A stretch of 64,000 nt of DNA, from assembly GCA_017305195.1 (NCBI GenBank), contig JAFKMU010000049.1:38638-102637 (forward strand). Direction: 5' to 3'. Each line of letters starts with the position of its first letter. The stretch's first letter is position 1. Below are positions 1-64,000 of the stretch, piece by piece. The DNA comes from Verrucomicrobiota bacterium (lineage in GTDB: Bacteria; Verrucomicrobiota; Verrucomicrobiia; Chthoniobacterales; Terrimicrobiaceae). A program made the translations under genes and the position numbers. The notes under the pieces are model-generated. The model ran no database searches. It was not told the origin of the DNA and worked only from the letters and a program-made list of their open reading frames with translations.

Positions 1-772
1 GCGTGTCCCAGAGGAACGGAACATGAAAGATGGCGAGGGTGGCGGCGACGATCACAAGCGACCACTTCAGTACGTATCCCAAACGCCGCACAGCGAAAGG
101 CAAAAGCCTTTCATCGTTCAGGCTCAAGCCGCGCACCCAGCCGTAGGCGGTGAAAAGCAGGCAGAGCTGGATTGTCGTGCCGAGAAGAAATTCAAAAACG
201 AAGGACAGGGTGTTAACCACGACGCCGAGGCTCAGCACGGAGGGGACGGCGTACATTTTGGCGATGAAAATGAGTCCGATGAAGGCGACCGGCTTGATCA
301 TTGCGCACAGGGTGCAGATCAACGCCATCGGCAGGATAATCCAGATGCCCGGGCCATAACGGGCGCGCGTCATCCTGAAAATCTCCCTTCCGAGCCCCCG
401 GTAGTTCACCAACAGGAGAAAAGCCGCCACACAGGAAAGAGGGAATACCGATACCAGGCAGGTGAGCGTGGCGGCGAGCTGCTCGCCCGCCGGGATGAGC
501 CCCCTGGCGATGAGCGGCGAGATTTCAGGCTGGGTCATGTTGAAGTGAAACAGGGGGCGCGGCTCCCTGCCTGCCAGGCTGGAAATCCACATCTCCAGCG
601 CGAGTCCGAAGACTCCATAAGCGAAGGCGAATCCTGCCGGAACTTTCCAGAGCGCCCCATGGCGCAGCACGCACCGCCAGCCATCCAGATAGGCGCGCCG
701 CAACGATGGTACCCCGGAGGCCAGAAGCAAAAGCGCGGCAGGTATGCCGATCAAACCAACACGCCAATCCAT
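1..772 (-). CDS. Polytopic integral membrane protein of unknown function. N-terminus MDWRVGLIGIPAALLLLASG; the C-terminus runs beyond the window start.
   Basis: Manual translation of the minus strand gives a continuous, strongly hydrophobic ORF with no stop before position 1. The + strand ORF 23..787 listed in the track is its low-complexity antisense shadow. Confidence 0.5.
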   Translation of the reverse strand, partial: MDWRVGLIGIPAALLLLASGVPSLRRAYLDGWRCVLRHGALWKVPAGFAFAYGVFGLALEMWISSLAGREPRPLFHFNMTQPEISPLIARGLIPAGEQLAATLTCLVSVFPLSCVAAFLLLVNYRGLGREIFRMTRARYGPGIWIILPMALICTLCAMIKPVAFIGLIFIAKMYAVPSVLSLGVVVNTLSFVFEFLLGTTIQLCLLFTAYGWVRGLSLNDERLLPFAVRRLGYVLKWSLVIVAATLAIFHVPFLWDT

Positions 773-796
773 GATTTCGGAGAGTGAGGCATAAAT

Positions 797-1411
797 TTGC
801 GCTGGGAACGAGAGGAACTGATGGCGAAAATGAAGATCATGACCCTCGCAAACCACATCACGGTGGTGCGAATCCTTCTCATCCCGGTTTTCGTCCTCTT
901 TGCCGTATACTACGGGCGAAGCATTGAGGATGGCCAGCCGGAGGAGTGGCTCCGCATCGCGTCCATCATCGTGTTTATCACGGCCTCGGTGACCGACCTC
1001 CTCGACGGCTGGGTCGCGAGGAAGTTCGGGCAAATGAGCCGGGTGGGCGCTGTACTCGATCCCATCGCGGACAAGGGACTCCTTCTCTCGGCACTCATTA
1101 CCCTGACATTCAGCAAGTGGACCTACGCCTTCCCTCTCTGGTTTCTCGTCCTGGTGATTGCCCGGGATATCGTCATCATGACAGGGTGCCTCGTGGTCAA
1201 GCATCTCAACGGAAAACTCGAGGTTCACCCGAGCCTGATCGGCAAAACCGCCACCGCCACCCAGATGATCGCCCTGGCCTGGGTGATGCTTCAACTCCCC
1301 GGTCATTTGTACCCGATTTACGTCGCGGGAGCGTTTACCCTTCTCAGTGGGATGGGTTATGTGCTTGATGGAGTGAGCCAGCTCAGGCATCACGACACGC
1401 CCCATGCATAA
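797..1411 (+). CDS. pgsA: CDP-diacylglycerol--glycerol-3-phosphate 3-phosphatidyltransferase (CDP-alcohol phosphatidyltransferase). The start is possibly the ATG at 821.
   Basis: CDP-OH phosphatidyltransferase motif DLLDGWVARKFG...G...DPIADK and multiple TM segments. Confidence 0.85.
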   Translation: MRWEREELMAKMKIMTLANHITVVRILLIPVFVLFAVYYGRSIEDGQPEEWLRIASIIVFITASVTDLLDGWVARKFGQMSRVGAVLDPIADKGLLLSALITLTFSKWTYAFPLWFLVLVIARDIVIMTGCLVVKHLNGKLEVHPSLIGKTATATQMIALAWVMLQLPGHLYPIYVAGAFTLLSGMGYVLDGVSQLRHHDTPHA

Positions 1412-2765
1412 CGTTGCCATCGTAGGACGACCGAACGTAGGAAAATCAGCTCTCTTTAACCGTCTCGCAGGACGGAGGATTTCTATTGTCCACGATCAGC
1501 CAGGAGTCACCAGGGACCGTATTACCGCCAAGTGCAGGCTTGGTCGGCAGCCCTTTGAGATCGTCGACACCGGCGGTATCGGCGCCGATCCCGACCCGGA
1601 TTTCGCGGAACCGACCCAGGAGGCGGCGGAAATCGCCATCGCTGGCGCAAATGTGCTGCTTTTCGTCGTAGACGGCCAGCAGGGCGTCACGCCTCTCGAC
1701 CAGGAGTTGGCCGCCAAAATCCGCGGCTCCGGTCGTCCGGTCATCCTCGTCGTCAACAAGGTCGATACCGACGCGCATGAGGATTTTGTCATCGATTTTG
1801 CCTCCCTCGGGTTTGCCGAGGTGCGGGATGTCAGCGCGGCTCATGGGCGGGGCATTGATGAATTGATCGAAGCCGTCGACCGTCTCCTGCCTCCCCCGCT
1901 GGAAGGCGAGGAAGACCTTGCGCGGCTGCCGAAGCTCGCTCTGGTAGGTCGACCGAATGTCGGCAAGTCCTCCCTGATAAACGCCGTTCTCGACGACAAG
2001 CGGGCCATTGTCAGCGACATCCCGGGTACGACTCGCGATGCGGTCGACATCCTATGCGAGCGCGATGGGCGCAAATACGTGCTCTGCGACACGGCAGGCA
2101 TACGCCATCGCTCCAAGCACAACACCTCCGTGGAGGTCTTCAGCGTGATGCGCTCGGAGGAGACGATTCGCCGCGCAGACCTCTGTGTGCTGGTGATCGA
2201 CGTGACCTCCGGCGTTACCGCCCAGGACAAGAAGATCGCGGGCCTGATCCAGAAATCCTACAAGGCGGCGATCATCGTGCTGAACAAGTGGGATCTCATT
2301 TCCGATCCCGACATGACCGAGGCCGAGTCCCTGAAGGAACACATCGCGAGGGTGCGCGAGGAACTGTTTTTCCTGCCCTATGCTCCGGTCGTCGTATTGT
2401 CCGCCAAGACGGGCGAGAATGTCCGACGCCTGTTCACCATGATCGAGAAGGTGCGGCAGCATGCTTCTCGACGTGCCGGTACGGGCGAGTTGAACCGCCT
2501 CTTGCGCACTGTGATGGAAAAGCAGCAGCCGCCGATGAAGGGCACGCGGCGCTTCAAACTCCTCTACGCCACCCAGGTGGCAGCAGAAAGGCCCTCGGCT
2601 TTTGAGCCGCCACAGATCGTGCTTTTCGGCAACGACACGCGTCTGCTGACGGACAACTATCTGACCTACCTCAGCGCGCGCCTGCGCGAAAAATGGGAGT
2701 TTCCCGGGCTGCCGCTCATCATACGGCAGCGCGGGAGAGAGAAGAAAACGGACGAGAAGGCCTAG
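1404..2765 (+). CDS. der: Ribosome-biogenesis GTPase Der (EngA), with two tandem GTP-binding domains.
   Basis: Two G domains (GRPNVGKS ... DTGG and GRPNVGKSS ... DTAG, NKWD) and a KH-like C-terminus. Confidence 0.9.
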   Translation: MHNVAIVGRPNVGKSALFNRLAGRRISIVHDQPGVTRDRITAKCRLGRQPFEIVDTGGIGADPDPDFAEPTQEAAEIAIAGANVLLFVVDGQQGVTPLDQELAAKIRGSGRPVILVVNKVDTDAHEDFVIDFASLGFAEVRDVSAAHGRGIDELIEAVDRLLPPPLEGEEDLARLPKLALVGRPNVGKSSLINAVLDDKRAIVSDIPGTTRDAVDILCERDGRKYVLCDTAGIRHRSKHNTSVEVFSVMRSEETIRRADLCVLVIDVTSGVTAQDKKIAGLIQKSYKAAIIVLNKWDLISDPDMTEAESLKEHIARVREELFFLPYAPVVVLSAKTGENVRRLFTMIEKVRQHASRRAGTGELNRLLRTVMEKQQPPMKGTRRFKLLYATQVAAERPSAFEPPQIVLFGNDTRLLTDNYLTYLSARLREKWEFPGLPLIIRQRGREKKTDEKA

Positions 2766-3283
2766 TACGTCGAGTTGTGCGGCACGGCGTATCCCATCAC
2801 GCCGAAGATCAGCTGCAGGATCCAGACCACCACGCCAAGCGCCAGTCCGATGTAGCCGAGAATCAAACCGGCTTTTGCCAGATTAAGACCTTCCAAAGCC
2901 GGGTCCTTGGCCAGTTGCTTGAGTGCGAGATGGCCAAAGACGATGGCGCCAATGTTGACCACAAGAGCCGAGCAGCAGATCAAACCCAGAATACCGAGGA
3001 CCAGAGACGTAATGGCAAAACCATTCGTCTTTCCCTTGGCGGCTGGGACGGTGGTCGCTATGGCTGGGGCGGGTTGCACTACAGGAATTGCAGGAGTCGG
3101 AGCCATGGGCGGAACTGGTTCGCTGGCGGTGGCTCGAGCAGCGGAAAGTTTGATCCAGTTTGCGGTGCCTTGCTGCCAGACAAGCGAGTCATCGTTTAAC
3201 TGACCTTCACTGTGGAGACGCTCGATTTCCGTGAAAGCCACGGGGCCCACCTGTTGGCCGTCTTTGGAGTAGAACCAGTTCAT
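2762..3283 (-). CDS. GYF-like (DUF4339-type) N-terminal domain protein with a C-terminal transmembrane region.
   Basis: N-terminal WFYSKDGQQVGPV...EGQL...W..G...W GYF-like pattern, then a Pro/Ala linker and two hydrophobic helices. It converges on the der stop. Confidence 0.55.
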   Translation of the reverse strand: MNWFYSKDGQQVGPVAFTEIERLHSEGQLNDDSLVWQQGTANWIKLSAARATASEPVPPMAPTPAIPVVQPAPAIATTVPAAKGKTNGFAITSLVLGILGLICCSALVVNIGAIVFGHLALKQLAKDPALEGLNLAKAGLILGYIGLALGVVVWILQLIFGVMGYAVPHNSTY

Positions 3284-3328
3284 GGTTTGAGCGTGTAGCG
3301 TTTTTACGATATCTTAGTCGAGCGCAAA

Positions 3329-3823
3329 TCAAGGATTCTGACTGCCCGTATGACGCAGGAGAAAGGCGGCCACGGGATTTTGAGGATTCAGCAGCTCGGA
3401 TTTCGATCCCCGGAGCGCTCCCGCGATCTGGGGAATCCACCAGATGATAAGCACCAGAATCACCCATGGGAGGAACTTTCCGTAACGCTGGGCGAGAGTT
3501 TCCCAAGGATACAGGCGCCTGCCTCGGAGTCCCTCGACAAGCAGGATCGCAGCCATCGTCGCAATGGCGATCACGGCGGGTATGGCCAAGGCATTCAGGC
3601 GGACAGCTATCGAGAGATCGCCCTGGAGAAAGGCCTTGGCGGCGCGTGTGCCGCCGCAGAGCGGACAGGGAAGCCCGGTGAGGCTATAAAAAGTGCAGGA
3701 CGTCGGAGACCAGCCTCCGCCGAGGGGCAGTAGGGGAAGAAGTGCGAGCAATACAATAAGCGCGCCGCCGACCAGAAATCTCAAGAAGCGCCCGCCCGGC
3801 AAAAACGGCGGCTGGACACTCAT
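3329..3823 (-). CDS. DUF2752 family membrane protein.
   Basis: CPLCGGTR motif between hydrophobic helices, typical of DUF2752. Its start overlaps the rsmI stop (ATGA). Confidence 0.6.
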   Translation of the reverse strand: MSVQPPFLPGGRFLRFLVGGALIVLLALLPLLPLGGGWSPTSCTFYSLTGLPCPLCGGTRAAKAFLQGDLSIAVRLNALAIPAVIAIATMAAILLVEGLRGRRLYPWETLAQRYGKFLPWVILVLIIWWIPQIAGALRGSKSELLNPQNPVAAFLLRHTGSQNP

Positions 3824-4482
3824 TTGTTGGAAATCAGCAGGGTGATTTCACCCTTGGGCGGGTGGGCGTCGTAGTGAACGGCCAACTCAGCCGGTTTTCC
3901 ACGCCGGTACTCTTCGAATTTCTTGGTCAGCTCACGGGCGACGCATACCGAGGCTTCAGGAGCGACTTCGGCCAATACGCCGAGGCTTTTGGCCAGCCGA
4001 TAGGGAGACTCGAAGTAGATGCTCGTTTCCTCGCGGGCAATCGCCGCTTCCAGTTCATTGCGGCGCTGACCGCTTTTGACCGGAAGAAACCCGCCGAAAT
4101 AAAATGAATCGCTCGGCAGGCCGGACCCGGCGAGCGCTGTCACCACGGCGCTGGGACCGGGCAATACAGTGACGGGGAGATCGCGTTCGCGGCAGGCCCG
4201 GACGAGCCGGAAGCCGGGGTCCGAGATGCCAGGCATCCCCGCGTCCGTGATCAGGGCGACCTTTCGCCCCTGGGCGATCTCCTCGACCAGCACGGCGGTC
4301 TTTCCCGCCTCATTGTGCTCGTGGAAGCTCACCATCGGTTTGCTGATGCCGTGATGGTGCAGCAGGATGCCGGAGTGCCGGGTGTCTTCCGCAGCAATGA
4401 CATCGGCTTCACGCAGCGCCTCGAGCGCTCGCAGCGTGATATCCTGCAGGTTCCCAATCGGCGTCGGGATAACGGTCAGCAA
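3820..4482 (-). CDS. rsmI: 16S rRNA (cytidine1402-2'-O)-methyltransferase.
   Basis: Tetrapyrrole-methylase-fold motifs: N-terminal TPIGNLQDITLRALE, EDTRHS and LITDAGMPGISDPG. Confidence 0.85.
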   Translation of the reverse strand: MLTVIPTPIGNLQDITLRALEALREADVIAAEDTRHSGILLHHHGISKPMVSFHEHNEAGKTAVLVEEIAQGRKVALITDAGMPGISDPGFRLVRACRERDLPVTVLPGPSAVVTALAGSGLPSDSFYFGGFLPVKSGQRRNELEAAIAREETSIYFESPYRLAKSLGVLAEVAPEASVCVARELTKKFEEYRRGKPAELAVHYDAHPPKGEITLLISNK

Positions 4483-4488
4483 AATATC

Positions 4489-4989
4489 TTACCAGCCTTC
4501 GCTGAGGGCGGCCGACAGATCGACGGCAAGCCGTTGGGCGGCGAGCGGGATGGCCTGGCGCTCGGTGGTTTGGAGATCGTTGGTCGAGAAGAAGGAGGTG
4601 TCGCCCTGGACGACGCTCTTCATCAGGAGCGCGCCGGTGACCCGGTCCACGACCTGATAACTGACGGTGACCGTGAGGCCAAATTCACTCGTCGCCAGCA
4701 CGTTGTTCTGCACGGAACGCAGCGAGCGGCGCTCGACCTTGGTCACCGTACCGAGAAGGATGGCATCGGCCGTATCATCCGAGACGATGGTGTAGGTGCC
4801 GTCCTGCTGGAGCTGCTTGATGACGGTGTCGGCCACGAGCACCTCGATACGAGGTTCGTACGTATTGTTTTTGAATGTCGGCACAGCCAGCGTCCTTACG
4901 GCACGCATCGGGGTGGGGCGGATCTCACCCAGCTTGTATCCGCAACCGCTGAGAAGGATGGCGACTAGAAGGAGGCTGACAGTTCTCAT
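4489..4989 (-). CDS. lptE: LptE-like LPS-assembly lipoprotein.
   Basis: Signal peptide with lipobox LLSGC. The size (166 aa) and its position immediately downstream of a BamD-like gene fit LptE. Similarity is judged by eye only. Confidence 0.5.
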   Translation of the reverse strand: MRTVSLLLVAILLSGCGYKLGEIRPTPMRAVRTLAVPTFKNNTYEPRIEVLVADTVIKQLQQDGTYTIVSDDTADAILLGTVTKVERRSLRSVQNNVLATSEFGLTVTVSYQVVDRVTGALLMKSVVQGDTSFFSTNDLQTTERQAIPLAAQRLAVDLSAALSEGW

Positions 4990-6143
4990 TGATTGGGCAG
5001 GGCGGGTTCGACGGCGGGCAGGGGCTGGACGTCGCGAACGTTCGTCCGGAGCTTGGGCGCGCGGGAAATCGGGAGTTCATCCGGAACGATGTCCTTCTTG
5101 GAAGGACCGGCATAATCGGCCAGGGCCGAGGTCTCCACCTGGGCTTGCAGGCGGCGGCGGAGCGCCTGCTGCTCGCCCGACTCGGCGCGCTCGGAGCCGA
5201 CGCGGAGGGCGTCCTCGCCGACGGAGTTGCGCAGTTCGTTCAGCCGGGTCTTGGCGTACTCCGCATCCGGCGTCTTGGGCTGCTTGCGGATCACATCGTT
5301 GTAGTAGATGACCGCCGCTTTGTAATTGCGGGCCCAGTCGTAGTATTTCGCGATGGCGATCAGGTCGCCTGCTTCCGACTGGCCGAGGGTCACGAGATTG
5401 TCCCGGGCTTGCGCAGCTTTTTCACTCTTGGGAAACTGGAGCAGGAAATCCTCAAAGGTCTCACGTGCCTGGACCAAGGCCGAGAGATCGCGCGTGTCGC
5501 CCGTCATTCCCGCCTGCATGTAGATATAGCCGATCTGGTAAAGCGCATCGTCGGCCACGTCGCTGTTGGGATATTTGTCGAGCACGGTCTGGTAGGCATT
5601 GCGCGCATCGGCGAGCATCTTCTGGCGCTCGTAAGTCAGACCGAGGTTGAACTGCGCGACCGGCGCGTGCTTGCTGTAGGGGGCGTTGTTCAGGATCGAG
5701 CGGTACATCTGCTGTGCGCGCTCGGCGCCCGGGATGATGGGCATGCCGAGGAAAACGACGCGTTTTCCTTGGAGGTATTGGTTGGCGATGAGCACCTGCT
5801 GGGCCACCGCCTGCTCAAACTCCGGCGTGTCCGGGTAGCGGCTGACGAGGGTTTGGTACGCATCGAATGCCTTGCTGGCATTGCCCTGTTCCTCGAGGAT
5901 CTGGGCGATGCGGAACTGCGCTTTCGACGCCTGGGCTGCCGCAGGATAGATTTTTAGGAAATTCTGGTAGGCGGCGAGTGCGTTCTGGTACTGGCCGGCT
6001 TCGTCGTATTGCTTCGCGGAGGCAAAGGCCGTGGCGGCGTCGCTTGGCGTAGATGCCTGCGTCTCACGCCTTTCCTGCGCCGCGACGGGGCGCGCGAGGA
6101 GCAGTGCCACGAGCAAAATAGGCGCAAAGAATTTGGATAACAT
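4986..6143 (-). CDS. bamD: TPR-repeat outer-membrane assembly factor BamD (YfiO)-like protein.
   Basis: Signal peptide followed by multiple TPR-like repeats (YDEAGQYQNALAAYQNFLKIYP etc.), and it lies upstream of lptE and rsmI. It has a cleavable signal rather than a lipobox, so the call is tentative. Confidence 0.5.
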   Translation of the reverse strand: MLSKFFAPILLVALLLARPVAAQERRETQASTPSDAATAFASAKQYDEAGQYQNALAAYQNFLKIYPAAAQASKAQFRIAQILEEQGNASKAFDAYQTLVSRYPDTPEFEQAVAQQVLIANQYLQGKRVVFLGMPIIPGAERAQQMYRSILNNAPYSKHAPVAQFNLGLTYERQKMLADARNAYQTVLDKYPNSDVADDALYQIGYIYMQAGMTGDTRDLSALVQARETFEDFLLQFPKSEKAAQARDNLVTLGQSEAGDLIAIAKYYDWARNYKAAVIYYNDVIRKQPKTPDAEYAKTRLNELRNSVGEDALRVGSERAESGEQQALRRRLQAQVETSALADYAGPSKKDIVPDELPISRAPKLRTNVRDVQPLPAVEPALPNQ

Positions 6144-6260
6144 GCAGGCGGCGCAACGTAGGAAACATCCCGGCTGGCGTCAACTGCAATAGTCCCCGAG
6201 AGGCCGAGGGAAATTCTGATTCCTGCTGGCATCCGGCTTGTTCACCGCTAACCTGCGCCG

Positions 6261-7151
6261 ATGCGTCTGCTTTTGATCGACGGCCACTACTACCTTTACC
6301 GGTCCTTTTTCGCGATCCGGGGACTCTCCAATTCGAAAGGGGAGCCGACCAATGCGATTTACGGTTTCTCCAAGGCGATCCGACGCATGATCGCCGATAT
6401 CCGGCCCGACCGCGCAGCCGTGATCTGGGACTGCGGTCTGCCCGCACGCCGGACAGAGCTTCAGCCGGAGTACAAGCAGAACCGCACCGAGATGCCGGAC
6501 GACCTGCGGCCTCAGGAGGGCTGGTTGCAGCGGAATGTGCCGCTCTTCGGGCTCGCCAGTCTCAAGACGCCCAACACCGAAGCCGACGATCTCATCGCAT
6601 CCTACACCGTGGCCGCCATGGCCGACGGCGCCGAGGTGGTCATCGCCACCAACGACAAGGACATCATGCAGATGGTATGTGGACAGGTTTCGATCTACGC
6701 CACTCTCAAGGACGCCTTTGCGCTCCTCGGGCCCGAGGATGTGGAAAAGAAATGGGGCGTGCCGCCTCCCTCCATCGCCGATGTCCTGGCCCTCACGGGG
6801 GATTCCTCGGACAACATCCCCGGCGTGCCGGGAATCGGGGAGAAAACCGCCGCCCAGCTCGTGCGCGCCCATGGAACGACCGAGACCATGCTGGCCAACG
6901 TGCCGGCCATCACTCCGGCGCGTCTCCAGGAAAAAATCGCCACCTACAGGGATCAGATAGTCAGTAATCGACAGATGGTCGCCCTGGATCTCGATCTTCC
7001 GCTGCCTGTCAGCTGGAAGGAGTTGGAAATCCGGCCGCAATATCCGGAGCTGATCGCCGCCTTGCGCGAATGCGAGTTCAAGGGTCTGCTCAAAGAGGTG
7101 GAGGACGAGGCCGCCAAGGCCATGCCCAGGCAGGCCGACCTTTTTGCCTAG
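6261..7151 (+). CDS. Stand-alone 5'-3' exonuclease / flap endonuclease (PolI N-terminal domain-like).
   Basis: 5'-3' exonuclease N- and C-domain residues (LLLIDGHYYLYRSFFA ... TNDKDIMQ ... LTGDSSDNIPGVPGIGEKTA, an H3TH motif). Confidence 0.85.
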   Translation: MRLLLIDGHYYLYRSFFAIRGLSNSKGEPTNAIYGFSKAIRRMIADIRPDRAAVIWDCGLPARRTELQPEYKQNRTEMPDDLRPQEGWLQRNVPLFGLASLKTPNTEADDLIASYTVAAMADGAEVVIATNDKDIMQMVCGQVSIYATLKDAFALLGPEDVEKKWGVPPPSIADVLALTGDSSDNIPGVPGIGEKTAAQLVRAHGTTETMLANVPAITPARLQEKIATYRDQIVSNRQMVALDLDLPLPVSWKELEIRPQYPELIAALRECEFKGLLKEVEDEAAKAMPRQADLFA

Positions 7152-7211
7152 GACGTTTCGCGGGTTCCCGGGCGGGATTTTTTGATGGGAAATCCGGGTT
7201 GCGGAGATAAT

Positions 7212-7227
7212 TGGCTCGGAAATTGCT
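7212..7227 (+). promoter_or_regulatory. Sigma-54 (-24/-12) type promoter-like element TGGCTC-N5-TTGCT, about 37 bp upstream of rpoN. It is followed by the palindrome CTTGC-ACTA-GCAAG (7226-7239).
   Basis: Direct read: ttGGctcggaaattGCttgc has exact GG-N10-GC spacing and a 5/6 + 4/4 match to TGGCAC-N5-TTGC. Confidence 0.3.
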
Positions 7228-7263
7228 TGCACTAGCAAGTTGAGTGCCTGATTTTGAACGCCG

Positions 7264-8643
7264 ATGATCGGCATGGAACAGGTTCAAGGGTTGGCTCTAC
7301 AGCAGACCCTGTCCCCTCAGATGCAGCAAAGCCTGCATATTCTCCAGGCGCCGCTGATGGAGTTGCGACAGTTGGTAGCTTCCGAGCTACAGGCCAACCC
7401 CGTGCTGGAGGAGGAGAACCGCACCACGTCTCCCTCGCTCGATGAGGCGCCGATCCAGCAGGGATCGACTTTGGAGGATGAGTGGCGCGAGGTTTACAGC
7501 CAGCGCGGGCCGTCGGAACAGTGGACGTCCGAGGCGCTGGAGCGGCGGCAGCATTTTTTTGATTCACACACCCGTCCGCAAACCCTCCAGCAGCATCTGC
7601 TGGAGCAGCTCGGGGCGAGTGCTCTGACGCCCGCGCGCAAGGGAGTCGCCATGGTCGTCGTGGGAAATGTCGACGACCGCGGGTATCTGCGGGCGGAAAC
7701 CCACGAGATCGCCGCCCAGGCCGGGTGTACCGATCAGGAGGCCGAGGAGGTGATCGAGATCATCCAGGAACTCGAGCCTCCCGGGGTCTGCGCCCGCTCG
7801 CTTTCGGAATGCCTCTTTCTCCAACTCAAGCGCCTGGGACAGCAATACAGCGTCGCGAGCCGCATCGCTCAGCACTATCTGGAGGAGCTCGGCCGCAGAA
7901 AGCTCAGCGACATCGCGCGCCAGCTTCGCGTGCCGCTCTCGGAGGTGCAGCGCGCCGCGGAGGAGATTTCCCATCTGGAGCCCAGGCCGGGCCGCCCGTT
8001 TTCCGCCGAGGAGGAGCAGACGGTCGTTGCGGACATCATCATGGAACGGGATGGAGACGAGTATACGCTCTCGCTGAACAATTCCGAGATCCCTTCGCTG
8101 CGCATCGGCAATGATTACAAAGACATGCTGGCCCAGCCCGGGGCGAACCGCGAGGTGAAGGAATACCTGCGCGAGAAGATCCGGGGAGGGCGGTTTTTCA
8201 TCAAGTGCATCGAACAGCGGCAGCATACACTGCTCAACATTGCCCGCGAGATTGTGAACCGTCAGAGGGAGTTCTTCGATCTCGGGCCGGCGCACCTTCA
8301 TCCCATGACGATGAGCCAGGTCGCGCAGGCTGTCGGGGTGCATGAGACCACGGTGAGCCGTGCGGTTTCCGGGAAATACATGTCCACGCCCCGGGGGCTT
8401 TTCGAACTGAAGTACTTCTTCACCTCCGGCTATACCACATCGGAAGGGGAGTCCGTCAGCAACGAGAGCGTTCGCCAGGCCATCGCCGAGATCATCAAGA
8501 GCGAGGACCCGCGCAAGCCGCCCAGCGATCAGGATATCGTGAAGATGCTCAGCGAGCGCGGCGTGCCGATCGCCCGGCGCACGGTGGCCAAGTACCGCGA
8601 GCAGCTCGGCATCCTTCCGAGCCACCTGAGAAAGTCGTTCTAG
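7264..8643 (+). CDS. rpoN: RNA polymerase sigma-54 factor.
   Basis: Gln-rich N-terminal region I, a core-binding region, a C-terminal HTH and the RpoN box (ARRTVAKYRE). Confidence 0.9.
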   Translation: MIGMEQVQGLALQQTLSPQMQQSLHILQAPLMELRQLVASELQANPVLEEENRTTSPSLDEAPIQQGSTLEDEWREVYSQRGPSEQWTSEALERRQHFFDSHTRPQTLQQHLLEQLGASALTPARKGVAMVVVGNVDDRGYLRAETHEIAAQAGCTDQEAEEVIEIIQELEPPGVCARSLSECLFLQLKRLGQQYSVASRIAQHYLEELGRRKLSDIARQLRVPLSEVQRAAEEISHLEPRPGRPFSAEEEQTVVADIIMERDGDEYTLSLNNSEIPSLRIGNDYKDMLAQPGANREVKEYLREKIRGGRFFIKCIEQRQHTLLNIAREIVNRQREFFDLGPAHLHPMTMSQVAQAVGVHETTVSRAVSGKYMSTPRGLFELKYFFTSGYTTSEGESVSNESVRQAIAEIIKSEDPRKPPSDQDIVKMLSERGVPIARRTVAKYREQLGILPSHLRKSF

Positions 8644-8839
8644 CCTGCGAATCCGGCGCGAGATGCCGGATGGGCCGGGCTCACCAAACTGGCGAGAACT
8701 CAGGTATTTTCCTTCCGACGTCTGCCATAGATTGCGTGAGCGTCTGGCAGTTGGCCGGACTGGGAAATAGCGGGACGATACGAATCTGTCTCAGTTGCCC
8801 CTTGGTGGTCCGGGCGGCGGTGTGCATAATGGACGGTCT

Positions 8840-9895
8840 ATGTCTTCCATCGATGTCACGGCTCTGCGTGAAGCACTGCAAACCGTCAAGTACCCGGGAT
8901 TCTCGCGGGATATCGTCTCTTTTGGCCTCGTAAAGGATATCCAGACCGACGGGCAGGACGTGCAGGTGCAGATGACGCTGACCACGGCTGACCCGAAGGT
9001 GGCCCGTACCATCCACGACGAGGCCGAGGCGGCGCTGAAGCGCCTGCCGGGCGTGCGTGCGGTCGAGGTGAAAATCGACGTCCAGGCTCCGGCGCAGGCC
9101 GCGGGCGTGCCGGGACCGGCCCGCATCCCCGGTGTAAAGCACGTCATCGCCGTGGCGAGCGGCAAGGGGGGAGTGGGCAAGTCCACCGTCGCCGCCAATC
9201 TCGCTCTCGCGCTGTCTGCCACTGGAGCGAAGGTGGGTTTGCTGGATTGCGATTTTTACGGTCCGAGCATCGCGATGATGTTTGGCAGCAACGAGCGTCC
9301 CACTGCGGATGACGACAACAACATCATCCCGGTCGAACGCGAGGGACTGAAGCTCATGTCGATGGGCTTCCTGCTCGAGGACGATTCTCCGGCGGTCCTG
9401 CGCGGTCCCATCGTTACGCGGTACACCCAGCAGTTTCTCCGCCAGGTCACCTGGGCTCCTCTCGATTACCTCGTCCTCGATCTGCCTCCTGGCACGGGCG
9501 ACATCCAGCTCACCATCGTCCAGACGATCGCCCTGAGCGGCGCTGTGATCGTGACTACTCCGCAGGAGGTGGCCTTGATCGATGCCCGCAAGGCGGTCGG
9601 CATGTTTGAGCGCACCAACGTGCCGGTCCTCGGTATCGTGGAAAACATGAGCTATTTCCTCTGCCCGAGCGACGGCGTGCGGTACAACATCTTTGGCGAG
9701 GGCGGGGGCCAGCGGGAGGCGGCTCGCCTCAAGGTGCCCTTGCTCGGCGAAGTCCCGATCGAGATCGCCGTGCGGGAATCCGGAGATATCGGCAAACCCA
9801 TCGTGGCGGCTGATCCCGAGAGCGCCGTTGCCCGGGAGTTTATCAAGATCGCGTCGCAAGTCCGCCAGAAGGCCGAAAGTGCTTTAGGTCATTAG
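8840..9895 (+). CDS. apbC: Fe-S cluster carrier ATPase Mrp/ApbC (NBP35 family). The track ORF starts at a TTG at 8795; the ATG at 8840 is more likely.
   Basis: DUF59-like N-terminal domain, a deviant Walker A (SGKGGVGKST) and a CxxC-type motif (FLCPSDG region). Confidence 0.85.
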   Translation: MSSIDVTALREALQTVKYPGFSRDIVSFGLVKDIQTDGQDVQVQMTLTTADPKVARTIHDEAEAALKRLPGVRAVEVKIDVQAPAQAAGVPGPARIPGVKHVIAVASGKGGVGKSTVAANLALALSATGAKVGLLDCDFYGPSIAMMFGSNERPTADDDNNIIPVEREGLKLMSMGFLLEDDSPAVLRGPIVTRYTQQFLRQVTWAPLDYLVLDLPPGTGDIQLTIVQTIALSGAVIVTTPQEVALIDARKAVGMFERTNVPVLGIVENMSYFLCPSDGVRYNIFGEGGGQREAARLKVPLLGEVPIEIAVRESGDIGKPIVAADPESAVAREFIKIASQVRQKAESALGH

Positions 9896-10013
9896 GAATT
9901 TCAGCGTCTAACGCAACCTGTTTATCATGAATGTGATGAGTGCTGTGAATGACGGTAAAAACGTAATTTCCGTTTGACAGCAGGGCAATGATGGCCCCTT
10001 ATCTTTACCGCGC

Positions 10014-10241
10014 ATGAATCCCCAGAAGACCGAAGGTACCGATCTGGTAAAGAATTCGATCTTGTACAAGGAATTCCTGGCCGAGCGTGAAGAGATCCTG
10101 CGACACAAGTGGATCGAGAGCGAAAAAGCCGGCAAGGATATTGGATTTGAGAGAGCTTTGCTGGATTGGATTGTGAAATACCGCTCTGGATGGCGGAACG
10201 AACGGACGAAAACTCAACCCAACAAGATGTCGGCCAACTGA
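10014..10241 (+). CDS. Small conserved-looking hypothetical protein (75 aa) in the lower-GC leader region upstream of pyrR.
   Basis: Intact ORF with an ATG start in a 400-bp region of reduced GC. The motif KWIESEKAGKDIGFERALLDWI looks like a conserved small-protein family, but I cannot name it. Confidence 0.35.
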   Translation: MNPQKTEGTDLVKNSILYKEFLAEREEILRHKWIESEKAGKDIGFERALLDWIVKYRSGWRNERTKTQPNKMSAN

Positions 10242-10296
10242 CCGTCGGCATCTCGCTTCCTTTAAGGCGGCCCCGAGAGCCCGCCAAGGAGACTTA

Positions 10297-10857
10297 ATGA
10301 GCCAAGAACAACCTGAAACCCTGCTCGTGATGGATGCGGATGCGATCCGCAAGGCCATCCGGCGAATCGCTCACGAGATCGTCGAGCGAAATACTGACCT
10401 CTCCCGGCTGGTCATTGCCGGGATTCCCACCCGCGGGGTGGAGGTCGCCAAGAGAATCCTCGACCACATCGAGCAGATCGAGGGCGTGCGGCCCGAGTTT
10501 GGCGTGGTCGATGTGGCCATGCATCGCGATGATCTGCGGCGACGCGGGAGGCTTACCGCCGTGGTGCCGACGGAACTGCCGGTCGATCTCGACGACCGGG
10601 TGATCGTGCTGGTCGACGATGTGCTCTTTACCGGGCGGAGCTGCCGGGCGGCGCTCGATGCCATCTCTTCCTTTGGACGGCCTGCGCGCGTGCAGTACGC
10701 GGTGCTGGTGGATCGCGGCCATCGCGAGCTGCCGATCCGTGCCGATTATGTTGGCAAGAATGTTCCCACGGCCCTGGAGGAAAAGATCCGGGTTCGTTTC
10801 GAAAACCTCGATTCCGTACCGGACAGCGTGCGGGTCGTTCGCCCGGTAAAGCCATGA
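10297..10857 (+). CDS. pyrR: Bifunctional pyrimidine operon regulator / uracil phosphoribosyltransferase.
   Basis: PRTase-type PRPP-binding motif [14 protein letters not shown] and a PyrR-like N-terminus. Confidence 0.85.
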
Positions 10858-11785
10858 GCGGTTGGACTCGTAAGGATTTGCTCGGCCTCGATGAACTCAG
10901 CGCGGAGGAACTCCGCATCATCCTGGATACCGCCAAGGCTTTCAAAGGCGTCGGCGAACGCAGCCTGAAGAAGGTGCCCGCCCTGCGTGGCCACACGATG
11001 GTGAATTTCTTCGTCGAGCCGAGCACGCGCACCCGCACGTCGTTTGAGCTTGCCGCGATGCGCCTCAGCGCCGACGTGGTGAATATCTCCGCCACGGCTT
11101 CCAGCTTGCAAAAGGGCGAGTCGCTCAAGGACACGGCGTTGAACCTCGAGGCCTTGCGCGCCGACATCATCGTGCTGCGCCACAGCTCCGCCGGAGCCTC
11201 CCGGTTTCTCGCTGAACGATTGCAGGCCAGCATCATCAATGCTGGAGATGGAGCCCACGAGCATCCCACGCAGGGACTCCTCGATATCTTCACGATGATT
11301 GAAAAACGCGGCAGCCTGGAGGGCGCTGAGGTGGCGATCATTGGCGACATCCTTTTCAGCCGCGTCGCCCGGTCAAATATTTACGCCCTCAACAAACTTG
11401 GGGCCAAGGTGACGTTGGTCGGCCCGTCCACGCTGGTGCCGAAGGCCTTTGAGAAGCTCGGCGTCAAGGTGGCTCATCGTATTGACGATATCCTGGAGAC
11501 CGCCGACGTGGTGAACCTGCTGCGCATCCAGCACGAGCGCCAGCGCAAGGAGTATTTCCCCGGTATCGGCGAGTACATCAAGCTCTTTGGCCTGACGAAA
11601 GCCCGGGCGGAACGCCTCAAGCCTGGCTGCCTCATCATGCACCCCGGCCCGATCAATCGCGGCGTCGAGATCGACAGCGACGTGGCCGATGGCGACCAGA
11701 GCGTCATCCTCGAGCAGGTGACGAATGGGCTGGCCGTGCGCATGGCCGTGCTTTACCTCTGCGCGGGAGGAGTGGGATTACCTTC

Positions 11786-11789
<4 letters not shown>
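10854..11789 (+). CDS. pyrB: Aspartate carbamoyltransferase catalytic subunit.
   Basis: STRTR carbamoyl-phosphate binding motif and HPxQ (HEHPTQ) and HPGP motifs. Start overlaps the pyrR stop (ATGA). Confidence 0.9.
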
Positions 11790-14208
<2,419 letters not shown>

Positions 14209-14285
14209 AGATGGACGGGGCGCCTTGTGGTTGACCGGAGGTTTTTCCTTGCGGGTTGTAAGGAATCTGGCATTAGCCTTTTTTC

Positions 14286-15461
14286 GTGCGCACCTCCACG
14301 GCATTGCTGGCGTTTTCAGTATTGGGCATCCACGGGCTTCTCAATGCACAAACGGTCATTCCGCTCGTTAACGAAACCGCCAGCGGGCAATTAGGGATCA
14401 ATCTCAGGCTGGGCGATAATTCGCGGTATTTCACCTATATCCTGGATACGGGCTCGGCGGGTTTCTTCACGGCGAAAGGAACGACCTCGGCCTGGGACCA
14501 TACGATTGATTCGGCGACGGGAGATACCTTTTCGGTGAGTTATGGCACGGGATCTCTCGTTTACAGCGGGGTGGTGGCTAATACCAAAATCACCTTTTCC
14601 GATGTGAATGGGGTGGAGCATGCGGTCAATGACGTCAAGATGGGCGTCATAACCAATGAGCCGTATACGGGGTGGAACGCCGATATCAATCACATGACCG
14701 GCGGGGTGGCTGATCCCATTCCACCGGAGAGTCCGATCACCCACCTCTTTTACGGCACCTTGGGCGCGGGGCTCTATCAAACCAAGCCCGACGGTGGTTC
14801 GCTCGTGAGCGTGCTGGCTCAGATGCCCATTGATGCCGGATTGACCAAAGGGTTCATCATTCATACCGGGGGAGCGAGTTCCACCTCGGCGACTCTTACC
14901 GTCGGTCTCAGCGCTGATGAGATGGATTTATTTCCGATCAAGATCCAGATGAATGCCTCGACCGGCACGGTGACGAATGACAACAGTACGACCGCCAAGC
15001 TGTACCCTGAGTCGCAAACGACTGCGAACTACACGATCATCAAGGGTGAGGAAACTTACACTGCGGTGGCCAATCTCCTGCTCGATACCGGAGGACTCGG
15101 AACTCATATCACCACCGGGACAGACATTAATCCGCCCGAGTCGATGGTGAGCGATGGCCGGATCGTCGATGGCGCCAGCTTCGAGACGCAGGTGGACGGT
15201 ATCAGTCTTTCCCAAGCCCTCGATTGGCTGATCAACCCCACCGGAAGCACGGAGTATGTCGACAAGGTGGGAGTGGTTTCAGGAAATAGCGATGGAAGCC
15301 TGAACTCAGGCATCGCGCTGTTTTACAACTACGATGTCTATTTCGACACCGAGAACGGGATCATCGGGCTGCGGGCGGTTCCCGAGCCGGGCATGGGCTG
15401 GCTGCTTGGTTTCGGCGGACTTGCGCTGTGGGGTTTCCGCCGCAGGCTGCGGGTTCGTTAG
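14286..15461 (+). CDS. Secreted PEP-CTERM-anchored protein with two pepsin-type (A1 aspartic protease) active-site-like motifs.
   Basis: Signal peptide. Motifs YILDTGSAGFF (around aa 50) and LLLDTGGLGT (around aa 265) are spaced roughly 210 aa apart. C-terminal VPEPGMGWLLGFGGLALWGFRRR is a PEP-CTERM sorting signal. Confidence 0.55.
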   Translation: MRTSTALLAFSVLGIHGLLNAQTVIPLVNETASGQLGINLRLGDNSRYFTYILDTGSAGFFTAKGTTSAWDHTIDSATGDTFSVSYGTGSLVYSGVVANTKITFSDVNGVEHAVNDVKMGVITNEPYTGWNADINHMTGGVADPIPPESPITHLFYGTLGAGLYQTKPDGGSLVSVLAQMPIDAGLTKGFIIHTGGASSTSATLTVGLSADEMDLFPIKIQMNASTGTVTNDNSTTAKLYPESQTTANYTIIKGEETYTAVANLLLDTGGLGTHITTGTDINPPESMVSDGRIVDGASFETQVDGISLSQALDWLINPTGSTEYVDKVGVVSGNSDGSLNSGIALFYNYDVYFDTENGIIGLRAVPEPGMGWLLGFGGLALWGFRRRLRVR

Positions 15462-16099
15462 CTCAGGGTCGGCAGGTCGCGCAGGAAGATGCGCGCGAGG
15501 ATGTCCCCGATCTCGCGGACGGAAAAGCTGCGCCTCGCTTCCTTTTCGATGCAGGTCATTCGCACTCCGGCGATGCCGCAAGGCGTGATGTGATCAAAGG
15601 CCGCAAGGGATTCCAGCGTGACGTTCAAGGCGAGTCCGTGCATGGAGATCCATTTGCGGACGCCGACTCCGAGAGAGGCGATCTTGCGATCCTCCACCCA
15701 GACGCCGGTGAGGCCATCACGGCGGCCCGCGGTGAAGCCGCATTCCGCGCAGGTGAGGATGATGACTTCCTCCAGGAACCTCAGGTAGAGATGGAGGTCT
15801 CGTCCGCGCTCCGCAAGGCGGAGGATGGGGTAGCCGACCAACTGGCCTGGGCCATGCCATGTTGCCTGGCCGCCGCGATTGATTTCAAAAACCGGGTGGG
15901 GGAGCGAGGTGGGCTGCCGGAGGCTGGATTGGTCGCGGGTGCGACCGATGGTGTACACGGGTTCGTGCTCCAGGAGGAGGAGCTTTTCGGGGTCTCCTTC
16001 GAGACACCGGTCGACGATCTGGTTTTGCAGATCCAGAGCGGCGGCGTATTCGAGACGGCCCAGCCATTCGACTTCGGGAGAGGAAAGAGAGGTGCTCAT
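15458..16099 (-). CDS. lipB: Octanoyltransferase (lipoyl(octanoyl) transferase).
   Basis: BPL/LPL catalytic domain motifs (RGGQATWHGPGQLVGYPI, K in the VRKWISMHGLALNV region). Confidence 0.85.
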   Translation of the reverse strand: MSTSLSSPEVEWLGRLEYAAALDLQNQIVDRCLEGDPEKLLLLEHEPVYTIGRTRDQSSLRQPTSLPHPVFEINRGGQATWHGPGQLVGYPILRLAERGRDLHLYLRFLEEVIILTCAECGFTAGRRDGLTGVWVEDRKIASLGVGVRKWISMHGLALNVTLESLAAFDHITPCGIAGVRMTCIEKEARRSFSVREIGDILARIFLRDLPTLS

Positions 16100-16611
16100 C
16101 AGATCGTTTCCAGGGGGACCTTTTTGAGTTTTGCCGCGTCCACGGCATGAAAATGGGCGAGACCGATCGCGATGGCGTCCGCGGCATCAGCCTGCGGCGT
16201 CTGGGTGAGGCCGAGGAGAACGCGCACCATGAACGCGACCTGCTGTTTGTCCGCGCCGCCTCGACCGACCACGGCCTGCTTGACCCTGCGCGGTGCATAT
16301 TCATGGATGCTCAGGCCGCTTTCAGCCGCAGCCAGGATCGCCGCCGCACGCGCTGCTCCCAGAGTAATGGCTGTCTGATAGCTCTGCACAAAGATGATGC
16401 CCTCGACTGCCATCGCCTCGGCGGCGTGTTTCTTGATCAGCCCGGAGACTGCCTCGCGAATCGCCAGCAGGCAGCCAGACGGGGCTACGCGCGGCTTGTT
16501 CTGGATGGTGCCATGCTCAGGGCAGCTGATCTTTTTTCCTTCACGCACGAGCACGGCAAACCCGGTGCATCTCAGCGCGGGATCGATGGCGACTATTCTC
16601 TCAGCGGACAT
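16099..16611 (-). CDS. ruvC: Crossover junction endodeoxyribonuclease RuvC. The true start is the internal Met MSAERIVAIDP; the track ORF is 5'-extended to 16698.
   Basis: RuvC catalytic residues and architecture (IVAIDPALRCTGFAV, ...EAMAVEGIIF..., ...ADAADAIAIGLAH). Confidence 0.85.
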   Translation of the reverse strand: MSAERIVAIDPALRCTGFAVLVREGKKISCPEHGTIQNKPRVAPSGCLLAIREAVSGLIKKHAAEAMAVEGIIFVQSYQTAITLGAARAAAILAAAESGLSIHEYAPRRVKQAVVGRGGADKQQVAFMVRVLLGLTQTPQADAADAIAIGLAHFHAVDAAKLKKVPLETI

Positions 16612-17548
16612 CTTGCAGAATTTCGTCCACCCTACGACGAACAGCCGCCACGTCCAGTGCCGAAAGGTCTCCGCCGGGGGCGGTGATGACGGAAACATGA
16701 TCGTTGGCGGGCGCCCAGATCTGCGGGTCGGTCGGGCCGAACATCAGCAGGCAGTTTGCGCCTGCCGCCGCCGCCAGGTGAGAAATCCCGGAGTCATGTC
16801 CGACAAACAGGGAGCTCCGGCCAAGGACCGCGCCCAGGACAGGCAGCGAAATGCCCTCAAGAAACGTCATTCCCTCGGAGGGAAGTGAGCTGCGCAAGGC
16901 TGCAAGACGCGGCGTATCGGACTCCCCTCCGACTACGAGAATCTTGTCCCAGCGTCCCGTACGATGCTCGGCGGCGAGAAACTCCTGCCAGGCAGGAAGC
17001 GGCCAGTTCTTGCGCTCTCCGCCGCTGCCGGGATGGACTGCGAGCACTCGGGAATCCTGCTGGCTCTCCACCCACTGTTTTGCGATCGCGAGATCCTCCG
17101 GCGATGGGAAAAATTCTGCGGCTGGGTCCTCAAGCCAGAGAGCCATTTGCTGGAGGGGCTGTGCCAGCTGGCGGGCGGCGTGATCGGCGTCTCCGATCTT
17201 GGGAGAGACGGAGATCAGGTTTTTCACCCCGGCCTTGCGCAGGCTCGTTTCGAAGAGCTGGTCGGGGTCGTAGATGTAGCTGATGACCTGGTGAAACCCG
17301 GCAAAGTATTCCGAGAGATCGGAGTCGAGGTCGGACTTTGGATTAAAGAATCCCGCCAGCGGGCCGTACTCGATGGAACGGGTTGCGTCGGCGTAGTAGC
17401 GCTGTTCGGCCAGCGAGGCGATATGCCGGTAGCCGAGGATTTCGATATGGGCCTCGGGGAAACTTTCCCTGAGAAGGCCGATGGCGGGAAGGGTGAGGAT
17501 GAAATCCCCGATGGCCCCTCCGCGAATGACAAGGATGCGGCCTGCCAT
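16601..17548 (-). CDS. Glycosyltransferase family 9 (ADP-heptose:LPS heptosyltransferase-like).
   Basis: N-terminal ILVIRGGAIGDFILTLPAI and a C-terminal HDSGISHLAAAAG motif typical of GT9 (RfaF/WaaC-like). Confidence 0.8.
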   Translation of the reverse strand: MAGRILVIRGGAIGDFILTLPAIGLLRESFPEAHIEILGYRHIASLAEQRYYADATRSIEYGPLAGFFNPKSDLDSDLSEYFAGFHQVISYIYDPDQLFETSLRKAGVKNLISVSPKIGDADHAARQLAQPLQQMALWLEDPAAEFFPSPEDLAIAKQWVESQQDSRVLAVHPGSGGERKNWPLPAWQEFLAAEHRTGRWDKILVVGGESDTPRLAALRSSLPSEGMTFLEGISLPVLGAVLGRSSLFVGHDSGISHLAAAAGANCLLMFGPTDPQIWAPANDHVSVITAPGGDLSALDVAAVRRRVDEILQDVR

Positions 17549-17560
17549 GAGGCCGACAGC

Positions 17561-17749
17561 CTAGTGGTTAAACTGCTGCATCTGGGAGCCGAGGGCGCCG
17601 CCTCCCTCCCAACTCTGGGGCTTGTTCCAGGGAACCGTGCCGCCAGCCTCCTGGGCCGTGCGGTCTTCGTCGCTCATCGGGGCGCACCCCGTGACGACCG
17701 CCGCGAAGGCGACGGCGCAGAGAAGGGCGAAGATTCGACGCTGCAGCAT
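17561..17749 (-). CDS. Small putative lipoprotein (62 aa).
   Basis: Signal peptide with a VTGC lipobox. It lies between the coiled-coil gene and the GT9 gene, on the same strand. Confidence 0.35.
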   Translation of the reverse strand: MLQRRIFALLCAVAFAAVVTGCAPMSDEDRTAQEAGGTVPWNKPQSWEGGGALGSQMQQFNH

Positions 17750-17770
17750 GGGCGATGCGTAAAGAGTCCT

Positions 17771-18556
17771 TTATTCGGCAGTCGCCTGATAGATCACCCG
17801 ATCACCGGGATTGATCACGACGCCCTGAGGGACGCTGTTCGAGACGATGTCGGCGATGGAGGTCGAGGGCTCGACCGAGGTCACACGGACCTTGCCGATC
17901 AGCTGACGACCGCGCTTGATGAGCAGCTCGGCATTGTTCACGACGCCATTCTTGTCACCGAGGCTGAGAACCACGAAGTTCCAAGCGGGATTGACGGCGA
18001 GGATCTTGCCTTCCGTACCGGGGCGCATGAGGCCCATCTTGCGATCTTCGTCAGCCTGACGGTACTTGCTTAGCTCGGCGGTCTGGTTATCCAGCTTCTG
18101 CTGGAGCTGGGCGATGAGCGTCTCCTGTTCCTTCTGGACAGCGATCTGATCCGCAGTCGGGCCCGTCTGAGTCGGGGTTACCTGAGCGGCCTTGAGATTG
18201 TCGATTTCCTGCTGCTTGGCCTGGACGTCCGCCTGAAGCTGGGCGACCTGGCTCTCGGCGGCGGTCTTCTGGGTCGTCACACTGGTGACGTCGGTGCGAG
18301 CCTTTTCGACATCGCTCTGGAGCGATGCGACCTGGCTTGCGGCCTGATCCCGTTCGGCCTTGGCCGTGGTGAGACTCGTATTGGCTTCCGCCAGTTTCTT
18401 CTCGATGGCGGCTTGCGCCTGCTGCGCCTGAGAAATCTTCGACTCACTCGTGGTGAGAGATTCTCGAGCGGCGTCGAGTTTGGTTTTGTTCAGGAATCCG
18501 AGGACTCCGGAAGCGACTACGAACACGAAGGAGGCGAACAGCAGGATTTTTCCCAT
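17771..18556 (-). CDS. N-terminally anchored coiled-coil protein with a C-terminal beta-rich domain, function unknown.
   Basis: N-terminal TM helix, about 150 aa of Q/A/E-rich heptad-like sequence, then the GKILAVNPAWNFVVLSLGDKNGV...GKVRVTSVEP domain. Confidence 0.5.
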   Translation of the reverse strand: MGKILLFASFVFVVASGVLGFLNKTKLDAARESLTTSESKISQAQQAQAAIEKKLAEANTSLTTAKAERDQAASQVASLQSDVEKARTDVTSVTTQKTAAESQVAQLQADVQAKQQEIDNLKAAQVTPTQTGPTADQIAVQKEQETLIAQLQQKLDNQTAELSKYRQADEDRKMGLMRPGTEGKILAVNPAWNFVVLSLGDKNGVVNNAELLIKRGRQLIGKVRVTSVEPSTSIADIVSNSVPQGVVINPGDRVIYQATAE

Positions 18557-18848
18557 AGTTAACTGGAGGCGATTTTGGCAGCAGGGTTCTTGCTAGCAGG
18601 GGTTAGCCCGATGAGCAAGAGGCAATTACTTTGGCAAATCTTTGAGTTTGCGTCCAGTTCTTTAATCAGTAGGTTGTCCATCGCCAGAGACTATGGACTG
18701 CGGACGGAAGAACCCCGCCAGGGCAGGAATGCAGCAACGGTATTTTGCTCCTCTTTGCCGTAGTTCTCTGGCACTTTTCTTTTCCTGGCCCGGTGCCCGG
18801 CCCTCGGCGGCTTGACCTCTCCCTGCCGGATAATTACTCTGAAGCTCA

Positions 18849-19331
18849 ATGGATTGTGAAACTCTAGAACGCGTGCGTGGAAGCCTGATGGATTTTTTGG
18901 GCACCAAGGGATTGCGTCGCACGATCCAGCGGGAAGCCATCATTTCAGCGGCGTTTTCCACCAAGGATCATTTTTCCGCGGAGGAGCTTTTGGAAAAAGC
19001 GCGCCAGATCGAAAAATCCGTCTCCCGCGCCACCGTTTACCGCACTTTGCCGCTGCTGGTGGAGAGCGGGTTCCTCCGCGAGCTCGATCTCGGCGGGGAT
19101 GTGACGGTGTATGATCCGAATTTCGTCGAACATCCGACCCACAACCATCTGATCTGCGTGGACTGCAACAAGATCATCGAGTTCGAGGATACCAACATGG
19201 AATTGCTGGAAAATTGCATCACGCGCCGCCTCGGGTTCTCTCCCGCGTCGAAGGCGGTGAAGATCGAGGGTCACTGCGACGAACTCAAGATTCACGGTTC
19301 GTGCCGCCATCAGAAGGACAAGGACTCCTAA
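18849..19331 (+). CDS. fur: Fur-family metal-responsive transcriptional regulator (Fur/Zur/PerR type).
   Basis: Winged-helix (RATVYRTL) and metal site (HxH NHLIC, CxxC, HCDELKIHGSC). Confidence 0.85.
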   Translation: MDCETLERVRGSLMDFLGTKGLRRTIQREAIISAAFSTKDHFSAEELLEKARQIEKSVSRATVYRTLPLLVESGFLRELDLGGDVTVYDPNFVEHPTHNHLICVDCNKIIEFEDTNMELLENCITRRLGFSPASKAVKIEGHCDELKIHGSCRHQKDKDS

Positions 19332-19343
19332 TCATTTTCAGCC

Positions 19344-20711
19344 ATGTGGAAAGGCCGCTTCAAGCAGGCTCAGTCGAGTCTGCTCAAATCCTACGGGGAA
19401 TCTGTATCGTTCGACGCCCGACTGTATCGTCATGATATCCGGGGGAGTATTGCCCACGCCCGGGCCTTGACCGCTGCGGGCATCCTGACTCCGGAGGAGT
19501 TTGCCGCCATCGAGTCGGGCCTGCGCCAGATCGAGGTGGAAATCTCCAGTGGCGAGTTCGTTTTCGACATTGACCTCGAGGACGTGCACATGAACATCGA
19601 GGCCGAGCTGACGAAGCGCATCGGAGCGGCCGGGGCCAAGCTCCACACCGCCCGCAGCCGCAATGACCAGGTGGCGCTCGACCTGCGCCTCTATCTGCGC
19701 GACGAAATCGAGGGAATCCGGGAGCTGGTGCGCGATTTTCAGCGGGCCCTCGTCGGGCTTGCCGCCCGCCACGAGGACGCCGTCATGCCGGGGTACACTC
19801 ATCTGCAGCGCGCCCAGCCCGTGCTCGTCGGCCATCATCTGCTGGCCTATGTCGAGATGGCGGAGCGCGATCATGGCAGGCTGGGGGATGTATTGACCCG
19901 TCTCGACCAGATGCCGCTCGGGTCGGGCGCGATTGCCGGGTCGACCATCATTCTCGATCGCGAGGCGGTTGCGAGGGAACTCGGCTTTTCCGGGGTGACG
20001 CAGAACAGCATGGATGCGGTTTCCGATCGCGACTACGCGCTGGAGTTGCTTTCCGCCCTGGCCATCCTCGGGATGCACCTTTCGCGACTCAGCGAGGACG
20101 TGATCCTCTGGGCCTCGGCGGAGTTTGGATTTATCGAACTGAGCGACCGTCACACGACCGGTTCCAGCCTGATGCCGCAGAAGAAGAATCCCGACATTGC
20201 GGAACTGACCCGCGGCAAGACGGGACGCCTTTACGGCAATCTCATCTCGCTTCTCACCACGATGAAGGGTCTGCCGCTGACGTACAATCGCGACATGCAG
20301 GAGGACAAGGAGGCGATCTTTGATTCCGTCGATACCGCCAAGGCTGCCCTGGCGATCTTTGCCGAGATGATGGAAGCCGCGAGCTTCCGGACCACGGTGA
20401 CGGCAGAGGCAACGAAAGACCCGAATCTCCTCGCCACCGACCTTGCCGACCGCCTTGTGCTGGGCGGCGTGCCTTTCCGTCAGGCTCACGAGATCGTAGG
20501 GAAACTGGTGGCCCTCGCTGCCGAGCGGGGCGTTGGGCTGCATAAATTGCCCGAGGCGGATTACCTTGCCGCCAGCTCCGTGCTGACCTCGCAGGTGATC
20601 GCAGAAACATTCAGCGTGCAAACCGGCCTCACGGCTCGCAAGGCGCCAGGCGCTCCATCGCCGGAGAATCTCTCCCGCCGTCTGGCTCACTGGAAGGCCG
20701 TGCTGGCCTAG
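19344..20711 (+). CDS. argH: Argininosuccinate lyase.
   Basis: Fumarate-lyase signature GSSLMPQKKNPD and overall ArgH organisation. Confidence 0.9.
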   Translation: MWKGRFKQAQSSLLKSYGESVSFDARLYRHDIRGSIAHARALTAAGILTPEEFAAIESGLRQIEVEISSGEFVFDIDLEDVHMNIEAELTKRIGAAGAKLHTARSRNDQVALDLRLYLRDEIEGIRELVRDFQRALVGLAARHEDAVMPGYTHLQRAQPVLVGHHLLAYVEMAERDHGRLGDVLTRLDQMPLGSGAIAGSTIILDREAVARELGFSGVTQNSMDAVSDRDYALELLSALAILGMHLSRLSEDVILWASAEFGFIELSDRHTTGSSLMPQKKNPDIAELTRGKTGRLYGNLISLLTTMKGLPLTYNRDMQEDKEAIFDSVDTAKAALAIFAEMMEAASFRTTVTAEATKDPNLLATDLADRLVLGGVPFRQAHEIVGKLVALAAERGVGLHKLPEADYLAASSVLTSQVIAETFSVQTGLTARKAPGAPSPENLSRRLAHWKAVLA

Positions 20712-20716
20712 GAACG

Positions 20717-21283
20717 ATGTCGGATTCCGGCTGGAAGACCCTCAAACGGGAGCGCATCTGCCTGTCCCCGTATGTGCCGGTCTGGCAGGAGAGCGTCGCT
20801 ACGCCTACCCGGCCGGACGGGGTCGAGTGGACGGTGGCACGTCGCCCGACCGCTGCCGTCGTCGCGCCGCGCACTCCCGAGGGACGCTACATTTTGATCC
20901 GGCAGGAACGGATTCCCATCCGGCGAGCCATGTGGGAGTTTCCCGCCGGGCAGGTGGAGGGAGAGATCACCGAGCAATCGATCCGCGACACGGCTTTCCG
21001 GGAATTAATTGAAGAAACCGGCCTGCATTGCACGGGGGTGCTTATCCCGCTGGACTTTTTTTACTCCTCGGCGGGATTCACCGATGAGCGCGGTTTTCTC
21101 TTTCTCGCCACCGACGTCATCCCGCATGAAAAGGGAGCGTCGCCGGACGAACTCGAAGCGATCCTTGAGGTCCGGGCGTTTTCGGCGGAAGAGTTGAAGC
21201 ACATGGTGGCGACTGGAGAGATTTTCGACGCGAATACCCTGTCTGTCTTCGCCCGGCTGACGGCTCGAGGCCTTCTCGTATGA
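20717..21283 (+). CDS. Nudix hydrolase (ADP-ribose pyrophosphatase-like).
   Basis: Nudix box GQVEGEITEQSIRDTAFRELIEETG. Confidence 0.8.
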   Translation: MSDSGWKTLKRERICLSPYVPVWQESVATPTRPDGVEWTVARRPTAAVVAPRTPEGRYILIRQERIPIRRAMWEFPAGQVEGEITEQSIRDTAFRELIEETGLHCTGVLIPLDFFYSSAGFTDERGFLFLATDVIPHEKGASPDELEAILEVRAFSAEELKHMVATGEIFDANTLSVFARLTARGLLV

Positions 21284-22074
21284 ACTGGCGCAAGTTTTTC
21301 GACTTTCGCGAGATCAACGACGAGCCCAAGCCGTTCCTCGAGCATCTGGAGGATCTGCGTCGGATGCTCATCAAAATGATCGTCGTCCTCGTCCTGATGA
21401 TGGGCGGCTCGTTTGCTTTCCAGCAGCAGCTGATCGCGATCATCATGCACCCGCTCCTTTCGGTGGACGCCACCCGGTCGCTGGTCAATCTTGGCGTCAG
21501 CGATCCGCTCTCCATCGCCCTCGAACTTTCCTTTTACGCGGGGCTTATCCTTTCCTTTCCGTTTCTCGTACTCTTCCTGGCTGAGTTCATCGTTCCGGCC
21601 CTCACCTCGACCGAGCGGCGCATGCTGTATCCCGCGGCGGGGGCGGCCCTGGGGCTCTTCCTGGCCGGGGTCGCGTTTGCCTACTGGGCGGTATTGCCTC
21701 CGACCCTGAACTACTTCTTCAACTACTCCAAGGATCTGCACTGGCAGCCGCAATGGAGCGTGCGGGAGTATTTTTCCTTTGTGTCGCAGTTCGTGATTTC
21801 CTTCGGCCTCGCCTTTGAGCTGCCGCTGGCCGTGCTGCTGCTGGTGAAGCTCGGCATCCTCGACTACCGCATCCTGAATCGCACCCGGGCCTTTGCGGTC
21901 ATCGTTATTTTCTTCTTCGCCGCCGTCATTACGCCCACGTCGGATATTTTCACCCTTATCCTCATGGGCGGGCCGATGTACCTGCTCTATGAGGGCTGCA
22001 TCTGGATCGCGTGGTATCTCGATCGTCGCGAGCGGCGTCGGTGGGCGAAGCGCATCACGCTGGAGGGGGAATAG
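21280..22074 (+). CDS. tatC: Twin-arginine translocase subunit TatC.
   Basis: PFLEHLEDLRRMLIK N-terminal motif and six TM helices. Overlaps the Nudix stop. Confidence 0.85.
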   Translation: MNWRKFFDFREINDEPKPFLEHLEDLRRMLIKMIVVLVLMMGGSFAFQQQLIAIIMHPLLSVDATRSLVNLGVSDPLSIALELSFYAGLILSFPFLVLFLAEFIVPALTSTERRMLYPAAGAALGLFLAGVAFAYWAVLPPTLNYFFNYSKDLHWQPQWSVREYFSFVSQFVISFGLAFELPLAVLLLVKLGILDYRILNRTRAFAVIVIFFFAAVITPTSDIFTLILMGGPMYLLYEGCIWIAWYLDRRERRRWAKRITLEGE

Positions 22075-22084
22075 CCGGGGCGAT

Positions 22085-22834
22085 TTATTTCAGGATCAGC
22101 CGGATGGCTCCCGCGAGGGAAAAGAGAATCATCAGCCACTCGAAGACCTGTTGATTCACCTTCTTGATCAGCCAGCGCCCCACAAAGACGCCGCCGATGA
22201 CGAGAGGAGCGAGGATCAGATTGAGCGTGAGGCTGCTTCCATTGATGAGACCCAGCGAGGTGCTGAAGGGAACCTTCACGAGATTGACCGTGAGGAAAAA
22301 CCATGCGGCGGTGCCGACGAATTCCATCTTGGGCAGCTTGCACGCGAGCAGGTAGATCGTCATCACGGGCCCGGCGGCATTGGCGAGCATCGTCGTGATT
22401 CCGGCCAGCCAGCCAAAAGGCCAGGCAAAGCCAGGGTGCTCGGCGGCAAATTTCAGCATATTGCCGCCGTACTTCTGGATCAACACGAGGACGATGAGCC
22501 CGAGCGTGAGCCAGCCGATGACGCGACCGAAGACATGCGCGGGTATGTGCGGCATGAGGAGCCATCCGCAGACGATGCCGGCCAGCGCCGGCCACAGCAG
22601 GCGCAGGACCAGCTTCCGGTCGGCGTGCTGGTGGTAGGCCTTCACGGCAAAAATATCCGCCGTGATGAGCATCGGCAGGATGGCGCCCGTCGATTCCCGG
22701 GCGGGGAGCACCTGGGCCATGAGCAGGACGGCGACCATGCCGAGGCCGCCGAATCCACCCTTGGCCAGACCGATGCACAGCGCGGCAATCGCCGCCAGCA
22801 TCCAGGTCTCGGGGCCTAACGTCGGAACAGACAT
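22085..22834 (-). CDS. TauE/SafE (TSUP) family anion exporter. Start moved to internal MSVPTLGPETW; the track ORF is 5'-extended to 22987.
   Basis: Two repeated 4-TM units with GLAKGGFGGLG motifs. The extension in the track overlaps the MarC gene. Confidence 0.75.
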   Translation of the reverse strand: MSVPTLGPETWMLAAIAALCIGLAKGGFGGLGMVAVLLMAQVLPARESTGAILPMLITADIFAVKAYHQHADRKLVLRLLWPALAGIVCGWLLMPHIPAHVFGRVIGWLTLGLIVLVLIQKYGGNMLKFAAEHPGFAWPFGWLAGITTMLANAAGPVMTIYLLACKLPKMEFVGTAAWFFLTVNLVKVPFSTSLGLINGSSLTLNLILAPLVIGGVFVGRWLIKKVNQQVFEWLMILFSLAGAIRLILK

Positions 22835-23481
22835 CAGTGGAGCCCAAAAACGGGCCTGACTCCGTCGATGATGAGCTGCACGCCGATACAGAGCAGCAGG
22901 AAGGCCATGATCTTGGTCAGGGCATTTGCTCCATTCACGCCGAGAACGGACAGCACCTTGTCGGCCTCCCGGAGGACAAGCCAGCATGTCAGGCTGAGCA
23001 GGAAGATCCCGACCAGAGCGGCCAGGGTGGTCATGGAAAGGAGGTGCGGGGTTTCCGTACTGCGGGTCATGACCACGGCGATAGCCCCCGGTCCGGCGAT
23101 GAGCGGAAGGGCGAGGGGAGTGAAAGAGATGTCCGGCTTGTCCTCCGCCTCGCTCTTTTCATCCGGCTGCTGGGTTTGATGATGGGCCGAACGCAGGAGA
23201 TTCATGCCCACCGTGGCGACCACGAAGCCGCCCGCGATGCGCACCCCGGAAAGAGAGATACCGAAAAAGCTCAGGATGAAGGTTCCCGCGATGAGAAATC
23301 CCGCCAGAATCAAAAACACGTAGAGGGAACCCTTCAGAGCCTGCGCGGCCCGGGTGGACCGTTTTTCACCATCCGTGATCGAGAGGAAGATCGGCGCGTT
23401 GCCCAGGGGATTGCAGATCGGGAACAGCGCTGCGTAGGTCGTGATCACGATTTGGATGAAGTCGGCCATGCCCGCGATCAT
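22834..23481 (-). CDS. MarC family (UPF0056) integral membrane protein.
   Basis: N-terminal LFPICNPLGNAPIFLS motif and six TM helices. Confidence 0.75.
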   Translation of the reverse strand: MIAGMADFIQIVITTYAALFPICNPLGNAPIFLSITDGEKRSTRAAQALKGSLYVFLILAGFLIAGTFILSFFGISLSGVRIAGGFVVATVGMNLLRSAHHQTQQPDEKSEAEDKPDISFTPLALPLIAGPGAIAVVMTRSTETPHLLSMTTLAALVGIFLLSLTCWLVLREADKVLSVLGVNGANALTKIMAFLLLCIGVQLIIDGVRPVFGLH

Positions 23482-23576
23482 GGGGAAAAATGCGCGAGGG
23501 ACAATAGAGAATCGCCAGAGGTTTCGTAACGTCGGGCTGGATTGTCACCGGGCTGATGTTGTATCACCACGACCAC

Positions 23577-24848
23577 ATGAAAATCGTAGTCGCATATTCC
23601 GGCGGTCTCGACACCTCGGTAATTTTGAACTGGCTCAAGGACACCTACTCCGCAGAAGTCGTCGCGTTTTGCGCTGACGTCGGCCAGGAGGAGGAACTCG
23701 ACGGCCTCGAGGAGAAGGCTCTCAACACCGGCGCCAGCCGCTGCTATGTCGACAATCTCCAGGAGGAGTACGCCCGCGATTTTATTTTCCCGATGATCCA
23801 GGCGGGAGCACTTTACGAGGGACAGTACTTCCTCGGTACCAGCATCGCCCGCCCGCTCATCGCCAAGCGCATGGTGGAAATCGCCCTCGCCGAAGAGGCC
23901 GACGCCATCGCTCACGGCGCGACCGGCAAGGGCAACGACCAGATCCGCTTTGAACTTACCGCCGCCGCCCTGGCTCCGCGCCTTCAGGTCATCGCCCCAT
24001 GGCGTGACGAGCGTTTCCGCGCGGAATTTCCAGGCCGCGCCGAAATGATCGCCTACTGCGCGGATCGCGGCATCAACGTCGAGGCCTCGGCCAAGAAGCC
24101 GTACTCGATGGATCGCAATCTCCTGCATATCAGCTACGAGAGCGGCATCCTGGAGGACCCGTGGTTCGACGCCAGCGCGCCGGAGCACAAGGGCATGTAC
24201 AAGCTCAGCGTGTCGCCCGAGGACGCACCGGATACGCCGGAGTATCTCGAGCTGAATTTCGACCAGGGCATCTGTACCGGTCTCGCTCACCCGCGTCTGT
24301 GGGAGATCCTCGCGGAGCTGAACTACAATGGTGAGCAGGACGCCAGCCTCACTCCGCTCTGGATCATGCGCGTGCTCAACAAGCTCGGCGGCCAGCATGG
24401 AGTCGGCCGAGTCGACATGGTGGAAAACCGCTTCGTCGGCATGAAGAGCCGCGGCGTCTACGAGACCCCCGGCGGAGCCATCCTGCACTTTGCCCATCGC
24501 CAGATGGAGTCTCTCACCATGGACCGTGAGGTGATGCACCTGCGGGATTCGCTCATCCCGAAATACAGCACGCTGGTTTACAACGGCTTCTGGTTTGCGC
24601 CGGAGCGCGAGGCCTTGCAGGCGCTCGTCAACGAGTCCCAGAAGAACGTCACCGGCACCGTGCGCCTGAAGCTCTACAAGGGCAACATCATCGCCGCCGG
24701 ACGCAAGAGCCCGGTCAGCCTCTACAATCCGCACATCGCGACGATGGAAGCCGACCCGACCCAGGCCTACAACCAGGACGACGCCACCGGCTTCATCCAC
24801 CTCAACGCCCTCCGGCTCAAAGTGGCCGCCGAGGTGCACGGGGCGTAA
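23577..24848 (+). CDS. argG: Argininosuccinate synthase. Start at [14 protein letters not shown].
   Basis: PP-loop AYSGGLDTS and the ArgG signatures. Confidence 0.9.
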
Positions 24849-24854
24849 GGTCGC

Positions 24855-25688
24855 GTGCGATTCGCGCGGTTCTGGCAATCTCGGACGAATGCCTCGGGCT
24901 TGGTAAAAGCCTGGGGCTGGTCCGATCAGTCGGAAGCCGAAGCTGGTCGTAATGCGGAAGGACGCCTGGCTCGCATCCTGAACTTTCTGCGGGAGGGGAA
25001 GGATGCGCTGGACCGTTATGGCTATGGTTCCGACGGGGTCTTGCGGGAATCCGTGGTCGAGGAGGGGAGTCTCTCCGATGGCAGCAGGTTTGCCGTCAGT
25101 CGCAACGCCTACGGAGCATTCGTTCTGAACGCGGAACGAGTGGTTTTTATCGATGTCGATGTTTCGTTGCGAGTCTCGCTTGTCGATCGGCTAAAGGGAC
25201 TTTTCGGGCGAGGAGTCGATCTGGCTGCGGTTTTCGCCGCGCGGGAGCAGGAGATTCGCGACTGGCAGAGGCAAAATCCCCGGTACTCCGTCGCCTGCTA
25301 TCGCACTTTCGCCGGGTTCCGTCTGGTGATCAGGAACCTTCTGGCGGGCCCAGAGGATGAAGAGGTCCGGCGAATCCTGCGGGAGCTGTGCAACGACGTG
25401 CGATACCGGCAACTCTGCGCGCGACAGGCGTGCTTTCGCGCGAGGCTCACGCCGAAGCCCTTTCGCATTCGCAAGTGCCCGCCGCCGGTCCGATTTCCTT
25501 TCGAGAAAGCCGGAGACGCGGCAAAGTTTTCCTCCTGGAGCGAGGGGTATCTGAAGGTTGCGGCGGGTTATTCCGTGTGCCGGACGCCGGTTATCATGGG
25601 AGACGCGGAGCCGCTACCCTCGGTCTGTGAGGTGCTGGCCATTCATGACAAGGCCTGCTGCCGGGGAGACCAGCTTCCGCTGGCCTAG
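24855..25688 (+). CDS. Hypothetical protein (277 aa), function unknown.
   Basis: Intact ORF with host-like composition that fills the argG-nth gap. I could not recognise any motif. Confidence 0.4.
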   Translation: MRFARFWQSRTNASGLVKAWGWSDQSEAEAGRNAEGRLARILNFLREGKDALDRYGYGSDGVLRESVVEEGSLSDGSRFAVSRNAYGAFVLNAERVVFIDVDVSLRVSLVDRLKGLFGRGVDLAAVFAAREQEIRDWQRQNPRYSVACYRTFAGFRLVIRNLLAGPEDEEVRRILRELCNDVRYRQLCARQACFRARLTPKPFRIRKCPPPVRFPFEKAGDAAKFSSWSEGYLKVAAGYSVCRTPVIMGDAEPLPSVCEVLAIHDKACCRGDQLPLA

Positions 25689-26344
25689 GCGGTTTCGGCA
25701 GATTTCAGGAGCTTCGGCCCTGTCGGGCAGAGGTCGTAGATTTCGCAATTGGCGCAGTCGGGTTTGCGGGCGACGCAGCGGCGGCGGCCATGCCAGATGA
25801 GCCAGTGGCTCAGCACGGTCCAGACCGTGCGCGGGAAGAGCTTCATCAGGTCCTGTTCGATCTTCACGGCGTCCGTGTGATGCGTGAGGCCAAGGCGGTT
25901 GGAAAGACGCGTCACATGCGTGTCGACCACGACGCCCTCGTCGATGCCGAAGGCATTGCCGAGCACGACATTGGCCGTTTTGCGACCGACTCCGGGCAGT
26001 GCTGCGAGTTCCTCCAAGGTGCGGGGAACTTCGCCATGGTACTTCTCCAAAAGTACGGCGGCCATGGCTCGGATGTTCTTGGCCTTATTGCGATAGAAGC
26101 CGGTCGAGCGGATAATCGCCTCCAGGTCCTCCTGAGAGATGTCGGCAAAATCCTTCGCGGTCTCACAGCGGGCAAACAGGTCTTTTGTGACGATGTTTAC
26201 CCGCTTGTCCGTGCATTGGGCGGAGAGGATGGTGGCTACGAGCAGTTCCAGCGGAGTGCGGTAGTCCAGTTCGCAATGGGCGTCCGGATAAATATCCGGA
26301 AGCCGCTGCGTAAGCTGTTGGGCGCGGGCAGCCGCGCGCGTCAT
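25685..26344 (-). CDS. nth: Endonuclease III (DNA glycosylase / AP lyase).
   Basis: HhH-GPD motif (LPGVGRKTANVVL), catalytic K/D and a C-terminal 4Fe-4S Cys cluster CxxxxxxCxxC. Confidence 0.9.
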   Translation of the reverse strand: MTRAAARAQQLTQRLPDIYPDAHCELDYRTPLELLVATILSAQCTDKRVNIVTKDLFARCETAKDFADISQEDLEAIIRSTGFYRNKAKNIRAMAAVLLEKYHGEVPRTLEELAALPGVGRKTANVVLGNAFGIDEGVVVDTHVTRLSNRLGLTHHTDAVKIEQDLMKLFPRTVWTVLSHWLIWHGRRRCVARKPDCANCEIYDLCPTGPKLLKSAETA

Positions 26345-29300
26345 TGCTTCGGGCCGAGACTGTTCAGGCGCTCCTGGGCTTTGGGCGTGTACTGGCTGTT
26401 TGGGTAGTCCTTGATCAGCTGCTCGTACGTGGTGCGGGCGCGGTTGAGCTGTTGGTTTTGCAGAGCTTTTTGCTTCGGGTCCGTGATTCCGGCGGCCTGC
26501 TGCTCCAGCAACTGGCCCGCCATCCAGAGACCCTCGGCGGCGGCAACGGGGACGCCTTCGAAGTAGTCGCCGATCTTGGAGAAGGTATCGATGGCCGAGC
26601 CCAGCAGATCGCTCTGCTTCTTGGGATCTTTCTCGGCCTTGGCGCGCTCGATCAGGATGTAACCGGTGAGCAGCGTCGCGTTGGCGCGAAGCTCGGCGGT
26701 GGCCTGCTGACCGGCGATGACGCCGCGTAGGAGACCCTGGGCTTCATCCAGCTTGCCCTGGTCCTTGAAGGCGACGGCGATGCCGTAGTTGGCTTCGAGC
26801 ACCTTGGGCGACCACGGGTAGAGCGACTTGAGCTGCTCGAAGATCTGGCCCGCCTTGGTGGCGTCGCCGCTGGCTTGCGCCACGCGACCGAGGCCGAAGA
26901 GCGAGATGGCCTGGGCTTCCTGCACCTGCGGCGGAGCGGCTGCCGCCTGCATGTTGGCCGGGGTCGGATAGTCCTTGGCGACCTTCTGGAACACGGTGGT
27001 GGCCTGGTCGAACTTCTTGGCGTCGATCAAGGCGAGGCCGTGGACGTCGAGATCCTGCGGAGCGTAGATGACATCCGGGTTGTACGCCGAGTCCATGATC
27101 TCAAGCGCCTTGGCCTTGTCGCTTTCCGAGACGTAGTTGGCGAGGGCGAACTGGATCTTGCTCTTTGCGTTGGCACTTGCGGCATCCTCGGCGAGAGCCT
27201 CGAAGTACTGCTGCACCTCGGGAGCTTTCTTCAATTCCGCCGTCAGCATGGTGCGCTGGATACGCAGGAGGTTCTGCAGGGCCTCAGGCACGGCCGGGCT
27301 GTCCGGATACTTTTTGATCAGCTCTTCGGAGGAGGCGATGCTGCCGTCGATGAGCGTCTTCCAGAGGGCGCGCTCCTGTTCGTTGAGAGCACCGTAGCGG
27401 CCGAGGCCTTCGGCCTTCATACGTTGAATGGTGGCGACCTTCACAAGGGCCAGAGCTGCCTGCGGATTATCAGGGTATTTCGCGACATAATCGCGGTAGG
27501 TCGCGAGGGCTTCATCCGTCTGCCCGGCATTCGTCTGGATCTGGGCGATGGTTTCGTAGGCGTTGTAGACCTTGTCGTCCTTCGGGTACTTCTCGGCAAA
27601 GGCTTTCATCAGGGCAACGACCTCGTCGTTCTTGCCCTCCTGGGCGCGAAGCTGGGCGCGGATGAAATAGCTGAACGGAGCGGGCTGGCTCTCCGGGTAG
27701 TCGGTCGCCACCTGGGTCATCGTCGTGATGCCGTCCTCCTTCTGGCCGACTGCGATCTGTGCGGCCGCCTTGGTGTACAGGGCGAGGGGGGCAAAGACGG
27801 TCTTCGGATGCGTCTTCACGTACTCATCGAGGAGCGGGATGGCTCCGGCATTGTCTCCCTTTTGCTGGGTGCCGATGGCGATCCAGTACGAGGCCTCGTC
27901 AGCCTGCGGGGTGTTGGGATACTTGCTGCGGACTTCCTGGTAGGTCTTGATGGCGTCGTCCCACTTCTGGGTGTCCTTGTAGACTCCGGCCAGACCGCTG
28001 AGAGCGATGACGCCGACTTCCGGCGGAGGGTTCTTTGAGAGGTAGTCCTTGAAGGTGGCGGCAGCCTCTGTGTACTTGCCGGTGCGGGCCTCGGCGGCGG
28101 CTTTGCTGACCACGCTGATGCCGATGAAGCGGCCCTTCGGGTAGAGCGAGAGGGATTCGTTGAAGTACCTGATCGCCTCGGGCAGGTTGCCCTGGGCGAG
28201 GTACATGTTGCCGATGGTCACGGGCAGGTTGTCGGCCACCGGGTCGCCCTTGTACTTGCTCTGAAAGTCGTTGTACCCCGCCACGGCCTTGTCGGTCACG
28301 CCCTGGAGCGCGTAGGTCATGGTCGTGAAGTACAGGGCGCGCTTCTTGTCGTCGTCCGTGGTGAGGAACGGGTTGACGTGCTGGAACACCACGCGGGCTG
28401 CGTTGAGCTGCTGCTGGCCGAAGAAGATTTCGCCCATCTTCGCGAGTGCGCTGGCGACCTGATCGGGCTTGCCCTGGAGCTCGGCGAGCTTCTTGAGTTC
28501 GCGCTCGTTCTCCTTTTCCAGGAGCTTCAGCTTTGCCTGGTCGCGAGCCTTGATCGCCTCCAGACGGCGGGACGGGAAGTCTTTGATCTTCGCCTGCTGG
28601 AGGGCGACGATGGCGTCCTTGGGCGCCACGGCGCGGTAGGCGTCGAGAGCCTGCTGGTAGAGCGCGGCGCGGTCGGCCTCGGGGCTGAAGGCGGCCTGAT
28701 TGAAGAGGATTTCACCGAGTTGGAAGTTTGCCTCGTTGATCAGGGCGATGTCCTTCTTGTTGTCGATGATGGTGCGCAGCAGGGAGATGGCCTTCTGGTA
28801 GAGGCCGAAGGCCTTGGCGCGATCGCCATCGGGTTTGTTCAGCTCGATGCTGCCCTGGGTGGCGTAGGCGATGGCGAGCAGGTTTCGGCTCACCGGGATG
28901 GTGCTGCTGTTGGGGAACTTCTGGACGTTCAGCTCCAGGTCCTTCACGACATCGTCGTACTTCTGGATCTGATACTCGGCGATGGCGCGTCCGTAGATTG
29001 CCGACTCCAGGTCGGGCGCCTGCGGGTAGGCGTTGATGAAGTCGGTGAACTTCTTGATCGCGTCGTTGAACGTGGTGACGCGTTTCGGGTCGTTCATCGG
29101 CATGGCGGCGGCCTTGGCCGAGAGAATCTGGGGGATGAAGCTGTCAACGACCTGCTTGAGCTCGGCTGGGAGCGGCGGGCCCTTGGCGGCCTTGTCGAGC
29201 ATGGCCAGCGCGTCGTCGAAGCGCGCGAGGAAGTAATAGGTAAAGGCAAGCTGGATCTGCGCCGTCGGGATGACGATATCCGTCGGGTAGTCCTTGATCA

Positions 29301-29463
29301 GCTTTTCATACGCAGCGGAGGCCGCCTTGTAGTCGCCGGTCGAGTAAATATCGTACGCAGCGGAGTTGGCCTGAGCCGCGCCGGGCGATTGAGCTTGCAG
29401 GGGAGCGGCGATACCAAACAGCAATACGGCCGCAGTCAGGAGAATGGGAAGGACTCGGATCAT
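26341..29463 (-). CDS. Large secreted tetratricopeptide-repeat protein (about 1040 aa). The true start is MIRVLPILLTAAVLLFG; the track ORF is extended to 30342.
   Basis: Signal peptide then more than 15 TPR-like units. Its stop overlaps the nth start. I confirmed ATG at 29461-29463 on the minus strand. Confidence 0.7.
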   Translation of the reverse strand: MIRVLPILLTAAVLLFGIAAPLQAQSPGAAQANSAAYDIYSTGDYKAASAAYEKLIKDYPTDIVIPTAQIQLAFTYYFLARFDDALAMLDKAAKGPPLPAELKQVVDSFIPQILSAKAAAMPMNDPKRVTTFNDAIKKFTDFINAYPQAPDLESAIYGRAIAEYQIQKYDDVVKDLELNVQKFPNSSTIPVSRNLLAIAYATQGSIELNKPDGDRAKAFGLYQKAISLLRTIIDNKKDIALINEANFQLGEILFNQAAFSPEADRAALYQQALDAYRAVAPKDAIVALQQAKIKDFPSRRLEAIKARDQAKLKLLEKENERELKKLAELQGKPDQVASALAKMGEIFFGQQQLNAARVVFQHVNPFLTTDDDKKRALYFTTMTYALQGVTDKAVAGYNDFQSKYKGDPVADNLPVTIGNMYLAQGNLPEAIRYFNESLSLYPKGRFIGISVVSKAAAEARTGKYTEAAATFKDYLSKNPPPEVGVIALSGLAGVYKDTQKWDDAIKTYQEVRSKYPNTPQADEASYWIAIGTQQKGDNAGAIPLLDEYVKTHPKTVFAPLALYTKAAAQIAVGQKEDGITTMTQVATDYPESQPAPFSYFIRAQLRAQEGKNDEVVALMKAFAEKYPKDDKVYNAYETIAQIQTNAGQTDEALATYRDYVAKYPDNPQAALALVKVATIQRMKAEGLGRYGALNEQERALWKTLIDGSIASSEELIKKYPDSPAVPEALQNLLRIQRTMLTAELKKAPEVQQYFEALAEDAASANAKSKIQFALANYVSESDKAKALEIMDSAYNPDVIYAPQDLDVHGLALIDAKKFDQATTVFQKVAKDYPTPANMQAAAAPPQVQEAQAISLFGLGRVAQASGDATKAGQIFEQLKSLYPWSPKVLEANYGIAVAFKDQGKLDEAQGLLRGVIAGQQATAELRANATLLTGYILIERAKAEKDPKKQSDLLGSAIDTFSKIGDYFEGVPVAAAEGLWMAGQLLEQQAAGITDPKQKALQNQQLNRARTTYEQLIKDYPNSQYTPKAQERLNSLGPKQ

Positions 29464-29604
29464 TGGGGCGAATGAAGGACAATACCTCGCTTCGGGGTGC
29501 TTTTGCCACTGCAAAAACAACGGGATGACTGAAGAGGGCGCGAAGGGCGTGCGGAATACACAATCCGTGACTCTCCGGGCGTTAAATGCTTGAACGTACG
29601 GCGA

Positions 29605-30558
29605 ATGACCTCGGACATCGCGATTTATCACCACGGGGAGTTTGCCGATCTCGGGGAACTGGTGCGGCTCAAGCGCGCCCAGAGCCTGTCGGTTTCCCTC
29701 TGCGTGCCGGTACTGAACGAGGAGGATACGATCGGCGATGTTGTCCGGTGCCTGAAAGGGGCGCTGCTCGACGAAACTCCGCTCCTGGATGAAGTGGCGG
29801 TGATGGACTCCGGCTCCTCGGACCGCACCAGGGAGGTGGCGGCGGCGGCCGGGGCGGATGTCCATCTGGCCAGCGAGATTCTGCCGGAATGCGGTCCGGC
29901 TCGCGGAAAGGGCGAGAATATCTGGAAGGCCACGGCCCATCTCCGGGGCGACATCATCTGCTTCGTCGATGGTGATGTGCGCAACATGCATCCGCGCTTT
30001 GTCTATGGCCCGCTCGGGGTTTTGTTGAAGCAGCCCGGGGTGGCTTATGCCAAGGGCTTCTACGATCGGCCTCATGCCGCCGTGGAGCTGGGCGTGCGTC
30101 CGGCGGGCGGGGGACGGGTGACCGAGGCTCTCGTACGTCCGCTGTTTTCCTTGTTTTATCCGGCCCTGGCGGGCTTTGTGCAGCCGCTGGCCGGGGAGTA
30201 TGCCGCGCGGCGTTCCGTCCTCGAGCGTATCCCCATGCCGACCGGGTATGGGATCGAGACGGCGCTGCTGCTGGATATCTTCCGGCTCCATGGCGCAGCC
30301 GGGTTGGCGCAGTGTGATCTGGACGAGCGTATTCACCGGCACCAGGACACGGCTTCGCTGGGGCGCATGAGCTTTGCCATCCTCCAGGCCTTCTTGCGCC
30401 GGACGCGGCAGGATGAGGTATTGGCCGCTCCTGGAGTGCTGCCTGATCTCTATCGTTCCTTCGTCCGGGAGGATGGTGTGATGCAGCTGAGCGAGGTGCG
30501 CATGGAGGACATCGAGCGTCCGCCGCTCAAGGACGTACCGGGGTACGGGAAACGCTGA
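29605..30558 (+). CDS. gpgS: Glucosyl-3-phosphoglycerate synthase-like retaining glycosyltransferase (GT81/GpgS family).
   Basis: Motifs match mycobacterial GpgS: VPVLNEE, DSGSSD, GKGENIW, DGD, GGGRVTEALVRPL, QPLAGEYAARR and GYGIETALL. Confidence 0.7.
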   Translation: MTSDIAIYHHGEFADLGELVRLKRAQSLSVSLCVPVLNEEDTIGDVVRCLKGALLDETPLLDEVAVMDSGSSDRTREVAAAAGADVHLASEILPECGPARGKGENIWKATAHLRGDIICFVDGDVRNMHPRFVYGPLGVLLKQPGVAYAKGFYDRPHAAVELGVRPAGGGRVTEALVRPLFSLFYPALAGFVQPLAGEYAARRSVLERIPMPTGYGIETALLLDIFRLHGAAGLAQCDLDERIHRHQDTASLGRMSFAILQAFLRRTRQDEVLAAPGVLPDLYRSFVREDGVMQLSEVRMEDIERPPLKDVPGYGKR

Positions 30559-31979
30559 TGCGCATCGCGATCCTGCATTTTCATTTGCGACCGGGCGGAG
30601 TGACCCGTGTGATCGAAATGGCCCACGATGCGCTGGTGGCTGCGGGGCACGAGGTGCTCGTTGTCAGCGGGGAACCGCAGCCGGAGGCCGGTCGCCTGCC
30701 CGTGGATCGGGTGGCGGTGGCTCCTGCCTTGGGCTACGGGGTGACGTCCTCCCGGTGGGAGGAGCTGAAGGAGGAGGTCGAGGCCTGCGTGCGGGCGAGG
30801 TGGGCAGATGGAGCGGACGTGCTGCATCTCCACAATCACGCGCTGGGGAAGAACTTCGCCCTGCCTCTGGCGGTGGCGGCGTGGGCGAAGGAGGGGGAGC
30901 GATTATTGCTCCATATCCACGACTTTGCCGAGAATGGCCGACCGGAAAACTACCGCCTGCTGCTGGAGCAACTCGGCGGCGAGGAGGGGCTGCGCGCCGC
31001 GCTTTATCCCGTTTCCTCCCGGATCGCCTATGGCCTGCTGAACAAGTCAGACCTGAACCGCATGCATGCGGCCGGCGACTGTCACTGGCTGCCCAATCCG
31101 GTAATCCTGCCACACGCGCAACATCCGGTGACTGCTGGCGAGCTTCACGCCGAGCGGCTCATCGTCTATCCGTGCCGGGGCATCCGGCGAAAGAATATCG
31201 GAGAGGCTTTGCTCCTGGCCTCCGCGTTGGGGGCTGGGGAAAAACTGGTGCTGACCGCTCCACCCATGACACCTTCGGACCAAGGGCTCTACGCCCGATG
31301 GAAGGCGGTGGCGGAGCGTCTGCGGTTGCCAGTCATTTTTGAAGGCCAGACCCTGCTCGGGCGGTCGACGGTGGATTTTCTTGTTGGGGCATCTCTCTGC
31401 CTGACGACGAGCGTGACCGAGGGATTCGGCATGGCGTTTCTGGAACCCTGGCTGGCGGGGGTGTCACTGGCCGGACGCGATCTGCCGCAAGTGACGGAGG
31501 ATTTTCGCGAATCCGGCGTGGAGTTTTCCCATCTGTATGCGCGGTGCGACGTGCCCGTGTCGGATGCGCGGCGTCAGGCGGTGGAGCAGGCAATTTACGA
31601 GGCGGTACGGCATAGCTGCGAGAGCTATCATGTACCGATAAAGGCGGAGATGGTGGCGGCAGCCAGCGCGGCGGTCTTTGCCGGGGAGTTGGCGGATTTT
31701 GGCAGGCTGCCCGAGGCGGCGCAGGAGCGCATCCTGGAGGAGAGGGGCATGGCGGGAGTCGCTCTATCGGCGGAGAAACCTGATGTCGTCGAAAAGAATC
31801 GCGCCACGATTGCCGAGCTATACTCGGCGGAAGCTTATGCGGCGAAGCTCGAGGCGGCTTATCACGGCCTGCTCGAGCAACCGGCCTCCGGGGTCGATTT
31901 CCTCGATACCCGCGCCCTGTTGCTGGGCATGCTGGATTTTGGAAACTTCTCCGCCCTCCGGCACGGGGCGCTAGGCTAG
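30558..31979 (+). CDS. GT4-family (GT-B) glycosyltransferase. Possibly a second glycosyl transfer onto glucosyl(-3-phospho)glycerate, i.e. MggA-like; that role is inference.
   Basis: GT-B C-terminal domain with E..GFG (SVTEGFGMAFLE) and an N-terminal RPGGVTRVI motif. Its start shares the stop codon of gpgS. Confidence 0.65.
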   Translation: MRIAILHFHLRPGGVTRVIEMAHDALVAAGHEVLVVSGEPQPEAGRLPVDRVAVAPALGYGVTSSRWEELKEEVEACVRARWADGADVLHLHNHALGKNFALPLAVAAWAKEGERLLLHIHDFAENGRPENYRLLLEQLGGEEGLRAALYPVSSRIAYGLLNKSDLNRMHAAGDCHWLPNPVILPHAQHPVTAGELHAERLIVYPCRGIRRKNIGEALLLASALGAGEKLVLTAPPMTPSDQGLYARWKAVAERLRLPVIFEGQTLLGRSTVDFLVGASLCLTTSVTEGFGMAFLEPWLAGVSLAGRDLPQVTEDFRESGVEFSHLYARCDVPVSDARRQAVEQAIYEAVRHSCESYHVPIKAEMVAAASAAVFAGELADFGRLPEAAQERILEERGMAGVALSAEKPDVVEKNRATIAELYSAEAYAAKLEAAYHGLLEQPASGVDFLDTRALLLGMLDFGNFSALRHGALG

Positions 31980-32678
31980 GAAGCTGCCGAGCCGGGCGGT
32001 GAGAGCGAGCAGGGTGACCTTGGGGCGGTCGACGAGGAAGCTCTTCATGCCGATGGCCTCCGCCCCCTGCCGATCTCGCACCGGATCGTCGCCGACGTGC
32101 AGGCAATCGGACGGGGTCGCCCCGAGAGAGGATGCGGCGGCCTCAAAGATCGCGGCATCCGGCTTGTCGGCTCCGCAGACGCTGGAGATCGTGACGGATT
32201 GAAAGTACGGCGTGATTCCGAGCCCGGCGAGAATCGCCTCCAGGCGGCGGTCGAAATTGGAAATCACGCCCAGAGGAAAGGCCGCCGACAGCGCCTCCAG
32301 GCACCCGTGCACCTCGGGGAAAAGCTCCCAGCTCGCGGGTTCGGCGTAGCGCCGATAGACGGCGTCGAACCATGCCTCCTCATTAAAAGAGGAGGGGAGG
32401 GAATCGCAGCCCTGGCGCAGGGTTTGCAAGGCCAGCGCCCGCCACCATGGGCGGTCGTCCTCCTCGCGCGGCCCTGCAATCGTTGCGCGGGGCGACTGCT
32501 CTTTCCATGCCTGACGAAAGGCGGCATCCATCCTTGCGGAGTCGGCCTTTGCGCCGAACTCCCGGGCGATTTCTGCGTAAGTGCTTCCAACAGGGGCAGT
32601 GAGCCGGATCAAGGTTCCGGCAGCGTCAAAAAAAATGGCTCGGGGTTGACCCTTGACCTTCGGCAAGCGGGCGCTCAT
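31971..32678 (-). CDS. HAD-superfamily hydrolase (subfamily IA phosphatase). A candidate phosphatase for the glycosyl-phosphoglycerate product.
   Basis: HAD motif I FFDAAGTL, motif II ISN and motif III K...GDD..D (VGDDPVRD). Confidence 0.75.
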   Translation of the reverse strand: MSARLPKVKGQPRAIFFDAAGTLIRLTAPVGSTYAEIAREFGAKADSARMDAAFRQAWKEQSPRATIAGPREEDDRPWWRALALQTLRQGCDSLPSSFNEEAWFDAVYRRYAEPASWELFPEVHGCLEALSAAFPLGVISNFDRRLEAILAGLGITPYFQSVTISSVCGADKPDAAIFEAAASSLGATPSDCLHVGDDPVRDRQGAEAIGMKSFLVDRPKVTLLALTARLGSFLA

Positions 32679-32747
32679 ATTCCTCTATTCCCAACGATGC
32701 GGCAAGCGGGGCACAGTCCCGCTTTTTTCATCTCGGGGTCCTGACAT

Positions 32748-34013
32748 ATGAATTCCGAACTCATTGCCATGCTTGATTACCTCGAGCGGGAACGTAGCAT
32801 CAAACGCGAAGTTCTCGTCGAGGCGATTTCCAACGCCCTCCTTGCGGCGTCAAAGAAGAGCTTTACCTCGGGAACCCGGGAACTGCGTATCGACATCAAT
32901 CCCAAGAATGGCGAGATCCGTGCTCTTGCCAAGCTGATTGCCGTCGAGAAGGTGAGCAATCCGCACGACGAGATCCTGCACTCCAAGGCGAAGGCGCTCA
33001 AGGCCGACATCCAGCTCGGCGAGGAGATCGAGGTGGAGGTGACGCCGCGTGACTTTGGCCGTATCGCCGCCCAGGCCGCGCGCCAGGCGATCAACCAGCG
33101 TATCCGCCAGATCGAGAAGGACATGATCTATGAGGAGTTCAAGGATCGCGCCGGTGAGATCGTGAGCGGCGCCGTCCGCCGTTTCGAAAAGTCGAACGTG
33201 ATCGTCGACCTCGGCAAATTTGAAGGCACCATGCCATCCTCCGAGCGTGTCGTGACGGAGGAGTACAGCATCGGTGACCGCGTCCGCGCTTACGTCGTCG
33301 AGGTGCAGAATGGTGTCCGCGGTCCGGAGATCATCCTGTCCCGCAGCCATCCGAATTTCGTTCGCCGCCTCTTTGAGATCGAGGTCAGCGAAATCGCCGA
33401 CCGCACGGTCGAGCTCAAGGTCATCGCCCGCGAAGCGGGGTATCGCACCAAGGTCGCCGTCCACAGCGCCGACGCGAAGGTCGATCCCGTGGGAGCCTGC
33501 GTCGGAATGCGCGGCGCCCGCGTAAAGAACATCGTGCGCGAGCTGAACAATGAGAAAGTGGATATCATCCGCTGGGACCCGGACCCGCTCAAGTTTGCCG
33601 CCGCTGCGTTGAAGCCGGCCAACATCCGCAATATTTCGCTCGATGAAAACACGCACACCATCCGGGTGCTTGTCGGGCGCGAAGACCTCTCGCTCGCCAT
33701 CGGCAAGCGCGGGCAGAACGCCCGCCTGACCTCCAAGCTCACGGGCTGGAATGTCGACATCGAGGAAGACAAGACGGCTGAGCAAGTGCTCGCCAGCCAG
33801 AAGGCCCAGGCCGCGCATTCCGTGGCGGAAGCCTTGGGTATCAGCGAGGAAGAAGCTGGCATCCTGGCCGAAAATGGAATGAACTCCATCGAAGCTATCT
33901 TGACGGGCGATGCCTCGGACATCGCGGAGCTCCTCGGCTGCGACGCAGAGCGGGGACAAAAGATTTACGAGGCGGCAAAAGCGGCCGCCGAGCACGCACC
34001 GGCCGCTTCCTAG
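32748..34013 (+). CDS. nusA: Transcription termination/antitermination factor NusA.
   Basis: N-terminal domain, S1 and two KH domains (GACVGMRGARV). Confidence 0.9.
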   Translation: MNSELIAMLDYLERERSIKREVLVEAISNALLAASKKSFTSGTRELRIDINPKNGEIRALAKLIAVEKVSNPHDEILHSKAKALKADIQLGEEIEVEVTPRDFGRIAAQAARQAINQRIRQIEKDMIYEEFKDRAGEIVSGAVRRFEKSNVIVDLGKFEGTMPSSERVVTEEYSIGDRVRAYVVEVQNGVRGPEIILSRSHPNFVRRLFEIEVSEIADRTVELKVIAREAGYRTKVAVHSADAKVDPVGACVGMRGARVKNIVRELNNEKVDIIRWDPDPLKFAAAALKPANIRNISLDENTHTIRVLVGREDLSLAIGKRGQNARLTSKLTGWNVDIEEDKTAEQVLASQKAQAAHSVAEALGISEEEAGILAENGMNSIEAILTGDASDIAELLGCDAERGQKIYEAAKAAAEHAPAAS

Positions 34014-34041
34014 GCCATGAAAACGATAATTTCTCCCTTTA

Positions 34042-36168
34042 ATGGCCACACCAAAATCGATCGCCAAGAAACCCGAAGACAAAGCCGGAAAGAACGCTAA
34101 GCGCCCCGGAGGCGCTGGCACGCCCGTATCCAATCCACCTGAAGAGGCTCCCAAGGAGCCCGTGGTGAAGCAGGAGGCTGTGGACCTCCTGGAGCCCAAG
34201 AAGAAGGTCAAGAAGCGCGATGATTCCGTCGGAATCCGCCGCATCCTTCCGCCCATTTCCAAGATCCAGGCCCGTCAGGAGCCTGCTCCCGCCCCGGCTC
34301 CCGTCGAGCCCGAGCCTGCTGTCGAGGAAGCCCCCGCACCCGTGGCCGAAGAGGCCCCGGTGGTCGAGGAAGTCGTCGAGGAGACGCCGAGCAACGTGAT
34401 CCATCTCAAGGCGTCCATCGCCGTGAAGGATCTGGCGCCCTTGATCAACATCAAGCCCTTCCAGGTCATCAAGGACCTGATGGAGCTGCAGATTTTTGCC
34501 AACATCAACCAGACTCTCGAGCTGGATACCGTGGCCAAGCTGTGCGAGAAGCACGGCTTCATCCTTGAGCGCGAGAAGAAGGACACCTCCAAGGGCCATC
34601 ACAAGGTCGAGGTGAAGGTCGAGGCTCCCAAGGAGCCGGAGAAGCCGAAGGAAGAGGCGCTCAAGCCACGCGCCCCGATCGTGACCTTCATGGGCCACGT
34701 CGACCACGGCAAGACCTCGCTTTTGGATGCCATTCGCAAGGCCCGCGTCGCCGCGGGTGAGGCGGGCGGCATCACCCAGCACATCGGCGCGTACAGCGTC
34801 GAGCGCAACGGGCAGCAGATTACCTTCCTCGACACCCCGGGCCACGCGGCCTTTACCGCGATGCGCGCCCGCGGCGCCAATGTCACGGATATCGTGGTCA
34901 TCGTCGTGGCGGCGGATGACGGTCTCATGCCACAGACGATCGAGGCCATCAGCCACGCCAAGGCGGCCAAGGTCCAGATCATGGTGGCCATCAATAAGAT
35001 GGACCTTGCAGCGGCCAACCCCGACCGCGTGAAGACCCAGCTCCAGGAGCACGGGCTTACGCCGGAAGACTGGGGCGGTGAAATCATCTGCGTGCCGGTC
35101 AGTGCGACCAAGGGCACGGGCATCGATGATCTGCTGGAAATGATCAACCTCCAGGCGGAAGTGCTGGAGCTCAAAGCCGATCCCAAGGCGCTCGCCCGAT
35201 GCAATGTCATCGAGGCGCAGCTCGAGCAGGGTCGCGGCCCGACGGCCACGGTCATTGTGCGCATGGGCACGCTCCACGTGGGCGACACCTTCATCTGCGG
35301 CAACTACTGGGGCAAGATCAAGCAGCTCATCAGCGACCTCGGCAAGCCCATCAAGTCCGCCGGTCCGGCCATGCCGGTAAAGGTGCTCGGCCTGAGCGGC
35401 CTGCCCAATGCCGGTGACGAACTCGTGGTCATGGACGACGAGCGCGCCGCCCGCGCCCTGAGCGAAGAGCGGCTCCTTGGCCTCCGCCAGAACAAGCTCG
35501 CCGCTCCGCAGCGCGCGACTCTGGAAAACCTCTTTGCCAACATCGCCGAGGGCCAGAAGCCCACGCTCCAGGTCGTCCTCAAGGGCGACGTGCAGGGTTC
35601 GCTGGAAGCTCTCGTCGGCGCGCTCAAGGACATCCCGCAGTCGAAGATCAGCCTCGATATCATTCACGCCGCGGTCGGTCCGGTCACGGAATCCGACGTG
35701 CTGCTCGCCAGCGCCTCGAATGCCGTCATCATCGGCTTCAGCGTCAAGGTGGAGAACAACGCCTCCACGGTGTCGAAGCGCGAGGGCGTCCAGATCAAGC
35801 TCTACAGCATCATCTACGAGCTGATCGACCAGGTGAAGGAAGCCATGGCGGGCATGCTGGCCCCGGAACTCCGCGAGACCGTCATCGGTCACGCCGAGGT
35901 GCGCCAGGTGTTCGATCTCACCAAGGGAAAGGTCGCCGGTTGCTACGTCACGGACGGTCGCATCGCCCGCACGGCGCGCGCCCGCGTGCTGCGCAAGCGC
36001 CAGCCGATCTACGACGGCGGCATGGCGACGCTGCGACGCTTCCAGGACGAGGTCAAGGAAGTGCGTGCGGGTCTCGAGTGCGGCATCCGCCTCGGCGACT
36101 TCACCGAGTATCTGGCCGAGGACATCATCGAGTGCTACACCCTTGAGAAAGTCGCTCAGCAGCTCTGA
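34042..36168 (+). CDS. infB: Translation initiation factor IF-2.
   Basis: G domain ([21 protein letters not shown]) with a Pro/Ala-rich N-terminus. Confidence 0.9.
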
Positions 36169-36181
36169 TCGGCGCTCCAAC

Positions 36182-38083
36182 GTGCTGAATCTTGCGGCGG
36201 TCGTTTTTACGGCCGCCGTTTTGGCATCATCGTCGGTCGCCCAGGAGGTCGCAGCCCCGGTCATCGACAATACCGGGTCGGTCGAGAATCCCAAGCCGAC
36301 CTGGGAGACCCAGAAGCAGGCGCGCACCTTCGTGCTGGGCATCCCGGCGCCTCGCGGCCAGATCGTCGATCGCAACGGCAGGCCGCTCGCCCAGACGCGG
36401 CTGAGCTACAATCTCGCCGTCAGCTTTCCCGCTCCGCTCGACTGGACGGATAACCGCATCCTCGCCTTCGCACGCCAGCAGATCACTCTGGCCCGGGGGC
36501 TCCTCGGCCGCGACATCCAGGTGTCGGACGAGGCAATACTGAACCACTATAAGAACCGCGGCGTGCTCCCGATGGACATCGTCGAGGATCTCCTGCCGCA
36601 GGAGCTGGGCGTCGTCCAGCGCGGGCTCACGCCCAACCTGATACTCCGTCAAACCTACGTACGTACCTACCCGCAAGGATCGCTTGCGGGACATATCATC
36701 GGCTACACGGGACGGGAGGCGCCCCTGTCGGTGCGACCGATTGAAAACGGCGACCTGATTTTCTCCGACAGCGAGGGTCGTGAAGGACTGGAGCAGATGT
36801 TTGACAACGAACTGCGCGGGCAGGTCGGTCAGCTTTACGTCACCTACGATGCGAACGGGAACAAAACCTCCGAGCGCATCGCGAAGCCGCCCGTGCCGGG
36901 CTACAACGTCGTCACCACGCTCGACATCGACCTCCAGCGCATTTGTGAGGAAACCCTTGCGGCCAACTGCAAGAGAGGCGCAATGGTCATCATCGACCCG
37001 AACACGGGCGAAATCCTCGCCATGGCCTCGCAGCCGGGATTCAACCCGAATGAATTCGTGCCGATCGTGCGCCGCGATGTCTTCGACCGTTACAACAACG
37101 ACGAGGCCAACCCGCTCATTCCGCGCGCCTACCGGGCGGCGTATCCTCCGGGCTCGACTTTCAAGACCTTCGTCGGCTTTGCCGCCCTGGAGACGAACAC
37201 GATCACGCCGAAGACCCAGTTTGACTGCCCGACGGCCTTCACGGTGGGCGACCATACGTTCAAGAACTGGAAGAAGACGGGAGCAGGCGAGTTGAACTTC
37301 GTCGAGGCTCTCACCCAGTCCTGCAACACGTGGTTCTATCAGGTCGGCATCAAGCTCGGTGCGCCCTCGCTCATTGACTACGCGCACAAGCTCGGCCTGG
37401 GCCGCCGCACGGGCATCCCTCTGCGCGCCGAGCAGGAGGGCAACATCCCGACGGATGACTACATGCTTCGCGTCCATCGGCGGGAAATCAAGAAGGGCGA
37501 CCTTGCCAACATGGCCATCGGACAGGGCGATATCCTGATCTCGCCGCTGCAAATGGCGCAGGCCATGGGCGTCATCGCGTCGAGCGGACAGTTTCATATC
37601 ACCCGCCTCGTGTCGCAGATCCAGAGCATCGACAACAAGGTGGTCGCGGCGTATCCCGACCGCATCCGTGAGAACATCCCGGTGACTCCGCTGGTCGACA
37701 AGACGCTCCGGACGGCGCTCAAGGATGTCGTCTACGACGGGCAGGGTACGGCGCACTCCGCTCAGGTGAAAGGGACAACCGTCGCGGGCAAGACCGGCAC
37801 GGCGCAATGGGGCCCGACCAACAAGCAGCGCACGGCGGCGTGGTTCACGGGCTTTCTCCCGGTGGAGAATCCGCAGTACGCCTTTGCGGCGGTCTACGAG
37901 GGCGAGCCCAACGACAACACCGTTCACGGCGGTTCCCACGCCGCTCCGATGGTCGGCAAAGCCTTTCGCCGCATCCTCAAGCTCAAGACCGAGGGCAAGG
38001 AAGCCGAGCAGGCGGAGGCGCAGAAGGAAAAATCGGGGGCCAGCGAGGAACCGGCAACCCCGACCGTCGACGAGTCGAACTAG
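36182..38083 (+). CDS. mrdA: Penicillin-binding protein 2-like peptidoglycan D,D-transpeptidase. Probable GTG start at 36182; the track ORF begins at 36065 inside infB.
   Basis: SxxK (GSTFK), SxN (SCN) and KTGT motifs, a PBP dimerisation domain and an N-terminal hydrophobic anchor. Confidence 0.8.
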   Translation: MLNLAAVVFTAAVLASSSVAQEVAAPVIDNTGSVENPKPTWETQKQARTFVLGIPAPRGQIVDRNGRPLAQTRLSYNLAVSFPAPLDWTDNRILAFARQQITLARGLLGRDIQVSDEAILNHYKNRGVLPMDIVEDLLPQELGVVQRGLTPNLILRQTYVRTYPQGSLAGHIIGYTGREAPLSVRPIENGDLIFSDSEGREGLEQMFDNELRGQVGQLYVTYDANGNKTSERIAKPPVPGYNVVTTLDIDLQRICEETLAANCKRGAMVIIDPNTGEILAMASQPGFNPNEFVPIVRRDVFDRYNNDEANPLIPRAYRAAYPPGSTFKTFVGFAALETNTITPKTQFDCPTAFTVGDHTFKNWKKTGAGELNFVEALTQSCNTWFYQVGIKLGAPSLIDYAHKLGLGRRTGIPLRAEQEGNIPTDDYMLRVHRREIKKGDLANMAIGQGDILISPLQMAQAMGVIASSGQFHITRLVSQIQSIDNKVVAAYPDRIRENIPVTPLVDKTLRTALKDVVYDGQGTAHSAQVKGTTVAGKTGTAQWGPTNKQRTAAWFTGFLPVENPQYAFAAVYEGEPNDNTVHGGSHAAPMVGKAFRRILKLKTEGKEAEQAEAQKEKSGASEEPATPTVDESN

Positions 38084-38089
38084 CCAGAT

Positions 38090-38443
38090 TTACTCGAAAT
38101 AGGTGTCCTCGTGGGAATACGGCGGAGCGCAACAGCACAAAAACCGCAGCGACGTGGTCGCTCGGATGTCGTGGAATTGACCGGGCGGGATGAGGATCGC
38201 GTCGCCCGGGCCGACCAGCCGGGTTTCCTCACCGAGGCCCATCTCGCCTTCACCCTCCAGGATGAAGTAGAACTCCTCGCTCAGCTTGTGGTAGTGCCTT
38301 TGCGTTACGCAACCCGCTGGAACCGAGGCCTCTGCCAGGCTTTGGTTGGCGACCGGGGCGTTGGTGCGGTCGAGAATACTACGAATCTGCGAGCCGTCCT
38401 TGGTCGTAAACGGTTTTTGGCTGGATAGGTTTTGGACAATCAT
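38090..38443 (-). CDS. Cupin-domain protein.
   Basis: Cupin motifs (HYHKLSEEFYFILEGEG ... PPGQFHDI). Confidence 0.7.
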   Translation of the reverse strand: MIVQNLSSQKPFTTKDGSQIRSILDRTNAPVANQSLAEASVPAGCVTQRHYHKLSEEFYFILEGEGEMGLGEETRLVGPGDAILIPPGQFHDIRATTSLRFLCCCAPPYSHEDTYFE

Positions 38444-38460
38444 TGATGTTGGAAAGGATT

Positions 38461-39267
38461 ATGAAGTTTTACGAGGGCTGTACCGCACTGATTACCGGAG
38501 CATCGTCCGGGTTGGGAGCCGAATTTGCCCGGCAGCTTGCGCCGGTGGCCAGGGGGCTCGTGCTGGTGGCACGGCGGGAAGATCGCCTGGAAGCCCTGCG
38601 AGAGGAACTCCTCGAGATTCAGCCGCAGTTGCAGGTGGAGGTTTATGGCGCGGATCTTGCGGTCGAGGAGCAGCGCACCCGCCTGGCCGGATGGCTGGGG
38701 GAGCGCGGGATCGGTATCGATTTTCTGATCAACAATGCGGGGCTGGGCGACCACGGACATTTTGATTCCTCCGACTGGGGGAGAGTGCGGGCGATGATCG
38801 ACGTGAACATCGGCGCGCTCACGCACCTCACGCATCTGCTCCTGCCCTCGATGCTGCGCTCTGGCCGGGCGGCGATCCTCAATGTGAGCTCCGTCGCGAG
38901 CTTCTTCCCGCTGCCCAACATGGCGGTCTACTCGGCTACGAAGGCTTACGTGACCAGCCTCACCGAGGCGCTCGCCATCGAGTTGCGCCCGAAGGGCATC
39001 ACCGTGACCGCGCTGTGCCCGGGTCCGGTGCACACAGAATTCTTTGACGTCGCACGCCGGGGTGAGGATGCCACGGCTCATTATGAAACGATGGGGCCCG
39101 TGGTCGTGACTCCCGCCGCAGCCGTCCGCACCGGACTGGAAGCGGTGGCGAAGGATCGCGCCCGCGTGGTGCCGGGCCTGCTGCTGGCTGTCTCGGTCGG
39201 CGTGGCCCTCGTGGTACCGTTCTTCGTCACACGTGAAATTCTTCGTCTCTTTTCCAAAAAGCTGTGA
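38461..39267 (+). CDS. SDR-family short-chain dehydrogenase/reductase. Start at MKFYEGC.
   Basis: TGASSGLG Rossmann motif, NNAG, and a catalytic S...YxxxK (YSATKAY). Confidence 0.8.
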   Translation: MKFYEGCTALITGASSGLGAEFARQLAPVARGLVLVARREDRLEALREELLEIQPQLQVEVYGADLAVEEQRTRLAGWLGERGIGIDFLINNAGLGDHGHFDSSDWGRVRAMIDVNIGALTHLTHLLLPSMLRSGRAAILNVSSVASFFPLPNMAVYSATKAYVTSLTEALAIELRPKGITVTALCPGPVHTEFFDVARRGEDATAHYETMGPVVVTPAAAVRTGLEAVAKDRARVVPGLLLAVSVGVALVVPFFVTREILRLFSKKL

Positions 39268-40328
39268 AACCAACCGATAAGGATACCTCCGTCGACCAGT
39301 CTCCGTCCTCGTTCGTCCATGAGGTGGCCAAGGCTGTTCCCGGGCTCGCGCGTTTCGCCGACGCGCTCGAGCTGATCAATCCGCATCTGATCTCGGTCGA
39401 GGAGCGAATCCGCGCCCAGGCGCTGGAGTTTGACCCGGCCATCGAAGGGTATGTCTCCTATGTGAGCAACAAGGGCGGCAAGCGTCTGCGTCCCGTCCTC
39501 GCCCTGCTGGCGGGCGGAGCCTCCGGGGAAATCACCTCCGGCCATGTCGATCTCGCGGTGGTGGTGGAGCTGATCCACGTCGCCACGCTCGTGCATGACG
39601 ACATCATGGATGGCGCGGACATCCGCCGCGACCAGCCCACAGCCAATGCGAAGTGGGGCAACTCGTTGAGCGTCCTCCTCGGCGACTGTCTCTTTGCCCA
39701 CGCGCTCCGGCTGGCCGCCGCCTATGGCGACCCGACCATCTGCCTGCGCATCGCCGACGCCTCCGCCGAGGTCTGCTCGGGCGAGATCATCCAGACCCAG
39801 CGCCGCTACGACCTGAATCTCACGACGGAGGAATACTACCGCGTGATCGAGATGAAGACCGCGGCGCTCTTTGCCGTGGCCTGCGAACTCGGCGCCTACA
39901 TCAGCAAGGCCGACCAGAAGGTCATCGACGCGCTCAAGGCCTTTGGGTCAAAGATCGGCGTCGCTTACCAAATCTACGACGACTGCCTCGACCTCGCCGG
40001 TACGGAGGAGGAATTTGGCAAGACGCTCGGTACGGACATCCGCAAGGGCAAGTTTACCCTGCCGATCCTGCTCATGCTGCAGGGGCCGGAAGGTGCCGAA
40101 CTCGAACGCCTCCGCGCCCTGCTCGTCAGCGGCGAAGAAGGCGGCGAGGCGGAACTCCGCGAGATGATCCGCAAGAGCGGCTCCGTCACCGCCGCCGCGC
40201 AGGTGGCTGAAAAGCTCATCGCCGAGGCCTCGCAGGAGCTCGCGTCGATCCCGTCGAACCGTTATGTCGAGGGGCTGCAGGCGATCGCCAACCATGTTGG
40301 CGTGTTGATCAAGGCCCTCCTTGCCTGA
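39264..40328 (+). CDS. ispB: Polyprenyl diphosphate synthase (trans-IPPS, IspB-like).
   Basis: FARM (LVHDDIMDG) and SARM (YQIYDDCLD) aspartate-rich motifs. Confidence 0.8.
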   Translation: MKPTDKDTSVDQSPSSFVHEVAKAVPGLARFADALELINPHLISVEERIRAQALEFDPAIEGYVSYVSNKGGKRLRPVLALLAGGASGEITSGHVDLAVVVELIHVATLVHDDIMDGADIRRDQPTANAKWGNSLSVLLGDCLFAHALRLAAAYGDPTICLRIADASAEVCSGEIIQTQRRYDLNLTTEEYYRVIEMKTAALFAVACELGAYISKADQKVIDALKAFGSKIGVAYQIYDDCLDLAGTEEEFGKTLGTDIRKGKFTLPILLMLQGPEGAELERLRALLVSGEEGGEAELREMIRKSGSVTAAAQVAEKLIAEASQELASIPSNRYVEGLQAIANHVGVLIKALLA

Positions 40329-40333
40329 CCGCG

Positions 40334-41023
40334 ATGCGCATCCGGGAGATCCCGAAATCCGACCGCCCGCGTGAGAAGCTCACCGAGCGCGGTGCGGGTT
40401 CTCTCACCGATGCCGAACTGCTCGCCATCTTTCTGCGCACCGGCATTCGCGGCAAGAGCGCCATCAGCGTCGCCGCCGACCTGCTCCAGCAAAAGGGCGG
40501 GCTGATCGGGCTTTCCCGCTCGACCGCGTCGGAACTTTCGCGCGGCACGAGTGGAGTCGGCCCGGCCAAGGCGGCGGAACTCGCCGCTGCTTTTGAACTC
40601 GGCAAACGGCTGGCGAGGGGAGGCATCGAGCGCCCGATCCTCGACAGCGCGGAGGCCATCTTTTCCTACATCGGGGCCGATCTCCAGGCGATGAACCGCG
40701 AGACGGTGAAGGTCATCCTGCTCGATACGAAGCTGCGCCTCATCCGCGTGGAGGACATCTCGCTCGGGTCCATCAATGAAAGCGTGGCGCATCCGCGTGA
40801 AATCCTGCGGCCCGCGCTGCTGCACTTGGCTTATGCGGTCGTGCTGGTGCATAATCATCCCTCTGGCGATCCATCGCCCAGCCAGGCGGATCGCCGCCTC
40901 ACCGTCCAACTCGCCGAGGCCTCGCGGATCATGCAGATCACGCTCCTTGACCATGTGATCTGCGGGACGTCCGACGGCGGTCGTTCACCCTATTTCAGTT
41001 TTCGCGATTCCGGTCTCCTATGA
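40334..41023 (+). CDS. radC: RadC-like JAB/MPN domain protein (UPF0758).
   Basis: HhH N-terminus and a JAMM-like HNHPSGDPSPSQAD motif. Confidence 0.8.
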   Translation: MRIREIPKSDRPREKLTERGAGSLTDAELLAIFLRTGIRGKSAISVAADLLQQKGGLIGLSRSTASELSRGTSGVGPAKAAELAAAFELGKRLARGGIERPILDSAEAIFSYIGADLQAMNRETVKVILLDTKLRLIRVEDISLGSINESVAHPREILRPALLHLAYAVVLVHNHPSGDPSPSQADRRLTVQLAEASRIMQITLLDHVICGTSDGGRSPYFSFRDSGLL

Positions 41024-41835
41024 AGATTCATCCCTCTGCCATTGTCTCTCCCAAAGCTGTCCTCGCCGATGATGTGGAAATCGGCCCCGGTGTGATCATC
41101 GGCGATGAAGTCACCCTCGGCGCGGGCTGCGTCGTGCAAGCCCACGCCATCATCGAGGGCAAGACCACGCTCGGCACCGGAAACCTCGTCGGCTACGGCT
41201 CCATCATCGGCACCGAGCCGCAGGATTTTGCCTTCAAGAAGGAAACCGTCAGCGAAGTGCGGATCGGAAATGGCAATACCCTGCGCGAATACGTGACCAT
41301 TCATCGCGGAACGAAGGAAGGCTCGGCCACCGAGGTGGGCGACGGGTGTTATCTCATGGTCGGCTCGCATCTCGGCCACAATGTGCGCATCGCCAACCGC
41401 GTCATCATTGCCAATGCCTGCCATCTCGCGGGCTACGTCGAGGTGCAGGAGGGGGCGGTGCTCGGCGGCGGCACGGTGTTTCACCAGTTCATGCGCGTCG
41501 GTCGTCAGGCCATGGTGCGCGGAGGCACGCGCTTCGGGAAGGACATCGTTCCCTATGCCATGGCCGATGCGGATAACTTTCTCTCCGGCATCAACGTGAT
41601 CGGCCTGCGCCGTTCCGGGATGAATTCGGAAACGCGGCAGGAAATCCGCCGCGCCTTCAAGCTGCTCTTCCGCTCCGGGCTGAACGTCTCGCAGGCGGTC
41701 GAGCAGGCGTCGACCATGCCGTGGGGGCCCGAGGCCACGGCGTTCTTCGACTTCGTGCGCGAATCCAGGCGCGGCATCTGCCCGGCCAACCAGCGCAAGG
41801 GTGACCGCGACGAGGGCGGCGAGAGTATTGACTAA
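41020..41835 (+). CDS. lpxA: Acyl-ACP--UDP-N-acetylglucosamine O-acyltransferase.
   Basis: Left-handed beta-helix hexapeptide repeats, MKIHPSAIV start and an LpxA C-terminal helical domain. Confidence 0.9.
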   Translation: MKIHPSAIVSPKAVLADDVEIGPGVIIGDEVTLGAGCVVQAHAIIEGKTTLGTGNLVGYGSIIGTEPQDFAFKKETVSEVRIGNGNTLREYVTIHRGTKEGSATEVGDGCYLMVGSHLGHNVRIANRVIIANACHLAGYVEVQEGAVLGGGTVFHQFMRVGRQAMVRGGTRFGKDIVPYAMADADNFLSGINVIGLRRSGMNSETRQEIRRAFKLLFRSGLNVSQAVEQASTMPWGPEATAFFDFVRESRRGICPANQRKGDRDEGGESID

Positions 41836-41860
41836 AAGCCCCGGCGGGGCCTGTGTTTTA
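41833..41860. terminator. Bidirectional intrinsic terminator-like hairpin between the convergent lpxA and larC genes (aaaaGCCCCggcGGGGCctgtgtttt).
   Basis: A GC stem of 5 bp with a 3-nt loop, flanked by A-run and T-run. Direct read. Confidence 0.45.
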
Positions 41861-43246
41861 GCTTCCCGCCGTGGGCGAAGGAACGCTGCCGATCCAGGCG
41901 GCGAGATGCACGTCGCGCACGCTGACTCCGGCGCGCTGGGCCACCTCGCGGCAGGATTCATACTCCGGCGCGGCCTGCACGATCTCGTCGCCGAGGAAGC
42001 CGACCTTGATGCGCACGGTGCCATAGGGCGTCTCGACGTCGCGGAATTCGCGGCGGAGCTTCATGCGCTGCATGCGGTCGAGGCGGATGCCAAAGGCGCT
42101 GGTTTCGCGCAGGATGATCGTCGCGATCTCGTCGACCTTCTCCGGCTGCACCAGCACCGTCAGCAGGAAGCCGGGCCGGTTCTTCTTCATCTGCGCGGCG
42201 GTGTAAAAGACATCGAGTGCCCCGGCGGCGAAGAGACGTTCCATCGTGGCCCCGGCCAGCTCGGGCGTGAGGTCGTCGATGTTGGTCTCGATCTTCACGA
42301 TCTCGTCGGTCTCCGCGCTGGAGTTGCTGGTGGTTTCGCCCAGCGTGGCGCGGAGGACGTTCGGGCGCGGGTAGGTGTCGCGGGTGCCGAGGCCGTAGCC
42401 GACTTTCTCGATGCGCATCTCGGGCATCGGTCCGTAGGAGGAGCAATACTCCGCGAGCAGGGCCGCGCCGGTCGGCGTGATATACTCGGTCGATTCTTCG
42501 ACCTGCTTCAGCGGGATGCCTGCGAGGATCTCCAGCGTGGCGGGCGCGGGCAGGGGGAAGCGGCCATGGGCGCAGTCAATCCACCCAGAGCCCTCGACCA
42601 GACGCGAGGCCAGGACACACTCGATGCCGAGGGCGTCAATACCGGCGCAGGCCGCCACGATGTCGGCGATGGAATCAATCGCGCCGACCTCGTGAAAGGT
42701 GATCTCCTCGGGATCGATGCCGTGGATTTTGCCCTCGGCGAGGGCGATACGGTGAAAGACGGCGAGGGCGCGGGCCTTCGGGGCTTCGGCGAGCGTACTG
42801 GCTTCGAGGAGCGCGCGGATTTCGCGGTAGCTGCGGCCATGGGCGTGGTCACACCCCTCGTACTGATGCGCATGCTCGTGACTGTGCTCATGGGAATGCT
42901 CCCCATGCTCGTGCTCATGCGCGTGAGAGTGGGTATGTTCGCCGTGCTCGTGGCTGTGGGTATGCTCGTGCGAATGGCCGTGCTCGTGCTGATGCCCGCC
43001 ATGTTCATGGGAGTGCCCATGCTCCCCGTGGGAATGCCCGTGATCGTGGGCGGCGTGAACGTCGAATTTCCACCCGGCGATATTTTGCTTGTGGCCGCGC
43101 CGGAAGTGGATGTGAAACTCCTCCGCCAGCCCGAGCGAGGCGATGGCCTGCTGGAAAACCTCCTCCGGTACGCCGAGGTCGCGCAAGGCGCCGACGGTCA
43201 TGTCGCCGCTGATGCCGGAGAAACAATCGAGATAAAGGGTGCGCAT
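41858..43246 (-). CDS. larC: LarC-family nickel insertion protein (pyridinium-3,5-bisthiocarboxylate mononucleotide nickel chelatase homologue, DUF111). It carries a roughly 65-aa His-rich insertion.
   Basis: N-terminal MRTLYLDCFSGISGDM typical of LarC/UPF0272 and a C-terminal LarC2-like domain. An insert of (H-x)n repeats lies at aa 65-130: HDHGHSHGEHGHSHEHGGHQHEHGHSHEHTHSHEHGEHTHSHAHEHEHGEHSHEHSHEHAH. Confidence 0.75.
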   Translation of the reverse strand: MRTLYLDCFSGISGDMTVGALRDLGVPEEVFQQAIASLGLAEEFHIHFRRGHKQNIAGWKFDVHAAHDHGHSHGEHGHSHEHGGHQHEHGHSHEHTHSHEHGEHTHSHAHEHEHGEHSHEHSHEHAHQYEGCDHAHGRSYREIRALLEASTLAEAPKARALAVFHRIALAEGKIHGIDPEEITFHEVGAIDSIADIVAACAGIDALGIECVLASRLVEGSGWIDCAHGRFPLPAPATLEILAGIPLKQVEESTEYITPTGAALLAEYCSSYGPMPEMRIEKVGYGLGTRDTYPRPNVLRATLGETTSNSSAETDEIVKIETNIDDLTPELAGATMERLFAAGALDVFYTAAQMKKNRPGFLLTVLVQPEKVDEIATIILRETSAFGIRLDRMQRMKLRREFRDVETPYGTVRIKVGFLGDEIVQAAPEYESCREVAQRAGVSVRDVHLAAWIGSVPSPTAGS

Positions 43247-43283
43247 GGCGGGAGAGTGCGAGGTGTGCGGAGGTTAAAGCGCC

Positions 43284-44081
43284 TTAGTTCGAAGGCTTGA
43301 GGACGCCGCTGGCGAGGGGGAGCACGGTATTGGCTCCGCCCGTGACGACGGTGGTGGGGGCGACGCCGTTCCATTTGTCGACGGCGCGGAGCTCGAGGAT
43401 CTTCGGGTTTTGCGAGAGGGCGTCGGCGATGACCTTGATCGACTTGGCCTCGCCCTCGGCCTTGATGATGGCGGTCTCGGCCTCGATGCGCGTCTGGTCC
43501 TGGGTGAAGCGCGCCTGGGCGGCCTTTTGCTCGCTGACCATCTTTTGCTCGATGGCCTTCTCAAGTTCCGAGGAAAGGGCGATGTCCTCCAGCACGAGGT
43601 CGTCGATGGTGACGATATCGCCGAGCTTCTGGCGGAGAAGGTCGAGGGCGGCGCGTTTCACCTGCTCGCGCTCCTTCACGATCTTCTCGGCGGTGCGCTG
43701 GGCGGTGACCTCTTTGATGGCCTCCTGCGTGCGCGGCTTGAGGATGGAGTTTTCCACGCTGCCGCCGTAGTCGACGTAGAGCTTCACGATCTGGTTGAGC
43801 GGGAACTGGTAATTCACCGTGATCGTGGCGGTGACGGTCTGGAGGTCGGAGCTGAAGCACTGGGTGGGAAACTTCAGCGTCTGCACCTTCACGGGCACCT
43901 CGACGATGCGGGTGACAAAGGGCGTACGCAGCCCGGTGCCGCTCGGGAGCGGGGCGGGATCGACCGTGCCCAGGGTGATTTTCACCCCCGCGAGACCGGG
44001 ATTGACCACGTAAAAGGAGTTCATCAGCAGAATGGCGGCGATGATCAGGACGATGACGACGAGGGTACCGGCGGCTTTCAT
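43284..44081 (-). CDS. SPFH/Band-7 (prohibitin/HflC-like) membrane protein.
   Basis: N-terminal TM, an SPFH domain and a coiled-coil with an EAxxA-type region. Confidence 0.8.
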   Translation of the reverse strand: MKAAGTLVVIVLIIAAILLMNSFYVVNPGLAGVKITLGTVDPAPLPSGTGLRTPFVTRIVEVPVKVQTLKFPTQCFSSDLQTVTATITVNYQFPLNQIVKLYVDYGGSVENSILKPRTQEAIKEVTAQRTAEKIVKEREQVKRAALDLLRQKLGDIVTIDDLVLEDIALSSELEKAIEQKMVSEQKAAQARFTQDQTRIEAETAIIKAEGEAKSIKVIADALSQNPKILELRAVDKWNGVAPTTVVTGGANTVLPLASGVLKPSN

Positions 44082-44177
44082 GAAAATGGTGTTGGCGCGG
44101 AGAGGCTCCGGGCGTCCTGGAAGCTTAGAGAGCAGGGCCGGGGAGGCAAGAAAACGATGCTTGCCGCCCTACGCAGG

Positions 44178-45161
44178 TCAGGCGGGGAAGGCGGAAATCC
44201 GCTCCCCGTTGCGCAGGCGGGAGCGGAGGTCGGCCAGCCGGGCGTCGATTTCCACGAGCCGGGTGACCATGGCCTGCTCCTCCGGGCCGGGCGTGATGAC
44301 ATCCTGCACCGCGCCGTGACGGATGACGAGGCGGCGGGACCCCGAGAGGGCCAGCAGCGGGTCGTGGGTGGAGAGCAGAACGATCTTGCCCTTGCGCACG
44401 AAGAGATCGAGGGCGGCGCGGCGGTCCACCCCGGCATTCTCGATTTCGTCGATGAGGACGACGGGCTTTGGGCTGAGAAAGGCCGCGTCGGCGATCATGA
44501 GGGCGCGGGACTGGCCGCCGCTCAACTGCGTGACCTGGGTGTCGGCGTCGAAGGGTTCGCCCGCCATCGCCACGGCGGCGCGGAGGACCTGGTCGACGAT
44601 GGGCGCGGGATCGGTCAATGCCCGGCTCTCCGCATGCATGTGGAGGAACTCGCCGACGGGCAGGTCGATGACGAAGTTCATATTCTGCGAAATCTGCGCG
44701 ACCAGCCCGCTTTCCCCCGAGAAGCGCTCGGCGTCGCCGGGCGGCTGGCCATTGATGAGCACCTGGCGGCCCGTCGGGGTGTCGCGCTGGGCGAGGCACT
44801 CGATGTCGGCCAGCAGGCGGCTCTTCCCGGCTCCGGTCGGCCCGACGAGGCAGACGACATCGCCGGGGGCAAAGCGCAGGTCGTACCGTTCGGGCGCGCC
44901 GCTTTTGTCCCGACCGCGCAGCACGTCGAGCGAATGCAGCGCCATTTCCCTGCCGGGTGGGCGGTCGAGGGTGAGAAACTCCGCATACCGCGCGGCGAGC
45001 GTCTCCGGGTCGAGGCCGGTATCCTCGCGCTGCTCCCACGTGAGCGCGGCCCAGTAGGCCTCGGGCGAACCCGCATCCGCGCGGGCGGGGAGATGGTGCA
45101 GGCGCAGGAACTCGGCGAACCTCGCGGCGTCAAAGGGCGCGGGCGAAAGGGCGGTGGTCAT
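44178..45161 (-). CDS. Soluble ABC-type ATPase with an N-terminal extension of about 110 aa and no adjacent permease. Start is internal (MTTALSPAPF); the track ORF is extended to 45563.
   Basis: Walker A GPTGAGKS, signature LSGGQ, Walker B VVLIDE and an H-loop STHD. I confirmed ATG at 45159-45161 on the minus strand. Its start overlaps the stop of the upstream GTPase gene. Confidence 0.7.
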   Translation of the reverse strand: MTTALSPAPFDAARFAEFLRLHHLPARADAGSPEAYWAALTWEQREDTGLDPETLAARYAEFLTLDRPPGREMALHSLDVLRGRDKSGAPERYDLRFAPGDVVCLVGPTGAGKSRLLADIECLAQRDTPTGRQVLINGQPPGDAERFSGESGLVAQISQNMNFVIDLPVGEFLHMHAESRALTDPAPIVDQVLRAAVAMAGEPFDADTQVTQLSGGQSRALMIADAAFLSPKPVVLIDEIENAGVDRRAALDLFVRKGKIVLLSTHDPLLALSGSRRLVIRHGAVQDVITPGPEEQAMVTRLVEIDARLADLRSRLRNGERISAFPA

Positions 45162-45847
45162 GACGGGATGGGGATCTTGCGCACGGTGCCGTGCTGGTGG
45201 TCGGACCCGATGCGCGTCTCGCCGAGGCAGTACGAGCACACGGCGGTGGGCACGGAAAAGCGCAGCCGCCCGCCCTCCAGCACTCCGTTCTCCGAGGCGC
45301 TCCGCCAGATGCGCGCGGCTTCCCAGGCGCCCTGGCCGGTGATGCCATTGACAAAGAGGATGCGGGCGCGGGGATTCACCTGCCGCACGCGGAAGGCGAA
45401 GACCTCGCGCTCGGCCTGGCTGACGATGTCGCCCTTGGTGATGACGACGAGGTCGGCGGTCTTCAGCATCGGGCCGACTTTGCGTGGGGTATTGACTCCC
45501 GACAGCGCATCGAGCACGCAGACGGCGAGGAATCCCCGGATGTGCGGCGCGCAGCGATTGCACAGCCCCGCGCTCTCGGTCACGAGGAGGTCGAGGCCCA
45601 GTCGCTCGCCCCAGGCGGCGCAGTCCTCGATGTTGGAGATGAAGTAGTGGTCGGGGCAGAAGCCCGAGGAAATGCCCACCAGCGCCGGGATCTCGTGCCG
45701 CTCGAAGACGGCGGCATCCTGCGTGCTCAGGCAGTCAAACTTCACCACGCCCACGCGCAGCCCGTCATCGCGCAGGGCGAGGAGCGTGCGCACGATGAGG
45801 CTGGTCTTGCCGCTGGAGGGCGGCCCGGCGACGGTGACGAGGCGCAT
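45158..45847 (-). CDS. G3E-family P-loop GTPase (HypB/UreG/CobW-like metallochaperone-type).
   Basis: Walker A GPPSSGKTS, ESAG motif followed by CxxC (LCNRC), and an NKxD-like TKGD. The size (229 aa) matches HypB/UreG. Confidence 0.55.
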   Translation of the reverse strand: MRLVTVAGPPSSGKTSLIVRTLLALRDDGLRVGVVKFDCLSTQDAAVFERHEIPALVGISSGFCPDHYFISNIEDCAAWGERLGLDLLVTESAGLCNRCAPHIRGFLAVCVLDALSGVNTPRKVGPMLKTADLVVITKGDIVSQAEREVFAFRVRQVNPRARILFVNGITGQGAWEAARIWRSASENGVLEGGRLRFSVPTAVCSYCLGETRIGSDHQHGTVRKIPIPS

Positions 45848-45853
45848 GGCGTT

Positions 45854-46906
45854 TCAGCGGGCGGAGTTGAAGATTGCGAGCAGTTCCTCGCGCAGCGCGT
45901 CGAGGTCGTGCGAGCGGATGAAATCCCACCCCATCCACGAGAGCCTGCCCGGGAGCGGCTGCTGACCGGGATGGCTGTAGGCAAAGGGAATACCGACAGA
46001 CTCGATGTAGGCCGCCCACTCGGGGCCGAGCAGGTAGCGCAGCGCGAGGTCGCTGGCGGGGCGGCGGCTGCGCTTGCCGAGGAGCATGAGCGGATTGAAC
46101 CACGCGCCTTCCTCGGGCCAGATGACCTCGGCGGCGGGACCACGCACGGCCTTGGCAAAGAAGCCATTGAGCACGAAGACCGCCGTGCCCTGCGGGCTGC
46201 CCAGCCCGGCGAGCTTCGCCATGCGGGCGGGGGGCGAGAACTCCGCCACGTTGCGGGCCAGCGCCTTCACGCCCTCCTCGCCGTGGTGCTTCCAAGTGTT
46301 GAAAAGCAGCACGTCGGGGGCGCGGCCATGGTGGCCCGCGATGGTGACGTCGCCCTGGTAGATGGGATCGAGCACGTCCTGCCACGAGCGCGGGGCGGGG
46401 CGGCCTTTCAGCTTGTCGTGGTCCACGAGGAGGAGCGAGGGAAACGCGCCGTAGATGGTGATGCCGCCGCACGGGTCGATGATTCCCGCCTCCGCCAGCT
46501 CGGGGCGAATCTCCAGCCCGCCCGTCGCGATGGGCGAGAGGATGCCGGTTTCGATCCAGCGGCGGTGGGCCTCGGGTTTGAAGAAATCGCTATTCCCGCC
46601 ATCGCTGATCAGGCCGGGGAGGGTTTCCTCCGTGCCGTTCTGCCAGACGAGGTCGTAGGGATCGTCGCCGCCGCAGCCATTGGGCGAGAACCACTCCACG
46701 GGGCCAAACTCCGCCTCGTGTCGACGGAAGTGCAGGTGGAGCTGGCGCTGCATTTCCTGCCGGATCGGGCAGGGGGCGTAGCCGAGGAAGTCGAGGGCGC
46801 GCGGCTTCGCGCCATAGGTTTCGGGAAAGGAGGGAATCTCCTCCTGCGGGTCGATGTCGGCGATGGGCGTGGGCATGGCGGTAGTGTGAGGTTCACTTCC
46901 CACCAA
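45854..46906 (-). CDS. Hypothetical cytoplasmic protein resembling a solute-binding-protein fold, with no signal peptide.
   Basis: 350-aa ORF co-directional with, and 7 bp upstream of, the GTPase gene. The SBP-like impression rests on overall pattern only and is weak. Confidence 0.35.
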   Translation of the reverse strand: MVGSEPHTTAMPTPIADIDPQEEIPSFPETYGAKPRALDFLGYAPCPIRQEMQRQLHLHFRRHEAEFGPVEWFSPNGCGGDDPYDLVWQNGTEETLPGLISDGGNSDFFKPEAHRRWIETGILSPIATGGLEIRPELAEAGIIDPCGGITIYGAFPSLLLVDHDKLKGRPAPRSWQDVLDPIYQGDVTIAGHHGRAPDVLLFNTWKHHGEEGVKALARNVAEFSPPARMAKLAGLGSPQGTAVFVLNGFFAKAVRGPAAEVIWPEEGAWFNPLMLLGKRSRRPASDLALRYLLGPEWAAYIESVGIPFAYSHPGQQPLPGRLSWMGWDFIRSHDLDALREELLAIFNSAR

Positions 46907-47038
46907 GGCAGAGCCGCTACCCTTCGCTCATCGAAGGATGCCCCTGCACCCAAGGCAGCTTGAGTTCGCCGGGAGAATACCGTCGGGCGCGGCGGGCGTC
47001 AATTCCGCGTGATGCCCGGGCGTTGTCGACAGATGCCG

Positions 47039-47836
47039 CTACACGATCTCGCAGCGAGGCCCGGCTTCCTTGATGGCGCGGATGGCGCAGGCGGGCAGGG
47101 CGCTGTCGGAGAGGACGTGGTGGACCTTGCCGAGCGGCGCGACCTTGATGAAGCCCGCCTTCTCCCACTTGCTGGAGTCGGCCAGGAGATAAACCTCGCG
47201 CGATGCGTCGATCATGGCGCGCTTCATCTGGGCGATTTCCGTCGTAGTGTCGGTGAGGCCGCTGGCGGCGTCAAAGGCCTGCGTGCCGAGGAAAAGACGC
47301 GAGATGTTGAACTCCGACAGGGCGTGCAAAGCCTGCGGGCCGAGCGTGCTCGACGACGTACGGCTGTAGGTTCCGCCCAGGAGAATGAGTCGGCAGCGCA
47401 GATGCGCGCCCACGGCAGCGGCGACGTTGAGGGCGTTGGTCACGATGGTGATGTCGTCGACCTCGGTGAGAAAGGGGACCATCTCCACGGCGGTCGTTCC
47501 GGCGTCGATGAGAATGATGTCGCGCGGGCGGACGTGGCGGGCGGCGGCCGCGGCGATGGCGCGCTTTTGCGTGGAGTTCAGCCCCTGGCGCTCCTCCATG
47601 CCGGAGAGCGACGTAAGCAGGGTGCGGCCGGGCAGGGTGCGCACGGCTCCTCCATGTTCGCGCCGCAGGAGTCCCTCCTCCTCCATGGCGGCGAGGTCGG
47701 CCCGCACGGTGACGGTGGAGACGGCGAAGTGCTTTGCCAGATCGCGCACCCGCACCACGCCCTGCCGCTGGAGTTGCTCCAGGATGGCATCGCGGCGCTG
47801 GGTGGTCGAGAGGTCTTGGGGGAGCGGGGTAGGCAT
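47039..47836 (-). CDS. fruR: DeoR/GlpR-family transcriptional regulator, probably the fructose-operon repressor. Start is internal (MPTPLPQDLS); the track ORF is extended to 47986.
   Basis: N-terminal HTH (VRVRDLAKHFAVSTVTVRADL) and a DeoR C-terminal sugar-phosphate sensor domain. It is divergent from fruA. Confidence 0.8.
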   Translation of the reverse strand: MPTPLPQDLSTTQRRDAILEQLQRQGVVRVRDLAKHFAVSTVTVRADLAAMEEEGLLRREHGGAVRTLPGRTLLTSLSGMEERQGLNSTQKRAIAAAAARHVRPRDIILIDAGTTAVEMVPFLTEVDDITIVTNALNVAAAVGAHLRCRLILLGGTYSRTSSSTLGPQALHALSEFNISRLFLGTQAFDAASGLTDTTTEIAQMKRAMIDASREVYLLADSSKWEKAGFIKVAPLGKVHHVLSDSALPACAIRAIKEAGPRCEIV

Positions 47837-47926
47837 GCTCAAACGAAAGATAGAGAAATCAAAAGCCGGGGAAATGATAAAAATTTCCGCACAGAGTTTT
47901 ATTTCTCTTGCGCAAAACGAAAGCAA

Positions 47927-49708
47927 ATGAAAGTATGCGCCCAAGTTCCCCCGCAGTACCCCGTTTCCATCTCCCCCATGAAACACCTCGTCGCAGTCGT
48001 ATCTTCCTCAGCCGCCCCGGCTCATTCCCAACTCGCATCGGAGGCGCTCCGCTCCGTCGGCGCTGCGATGGGGTATGAGGTCGCGGTGGAAATTCCCACC
48101 CTAACCGCGCCGCTCTCCGCCAGCCAGATCGCCGCTGCCGAGGCGGTGATCCTCGCGTCGGACGCGAAAGTCGACGCCTCGCGCTTCGCGGGCAAGCAGG
48201 TCTACGGGACGCGGGTGAGCGAGGCGATTCGCGATACACGGGCCATCCTGGAGGCGGCACTCCAGCTTGCCACGATCCCGGCAGGCGCGCCGGTTTCCGC
48301 TCCCGCCGCCGCTCCGGCTGCGCCGCAGGGCGTGAAAAAACTCGTCGCCATCACCTCCTGTCCCACGGGGATCGCTCATACCTTCATGGCGGCCGAGGCG
48401 CTGCAAAAGGCCGCCAGGGCGCTCGGGTACGAGATCAAGGTCGAGACGCAGGGTTCCGTGGGGGCGAAAAACACGCTGACCGCCGAGGATGTCGCCGCCG
48501 CCGATGCCGTGGTGATCGCGGCGGAAACGAAGGTCGACCTTTCGCGCTTCGCCGGGAAGCCCATCTACTCGACCGGCACGAAGGAAGCCATCCACGCCGG
48601 GCAGAAAGTCCTCCAGACCGCGCTGGAACAGCCGAAGAGCGATTCTCTCGCCAGCTCGGTCGAAAAGCTGAAAGCTGAGAGATCGCGGTCCCGCACCGGC
48701 CCGTACAAGCACCTCATGACAGGCGTTTCCTACATGCTGCCCGTCGTCATCGCGGGCGGCCTGTCCATCGCGCTGGCCTTTGCCTTCGGCGGCATTTATG
48801 CGGGCAAGCAGGAGGGAACTCTCGCGGCGGCGCTCACCCTCATCGGCGGCGACGTGGCGTTTCATCTCTTCGTCGCGGTCTTCGCGGGATTTATTGCCTT
48901 TTCCATCGCCGACCGGCCCGGCATCACGCCCGGCCTCATCGGCGGCATGCTGGCGCAGAACCTCGGCGCGGGCTTCCTCGGCGGCATCGCGGCGGGTTTC
49001 CTCGCGGGCTACCTGACGAAGTTCCTCGCGGAAAAGATCAAGCTCCCGGCCACGCTGGAGGGCTTGAAGCCTGTGCTCATCCTGCCCTTTCTCAGCTCCA
49101 TCATCGTCGGCCTCGCCATGATCTACATCATCGCGCCGCCGGTGCAGGTGGTGCTCTCGGCGCTGACGACGTGGCTCCAGGGCATGCAGGGCGCGAACGC
49201 CCTCCTGCTCGGCGTGATCCTCGGCGGCATGATGGCCTTTGACATGGGAGGACCAGTCAATAAAGCCGCCTACACCTTTGCCGTCGGCCTGCTGGCCAGC
49301 AAGGTCTACGCGCCGATGGGCGCGGTGATCGTGGCGGGCATGACCCCGGCGCTCGGCGTGGCCGTGGCGGCGTGGCTCTTCCGCAATCGCTTCGATGTCG
49401 AGGAGCGCGAGGCGGCGGGTCCAGCCTTCGTGCTCGGGCTGTCATTCATCACGGAGGGGGCGATTCCCTTCGCTGCGAAAGATCCGGTGCGCGTGATCCC
49501 GGCGCTCATCGCGGGTTCCGCCGTGGGCGGGGCGCTGGCGATGTGGAGCGGTGTGCTTTTCCTCGTGCCGCATGGCGGGATCTTTGCCGCCATCATCCCC
49601 GGCGCGGTGCAGCACCTCGGGGCCTTCTTCATCGCGCTGGTGGCTGGAACGCTGGTGACCGTGGCCGCGCTCTTCCTCGTCAAGAAACCCATCGCAGCCC
49701 AGGCCTGA
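47927..49708 (+). CDS. fruA: PTS fructose-specific EIIB'BC component. An alternative start is at 47978 (MKHLVAVV); the track ORF 47009.. is over-extended.
   Basis: Degenerate IIB', a true IIB (ITSCPTGIAHTFMAAEAL) and a IIC membrane domain. Confidence 0.8.
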   Translation: MKVCAQVPPQYPVSISPMKHLVAVVSSSAAPAHSQLASEALRSVGAAMGYEVAVEIPTLTAPLSASQIAAAEAVILASDAKVDASRFAGKQVYGTRVSEAIRDTRAILEAALQLATIPAGAPVSAPAAAPAAPQGVKKLVAITSCPTGIAHTFMAAEALQKAARALGYEIKVETQGSVGAKNTLTAEDVAAADAVVIAAETKVDLSRFAGKPIYSTGTKEAIHAGQKVLQTALEQPKSDSLASSVEKLKAERSRSRTGPYKHLMTGVSYMLPVVIAGGLSIALAFAFGGIYAGKQEGTLAAALTLIGGDVAFHLFVAVFAGFIAFSIADRPGITPGLIGGMLAQNLGAGFLGGIAAGFLAGYLTKFLAEKIKLPATLEGLKPVLILPFLSSIIVGLAMIYIIAPPVQVVLSALTTWLQGMQGANALLLGVILGGMMAFDMGGPVNKAAYTFAVGLLASKVYAPMGAVIVAGMTPALGVAVAAWLFRNRFDVEEREAAGPAFVLGLSFITEGAIPFAAKDPVRVIPALIAGSAVGGALAMWSGVLFLVPHGGIFAAIIPGAVQHLGAFFIALVAGTLVTVAALFLVKKPIAAQA

Positions 49709-49718
49709 GGACCATCCC

Positions 49719-52175
49719 ATGATCGAGCTGACGCCCAAGAACATCCAGCTCCACGCGCGAGCCGGGAACAAGGAAGAGGCCATCCGCGAGGCGGGCCGCC
49801 TGCTCGTCGAGCTGGGGTGCATCGACCCCGGCTACATCGAGAGCATGCTGGCCCGCGAGCAGCAGGCGAATACCTTTCTCGGCAATGGCATCGCCATCCC
49901 GCATGGGTTGCAGAAGGATCGCGAGCTAATTCATCGCACGGGCGTGGCGGTCGTGCAGGTGCCTCTCGGCGTCGAGTGGAATCCCGGCCAGATCGTGCGC
50001 GTCATCATCGGCATCGCGGCAAAATCCGACGAACACATCGAGGTGCTGGCCGCGCTCACCGACGTGCTGGACAATGACTCGATGGCCGCCCAGCTCGCGC
50101 AGACCAGCAGCGCGGCGGACATCATTCTCGGCCTCACGGCCCGCCAGCAGGCGGGGGCGGTGGTGGAGGAACTCGCGGGCGCGGATTTCGCCGATGTCTT
50201 CGTCGCAGGCAAGGCCGGGCTGCACGCCCGACCGGCCACGCATTTCGCGGAACTAGCCAATACTTTCGCCAGCACGATTCAGGTGCGGTTCAAAGACAAG
50301 GCGGCCAATGGCAAGTCGATGGCCTCGCTGCTCAAGCTCGGCGTGCACGGCGGCGCGACGATCCGGCTGCTCGCCAGCGGGCCGGATTCCCAGGAGGCCT
50401 TGCGCGCCCTCGCGGCGGCGGTGGCCGACGGGCTGGGGGAGAGTGAGGAAACCGAGGCGGCGATCATCCCGGCGGCGCATTGGGAGCCGGTCGGCACGGT
50501 TGCGTCGCTGGAGGGCGTGTCCGGTGCGCCCGGCGTGGGCATTGGCCCGGTTTTTCATTACGGCGTCGAGCGCATCGAGACCTCGGAGGAATCGCGCGGC
50601 GCGGATATCGAGTCGGCGGCGCTGCGGCATGCGCTGGCCGATGCGGCGGCGGAGTTGCAGCAGATCCAGGCGGACGTGGAGCAGCGCAGCGGGAAAGGGC
50701 AGGCGGCCATCTTTCGCGCTCACCTCGCGCTGCTCAGCGACGCCGAGCTTCTCGAAGAGGTTTACCTGAAGATCGACAGCGGAAAATCCGCCGCATGGGC
50801 GTGGCAGCAGGCCATCGAGCGCCGCGTGGCGGAGTTTCGCCAGATCGAAAACGAACGCCTGGCCGAGCGCGCGGCGGATTGGAACGACGTGGGCCGCCGG
50901 GTTCTCCGCCTCCTCGCGGGCGTGAAAAACGAAGGGCCGGTATTGCCTTCCACGCCGGGCATTTTGGTGGCGGAAGACCTCGCGCCCTCCGACACCGCGC
51001 GGCTCGATCCCGCGCTCATTCTCGCCATCTGTACGGCGGGCGGGGGACCGACCGCGCACACGGCGATCATTGCCCGGTCGCTCGACATTCCCGCCATCGT
51101 CGGCCTCGGCGCGTCGGTGCACGACATCCCGGCGGGCACAGTCTGCATCGCGGATGGCGCAGCCGGGCGGCTCTACACCGCACCGTCGGCGGATGATCTT
51201 GAATCGGCGCGGAAATTTCAGCAAACCCTGGCCGCGCGCAATGACGAGGCCAGCCGTGAACGCTTCGCTCCCGCCCTCATGCTCGACGGCCATCGCGTCG
51301 AGGTGGTGGCCAATATCGGCAAGCTCTCCGAGGCCGCCGCCGCCGTGGAGGCTGGAGCGGAGGGCGTCGGGCTCATGCGCACGGAATTCCTCTTCCTCGA
51401 CCGCGACGAACCCGCCTCGGAGGATGAGCAGGCGGAGATTTACACCGGGATGATCCAGGCGCTCAACGGCCTGCCGCTCATCCTGCGCACCCTCGACATC
51501 GGCGGCGACAAGCTCGCCTCCTACATCACGCTGCCCAAGGAGGAAAACCCCTTCCTCGGCGTGCGCGGCATCCGGCTCTGCCTCCAGCAGCCCGACCTTT
51601 TCATCCCGCAGCTCCGCGCCATCTACCGCGCGGCATTGACTGGCCCCGTGCGCATCATGTTTCCCATGATCTCGACGCTGGAGGATCTGCGCGCCGCGAA
51701 GGAACTGGCGGAAACCGTGCGCGCCCAGATCGGAGCGCCGCCGGTCGAGATCGGCATCATGATCGAGGTGCCCTCCAGCGTCATCATGGCCCCGGAGCTG
51801 GCCCGCGAGGTGGATTTCTTTTCCATCGGGACGAACGACCTCACGCAATACGCCCTCGCCATGGACCGCCTGCACCCGACCCTGGGCAAGAACGTCGACG
51901 GCCTGCACCCCGCCGTGCTGCGCCTCATCGACATGACCGTGCGGGCCGCGAAGGCTGCGGGCAAATGGGTGGGCGTCTGCGGCGGCATCGCCGGGGAGCC
52001 TCTCGGCGCGGCCCTGCTCACGGGACTCGGCGTGGAGGAGCTCAGCATGAGCCTGCCCAGCGTCCCCGCCGTGAAGGCCCACCTGCGCAAGCTGCGCTTC
52101 ACCGAGGCCGCCGACATGGCCCGCCGCGCGCTGGCCTGCTCGACCGCTGCTGAGGTGCGCAACCTGGGGAAATAA
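49719..52175 (+). CDS. fruB: Multiphosphoryl transfer protein: a fused EIIA(Fru)-HPr-Enzyme I.
   Basis: IIA(Mtl/Fru) (GNGIAIPHG), HPr (GLHARPAT) and EI domains (PEP-utilising His and TIM barrel: GGGPTAHTAIIARSL ... GTNDLTQY). Confidence 0.85.
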   Translation: MIELTPKNIQLHARAGNKEEAIREAGRLLVELGCIDPGYIESMLAREQQANTFLGNGIAIPHGLQKDRELIHRTGVAVVQVPLGVEWNPGQIVRVIIGIAAKSDEHIEVLAALTDVLDNDSMAAQLAQTSSAADIILGLTARQQAGAVVEELAGADFADVFVAGKAGLHARPATHFAELANTFASTIQVRFKDKAANGKSMASLLKLGVHGGATIRLLASGPDSQEALRALAAAVADGLGESEETEAAIIPAAHWEPVGTVASLEGVSGAPGVGIGPVFHYGVERIETSEESRGADIESAALRHALADAAAELQQIQADVEQRSGKGQAAIFRAHLALLSDAELLEEVYLKIDSGKSAAWAWQQAIERRVAEFRQIENERLAERAADWNDVGRRVLRLLAGVKNEGPVLPSTPGILVAEDLAPSDTARLDPALILAICTAGGGPTAHTAIIARSLDIPAIVGLGASVHDIPAGTVCIADGAAGRLYTAPSADDLESARKFQQTLAARNDEASRERFAPALMLDGHRVEVVANIGKLSEAAAAVEAGAEGVGLMRTEFLFLDRDEPASEDEQAEIYTGMIQALNGLPLILRTLDIGGDKLASYITLPKEENPFLGVRGIRLCLQQPDLFIPQLRAIYRAALTGPVRIMFPMISTLEDLRAAKELAETVRAQIGAPPVEIGIMIEVPSSVIMAPELAREVDFFSIGTNDLTQYALAMDRLHPTLGKNVDGLHPAVLRLIDMTVRAAKAAGKWVGVCGGIAGEPLGAALLTGLGVEELSMSLPSVPAVKAHLRKLRFTEAADMARRALACSTAAEVRNLGK

Positions 52176-52179
52176 TTTC

Positions 52180-53106
52180 ATGAACCAAGCCGCCTACGAC
52201 TGCCTCTCCGTCGCCCTCAACCCGGCGATCGACCACTCGCTTTCCATCCCGCACTTCGCCCCGGGAAAAGTCAATCGCGTCGCCGCCGAGGAGAGCCATG
52301 CGGCGGGGAAGGGCGTGAATGTCGCCGTGGCCGTGGCTCGCGCGGGATTCCGCGTGGCTGTCTCCGGTTTCCTGGGCGAGGACAATGCCGGGTCCTTTGA
52401 GACGCTCTTCCGCAAGTATGCCGTGGCCGATGAATGCGTGCGCATCGCCGGGTCCACCCGCACGGGCATCAAGATTACCGATCCGGCGAACCAGACCACG
52501 ACGGACATCAACTTCCCCGGCGCGGAGCCGACTGCCGACAATGTGGCCGAGCTGCGGGAACGAATCGCAAGCCTTGACGCCCGGTGGGCGGTGTTGGCCG
52601 GCAGTCTGCCGCCGGGCGTCCCGGTTTCCATCTACGAGGAACTCACCGCCGACTTCGCGCGGCGCGGCATCCGGGTGGCAGTCGATACCAGCGACCGGCC
52701 GCTGCAGTTTGCCATCGCGGCCAAGCCGAGCGTGATCAAGCCCAACATCCACGAGCTGGAGGCCATCACGGGCCGGACTCTCAAGTCGCGGGCCGAGGTG
52801 CTCGCCACCGCGCGGGAGCTGGTCGCCTGCGGCATCGAGTGCGTCATTGTCTCCATGGGCGTGGACGGCGCGCTCTTTGTCACCGCCGCCGAGGCTTTGC
52901 TGGCCGTGCCGCCGCAGCTCCTCATCCGCACCACCGTGGGCGCGGGCGACGCCATGGTCGCCGGGTGGATCGCCGCCAGCCTGCGCGGCCTCCCGCTGGA
53001 AAAGGCCGCCCGCCTCGCCACCGCTTTTTCCCTCGCGGCCATCGACGTCAGCCCGAGGGACGAGCCCCGCAGCTATTTCCCCTGCATCCAGATCACCCAA
53101 CTCTAA
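52180..53106 (+). CDS. fruK: 1-phosphofructokinase (PfkB family).
   Basis: PfkB motifs (GKGVNVA ... GAGDAMVAG), sited in the fru operon. Confidence 0.85.
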   Translation: MNQAAYDCLSVALNPAIDHSLSIPHFAPGKVNRVAAEESHAAGKGVNVAVAVARAGFRVAVSGFLGEDNAGSFETLFRKYAVADECVRIAGSTRTGIKITDPANQTTTDINFPGAEPTADNVAELRERIASLDARWAVLAGSLPPGVPVSIYEELTADFARRGIRVAVDTSDRPLQFAIAAKPSVIKPNIHELEAITGRTLKSRAEVLATARELVACGIECVIVSMGVDGALFVTAAEALLAVPPQLLIRTTVGAGDAMVAGWIAASLRGLPLEKAARLATAFSLAAIDVSPRDEPRSYFPCIQITQL

Positions 53107-53122
53107 CCTAACAACACCCCCT

Positions 53123-54523
53123 ATGTTCCCTCGCACCCGTGCCGTATACGCGGCTTTGTTTTCGGCGGTATTACCTATTACCGCCTTCACTCAGGCCACC
53201 AACAACTCCCGCGCCCTCCCGGCGGAGGATCGGGATTTCCCTCGGGCCACGCCCGAACCTGCCTCCGTCTCGTGGTGGCAGGGTGATTACGCCACGGGCG
53301 ACTGGTTCGGCCTGCGGCCTAAGCTTAGCGATTATGGATTCGACTTCTTCGCCTATTACAATGCCATCGTGGCGGGCAATGTCGTCGGCGGGCGCAATCA
53401 GTCCGCCTCCTACGCCGATGACTTTTACTTCGGCCTGAAGACCGACCTGGAAAAGCTCGTCGGCTGGCAGGGCGCGACCTTCACCATCACCGGGGTGAAT
53501 CGCGACGGCAACAGCATCCAGGGCGCGCTGGGCAGCCAGTACGACCCCATGCAGCTCGTCGGCGGGCAGGCCATCTTCCTGTATGGCCTCTTCCTTGAGC
53601 AAAAGCTCCTCGATGACAAGCTCTCGATCAAGCTGGGCCGCCTCGGCGCGAGCGACGACTTTGCCACCTCGCCGCTGTACGGGTACTACCTGAACAACGG
53701 CATCGACGGCAACATCCGCGCGGTGCTCTTCAATACGCGCTTCTCGGCCTATCCCTTCGCCTCGTGGGGCGCGCGGCTGCGCATCGATCCCACGCCGGAG
53801 TTCAACGCCATGGTCGGCATCTACCAGGTCTCCAGCCGCATGTTTGACCGCGCCTATCATGGCGTCGACATGAGCATCCAGAGCGGCGATGGGTTCATGC
53901 TCATCGGCCAGGTCGGATGGACGCCCGAGTTCTTCAAGCGCGAGGCTCCCGCGCCCGTCTCCGATGGCAAGGCCGTGGTGGCGGACAAAAAGGCGGTCGC
54001 CCCGGCGATCAGCCCGACGGCGAAGGGGCTGTCGGGTCATTATTTCTTCGGCGGCTACTGGTCGTCGTGGGATTACCCGCAGTTTGGTCAGACCTCGACC
54101 ACGCCCGCCAGCTATGGATTCTACCTGCATGGCGACCAGATGGTGTATCGCGAGAATCTCGACAGCGACCAGGGGCTGACGCTCTTCACCACCTTCACCC
54201 TGTCGCCGCAGCAGAATGTCGCCATCGTACCCTTCCAGGTGAATGGCGGCGCGATCTACCAGGGCCTCATCCCGGGGCGCGACAATGACCGCACCATCCT
54301 CGGCGTGATCTACGGCCAGTTCAGTAATGACTACGCCGACAGCGTCTCCGCGCAGGGCGGCGGCTCGCCCGATTACGAACTCGTCTTTGAGGCGGGCTAC
54401 CGCGTGCAGTTGAATAAATGGGCCTACATCCAGCCCGACGTGCAGTGGGTCATCCAGCCCGGCGGCACGGGCGACATCCCCAACGGCCTCGTCCTCGGCG
54501 CACAATTCGGCGTGAAGTTTTAG
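53123..54523 (+). CDS. oprB: OprB-family carbohydrate-selective porin. Start at MFPRTRAVY; the track ORF 52847.. is over-extended into fruK.
   Basis: Signal peptide, an OprB-like beta-barrel pattern and a C-terminal F (GAQFGVKF). Confidence 0.7.
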   Translation: MFPRTRAVYAALFSAVLPITAFTQATNNSRALPAEDRDFPRATPEPASVSWWQGDYATGDWFGLRPKLSDYGFDFFAYYNAIVAGNVVGGRNQSASYADDFYFGLKTDLEKLVGWQGATFTITGVNRDGNSIQGALGSQYDPMQLVGGQAIFLYGLFLEQKLLDDKLSIKLGRLGASDDFATSPLYGYYLNNGIDGNIRAVLFNTRFSAYPFASWGARLRIDPTPEFNAMVGIYQVSSRMFDRAYHGVDMSIQSGDGFMLIGQVGWTPEFFKREAPAPVSDGKAVVADKKAVAPAISPTAKGLSGHYFFGGYWSSWDYPQFGQTSTTPASYGFYLHGDQMVYRENLDSDQGLTLFTTFTLSPQQNVAIVPFQVNGGAIYQGLIPGRDNDRTILGVIYGQFSNDYADSVSAQGGGSPDYELVFEAGYRVQLNKWAYIQPDVQWVIQPGGTGDIPNGLVLGAQFGVKF

Positions 54524-54936
54524 AGCAGATTAAAAATCTGTAGCCAAAAAGAATTCCCCCCCGCCAGTCAGGAGCCCGGGCTTTCCTCCACGGAGACGCC
54601 CGGGCTCTTGCATTTCCGTGGATGATCGGGACTGATCGCTAACAGGCCGGGCCGTGCAGTGTGCGCCGCCGATACTATAGCAGGCCGCCCGCGGGTTCCG
54701 GCACGATCGAGACATTCGCGGAATCGGAGGAGAAGGGGAGGTTTATGCTCTCCGCAGACTCGAAATGTTTCTGTCCTGAGAGAGGGCCTCGCACCCGGCG
54801 GTGGCGACGATTTTCCTGCGCCTCGCGCCCGGCATCGTCGCCTTCGCCGTCCTCCTCGGCGCAGCGCTGGCGGTGTGCTATTATCGGTAGGGGGGCCAGA
54901 TAGACCCTGCCGGGGCTGCGGTATTTGTGGAGGGCC

Positions 54937-55572
54937 TTATGTGCGTCTGGCCGGATTTTTCGAGGGCCAGATTTTAGGGCTATAGATCGATTCGAAGACC
55001 GCAAAAATCTCCTGCATGATCTCGGGGTGATCTCTTTGGGGAGCGAAATATAAGCAGTCACCCTCGACTAAAAGGTGATACTCCAGATCACCATTCACGA
55101 GATGGCAATCCGGACCAAAAGCTTCCGCTTGGTGTTGGCGTTCTCTTTCAGACTCCTTTCGGGGTGCATCGCAGGAACGGTGAGCCGTGAATTTCATGCG
55201 CATAGGCATGAGGGAGACAATAAAAGTTTTCTTCTTTTCGTATTCAGGAATGTGCGCCTTCGCAAAGAAGTAGAACTGCCCCAGGCGATTTATATAAGCG
55301 ATGACATCGTGTGCGCACGCGTGGTGCGCCGTCTTTTCCCAGTCTAGCCCTGTAGCTTGGACGAGCTTCCGATTCTCAAGATAACGGTCATAGTGGAATT
55401 GAATTCCCGCCACCATGAAGGCGGCACCATGGTACTGCGGGCGCTTTTCGACCGGGAAGCCGTTTTCATTGGCCGCTCGGACGTACCACGCCATTGCGCG
55501 ATCGGGGTAATGCAGTTCATCGAGGGGAATTCCCTCCCAGCGATCGCGAATTGACATGACAAAATCATACAA
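54937..55572 (-). CDS. Hypothetical protein (211 aa) in the lower-GC island segment.
   Basis: Intact ORF with atypical (lower) GC. I could not recognise any motif. Confidence 0.4.
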   Translation of the reverse strand: MYDFVMSIRDRWEGIPLDELHYPDRAMAWYVRAANENGFPVEKRPQYHGAAFMVAGIQFHYDRYLENRKLVQATGLDWEKTAHHACAHDVIAYINRLGQFYFFAKAHIPEYEKKKTFIVSLMPMRMKFTAHRSCDAPRKESERERQHQAEAFGPDCHLVNGDLEYHLLVEGDCLYFAPQRDHPEIMQEIFAVFESIYSPKIWPSKNPARRT

Positions 55573-55778
55573 AGCATTTGAGGATTGTTGTCAAATTATC
55601 GTCCCGGGTACTCTTTGCGATCTTTTCCCGGCGCGGAACCGGCTGCGATTTCTGAACATTAGCATGTTTGCCAGTGTTGCAGCCCTAGCGGGGTTTTGAG
55701 CGGATTTCTCCCGTTTCGGGCCCTTGCTTGGTAAACGCGTATCCCAAATTGCCCGTGTTTCTGCTTATGTGTTGGCCC

Positions 55779-56018
55779 ATGGCGTATAAGCAGAAATGCG
55801 GCGGCTGCGGGCGGTGTCCGCGGGGGAACGAGGCGGGGCGGGCGGTGCTCGCGGCGATGTACCAGGAGGTGCTGTTTCAGCCCGGGCGGCGTGATCCGTG
55901 GCAGCGGGAGGCGGCGCGGCTGGCGGCGCAATACCTCGCCACGGGGCGCGAGGCGCACCGGCTGGCCTTTGCCCGGCACGTGGCCGGAATGCTCCACGCG
56001 GAGGCGGGGCGGGAATGA
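55779..56018 (+). CDS. Small Cys-containing ORF (roughly 52-96 aa depending on start) translationally coupled (ATGA) to the primase-like gene. Start is uncertain.
   Basis: Its stop TGA overlaps the ATG of the next gene at 56015-56018. It contains CGGCGRCP and is preceded by the inverted repeat TCTGCTTAT-N17-ATAAGCAGA (55747-55781). Confidence 0.3.
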   Translation: MAYKQKCGGCGRCPRGNEAGRAVLAAMYQEVLFQPGRRDPWQREAARLAAQYLATGREAHRLAFARHVAGMLHAEAGRE

Positions 56019-57409
56019 CGGGCGGTTCGCAAATGACGACGGAGCAGCTCCCGCGTTTCGTGCGCGACCTGCTCTCGGCTCCGCCCCGCGCGGGGCAGGG
56101 GGTGAATCTCTACCTCTTCCGCCTCGCCCGCGTGCTCCACGCCTACCGCACGGAACGCGAGATCCTCGCCATGCTCCGCGCCTCCGTGGCCGGATGCGGG
56201 CGCGAGGTGGGGGAGCAGGAGATACTGCGGGCGGTGGAAAATTCCCGCCGCGTCGCGTGGCAGCCCGGCGTCGCGAATGGCCCGGCGCGTCCCGCCAGCG
56301 CCTCGCTCTGGCCGCCGCGTGAACCCGCGCGTCGCGCCGCCGTGGTCGCGCAGGGCGACGGCTTCACCCTGGCCGACCTGTGGGAATCCTCCCCCGTGCG
56401 CTTCGACGACGACGAGCCGCAGGCCGAGGCCGTGATCGACGCGCTCTTTCCCGGCGATCCGCTGCTGTGTTGCGGGCAGAGCAAGTCCCTCTTTGCCACG
56501 CGCCGCCGCTCCCGCTGGCGCGGTCGGCTGGCCGGGCTCGCGCTCATCGTGCCATCGCCCATGACGAGCCGCACCGGGCGCACGCAGGATGGCCGCGTGA
56601 GCCAGCACACGCTGGCCAATACCGGCCCGCGCCGTTACCTCATCATCGAGCAGGACGGCGGCACGCCCGACGAACAGGCCGCCATCCTCGCGCACCTCGG
56701 CCACATGGCCCCGCTCACGCTCGTCGTGCACAGCGGCAGGCGGTCGCTCCACGGGTGGTATCACTGCGCCGGGCGCGCCGAGGCGGAAACGCTCGCTCTC
56801 ATGCGCTACGCCTACGTGCTCGGCGCGGATCGCGCCACCTGGACGCGGTCGCAGTTTGTCCGCATCCCCGACGGCCTCCGCGACAACGGGCAACGTCAAT
56901 ACATCCTCTACCTCGACCCCGAGCCCGCCCTCAACGCGGAGCCCTGCGCCGAGGAGGGCCGGGAACCCGAGGCCCGCCGCAACCCGGAGCCGTCTGCCGT
57001 GGCGCATCTCGCCCGCGAGGCGGAGCTTCCCCGCGAGGTCAATAGGAACCCGGAGGCTCACGCAGCGACGGCAGCGCACCGTCCTCCGGCACCCCGCCAC
57101 CTCAAACCCGAGCCGCCTTCCGCCGGTGATGAGAGTAACTCGGAGGCTCGCCGCAACCCGAAGCCGTTCCTCTTGGCGAACCTCACCGCCGGAGCGGAGT
57201 CTCGCAGGGAGGCAGGCAGCAACAATGAGTCGCGCCCAGGCTCGGCAGCGAACCTCAACCCCGCGTCGCCCTCCGCCGATGATGAGCGCACCCCGGAGCC
57301 GTCTCCCGAGGCGCTCCGCGCCCGCGAGGCGGAGCTTCCTTCGCACGCGGCACGCAACCCCGATTCGCCTCCCACGGTCAGCCGGAGGCGGTATGTCCTC
57401 CGGGAATAG
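56015..57409 (+). CDS. Primase-polymerase-like (archaeo-eukaryotic primase superfamily) replication protein with a repetitive, disordered C-terminal tail.
   Basis: Motif HSGRRSLHGWYHC resembles AEP motif II (sGxxxHxw/y). An acidic DGGTPDE region follows. The track ORF start at 55898 is a likely over-extension; the ATG at 56015 overlaps the upstream stop. Confidence 0.45.
   Translation: MTGGSQMTTEQLPRFVRDLLSAPPRAGQGVNLYLFRLARVLHAYRTEREILAMLRASVAGCGREVGEQEILRAVENSRRVAWQPGVANGPARPASASLWPPREPARRAAVVAQGDGFTLADLWESSPVRFDDDEPQAEAVIDALFPGDPLLCCGQSKSLFATRRRSRWRGRLAGLALIVPSPMTSRTGRTQDGRVSQHTLANTGPRRYLIIEQDGGTPDEQAAILAHLGHMAPLTLVVHSGRRSLHGWYHCAGRAEAETLALMRYAYVLGADRATWTRSQFVRIPDGLRDNGQRQYILYLDPEPALNAEPCAEEGREPEARRNPEPSAVAHLAREAELPREVNRNPEAHAATAAHRPPAPRHLKPEPPSAGDESNSEARRNPKPFLLANLTAGAESRREAGSNNESRPGSAANLNPASPSADDERTPEPSPEALRAREAELPSHAARNPDSPPTVSRRRYVLRE
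56930..57390 (+). repeat. Degenerate tandem repeats inside the 3' part of the primase-like gene, encoding Pro/Glu/Ala/Arg-rich repeats.
   Basis: Repeated DNA segments, e.g. gaggc(c/t)cgccgcaacccg(g/a)agccgt and cccgcgaggcggagcttcc twice. Protein repeats include EARRNPEP and AREAELP. Confidence 0.45.
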
Positions 57410-57595
57410 ACATCGCCCCGGCGTCAATACTCACACCCCCGGCAACCCACAACGACCACCCACCATAACCCCGGCAACCAACCACGAACACAACCCCGAG
57501 CCCGCCATTCACCGGCAGGCCCACCGGAGCCGAACCACCGCTTCCCTCCGCGCCAAGTCTGAAAACTGAACCACTGAAAACTCACCACTACCTCT

Positions 57596-58804
57596 ATGAC
57601 CTTCGCTAAAAACTGGAACCTCTTCGCCGACTACCTCAAAGCCCAAAACGCCGCCGATGCCGCAGCCGCTGCCCAACGCGCCGGGCATGCTCCCGCGAAT
57701 GCCGACGGGAACGCCCCCGCCGCTCACCGCGCCGACGGCAACACCGCCCCCGCGCACGCCGCCGACAGCGTGCCCGAGCCCGTGCCAGCCTTCCTCCGCG
57801 ACGTGGCCGACCCCGCGCCGGGCTTCCCGCCGGAATCCCCCCGCGACGGCGACCGTGAAGCCGCCCGCGAACTCGTGCTCAGCCAGGCCATCACCACCGG
57901 CACACGCGACTCCACCGATCACCGCTCACAGGGCATTCCCTCGCGCCAGCCCGTGCTGGGCGATTGGTTCATGGAGGGCGACCTCGGGTTCATCTACGCG
58001 CCGCGCGGATTAGGCAAGACGTGGTTCGCCCTCGGCCTCGCCACCGCCGTCGCGAACGGGCGCGCCTTTGGCCCCTGGACGCCCGAGGCCCCGCGCCGCG
58101 TGATGTACGTCGACGGCGAGATGCCGTGCGAAGCCCTCGACGCGCGCATCGGCGGCATGGGCGAGAGCAAGCAACTCCTCGTGCTCAACCATGAGGAGCT
58201 GTTTCACTACACCGGCGAGGTGCTCAACCTGGCCACGCCCCCGGCGCAGCGCGCCCTCACGGGCTACCTCCTCGCCCAGGGCATCGGCATCCTGTTCCTC
58301 GACAACCTCTCGTGCCTCTTCTCCGGCATGAAGGAAAACGACGCCGACGATTGGGAATCCGTCCTCGGGTGGCTCCTCACCCTGCGCCGCCACCGCATCG
58401 CCGTGGTCGTCGTACACCACTCCGGCCGCAACAAGGAAACCATGCGAGGCACCTCCCGCCGCGAAGACGCCGCCTTCTGGGTCATCCGGCTGGATGAGCT
58501 TTCCGAGGAGCCCGGGGAGGGCGCGGCCTTTCGCTCGCTCTTTACGAAGGATCGCAACAGTCGCTCCGCGCAGGGCTGCTTCGAGTGGCGTTTCCTCACC
58601 GGTGCGGACGGAGTAGTCAACATCCAGATCAGGCCCGCCAATAGCATCGATACCTTCCGCCAGTGGGTGGCCGACGGCCTCACCAGCGCCGAGGAAATCG
58701 CCCGCGAAATGGGCATCTCGGCGGGCACCGTCTCGCGCATGGCCAAGAAAGGCATCGAGGCGGGATGGCTCTACAAGCGAGGCCGCGAGTATGCTCTGCG
58801 TTGA
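57596..58804 (+). CDS. AAA_25 / RepA-DnaB-like RecA-fold ATPase (plasmid/phage replicative helicase-loader type) with a C-terminal HTH.
   Basis: Walker A YAPRGLGKTW, Walker B FLDNLS and a C-terminal EIAREMGISAGTVSRMAKKG helix-turn-helix. Confidence 0.65.
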   Translation: MTFAKNWNLFADYLKAQNAADAAAAAQRAGHAPANADGNAPAAHRADGNTAPAHAADSVPEPVPAFLRDVADPAPGFPPESPRDGDREAARELVLSQAITTGTRDSTDHRSQGIPSRQPVLGDWFMEGDLGFIYAPRGLGKTWFALGLATAVANGRAFGPWTPEAPRRVMYVDGEMPCEALDARIGGMGESKQLLVLNHEELFHYTGEVLNLATPPAQRALTGYLLAQGIGILFLDNLSCLFSGMKENDADDWESVLGWLLTLRRHRIAVVVVHHSGRNKETMRGTSRREDAAFWVIRLDELSEEPGEGAAFRSLFTKDRNSRSAQGCFEWRFLTGADGVVNIQIRPANSIDTFRQWVADGLTSAEEIAREMGISAGTVSRMAKKGIEAGWLYKRGREYALR

Positions 58805-58809
58805 TCGCC

Positions 58810-58970
58810 GGGATTTCGTTGCGCAGCCTAAGGGGAGCCGTCCTGCAATGAAGCGCAATGAAACCCGCAACGGGCCTGCAATGAACCGCTTTTCTCCTCG
58901 GCGAGAGTGAAATGGACGTGAAATGGGAGCCTGCAATGAAGGAGGGGAATTTCTCTCCTTCATTGCACGG
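58810..58970. repeat. Iteron-like repeat cluster A: multiple copies of a CTGCAATGAA / GTGAAATGG motif, a 63-bp unit (58853-58915) also present at 59771-59833, and a perfect hairpin TGCAATGAAGGAG-N10-CTCCTTCATTGCA (58933-58968).
   Basis: Direct sequence comparison of the two loci. The unit copies are about 88% identical. Confidence 0.6.
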
Positions 58971-59085
58971 GTCCTGCCCTCGCCGGGAGGGGGAACTTCG
59001 GCGTTCCCACCGCTCCAGAGAGAGTCGGAGCGAAGAGGCTGGGGGACGGAGGGTGTGTATAGACCACCCTCCGCCCCGACTGCTC

Positions 59086-59640
59086 TCAGCCCTTCGCGAG
59101 GCGCATCGCCTGCCTCACGAGCAGCGCGATCTCCACAGCGGCGCGAATGCCGCCGCACCACGCCGGGGTGGCCCGGTGGGTGTCAAACAACCGCACCTCC
59201 TCATCCATGGCAGCCACTCTCCAGCACTCCAGCTCCTCGCTGGCGGTGAGCGGACGCATGGTGGCCAGGCCCGTGCGACGGGCCGCGATCAAGCGCCTCG
59301 CCCGGCGGGCGATCTCGGCCAGCCGCCCGAGGTTCACACTGAGGGCGCACCGCTCCCGGCTGCCCTCTGGCGTCTTCTCCCTCACGTAGACCGTCAGGCG
59401 ACCCAGCCGCGCGGATATGCGCGCCTCTGCGCCATCCGGGCACACCACGCTCCAGGACGCGCCCTGGGAGGGGTTATCGCTGCCAAACGCCGCGAGGCGC
59501 TCGATGATTGTGACCCCGGCGCTCGATGAGGCCGGACTACTGGCTTTTGCCATGTATTGCATGGGAACTCCTTGGATTGATGTTAGAGATTCCCGCGCAT
59601 GGGCATGAGCGTCAGGCTCACCCCACGTGCGGGTAATCAA
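59086..59640 (-). CDS. Hypothetical protein (up to 184 aa, possibly starting at the internal MQYMAKASS). It is flanked by the two repeat clusters.
   Basis: An ORF with no recognisable motifs that sits exactly between repeat clusters A and B. Confidence 0.35.
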   Translation of the reverse strand: MITRTWGEPDAHAHARESLTSIQGVPMQYMAKASSPASSSAGVTIIERLAAFGSDNPSQGASWSVVCPDGAEARISARLGRLTVYVREKTPEGSRERCALSVNLGRLAEIARRARRLIAARRTGLATMRPLTASEELECWRVAAMDEEVRLFDTHRATPAWCGGIRAAVEIALLVRQAMRLAKG

Positions 59641-59707
59641 TCTGAGTTCCTTGGCTGCCAGCTAAGTCTTTGCCGCCAGCAGCGAAGCCGAGGCTAGGAA
59701 ATGCCCG

Positions 59708-59900
59708 GCGGGATTTCAATCCTCATTTCATTGCAGGAAATCCCCCTTAGGGCGTGCAATGAGCAATGAGGCGCAATGAAACCCGAAACGGGCCTGCAAC
59801 GAACCCGCTTTCCCCTCGTAAAGAGTGAAATGGCCCGGAAACGAGCCGCTGCAAGGAACCGCGATTTTTCGCCCCCTTTCATTTCACCCCCGCACCGCTA
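59708..59900. repeat. Iteron-like repeat cluster B: GCAATGA and TCATTGC motifs in both orientations, a second copy of the 63-bp unit (59771-59833), and an inverted segment of the cluster A 5' end (GGATTTC...GAAATCC).
   Basis: Direct sequence comparison with cluster A. Confidence 0.6.
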
Positions 59901-59945
59901 AGGCTCCGCATTGACCCCGCACCGCGCTTCGCTTATTCCCGTGCG

Positions 59946-60458
59946 ATGCGATTTGCGATCCTTGGTCTTCTTTGTGTTTCTTTGCTTTCCGGCTGCTATG
60001 TCTCGCAGCGCGAACTGGCCGTCCAGATACCCGCCACGGTGCCCGCCGGGACGCAGATCGCGGTGCTGAAACCCGCCGACGCCACGTTTGAATCCGACAA
60101 CTTCCCCGGCTCCGGCGGCGTGGTGGCGGGCAAGCTCACGGCGGCGCTCATCCCGTACTACCCGGGTTCCAGCGTCGTCACCTCCGGCACCCCCGGCGGC
60201 TATGTGGTGAAGCCCCAGCTCCTGCATTGGGAAGACCGCGCCACGGAATGGTCGGGCAAGGCCGACCGCGTGAAGGTCTCGCTCCCGCTCTACCGCGACG
60301 GCAAGCTCATCGGCTCCGCCCTCGTCACGGCGAATAGCAGTTGGTGGACGCTCGGCGGCGACCAGCCCGAGGACCTCATCGACCAACCCTTCGCCGTCTA
60401 CGCCGCCAAACTCGCAGGCCGCCCGGTCAAAGACTCGCTCGTGAAGGTGAAGGAGTAG
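59946..60458 (+). CDS. Putative lipoprotein (170 aa).
   Basis: Signal peptide with an LLSGC lipobox. Confidence 0.5.
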   Translation: MRFAILGLLCVSLLSGCYVSQRELAVQIPATVPAGTQIAVLKPADATFESDNFPGSGGVVAGKLTAALIPYYPGSSVVTSGTPGGYVVKPQLLHWEDRATEWSGKADRVKVSLPLYRDGKLIGSALVTANSSWWTLGGDQPEDLIDQPFAVYAAKLAGRPVKDSLVKVKE

Positions 60459-60655
60459 GGGGGCGTCCCGCGCCGGGCAGCGTTCCGGGCAAAGAAAAAG
60501 AACCGGAGGCCCGGCCTCATGGCTGACAAAGCAACCCCTCGGCGTACGCCCCAGCGGGGGCCTCCGGTCGGGTGATGGTTTAGAGCGCGACAGGCGCTAA
60601 GGCAAGCGCGGCGAAATCGGCTTGGCAGATGGCGCACAAAGTTGAGGCTTAGCGC

Positions 60656-61546
60656 GTGGACAAGACCTTGATCGCAGCCATTGTATTTTGCGCATACATC
60701 CTCCTCCCGTTTGTAGTGGGTACTTTGCTCGTCGTGGTGAAGGGAAAACGAAGCGGAGAGCGGTGGCCTGAGGATTTTAAGCTGTTGCGCGCGCCCGGAG
60801 AGACGCTGCGGCGGAAGATTTTTAAGATGGACGAGAATGTCCCGCAAAACGCCTTGGTCTTTGTTATCGCGCCGTGGCTGCTCGCCGGGTTGATCCTGTG
60901 GGGATTGCCAAAGCTGGGGAAGGGGTTCAATTTGCCTACCATCATTCTTGTGTTTGGTGTGCTGGTCGCTGGACTCGTGGTGAGTTGCTGGTGGGTGTAC
61001 AACCACTTTCTCAAGCGGCACCGTTACCTCCTCGGCTACCTCGGCGAGCGGGCGGTGGGGGAATGGCTCGACACGCTGCCCCGCGAATACCGCGTCTTTC
61101 ACGATGTGCCGGTGGATGAGGGCAAGGGGGCGTTCAACCTCGATCACGTCGTGGTCGGCCCCACGGGGCTCTTTGCCATCGAGACCAAGACCCGGCGCAA
61201 GGGCCGCGCGCGGGAGGGCTTCGCGGATCACAAGGTCTTCTACGACGGGCGGCAACTCATCTGGCCCTGGGCCGAGGACACCCACGGCCTCCAGCAGGCC
61301 ACCAACGAAGCGGAATGGCTCACAAAGTGGATTCGGCAAATGACCGGCCTCGACCTCGCCGCCCGCCCCGTGCTGGCCCTGCCCGGCTGGTGGGTGGAAA
61401 CCCGCACCCCCGGCCCCGTCGCCGTCCACAACCCCAAAAACCTCCCCTCCTACATCCTCGGCAAAGGCACCCGCACCCTCGACCCCCAACAAATCGACCT
61501 CATCGCCCGCCAACTCGACTCCCGCTGCCGCGACGTGCGGGATTGA
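60656..61546 (+). CDS. NERD (nuclease-related domain) protein with an N-terminal double transmembrane region.
   Basis: Two N-terminal TM helices, then GERAVGEWLDTLPREYRVFHDVPV...FNLDHVVVGPTGLFAIETK, a NERD-type PD-(D/E)xK-like pattern. Confidence 0.7.
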   Translation: MDKTLIAAIVFCAYILLPFVVGTLLVVVKGKRSGERWPEDFKLLRAPGETLRRKIFKMDENVPQNALVFVIAPWLLAGLILWGLPKLGKGFNLPTIILVFGVLVAGLVVSCWWVYNHFLKRHRYLLGYLGERAVGEWLDTLPREYRVFHDVPVDEGKGAFNLDHVVVGPTGLFAIETKTRRKGRAREGFADHKVFYDGRQLIWPWAEDTHGLQQATNEAEWLTKWIRQMTGLDLAARPVLALPGWWVETRTPGPVAVHNPKNLPSYILGKGTRTLDPQQIDLIARQLDSRCRDVRD

Positions 61547-61678
61547 GGGGGGCGAGTAACCGCGCAAAACCTCGGGTGGAGGAAATGCGCAGAGCACGCC
61601 TTCGGATTACTGGCTGGCCTGCCGAAGGAACGTATAGCCCCCTTTAGCTAAGCTGATCTGCTGGGGGGAGGAACGAGA

Positions 61679-62548
61679 TTACCGGGTGCGCTGCTTCCGG
61701 GCGCGGCGGAGACCGAGCATGAGCACGGCTCCGGCAGAAACCAAAAGGAAGGTCGAGGGTTCCGGTACGGCATTAAATGTCGAGGTGCCGACGATTGCCC
61801 CCGCATCGCCGCCGCTGTCGTTCACGATCGCATAGGCCGTGTGGGTGCCTGCGGTCAGGTAAACCGTGCCGGTAAACAGCGTGAGCGAACCGAAATCCCC
61901 GTTACCGGAGGTGCCGGGCTGCAAGACATAGGCAGGACTCGAGCCAAAGGGATCCACGACTCCCGGCACCGTGCCGCCGGGTTTGTTGCTGGAGATCTGC
62001 GTGCCGCCTACGACGGTGGCAAAGTTGCCTGCGTGTGTGTTAAACCACGCCTGATCCGAGGAGTTGACGGCTGTCGGCGCGACATAAGCCACCGACCCAT
62101 CGACATTGAATGACATGAAATCATCCCCGGAGCCATAGAAGTTGAAAGTATAGTTATCCGAGACCTCGATGGTGAAGGTTTGCGCCAGGACATAGGAGTA
62201 AGCCTGCCAGTTGCCGAAAGTATAGGCCGAGGCGGAGGAGTTGTCTCGCAGGGTGACCCAATGAGCCCCGCTGCCGTCACCGGCATTGGAGCTTCCCCCG
62301 AGCCAGACGTTTGGCACGGAGCCAGACACGTAGGGCGCGTAAGGAGTCGCATTGATGGCGGGATCCGGCGTCGTAAAGGTCGGCGCGGCGACGAGGGACC
62401 AATGAGCATCCTGCACCCCGGCGCCCGGCGTCTGGTTGTAGCCGGTTGCGAAAATCGTACCTGCTGACGCATTCCCGGCCAGTGTCCCAATGGCCAACGC
62501 AGCGAGAGCTACTGATCGATGCACTCTGGAGAAAACGGGGAAACCCAT
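61679..62548 (-). CDS. Secreted PEP-CTERM-anchored protein rich in Gly/Ser/Thr.
   Basis: Signal peptide, then C-terminal VPEPSTFLLVSAGAVLMLGLRRARKQR (a PEP-CTERM exosortase sorting signal). Confidence 0.65.
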   Translation of the reverse strand: MGFPVFSRVHRSVALAALAIGTLAGNASAGTIFATGYNQTPGAGVQDAHWSLVAAPTFTTPDPAINATPYAPYVSGSVPNVWLGGSSNAGDGSGAHWVTLRDNSSASAYTFGNWQAYSYVLAQTFTIEVSDNYTFNFYGSGDDFMSFNVDGSVAYVAPTAVNSSDQAWFNTHAGNFATVVGGTQISSNKPGGTVPGVVDPFGSSPAYVLQPGTSGNGDFGSLTLFTGTVYLTAGTHTAYAIVNDSGGDAGAIVGTSTFNAVPEPSTFLLVSAGAVLMLGLRRARKQRTR

Positions 62549-62721
62549 ATCGTGAGATATTAGCTGGATTTATACATGCCCCCCGAGATTCCTGACAAGA
62601 CATATTGCGAAGGGAGCGGCGGCACGTGGGGGATTGAGAGGGGGGACAGCAAGAGCCGGGGAATCTCGCGCGCTAAGCTCCCGGGGATTGCCTCCCGCCG
62701 GGGAACACGCTAAGCACATCC

Positions 62722-63702
62722 ATGCGGTTTTGGTGGGTCAACCATAAGAAGACGTTTCGCCACGAGGTGGAGAACGGCTACATTTGGTCCCCGAAACGCA
62801 AACGCAACGGTGCGCTGAATCACTTCTATGAGACCCTGCGCGATGTGCAGCAGGGCGATCTGGTCTTTTCCTTTGCCTCGACCAAAGTCCAGGCCGTCGG
62901 CGTGGCCCGGCAGCCGTGCTATTCCTGCCCAAAGCCCGACGAGTTTGGCAAAGTGGGCGAGGGGTGGAATACTCTCGGCTGGCGCGTGGATGTGGATTTC
63001 ACCCGCTTCCCGAGGCCGCTGCGGGTTAAGGATGCCATCGGGGAGATTCGCCCGCTTTTGACCGAGCGCTATTCGCCGCTGAAGCCCACGGGCGACGGCA
63101 ACCAGAATGCCTACCTCGCGGAGATTCCCCGCACCCTGGCGGAGAAGGTGCTGGCGCTCGCCGACCCGCTCCTGCTCGGCCTCATGGAGAGCGCGCCCGT
63201 CTTGCGGGAGGATTCGCCCAAGGCATCCGCCTTTGAGCCGTCGGTGCTGGTCGAGTGGGAGGAGCAAATCGAGCGCCAGATCGAGGCGACGATCAGCATT
63301 CCCGAGACGACGCGCCGGGCGCTCATCGAGGCCCGCCGGGGGCAGGGGCGCTTCAAGCAGGAGGTGCACCGCTTTGAGCGCGAATGCCGCATCACCCATG
63401 TGGACAATCCCATGCACCTCATCGCCAGCCACATCAAACCGTGGCGCGAATCCTCCGACGCGGAACGCCTCGCCGCAGGCAACGGCCTGCTCCTCACCCC
63501 GTCGATCGACCACCTCTTTGACCGGGGCCTCATCACCTTTGCCGACGACGGCGAGGTGCACGTCTCACCCGTAGCCGCCGAAGACGATTCCCTCCGCAAA
63601 ATGGGCGTCAACCCGCCCATCTTCTCCGGCAAGTTCAACTCCGACCAAAAACACTTCCTCGACTACCACCGCAGCCAGATCTTTCTGAAGTCGGCGGCGT
63701 AG
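62722..63702 (+). CDS. HNH-family endonuclease with an N-terminal PUA/EVE-like putative modified-base reader domain. A candidate modification-dependent (type IV-like) restriction endonuclease.
   Basis: C-terminal HNH_2-type motif (ECRITHVDNPMHLIASHIKPW ... NGLLLTPSIDHLFDRGLITF). The N-terminal FWWVNHKKTF...GYIWSPK region is PUA/EVE-like by pattern only. Confidence 0.6.
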   Translation: MRFWWVNHKKTFRHEVENGYIWSPKRKRNGALNHFYETLRDVQQGDLVFSFASTKVQAVGVARQPCYSCPKPDEFGKVGEGWNTLGWRVDVDFTRFPRPLRVKDAIGEIRPLLTERYSPLKPTGDGNQNAYLAEIPRTLAEKVLALADPLLLGLMESAPVLREDSPKASAFEPSVLVEWEEQIERQIEATISIPETTRRALIEARRGQGRFKQEVHRFERECRITHVDNPMHLIASHIKPWRESSDAERLAAGNGLLLTPSIDHLFDRGLITFADDGEVHVSPVAAEDDSLRKMGVNPPIFSGKFNSDQKHFLDYHRSQIFLKSAA

Positions 63703-63837
63703 TTTTGATGTTATGCTAACCTAAATTAATGGAATTGCTCTGGATGTGGAAAATATTCGCGAGCTAACGAGGAGGTGTGAATACTACAATACCACCCGGG
63801 GGCTAGAGTGGTGTAAATTAGAGATACACGAAATGTT

Positions 63838-64000
63838 ATGAATCAGGAAATAGAGAGGCCAGCATATATTGCTCTGAAAGATGTAGTAACGGAATTTGTT
63901 GAAGGCAGTGTTTCCGGGGCTTTGCTAATTAAAGGGCCTTGGGGTATAGGGAAGACCTGTGCGGTGCGCGAAGCGCTCGGTGTCAAAAGTAATGGGAAGC
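63838..64000 (+). CDS. KAP-family P-loop NTPase, 5' partial (continues beyond the window), in a low-GC segment.
   Basis: N-terminal LLIKGPWGIGKTCAV matches the KAP Walker A G-x-W-G-x-GK-[ST]. Flanking sequence is AT-rich. Confidence 0.5.
   Translation, partial: MNQEIERPAYIALKDVVTEFVEGSVSGALLIKGPWGIGKTCAVREALGVKSNGK

What the first reader, a model, noticed from the sequence alone, without database searches (positions are those of the whole stretch)
41858..46906. Co-directional cluster: His-rich LarC-family Ni insertase, SPFH protein, permease-less ABC ATPase, G3E GTPase and a binding-protein-like protein. A candidate undescribed metallocofactor or nickel-trafficking system.
Five minus-strand genes are tightly packed. 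The ABC/GTPase pair is translationally coupled (ATGA overlap) and the hypothetical gene follows only 7 bp upstream of the GTPase. The canonical Lar partners LarA, LarB and LarE are not in the window, so this LarC homologue may work in a different pathway from lactate-racemase cofactor synthesis. A soluble ABC ATPase with an extra N-terminal domain about 110 aa long, a HypB/UreG/CobW-like GTPase (ESAG then CxxC) and a periplasmic-binding-fold protein lacking a signal peptide do not match a described operon.
Basis: partly seen in the sequence, partly recalled or inferred. Interest (0 to 1): 0.7.

Follow-up and report, generated by a model that had tools for sequence, protein, structure and literature searches.

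The report
Conserved metal-chaperone gene trio beside LarC
The five genes are not one system: three of them form a widespread, still uncharacterised GTPase/ABC-ATPase/binding-protein module that other microbes switch on when molybdenum is scarce. The nickel-insertase gene LarC only happens to lie next to it in this lineage.

Summary
All five minus-strand genes are real and tightly packed, as described. They are not a conserved unit.

- **The conserved unit.** A cytoplasmic SBP-fold protein, a Cys-rich G3E GTPase and a permease-less ABC ATPase occur as a complete trio in 75 of 80 genome loci. These span Verrucomicrobiota, Desulfobacterota, Bacillota, Proteobacteria and Methanosarcina.
- **LarC and SPFH.** They adjoin the trio only in this species and one near-identical genome. 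In related Terrimicrobiaceae, LarC keeps its place beside the LpxA–RadC–PBP2 block and no trio is present.
- **Prior mention.** The trio matches two Azotobacter vinelandii operons, Avin_02430-02410 and Avin_00450-00480. These were reported in 2022 as Mo-repressed, VnfA1/σ54-activated and conserved in V-nitrogenase bacteria; their function is unknown.
- **Linked genes elsewhere.** The trio sits with ModE boxes, modABC, nif/vnf/anf, NifV and Fec-type importers.
- **Protein evidence.** GTPase–ABC fusion proteins exist. The GTPase has six invariant Cys and two invariant His at HypB/UreG-like positions.

Best reading: a nucleotide-driven cytoplasmic metallochaperone module, with Mo/V the most likely cargo and Fe the rival. 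A nickel/Lar link is not supported. This is a new member of a noticed but uncharacterised kind.

The parts
45854..46876 (-). Cytoplasmic solute-binding-fold protein (SBP_bac_6). It is the first gene of the conserved trio. The ORF extends to 46906, but gene callers start it at Met11 (340 aa).
   Evidence: - PF13343 at 154 bits; no NCBIfam model matches.
- No signal peptide. Homologues carry an N-terminal DUF1858 domain instead.
- The AF2 model has pLDDT 91. The nearest folds are the FbpA/FutA/AfuA/PotD/P5PA class.
- Conserved residues: Cys46 (70/83), D144, W175, W263-P-E-x-G and W324-x-G-W.
45158..45847 (-). Cys-rich G3E P-loop GTPase, HypB/UreG-like but outside both families. It is the core of the trio.
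   Evidence: - PF02492 at 52 bits. HypB scores 50.3 against a cutoff of 121; UreG scores 38.3 against 204.
- Best PDB sequence hits are UreG 5xkt (6e-11) and HypB 2hf8.
- It is 52-74% identical across phyla.
- Invariant in 62/62 sequences: C64, H67, C96, C99, H102, C204, C207. C110 is present in 61/62.
- Only 63 clusters at 50% identity reach E<=1e-30 among 1.84e9 proteins.
44178..45161 (-). Soluble ABC ATPase with an N-terminal four-helix domain and a long C-terminal helix. It is translationally coupled to the GTPase gene.
   Evidence: - ABC_tran covers residues 93-239. The ATGA overlap is confirmed.
- It is 46-67% identical in 75 loci and never has its own permease.
- It occurs fused to the GTPase in P0036 and P0038.
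- AF2 model: pLDDT 88.5, helices at 12-64, helix at 293-317.
- It has no close PDB relative.
43284..44081 (-). Membrane-anchored SPFH/Band_7 protein. It is a lineage-specific neighbour and not part of the conserved module.
   Evidence: - PF01145 at 102 bits.
- It lies next to the trio only in the window, L008 and L088-L091.
41858..43246 (-). LarC, the nickel insertase for the nickel-pincer nucleotide cofactor, with a His-rich insert. It is a neighbour and not part of the conserved module.
   Evidence: - PF01969 at 474 bits; TIGR00299 at 206.5 against a cutoff of 90; NF052512 at 155.5 against 50.
- Relatives of 60-70% identity are common in Terrimicrobiaceae.
- In L092 and L093 it keeps the LpxA-side synteny and no trio is present.
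46974..47002 (-). Sigma-70-like promoter match (TTGACG-17-TATTCT) in the 162-bp gap between the DeoR gene and the binding-protein gene.
   Evidence: - It is a consensus scan hit only.
- No sigma-54 or ModE-type site was seen in this gap (by eye).
41838..41850 (.). GC-rich hairpin between the convergent LarC and LpxA genes. It is a possible bidirectional terminator marking the end of the gene run.
   Evidence: Terminator-like hit GCCCCGGCGGGGC.

Best explanation
The run of five genes is two things placed side by side.

**1. LarC and the SPFH gene.** These are ordinary genes whose adjacency is peculiar to this lineage. LarC belongs to the syntenic block on its other side (LpxA, RadC, polyprenyl synthase, SDR, cupin, PBP2).

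**2. The trio at 44178-46876.** This is an autonomous three-gene module found across Bacteria and in Methanosarcina. It consists of a cytoplasmic solute-binding-fold protein, a Cys/His-rich G3E GTPase related to HypB/UreG, and a soluble ABC ATPase. It is homologous to Azotobacter vinelandii Avin_00460-00480. By shared gene order and the encoded qRT-PCR primer motifs, it also matches Avin_02430-02410.

**Most likely mechanism (inferred).** The module works as a nucleotide-driven cytoplasmic metallochaperone.
- The binding-fold protein captures the cargo after import.
- The GTPase dimer takes the cargo up at a HypB-like Cys/His site.
- The ABC ATPase, which is physically coupled to the GTPase, drives loading or release to a cofactor-assembly or apo-enzyme client.

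My best guess for the cargo is the heterometal of Mo/V cofactors: molybdate or vanadate, and perhaps tungstate, handled under molybdenum scarcity. Iron is the main alternative.

**Shown**
- Gene content, order and coupling.
- Conservation across phyla.
- GTPase-ABC fusion proteins.
- Invariant Cys/His residues in the GTPase.
- Absence of a signal peptide and of a dedicated permease.
- Neighbourhood and operator-site associations.
- Published regulation in A. vinelandii and M. acetivorans.

**Inferred**
- Metal binding.
- Identity of the cargo.
- Direction of transfer.
- Identity of the client.
For: **Conservation**
- A complete trio is present in 75 of 80 genome loci found with the binding protein. 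GTPase identity is 52-74% and ABC identity 46-67%.
- In Vibrio albus the trio stands alone among unrelated genes.

**Physical coupling**
- The genes are translationally coupled.
- GTPase-ABC fusion proteins exist: P0036 (613 aa) and P0038 (509 aa).

**Chaperone features of the GTPase**
- It has the G1 P-loop, ESAG and TKGD motifs.
- 'GFCPDH' aligns with the UreG Ni-binding 'GGCPH' motif.
- By sequence comparison with the HypB motif recalled from memory (not aligned here), 'ESAGLC' resembles the HypB switch-II cysteine region.
- Six Cys and two His are invariant in 62/62 sequences.

**Cytoplasmic and permease-less**
- The binding protein has no signal peptide.
- No permease gene belongs to the trio. 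Where a FecCD permease is nearby, it has its own ATPase.

**Mo/nitrogenase link**
- modA/modB occur in 9-10 loci, directly upstream and co-directional in L039, L064 and L080.
- Nearby nitrogenase genes include VnfDK, AnfDK, NifD, NifK and NifN.
- NifV, the TIGR01616 nitrogenase-associated protein, HTH+PBP_like regulators, and TOBE, MoaE and NifX-like genes also recur.
- ModE-type palindromes number 16 against 3.65 expected and sit at the operon heads.
- The Methanosarcina locus layout matches the ModE-bound ma1234-1224 cluster of PMC12327845.
- A sigma-54 consensus lies directly upstream of the trio in 11 loci.

**A. vinelandii (PMC9542535)**
- Both copies are silent with Mo and activated by VnfA1. 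TSS reads under Mo/V/Fe-only conditions are 1/2754/3616 and 1/152/3930.
- The locus identity is proven by exact primer matches. Protein identities to the window are 69%, 59% and 34%.
- The operon partners nitroreductase and glutamate-cysteine ligase fit reduction and thiol ligation of an oxyanion metal. The nitroreductase also follows the trio in five alphaproteobacterial loci.

**LarC as bystander**
Against: - No biochemical datum exists for any member, so metal binding itself is inferred.
- 40 of 85 loci show neither Mo/nif genes nor importers within 10 kb.
- The module also occurs in organisms that, to my knowledge, are not diazotrophs (Fusobacterium, Coraliomargarita, Vibrio albus; not tested here).
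- Some neighbours are cation importers rather than oxyanion systems. These include NRAMP in the D. desulfuricans group, ZnuA-type importers in Fusobacterium and Ruficoccus, and Fec-type importers with TonB receptors in about 20 loci. The published annotations call them iron transporters.
- A thiolate-rich site suits Fe(II), Ni, Zn or Co as well as reduced Mo or V.
- The binding protein's nearest folds are ferric-ion, sugar-phosphate and polyamine binders, not ModA. Its Cys46 is missing in 13 of 83 members.
- The window copy has no ModE or sigma-54 site and no Mo gene nearby.
- In A. vinelandii one copy is led by a secreted Peripla_BP_2 protein. A transporter role with a permease encoded elsewhere therefore cannot be excluded.
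Confidence: 0.6

Rival explanations
1. All five genes form one nickel or metallocofactor system in which LarC uses the GTPase, ABC ATPase and binding protein as dedicated nickel-delivery partners, in a pathway other than lactate racemase.
For: - In this species the five genes are co-directional with short gaps and no internal terminator-like site.
- The same layout is seen in L008 and in four metagenome contigs.
- The GTPase is closest to the nickel chaperones UreG and HypB.
- hypD/hypE lie near the trio in one Desulfovibrio group.
- LarC has no known dedicated Ni donor (my knowledge).
Against: - LarC and SPFH are absent from the other 79 genome loci, including four Verrucomicrobiota.
- LarC relatives keep the LpxA-side synteny and have unrelated genes on the other side.
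- The trio's recurrent partners are Mo/nitrogenase genes and importers, not nickel enzymes.
- No NikR-type site was found upstream of the trio in any locus fetched up to then.
- No NiCo riboswitch was found in the window or in the 21 loci scanned.
Confidence: 0.07
2. The trio is an iron (or general divalent-cation) chaperone or mobilisation system. It would receive Fe delivered by Fec-type, NRAMP or ZnuA-type importers and feed Fe-S or nitrogenase-cluster assembly. It would be induced when iron demand rises, for example during use of alternative nitrogenases.
For: - Peripla_BP_2, FecCD, FecE and TonB-receptor genes flank the trio in about 20 loci, often in one operon.
- NRAMP lies directly upstream in seven Desulfovibrio loci.
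- ZnuA-type importers are adjacent in Fusobacterium and Ruficoccus.
- The binding protein's nearest folds include ferric-binding proteins.
- Published annotations call these 'iron ABC transporter' operons (PMC9542535 and PMC12327845).
- Cys/His sites suit Fe(II).
- A G3E precedent for iron exists in the nitrile-hydratase activator (my knowledge).
Against: - No Fur-box consensus was found upstream of the trio, including in the Vibrio loci where the E. coli-type box should apply.
- The FbpA Tyr-Tyr iron ligands are not conserved (compared with FbpA ligands from memory).
- Control by ModE and VnfA, together with modABC adjacency, points to Mo status rather than Fe status.
Confidence: 0.2
3. The three genes are parts of a conventional ABC importer. 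The permease would be encoded elsewhere, the binding protein would be mis-predicted as cytoplasmic, and the GTPase would be an accessory regulator.
For: - Generic annotations read 'ABC transporter substrate-binding protein' and 'ATP-binding protein'.
- In A. vinelandii a secreted Peripla_BP_2 gene leads the operon.
- All NBD motifs are intact.
Against: - No member of the SBP_bac_6-type family in alignment A1 has a signal peptide. Many carry an N-terminal cytoplasmic-type DUF1858 domain.
- No permease gene is part of the trio in any of 75 loci. Adjacent FecCD permeases always have their own ATPase.
- The ABC domain is fused to the GTPase in some species.
- The ABC ATPase is not close to any transporter NBD subfamily.
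Confidence: 0.08

Closest known systems
Azotobacter vinelandii operons Avin_02430-02420-02410(-02400-02390) and Avin_00450-00460-00470-00480 (VnfA1 regulon; PMC9542535)
   Same: - The same three protein families occur in the same order.
- Avin_00470 is 69% identical to the window GTPase, Avin_00480 is 59% identical to the ABC ATPase, and Avin_00460 is 34% identical to the binding protein.
- Neither the window trio nor these operons include a permease.
- The function is also unknown there. The authors only state that the operon is conserved in V-nitrogenase Proteobacteria and probably supports V-dependent N2 fixation.
   Different: - The Azotobacter copies have sigma-54 promoters with VnfA1 sites and are silent when Mo is present.
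- They carry extra genes: nitroreductase and glutamate-cysteine ligase in one copy, Peripla_BP_2 in the other.
- The window copy has a sigma-70-like site, no such partners and no nitrogenase or Mo gene in 64 kb. It sits next to SPFH and LarC instead.
HypB/HypA and UreG/UreE nickel metallochaperones (G3E GTPases)
   Same: - It shares the G3E motifs and the SIMIBI-type G domain.
- A Cys-Pro-x-His motif lies at the UreG nickel site, and a Cys lies after the ExxG motif as in HypB (HypB comparison from memory).
- Each has a dedicated metal-binding partner protein encoded next door.
   Different: - It scores far below the HypB and UreG family cutoffs.
- It has extra invariant residues C99, H102, C110 and a C-terminal CxxC.
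- Its partners are a binding-fold protein and an ABC ATPase, not HypA/SlyD or UreE/F/D.
- It is not linked to hydrogenase or urease genes.
COG0523 GTPases (CobW, ZigA/ZNG1, YeiR) of Zur regulons
   Same: It follows the same logic: a G3E GTPase encoded with, or co-regulated with, the importer for a scarce metal and induced by starvation for that metal. Here the controls are ModE and VnfA rather than Zur.
   Different: - It lacks the CobW C-terminal domain (no such Pfam hit) and lacks the CxCC motif.
- It belongs to a different G3E branch, nearer to HypB/UreG.
- It has an obligatory ABC ATPase partner.
SufBCD (and MCR component A2): soluble ABC ATPases in metallocofactor assembly or activation
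   Same: It provides a precedent for an ABC ATPase without a membrane domain acting on a cytoplasmic metallocentre process (my knowledge).
   Different: - It shows no specific sequence or fold affinity to SufC.
- Its partners are entirely different.
NifQ (Mo donor for FeMo-co) and VnfZ (cytoplasmic paralogue of the vanadate-binding protein VodA)
   Same: - The proposed role, cytoplasmic handling of the nitrogenase heterometal, is the same.
- VnfZ shows that a signal-peptide-less binding-fold protein acts in the cytoplasm within the same regulon.
   Different: - There is no sequence relationship to NifQ.
- VnfZ is a regulator partner from a different SBP family.
- The trio is much more widely distributed than nitrogenases.
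Lar system (LarA/LarB/LarC/LarE) for the nickel-pincer nucleotide cofactor
   Same: The window's LarC is a bona fide full-length LarC with a His-rich tract.
   Different: - No LarA, LarB or LarE lies in the window or next to LarC in relatives.
- The trio is not a Lar component and does not travel with LarC.

Membership tests
Lar nickel-pincer cofactor system | A LarC protein with both LarC1 and LarC2 regions | tested here: met
   PF01969 covers residues 4-447 at 474 bits. TIGR00299 scores 206.5 (cutoff 90) and NF052512 scores 155.5 (cutoff 50).
Lar nickel-pincer cofactor system | LarB, LarE and a LarA-type enzyme encoded with LarC | tested here: not met
   - None is among the window's genes. 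This rests on Pfam for 40 ORFs, on recognition by eye of the rest, and on the absence of an SGGxDS PP-loop in any frame.
- None lies next to LarC in L092-L094.
- The rest of the genome could not be searched.
Lar nickel-pincer cofactor system | The trio and SPFH genes co-occur with LarC across genomes | tested here: not met
   LarC and SPFH are adjacent to the trio in 1 of 80 genome loci, and that one is a 93-98% identical relative.
G3E P-loop GTPase metallochaperones | G1 P-loop, ExxG Walker B with Glu, and an [NT]KxD guanine motif | tested here: met
   GPPSSGKT, ESAG and TKGD are all present and conserved. PF02492 scores 52 bits against a gathering score of 20.7.
G3E P-loop GTPase metallochaperones | Membership of a named subfamily (HypB, UreG, MeaB or COG0523) | tested here: not met
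   - HypB scores 50.3 against a cutoff of 121.2.
- UreG scores 38.3 against 204.2.
- MeaB scores 18 against 240.
- The CobW-related model scores 19.7 against 180.
- There is no CobW_C domain.
G3E P-loop GTPase metallochaperones | Conserved Cys/His metal ligands at the dimer-interface positions | tested here: met
   - C64, H67 and C96 are invariant in 62/62 sequences.
- C64-P-D-H67 aligns with the UreG CPH motif.
G3E P-loop GTPase metallochaperones | GTP-dependent metal binding and transfer to a client | not testable with these tools
   This needs biochemistry.
Binding-protein-dependent ABC importer | A secreted or lipid-anchored substrate-binding protein | tested here: not met
   No hydrophobic N-terminus occurs in the window protein or in 25 homologues. 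Several carry an N-terminal DUF1858 domain.
Binding-protein-dependent ABC importer | A membrane permease gene partnered with the ATPase | tested here: not met
   No permease is part of the trio in 75 loci. FecCD genes occur within 10 kb in 13-16 loci, and each of these FecCD genes has its own adjacent ATPase.
Binding-protein-dependent ABC importer | An ABC nucleotide-binding domain with Walker A/B, signature and H-loop | tested here: met
   GPTGxGKS, LSGGQSR, LIDEIEN and THDP are invariant in 29 sequences. PF00005 scores 53.5 bits.
A. vinelandii Avin_02430-02410 / Avin_00460-00480 type module | The three families in the order binding protein, GTPase, ABC ATPase, with high sequence identity | tested here: met
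   - L096 is the Avin_00450 locus, shown by exact matches to the published primers.
- Identities to the window proteins are 34%, 69% and 59%, with E-values down to 7e-122.
A. vinelandii Avin_02430-02410 / Avin_00460-00480 type module | Mo-repressed expression through ModE, or through VnfA with sigma-54 | tested here: inconclusive
   - Such sites are found in 11 loci (sigma-54) and about 10 loci (ModE-type).
- None is seen in the window's 162-bp upstream gap, which has only a sigma-70-like match.
- Expression was not measurable.
A. vinelandii Avin_02430-02410 / Avin_00460-00480 type module | The host encodes nitrogenase or alternative nitrogenase | not testable with these tools
   Only 64 kb of the genome is available, and no nif, vnf, anf or mod gene is in it.
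SPFH/Band 7 family | A Band_7 domain with an N-terminal membrane anchor | tested here: met
   PF01145 covers residues 25-211 at 102 bits. A hydrophobic N-terminus is visible in the translation.

The most novel reading that the evidence does not exclude
The trio is a fifth, previously unrecognised branch of G3E metallochaperone systems. It would be the first dedicated to an oxyanion-derived metal.

- A cytoplasmic binding-fold protein captures molybdate or vanadate (perhaps tungstate).
- The ABC ATPase and the Cys-rich GTPase convert it into a thiolate-bound form.
- The GTPase delivers it to FeMo-co or FeV-co assembly, or to Moco assembly.

This would fill the missing role of heterometal donor in the many organisms that lack NifQ, and would also supply Mo/W to other enzymes in non-diazotrophs such as this Verrucomicrobium.
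Probability: 0.3. Interest if true: 0.85.

Novelty: new member of a known kind. Interest (0 to 1): 0.5.

Why it matters
How the heterometal reaches nitrogenase cofactors is only partly understood. NifQ is the known Mo donor, no donor is known for V, and to my knowledge NifQ is missing from many anaerobic diazotrophs.

- **A candidate for that step.** This module is tightly conserved and switched on by Mo scarcity in both Azotobacter and Methanosarcina. It combines a HypB/UreG-like GTPase with a soluble ABC ATPase and a cytoplasmic binding-fold protein.
- **A possible new G3E branch.** It may be a new branch of the G3E chaperones, of which only HypB, UreG, MeaB and COG0523 are currently recognised.
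- **What this analysis adds.**
  - The module extends far beyond V-nitrogenase Proteobacteria.
  - The invariant ligand set of the GTPase is defined.
  - GTPase-ABC fusion proteins are documented.

Tried and rejected
**Rejected hypotheses**
- *Corrinoid-handling role.* It was suggested by BtuF-like Peripla_BP_2 and FecCD neighbours. No cobalamin, Moco or NiCo riboswitch was found in the window or in 21 loci.
- *The trio's ABC ATPase as the NBD of the adjacent FecCD permeases.* Every such permease has its own ATPase.

**Negative or limited searches**
- Fur, Zur and NikR consensus searches upstream of the trio gave no convincing hits. The consensus sequences are enterobacterial, so a negative result is weak outside Proteobacteria.
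- A NifA-type TGT-N10-ACA element upstream of the sigma-54 sites was found only in the Azotobacter locus, where it overlaps a VnfA1-type GTTC-N6-GTAC.
- The fold searches of the binding protein and the ABC ATPase gave only generic class matches. No model coordinates were available, so the pocket could not be mapped.
- NCBIfam and source names gave only generic labels.
- Literature searches on LarC neighbourhoods, DUF1858, G3E subfamilies, TunR, MA12xx locus tags and Fusobacterium found nothing on this module. The relevant papers surfaced through ModE and Azotobacter searches.
- Addo & Dos Santos 2020 and Hamilton 2011 are not held in the library.

**Inconclusive or technical**
- Homology between the ABC N-terminal four-helix domain and DUF1858 is only weakly supported (Pfam E 0.008-0.02; hhalign E 0.0024, probability 12%) and remains inconclusive.
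- The first attempt to scan genomes with the full alignment failed because no conserved stretch was available. A reduced alignment worked.

Full report
**1. The observation**

The region 41858-46906 holds five minus-strand ORFs.
- A full-length LarC: PF01969 at 474 bits, TIGR00299 at 206.5 against a cutoff of 90, and LarC2 at 155.5 against 50.
- An SPFH/Band_7 protein.
- An ABC ATPase whose ABC_tran domain starts at residue 93.
- A G3E GTPase: PF02492 at 52 bits, with HypB and UreG models far below their cutoffs.
- An SBP_bac_6 protein with no NCBIfam match.

The GTPase stop and the ABC start overlap as ATGA. The binding-protein gene ends 6 nt before the GTPase start.

Gene calls on four metagenome contigs of the same species give the same five genes. 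They start the binding protein at Met11 (340 aa; window 46876) and show a co-directional DeoR gene upstream.

A sigma-70-like match lies upstream of the binding-protein gene. A GC hairpin follows LarC. Nothing terminator-like separates ABC, SPFH and LarC. The description is therefore correct, and in this organism the five genes could be one transcript.

**2. The five genes are not a conserved unit**

Homologues of the binding protein were found in Opitutales, Desulfovibrio, Calditerrivibrio and others. Annotated contexts showed binding protein, cobW-type GTPase and ABC_tran in that order, without LarC or Band_7.

A scan of one genome per species returned 80 loci. I ran tblastn with the five window proteins against them.
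- 75 loci carry the complete trio. GTPase identity is 52-74% and ABC identity 46-67%, even in Methanosarcina.
- The exceptions are three Paenibacillus loci with the binding protein alone and two loci cut by contig ends.
- LarC and SPFH appear only in L008, Spartobacteria bacterium LR76, whose proteins are 89-98% identical to the window's.
- Four other Verrucomicrobiota (Coraliomargarita, Ruficoccus, Puniceicoccales, JB024) have the trio alone.

Conversely, LarC relatives of 60-70% identity are abundant in Terrimicrobiaceae. In two of them LarC sits convergent to the same LpxA-RadC-polyprenyl synthase-SDR-cupin-PBP2-IF2-NusA block as in the window. On the other side are unrelated genes, with no trio and no SPFH. 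A third has yet another context.

LarC therefore belongs to the right-hand syntenic block, and the trio was juxtaposed to it in this lineage. No LarA, LarB, LarE or nickel permease is in the window or next to LarC in relatives.

**3. Anatomy of the trio**

*GTPase.*
- It has the G3E motifs GPPSSGKT, ESAG and TKGD.
- Its best solved relatives are UreG (6e-11) and HypB. Its 'GFCPDH' aligns with the UreG nickel-binding 'GGCPH'.
- Over 62 sequences, C64, H67, C96, C99, H102, C204 and C207 are invariant, and C110 is present in 61.
- The family is compact. Only 63 clusters at 50% identity reach E<=1e-30 among 1.84 billion representatives.

*Fusions.* Two representatives, P0036 (613 aa) and P0038 (509 aa), are GTPase-ABC fusions. 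Together with the translational coupling, this argues for a physical complex.

*ABC ATPase.*
- All NBD motifs are invariant, as is an invariant DIEC motif.
- It has no close solved relative or subfamily.
- Its N-terminal extension is predicted with confidence as a four-helix bundle (residues 12-64), followed by the NBD and a long C-terminal helix.
- The extension is missing in the Desulfovibrio-type short forms.
- It resembles DUF1858 only weakly.

*Binding protein.*
- It lacks a signal peptide in all members of alignment A1. It often carries an N-terminal DUF1858 domain.
- It models confidently (pLDDT 91) as a class-II binding fold nearest to the FbpA/FutA/AfuA/PotD/P5PA proteins.
- Conserved positions are Cys46 (70/83), D144, W175, WPExG and WxGW. 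About a third of members end in a Cys-containing tail.

*Permease.* No permease belongs to the trio. Where FecCD permeases are nearby, each has its own ATPase. In Vibrio albus the trio stands alone among unrelated genes.

**4. What travels with it**

I clustered the flanking ORFs of all loci and typed the recurrent clusters. Two themes emerged.

*Metal importers.*
- Peripla_BP_2, FecCD and FecE with TonB receptors occur in about 20 loci.
- NRAMP lies directly upstream in seven D. desulfuricans-group loci.
- ZnuA-type importers occur in Fusobacterium and Ruficoccus.

*Molybdenum and nitrogenase.*
- modA/modB occur in 9-10 loci, directly upstream and co-directional in L039, L064 and L080.
- Nitrogenase genes nearby are VnfDK (L071, L077), AnfDK (L026), NifD (L023), NifK (L080) and NifN (L085).
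- NifV, the TIGR01616 nitrogenase-associated protein, and HTH_3+PBP_like regulators recur. From memory, those regulators are the architecture of tungstate/molybdate-responsive TunR-type regulators.
- TOBE, MoaE, NifX-like and MoCF-domain genes also appear.

Of 85 loci, 28 show the Mo/nif theme, 28 the importer theme, 11 both and 40 neither.

*Regulatory sites.*
- The Methanosarcina ModE operator (RTTATGT-N8-RCATAAY) occurs exactly once in all loci fetched up to that point. It sits at the head of the FecCD-FecE-BP2-trio operon of L053. The published ma1234 site is present with two mismatches in L054.
- A relaxed ModE-type palindrome gives 16 hits against 3.65 expected. The hits lie at operon heads beside the trio in Methanosarcina, Geobacter/Desulfuromonadales and related MAGs.
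- A sigma-54 -24/-12 consensus lies directly upstream of the trio in 11 loci.
- No Fur, Zur or NikR consensus was found.
- No riboswitch was found.

**5. What is already published**

*M. acetivorans.* PMC12327845 shows by EMSA that ModE binds upstream of ma1234. [quoted passage not shown] The L053 and L054 layout matches this cluster: FecCD, FecE, BP2, trio, NifV.

[quoted passage not shown] - Their data show TSS reads of 1, 2754 and 3616 under Mo, V and Fe-only conditions.
- A second operon, Avin_00450-00480, is a Class B target induced mainly without Mo and V. Its reads are 1, 152 and 3930, and qRT-PCR gives 2 against 46.

I recovered this second locus independently through an ABC homologue.
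- The published Avin_00450 primers match it exactly.
- Its GTPase, ABC ATPase and binding protein are 69%, 59% and 34% identical to the window's.
- It has a sigma-54 site with a GTTC-N6-GTAC VnfA1-type motif about 130 bp upstream.
- Its first gene is a secreted Peripla_BP_2.

The trio-plus-nitroreductase arrangement recurs in five alphaproteobacterial loci, some next to vnfDK.

No paper in the held library assigns a biochemical function.

**6. Interpretation**

*The best-supported reading.* The trio is a self-contained cytoplasmic, nucleotide-driven metallochaperone module of the G3E type.
- The HypB/UreG-like Cys/His positions argue for metal binding at a GTP-dependent dimer interface.
- The fusions and gene coupling argue that the ABC ATPase acts on the GTPase.
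- The binding-fold protein is the obvious cargo receptor. It would be analogous in role to HypA or UreE.

*The cargo is not established.* I favour the Mo/V (or W) heterometal, for these reasons.
- ModE and VnfA control the operon in two distant model organisms.
- ModE-type sites, modABC, nif/vnf/anf, NifV and Mo-type regulators sit next to it elsewhere.
- The reductase and thiol-synthesis genes in the Azotobacter operon would suit reduction and thiolate capture of an oxyanion.
- VnfZ is a precedent for a cytoplasmic binding-fold protein acting in the same regulon.

*Iron is the main rival.* The evidence for it is as follows.
- Fec-type, NRAMP and ZnuA-type neighbours recur.
- The binding protein has ferric-binding-protein-like folds.
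- The published annotations call these operons iron transporters.

*Other models.*
- A conventional importer with a remote permease is unlikely. The binding protein is cytoplasmic, the GTPase is fused to the ABC ATPase in some species, and adjacent permeases have their own ATPases.
- The nickel/LarC model fails on co-occurrence.
- For the window's own copy there is no nearby Mo, Fe or nitrogenase gene and no ModE or sigma-54 site. Its regulation and client in this Verrucomicrobium remain open.

**7. Novelty and verdict**

The five-gene 'LarC system' is not a real unit. The three-gene module is real, ancient and highly conserved. It has been noticed in the literature only as an uncharacterised member of Mo-responsive regulons, and databases annotate it generically.

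The window adds a new member in a Terrimicrobiaceae-like Verrucomicrobium.

This analysis also adds several points about the kind itself:
- its breadth beyond diazotrophic Proteobacteria;
- the invariant ligand set;
- the fusions;
- the cytoplasmic nature of the binding protein;
- the ModE and sigma-54 sites.

I rate it as a new member of a known but functionally unknown kind, of moderate interest. It would be of high interest if the Mo/V-chaperone reading proves right.

Noticed in passing
window 55898-63702: This looks like an integrated mobile element. It holds an AAA_25 ATPase with a MarR-type HTH (57596-58804), a NERD nuclease-related protein (60656-61546), an HNH_2 endonuclease (62722-63702) and several ORFs without family hits. 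G+C jumps to 71% at 56-58 kb.
   Followed up: partly
window 47039-54523: This is a complete fructose PTS locus in a Verrucomicrobium. It runs DeoR/FruR regulator, EIIB'BC, a fused EIIA-HPr-EI, 1-phosphofructokinase (52180-53106) and an OprB carbohydrate porin. It lies directly upstream of the trio and has the same elevated G+C (66-68%) as the trio.
   Followed up: partly
L049 (same as L005) 4522-7081 and 9734-12702; also L028, L068 and A. vinelandii: Several genomes carry two copies of the module. In L005/L049 the second copy has the permuted order GTPase, ABC, binding protein, and sits in a TonB-receptor/ExbBD/Peripla_BP_2 cluster. A. vinelandii has two differently regulated copies.
   Followed up: partly
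P0036 and P0038: These are natural single-chain fusions of the G3E GTPase and the ABC ATPase (613 and 509 aa).
   Followed up: yes
L003/L047, L051 and L067 (Paenibacillus): Paenibacillus species have the binding-fold protein alone, without the GTPase or ABC ATPase. In P. tepidiphilus it lies divergent to a Band_7 + NfeD pair. This is curious, because an SPFH gene also follows the trio in the window.
   Followed up: no
Binding-protein family (alignment A1; 84 ORFs of cluster 0): About a third of members (30 of 84) end in a short tail with a Cys near the C-terminus (…CS, …CN, …CGS). Many carry an N-terminal DUF1858 domain. The window protein has neither. The ABC N-terminal four-helix domain may be a divergent DUF1858.
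   Followed up: partly
L095 = NZ_CP084075.1 (PLSDB 'plasmid' pSB055A, 2.1 Mb): A 2.1-Mb Fusobacterium vincentii record is filed as a plasmid but is evidently a chromosome. It carries the trio followed by DUF6162, two ZnuA-type binding proteins, an ATPase and an ABC-3 permease.
   Followed up: partly
window 41858-43246: At 462 aa the window's LarC is 30-55 aa longer than most of its 60-70% identical relatives, which are 401-430 aa. The likely cause is an expanded His-rich tract at about residues 60-135. The lengths were not aligned to confirm this.
   Followed up: no
window 18682-18776; 8795-9895; 18849-19331: Three further features are present: a bacterial small SRP RNA, an Mrp/NUBPL-type Fe-S carrier ATPase, and a Fur-family regulator.
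   Followed up: no

Follow-up and report, generated by a model that had tools for sequence, protein, structure and literature searches.

Several described systems share parts with the locus analysed here. For replication, the IncQ (RSF1010) set consists of the RepB' primase, the RepA helicase and an iteron oriV, and phage-inducible chromosomal islands (SaPI/PICI) carry a pri-rep-ori unit. For defence, hotspots of defence genes occur in integrated elements and in defence islands, and many KAP proteins have transmembrane (TM) helices inserted in the NTPase domain. Among restriction enzymes, VcaM4I is a modification-dependent restriction endonuclease of the TspA15I group with an EVE-HNH architecture (PMC7897488, PMC6765204). 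The EVE pocket receives flipped 5mC or 5hmC by means of hydrophobic residues P24, W82 and Y130 and the Watson-Crick-edge residues T11, E15 and W22, with Q128 serving as the wedge (PMC7897488).

The window is the whole 64,000-nucleotide stretch of verrucomicrobial DNA that was analysed. A preliminary description of its final part, after oprB, proposed an island of patchy composition with a replication module and defence-type genes that may hold an undescribed defence system. All of the features it named exist in the sequence. They are listed below with the boundaries and assignments used throughout.

54524..54936, no strand: left junction after the oprB stop codon, where blastn homology ends
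54937..55557, - strand: 206-aa near-orphan gene, no family match, foreign composition
55767..56018, + strand: 83-aa ORF (ORF83), its end overlapping the primase start
56015..57409, + strand: AEP-fold primase-like protein, 464 aa, supported by fold comparison, no Pfam match
57596..58804, + strand: AAA_25 helicase with a C-terminal winged-helix domain (Pfam AAA_25, 2e-27)
58816..58967, no strand: iteron-like array A, GCAATGA motifs and a palindrome
59086..59562, - strand: 158-aa gene, no family match, frame supported by GC3
59709..59886, no strand: iteron-like array B, second copy of the repeat region, GCAATGA motifs
59946..60458, + strand: DUF4823 lipoprotein (Pfam, 6.8e-18; LSGC lipobox)
60656..61546, + strand: membrane-anchored NERD protein (Pfam NERD, 8.5e-16)
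61679..62548, - strand: PEP-CTERM surface protein (Pfam and TIGR02595, 3e-4)
62722..63702, + strand: predicted EVE-HNH Type IV restriction endonuclease, VcaM4I homologue (HNH_2, 8.1e-12; 6YEX match)
63703..64000, + strand: start of the variable cassette slot, including the first 54 codons of a KAP-like NTPase (63838-63999; P-loop GPWGIGKT)

The region after oprB is best read as a composite of three layers: what is left of a tRNA-integrating genomic island that has no integrase; three conserved single genes to its right, for a DUF4823 lipoprotein, a membrane NERD nuclease-like protein and a restriction enzyme of known type; and cassettes in the gaps between genes, above all in a variable slot for defence genes. 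Taken jointly, the three layers are given a probability of about 0.75. The gene identities, the synteny, the turnover of cassettes and a complete relative with att sites are all demonstrated. The proposed patchiness is real, as judged from both 500-nt windows and codon third positions. Up to oprB the GC content is approximately 0.64-0.70; after it, dips to 0.52 (55000-55499), 0.56 (59500-59999) and 0.51 (63500-63999) are seen. GC3 is 0.58 for the 206-aa ORF, 0.71 for the PEP-CTERM gene and 0.38 for the KAP-like gene, compared with 0.84-0.89 for native neighbours. The coexistence of a replication module with defence-type genes was also described correctly.

Syntenic comparison covered two related species, Spartobacteria bacterium LR76 and L089. 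The first gene of the replication module, ORF83, is 84-90% identical in both (dN/dS 0.24-0.28), and a small ORF of 63-69 aa occupies the same position before the primase in the relatives L090, L091 and L092. For the 464-aa protein, the earlier call of a primase could not be supported by sequence families, since no model in Pfam, NCBIfam or PHROGs matches it, but fold comparison with a confident model supports its membership of the archaeo-eukaryotic primase (AEP) fold. The AEP motifs, E212-x-D214 for acidic motif I, S240-G241...H246 for the sGxxxH motif II and D272 for acidic motif III, do not vary across 29 homologues, among them the protein of the window; motif I takes the form ExD instead of DxD. 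The conserved domain comprises approximately residues 1-305 (56015-56930) and is followed by a C-terminal low-complexity tail of ~160 aa that carries three imperfect 53-nt repeats (56978-57339). These repeats were considered as iterons and rejected because they lie inside the tail of the primase ORF, which varies in length.

The next protein is identified from its sequence as a RepA/DnaB-type helicase ATPase (AAA_25). It matches PHROG primase/helicase families (2e-22), and its Walker A GLGKT and LDNLS motifs are invariant across four relatives. A low-complexity extension at its N-terminus includes a 30-nt tandem repeat (57701-57766), while the winged helix at its C-terminus corresponds to a MarR_2 match of 1e-5 at residues 363-395, under Pfam's 27-bit cut-off. 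Directly 3' of the helicase stop codon, array A presents GCAATGA in both orientations and closes with a palindrome that has a 13-bp stem. Nine of the 22 GCAATGA copies in the window fall in 58845-58966 and 59728-59779, and TGCAATGAA occurs five times against 0.39 expected, a number that none of 100 shuffles reached. The dense iterons of the preliminary description can be specified as clustered GCAATGA motifs. Part of the region is also duplicated, as a 96-nt direct repeat with 80% identity links 58845-58940 to 59763-59858. At E<=1, no Rfam family was matched anywhere in the 20.6-kb locus, so a known RNA does not account for the repeat arrays.

LR76, L089 and the more distant L092 have arrays at the matching position, following AAA_25, and in all three the motif is GAAACGA. 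Clustered short repeats beside a replication-protein gene, at a position conserved among related elements, are what an iteron origin looks like, and the arrays probably function as a replication origin. Co-variation between the motif and the recognition helix of the helicase was considered and set aside, since the difference between GCAATGA in the window and GAAACGA in the three relatives has no clear matching change in that helix. The set resembles RepA/RepB' and the iteron origin of IncQ, and it is comparable to the pri-rep-ori unit of PICI. Unlike IncQ, it has no separate RepC-like initiator, and the iterons are likely bound by the winged-helix domain that forms part of the helicase. Once this domain had engaged the iterons, the helicase would open the origin and the primase would then prime synthesis.

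The family to which the module probably belongs is represented by a complete relative. L092 is a 13.8-kb island in tRNA-Tyr with an integrase, and a perfect 64-nt direct repeat lies at 7022-7085 and 20778-20841, its second copy overlapping the 3' part of the tRNA gene. The two copies bracket a gene order of int(448 aa)-318-64-primase-AAA_25-cargo-SNIPE nuclease. In a second relative, L091, an integrase gene precedes the primase by four genes. In the oprB-katG interval of the present locus, no integrase or other recombinase and no tRNA were found, and a direct-repeat search returned no att repeat at the edges. Packaging or structural PHROG matches are absent from both the window genes and the L092 cargo, as are recognisable capsid-redirecting genes. 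The window copy departs from IncQ and PICI in having neither integrase nor att sites and no recognised packaging or capsid-redirecting genes. With these results, the discrete and recently acquired island of the preliminary description was not borne out. Positions 55767-59886, comprising the small ORF, AEP-fold primase, AAA_25 helicase and iteron arrays, are most probably the replication module of a tRNA-integrating island family whose integrase and att ends have gone from this lineage, with the module passed on by vertical descent at one fixed place, flanked by oprB and oxyR/katG.

Comparison with the two related species bears on the age of this arrangement. ORF83, the primase, the helicase, DUF4823, NERD and EVE-HNH keep one order between oprB and oxyR/katG in LR76 and L089; presence/absence variation of this backbone was not seen there, and the cassettes alone vary. 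Synonymous divergence of the backbone (dS 0.23-0.52) matches that of oprB (0.27), so the backbone is old and vertically inherited. All dN/dS values are <0.6, and those of the primase, helicase and NERD (0.3-0.55) could reflect relaxed constraint as well as an arms race. At the left junction, blastn homology stops at 54621 in LR76, and in L089 it extends to 54767 and appears again at 54821-54891. Both species have 8-9 kb of other genes at this point and share among these a surface protein of 1913 aa and two unknowns of 185 and 361 aa; an MFS transporter in LR76 and a DUF2188 gene are also found. Genomes further removed, such as Chthoniobacter flavus and LW23, do not keep the gene order downstream of oprB, so an empty site is not visible in them. 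The preliminary description had held that conserved synteny, together with a lack of defence-family matches, would count against an island. The first holds for the backbone in LR76 and L089, but defence-family matches do exist.

The strongest competitor, although unlikely, is that the module belongs to a live element, satellite-like or capable of existing as an episome, whose iterons still drive replication and which depends for its movement on a helper phage or an integrase encoded elsewhere. Such an element would be consistent with the intact ORF83, primase and helicase (dN/dS <1), with the catalytic motifs kept, and with iteron arrays that every relative retains and that are even duplicated. 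At 13.8 kb the complete relative has the size of a satellite, and 455 relatives of the primase occur in IMG/VR viral contigs. However, the AAA_25 partner is absent from these viral-contig relatives. They were reached only with the primase alignment; single-sequence queries of viral contigs with four proteins (primase, helicase, KAP-like NTPase and the 158-aa product) gave no close relatives. A live element is also difficult to reconcile with one chromosomal site and gene order in three species-level genomes, with a dS equal to that of the flanking core gene, and with the missing att repeat, integrase, tRNA and recognisable packaging gene.

Within the second layer of the composite, the restriction enzyme has a close described counterpart. 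The EVE-HNH protein aligns with PDB 6YEX (phmmer, 1.3e-75) collinearly over its full length, residues 1-323 on 1-308, and matches Pfam HNH_2 at residues 222-273 and PADLOC HNH (6.5e-24). Within residues 1-128 the alignment is free of gaps; T11, E15, W22, P24, W82 and Q128 are identical, and Y130 corresponds to Y131. VcaM4I has the same N-terminal EVE domain, pocket and wedge, and the HNH core segments HLIASHIKPW, NGLLL and DHLFD are identical. The two differ in host, Vibrio as opposed to a verrucomicrobium, in length, 309 aa as opposed to 326 aa here, and in a linker that is 13-14 residues longer here; activity and modification preference of the present protein are predicted. On sequence grounds it is a Type IV modification-dependent restriction endonuclease of the VcaM4I group. 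By homology, it would flip 5mC or 5hmC into the EVE pocket and cut modified phage DNA, and we infer that it is active in this host. Its dN/dS is 0.14, and in LR76 an IS3 element is inserted in the gene.

The third layer consists of the cassettes taken up between genes. EVE-HNH and oxyR are convergent, and the defence-type cassette that separates them is a different one in each of three genomes, which agrees with the defence-type content proposed for this part of the region. In L089, which carries an OLD/AriA/PtuA-like ABC ATPase (2.4e-17), the stop codon of EVE-HNH is the exact point where homology ends, and it restarts in the 3' end of the LysR gene. LR76 has PDC-S47/Abi_alpha (2.3e-37) with DUF3825, and the present genome has a PDC-S49-like KAP-like NTPase of low GC (0.40-0.46) with a 97-aa membrane protein. 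As in defence hotspots, a single fixed intergenic slot, here from the EVE-HNH stop to the oxyR stop, receives a cassette that differs per genome; unlike them, the slot adjoins a fossil element on the chromosome instead of forming part of a prophage or satellite that is still active. Other gaps between genes take up cassettes as well: the 206-aa gene, the PEP-CTERM gene and the 158-aa gene, which sits within the iteron duplication, are further strain-specific insertions.

The KAP-like gene continues beyond the window and encodes 578 aa in full; sequence past 64000 was taken from near-identical contigs (99.87-99.99% identity). Its PADLOC PDC-S49 match (6.3e-27) covers the N-terminal ~180 aa only, and its Pfam KAP_NTPase match (3.7e-5, 23.6 bits for a cut-off of 20) covers a 47-residue stretch, while the C-terminal ~370 residues match nothing. 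The Walker A motif GPWGIGKT is shared with the KAP family (PF07693), whereas the TM insertions of many members of that family are absent: no TM helices were found in the NTPase domain, and its sole hydrophobic segment is the Walker B strand. The protein has almost no close relatives, as a word-index search gave five remote homologues only; these carry PF07693. The KAP-like protein may have a role in defence.

Whether an undescribed multi-gene system resides in the region was the central proposal of the preliminary description, and no evidence for it emerged. In this account the island is active and recent, and the 206-aa, 158-aa and DUF4823 ORFs work with NERD, EVE-HNH or KAP. Patchy GC and several ORFs without annotation are in keeping with it, and the proposed search of defence-family models was productive, with EVE-HNH matching PADLOC HNH and the full KAP-like protein matching PDC-S49 (6e-27). 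In PADLOC, however, no two adjacent genes match components of one system, with single-gene families only; weak MADS matches (mad1, mad8 and the MAD6 N-terminus) fall on generic helix-turn-helix, P-loop and NERD segments, far under cut-off. Of the three ORFs proposed as partners (54937..55572, 59086..59640 and 59946..60458), two are missing from LR76 and L089, which both keep NERD and EVE-HNH. The first of these encodes 206 aa, or 211 aa from an upstream TTG, has no family match, and is a strain-specific insertion of foreign composition; its product has an R-x5-H motif, and a HEPN-like fold is a possible but weak lead. The second encodes 158 aa, an upstream TTG accounting for the longer version, and sits between the two copies of the 96-nt repeat. 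Its frame has a GC3 of 0.85 compared with 0.66 for the overlapping + strand ORF; family searches were empty, and no relative was found in LR76, L089 or viral contigs.

The third ORF, DUF4823, is 96% identical in LR76 and L089 (dN/dS 0.03-0.09). At 80 metagenomic loci, none of its homologues lies next to a gene for NERD, a primase, AAA_25 or HNH, and no neighbour of any kind is conserved. It stands alone under strong constraint and is no defence partner, and a conserved DUF4823-NERD pair was rejected, given the 80 unlinked loci and the very different dN/dS of NERD (0.36-0.49). The NERD protein itself scores 58.9 bits against a Pfam cut-off of 22.1, is of the PD-(D/E)xK type with an LDHVVV...AIETK motif, and has three hydrophobic TM helices at its N-terminus. 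At E<1e-30, 365 cluster representatives fall into its ~295-aa family; homologues are solitary, in mixed contexts that were housekeeping in two of the three long contigs examined, and PADLOC gave no match. A role in defence may apply to NERD and to the 206-aa protein. In LR76 and L089 only 26-34 nt separate NERD from EVE-HNH, and the PEP-CTERM gene found between them here is a strain-specific insertion. The KAP-like and 97-aa genes, which share low GC and a convergent 14-nt overlap, might have been counted as a partnership; as a conserved pair they are unsupported, since the single context read, that of the nearest homologue, is solitary and without a small membrane partner. With no integrase or att site to add, the multi-gene system is distinctly improbable. 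Here, adjacency to defence genes is insufficient to infer a new multi-gene system.

That the region is ordinary chromosome with resident housekeeping genes, no mobile-element history and GC dips that amount to noise is scarcely credible: it fits the syntenic, vertically inherited backbone and the housekeeping contexts of DUF4823 and some NERD homologues, but is already contradicted by primase and AAA_25 homologues inside an att-bounded, integrase-bearing tRNA-Tyr island, by a GC3 of 0.38 in the KAP cassette versus 0.85 in native genes, by three different defence-type cassettes at one point in three genomes, and by the IS3 insertion in the LR76 EVE-HNH gene.

The composite of fossil island, restriction enzyme and cassette slot carries several implications. 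The primase-helicase-iteron module is intact without an integrase across species-level divergence. One speculative and improbable explanation is that it has been retained because it is still used, firing in place upon phage infection or stress to amplify NERD, EVE-HNH and the variable slot; if true, the module would be a domesticated replication origin and a dosage amplifier for a defence hotspot. A smaller and likewise improbable alternative is that the low-GC KAP-like NTPase with the 97-aa membrane protein, or the 206-aa R-x5-H protein, is a new abortive-infection gene. The primase family, with over 800 homologues in a protein search but covered by no Pfam, NCBIfam or PHROG model, is undescribed. 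It is a marker for tRNA-integrating islands of Verrucomicrobiota that bear nuclease cargo, and a profile made from the primase would aid the detection of these islands, together with the defence genes they carry, in metagenomes from soil and freshwater. For this uncultured verrucomicrobial lineage, genes that were 'hypothetical' can now be read as a fossil integrative element, a well-understood Type IV enzyme and a precisely bounded cassette slot.

The region downstream of oprB (54524-64000) holds a fossil, an old and integrase-less remnant that is fixed in the chromosome. Each feature named in the preliminary description was found again: three patches have a GC content of 0.52, 0.56 and 0.51 against about 0.64-0.70 up to oprB, the ORFs carry AAA_25, DUF4823, NERD, PEP-CTERM and HNH_2 domains with a P-loop at the window edge, and GCAATGA motifs occur in clusters. 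A contig of 'Verrucomicrobia bacterium 61-8' (GCA_001897195.1) matches the last 11 kb of the window at 99.99% identity, and GCA_036776765.1 does so at 99.87%; from these near-identical contigs a further 9.3 kb past the window end were read. The closest species-named genome is Spartobacteria bacterium LR76, with 92% nucleotide identity over the fructose PTS, fruK and oprB; a second related genome, L089, was also compared.

Genes of the region, with dN/dS for the backbone genes
54937-55557, minus strand: 206-aa protein
55767-56018, plus strand: ORF83; dN/dS about 0.25
56015-57409, plus strand: primase-like protein; dN/dS 0.45-0.50
57596-58804, plus strand: AAA_25 helicase; dN/dS 0.30-0.55
59086-59562, minus strand: 158-aa protein
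59946-60458, plus strand: DUF4823 protein; dN/dS 0.03-0.09
60656-61546, plus strand: membrane NERD protein; dN/dS 0.36-0.49
61679-62548, minus strand: PEP-CTERM protein
62722-63702, plus strand: EVE-HNH protein; dN/dS 0.14
From 63838, plus strand: KAP-like protein

The order ORF83, primase, AAA_25, iterons, DUF4823, NERD and EVE-HNH is identical in LR76 and L089, and in both this backbone is situated between oprB and oxyR(LysR)/katG. Synonymous divergence of the backbone genes (0.23-0.52) resembles that of oprB (0.27), and dN/dS is below 0.6 for all of them. Since gene order is shared and synonymous divergence is oprB-like, the backbone was in all probability present in the common ancestor, predating the split of the window strain, LR76 and L089, and was passed on with the chromosome. 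Such conserved order goes part of the way towards the refutation that the preliminary description itself named. It also advised looking past the window end for an integrase, tRNA or att site; in the window strain the interval from oprB to katG contains neither an integrase nor a tRNA gene, nor any flanking repeat. The sole tRNA gene in the window, a tRNA-Leu(CAG) at 35402-35497 on the minus strand, is 19 kb upstream and unconnected with the region. In farther genomes synteny after oprB is lost, and for this reason an empty site is not visible there. At the left junction, LR76 (L007 11471-21395) and L089 (801-9298) have about 8-9 kb between oprB and the element that are missing from the window strain. 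In it lie two uncharacterised genes of lower GC (185 and 361 aa) and the genes for a Laminin_G/PKD surface protein of ~1913 aa and DUF2188, together with an MFS transporter in LR76; the window strain has only ~54 nt and the 206-aa gene at this place.

The core of the backbone is a replication module. Its primase-like protein of 464 aa has no match in Pfam, NCBIfam, PADLOC or PHROGs, and the 830 matches to its first ~300 residues, hundreds of them at 57-65% identity, are 'hypothetical proteins' of ~297 aa that make up a very large family; none of them contains a Pfam domain. The AlphaFold model, with 29 homologues as input, is confident (pLDDT 87), and in the alignment of these homologues E212-x-D214, S240-G241...H246 and D272 are invariant. 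The next gene encodes an ATPase of the AAA_25 family (RepA/DnaB-type) whose C-terminus is a winged-helix domain, and directly 3' of its stop codon begin arrays of GCAATGA, concentrated in two short stretches (58845-58966 and 59728-59779); TGCAATGAA is present in 5 copies against 0.39 expected. Array A ends in a near-perfect palindrome at 58932-58967, TGCAATGAAGGAG...CTCCTTCATTGCA, formed by two inverted iteron motifs. LR76, L089 and the distant element L092 have arrays of short motifs, in both orientations, at this position too; in all three the motif is GAAACGA, which in LR76 and L089 is found within tandem units of ~242 nt. This combination of primase, iterons and a helicase with a DNA-binding tail would, by analogy with what is generally known, follow the same logic as IncQ replication and as the pri-rep-ori unit found in phage-inducible islands. 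It is unlikely that the origin has been retained to amplify the adjoining defence genes in place. Lineage-specific low-complexity expansions are seen in the primase tail (56951-57409) and the N-terminal part of the helicase (57649-57766). Among close homologues (303-543 aa) the primase tail varies from 0 to ~240 aa, the window copy having three 53-nt repeats, and in the window helicase an additional segment near the N-terminus contains a 30-nt tandem repeat.

Relatives of the primase point to the source of the module. A complete island in L092 (ERZ19026195 scaffold_303, 7022-20841) spans 13.76 kb in tRNA-Tyr; its two ends are copies of a perfect 64-nt att direct repeat, and one of them overlaps the 3' portion of the tRNA gene. 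Its order is integrase (448 aa), 318, 64, primase (57% identity to the window protein), AAA_25 helicase (50%), GAAACGA iterons, small ORFs and a SNIPE/T5orf172 nuclease. Structural or packaging genes are not recognisable in L092, and it is therefore not called a satellite. In another relative, L091, an integrase lies four genes upstream of the primase and a DUF3631 protein replaces AAA_25. An alignment-based scan of predicted viral contigs in IMG/VR gave 455 primase relatives at 23-50% identity; many of the contigs (L180-L259) are 20-60 kb long and some carry integrases. None of these relatives has an AAA_25 partner; they presumably use a different helicase. Because of the att-bounded island, the L091 integrase and the integrases on some viral contigs, the window module is assigned to a family of integrating elements.

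Turning to defence, the proposal that adjacent ORFs form an undescribed multi-gene system is not borne out. The 206-aa and 158-aa genes are absent from LR76 and L089, and NERD and EVE-HNH therefore do not need them. The 206-aa gene (GC3 0.58) has only two remote homologues among 5.8 billion sequences, with an invariant R-x5-H motif; in its mediocre model HEPN toxins appear among many generic helical bundles, and a HEPN-like fold is no more than a lead. Codon bias in the 158-aa gene is native (GC3 0.85), and this gene is flanked by two copies of a 96-nt iteron-region repeat. DUF4823 is a strongly constrained lipoprotein with no conserved neighbour, and no NERD, primase, AAA_25 or HNH neighbours, at 80 metagenomic loci. 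A large family, with 365 cluster representatives at E<1e-30, shares the ~295-aa architecture of the membrane NERD protein. Among the three long contexts examined, two are of housekeeping type and the third adjoins a Type II restriction-modification system; the housekeeping neighbourhood TPR/ExbB-ExbD...NERD...SufE-TatD-ThiF is common to two unrelated assemblies (L176 and L177). There are hints that part of the membrane-NERD family has a non-defence role.

Over its full length the EVE-HNH protein (326 aa) is homologous to and collinear with VcaM4I (PDB 6YEX, E 1.3e-75). This EVE-HNH enzyme has been characterised: it flips 5mC/5hmC into a pocket and restricts phage with 5hmC (PMC7897488). The pocket, Watson-Crick-edge and wedge residues listed there are conserved and the HNH core is identical; the gene adds a member to this known family. 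In LR76 the gene is split by an IS3-family insertion sequence (HTH_Tnp_1 and rve; L087 15447-16624, QAYZ01000016.1) at a point corresponding to window 63373/63376. A 51-nt piece of it (codons ~35-51, window 62826-62876) has a second copy, 84% identical, immediately past the katG stop, and two tandem 21-nt copies precede this one. They are at 13486-13601 of the extending contig L001 (66207-66322 if the window is extended), where the LysR gene is truncated.

Homology between the window and L089 stops exactly at the EVE-HNH stop codon and restarts within the convergent LysR gene, at its 3' end. The gap is a true hotspot of defence-cassette turnover, with different content in each of the three genomes: a 578-aa P-loop protein and a convergent 97-aa membrane protein in the window strain (GC 0.40-0.46, GC3 0.38), a 655-aa OLD/AriA/PtuA-like ABC ATPase in L089 (2.4e-17), and PDC-S47/Abi_alpha (2.3e-37) with DUF3825 in LR76. 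The 578-aa KAP-like protein matches PADLOC PDC-S49 (6e-27) over its N-terminal ~180 aa and Pfam KAP_NTPase just above cut-off; its nearest homologue among the contexts read is a solitary gene (one context). The window strain retains no more of the LysR/oxyR-like gene than its final ~240 nt (L001 13230-13480), and katG (L001 13718-15898) is inverted compared with its orientation in LR76 and L089, where intact LysR and katG are divergent neighbours. The other breakpoint of the inversion was not found.

The preliminary description of a defence and replication island thus holds for the combination of gene types and for the cassette slot, which differs among relatives; it fails for the syntenic, vertically inherited backbone, a chromosomal remnant. 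Defence profiles recognise EVE-HNH and the KAP-like protein and no multi-gene system; those defence genes that can be identified are of known or candidate types that consist of a single gene. Points of modest novelty are the KAP-like and 206-aa genes, both near-orphans, and the primase family, which is missing from the profile libraries, together with the island family that it marks in Verrucomicrobiota.
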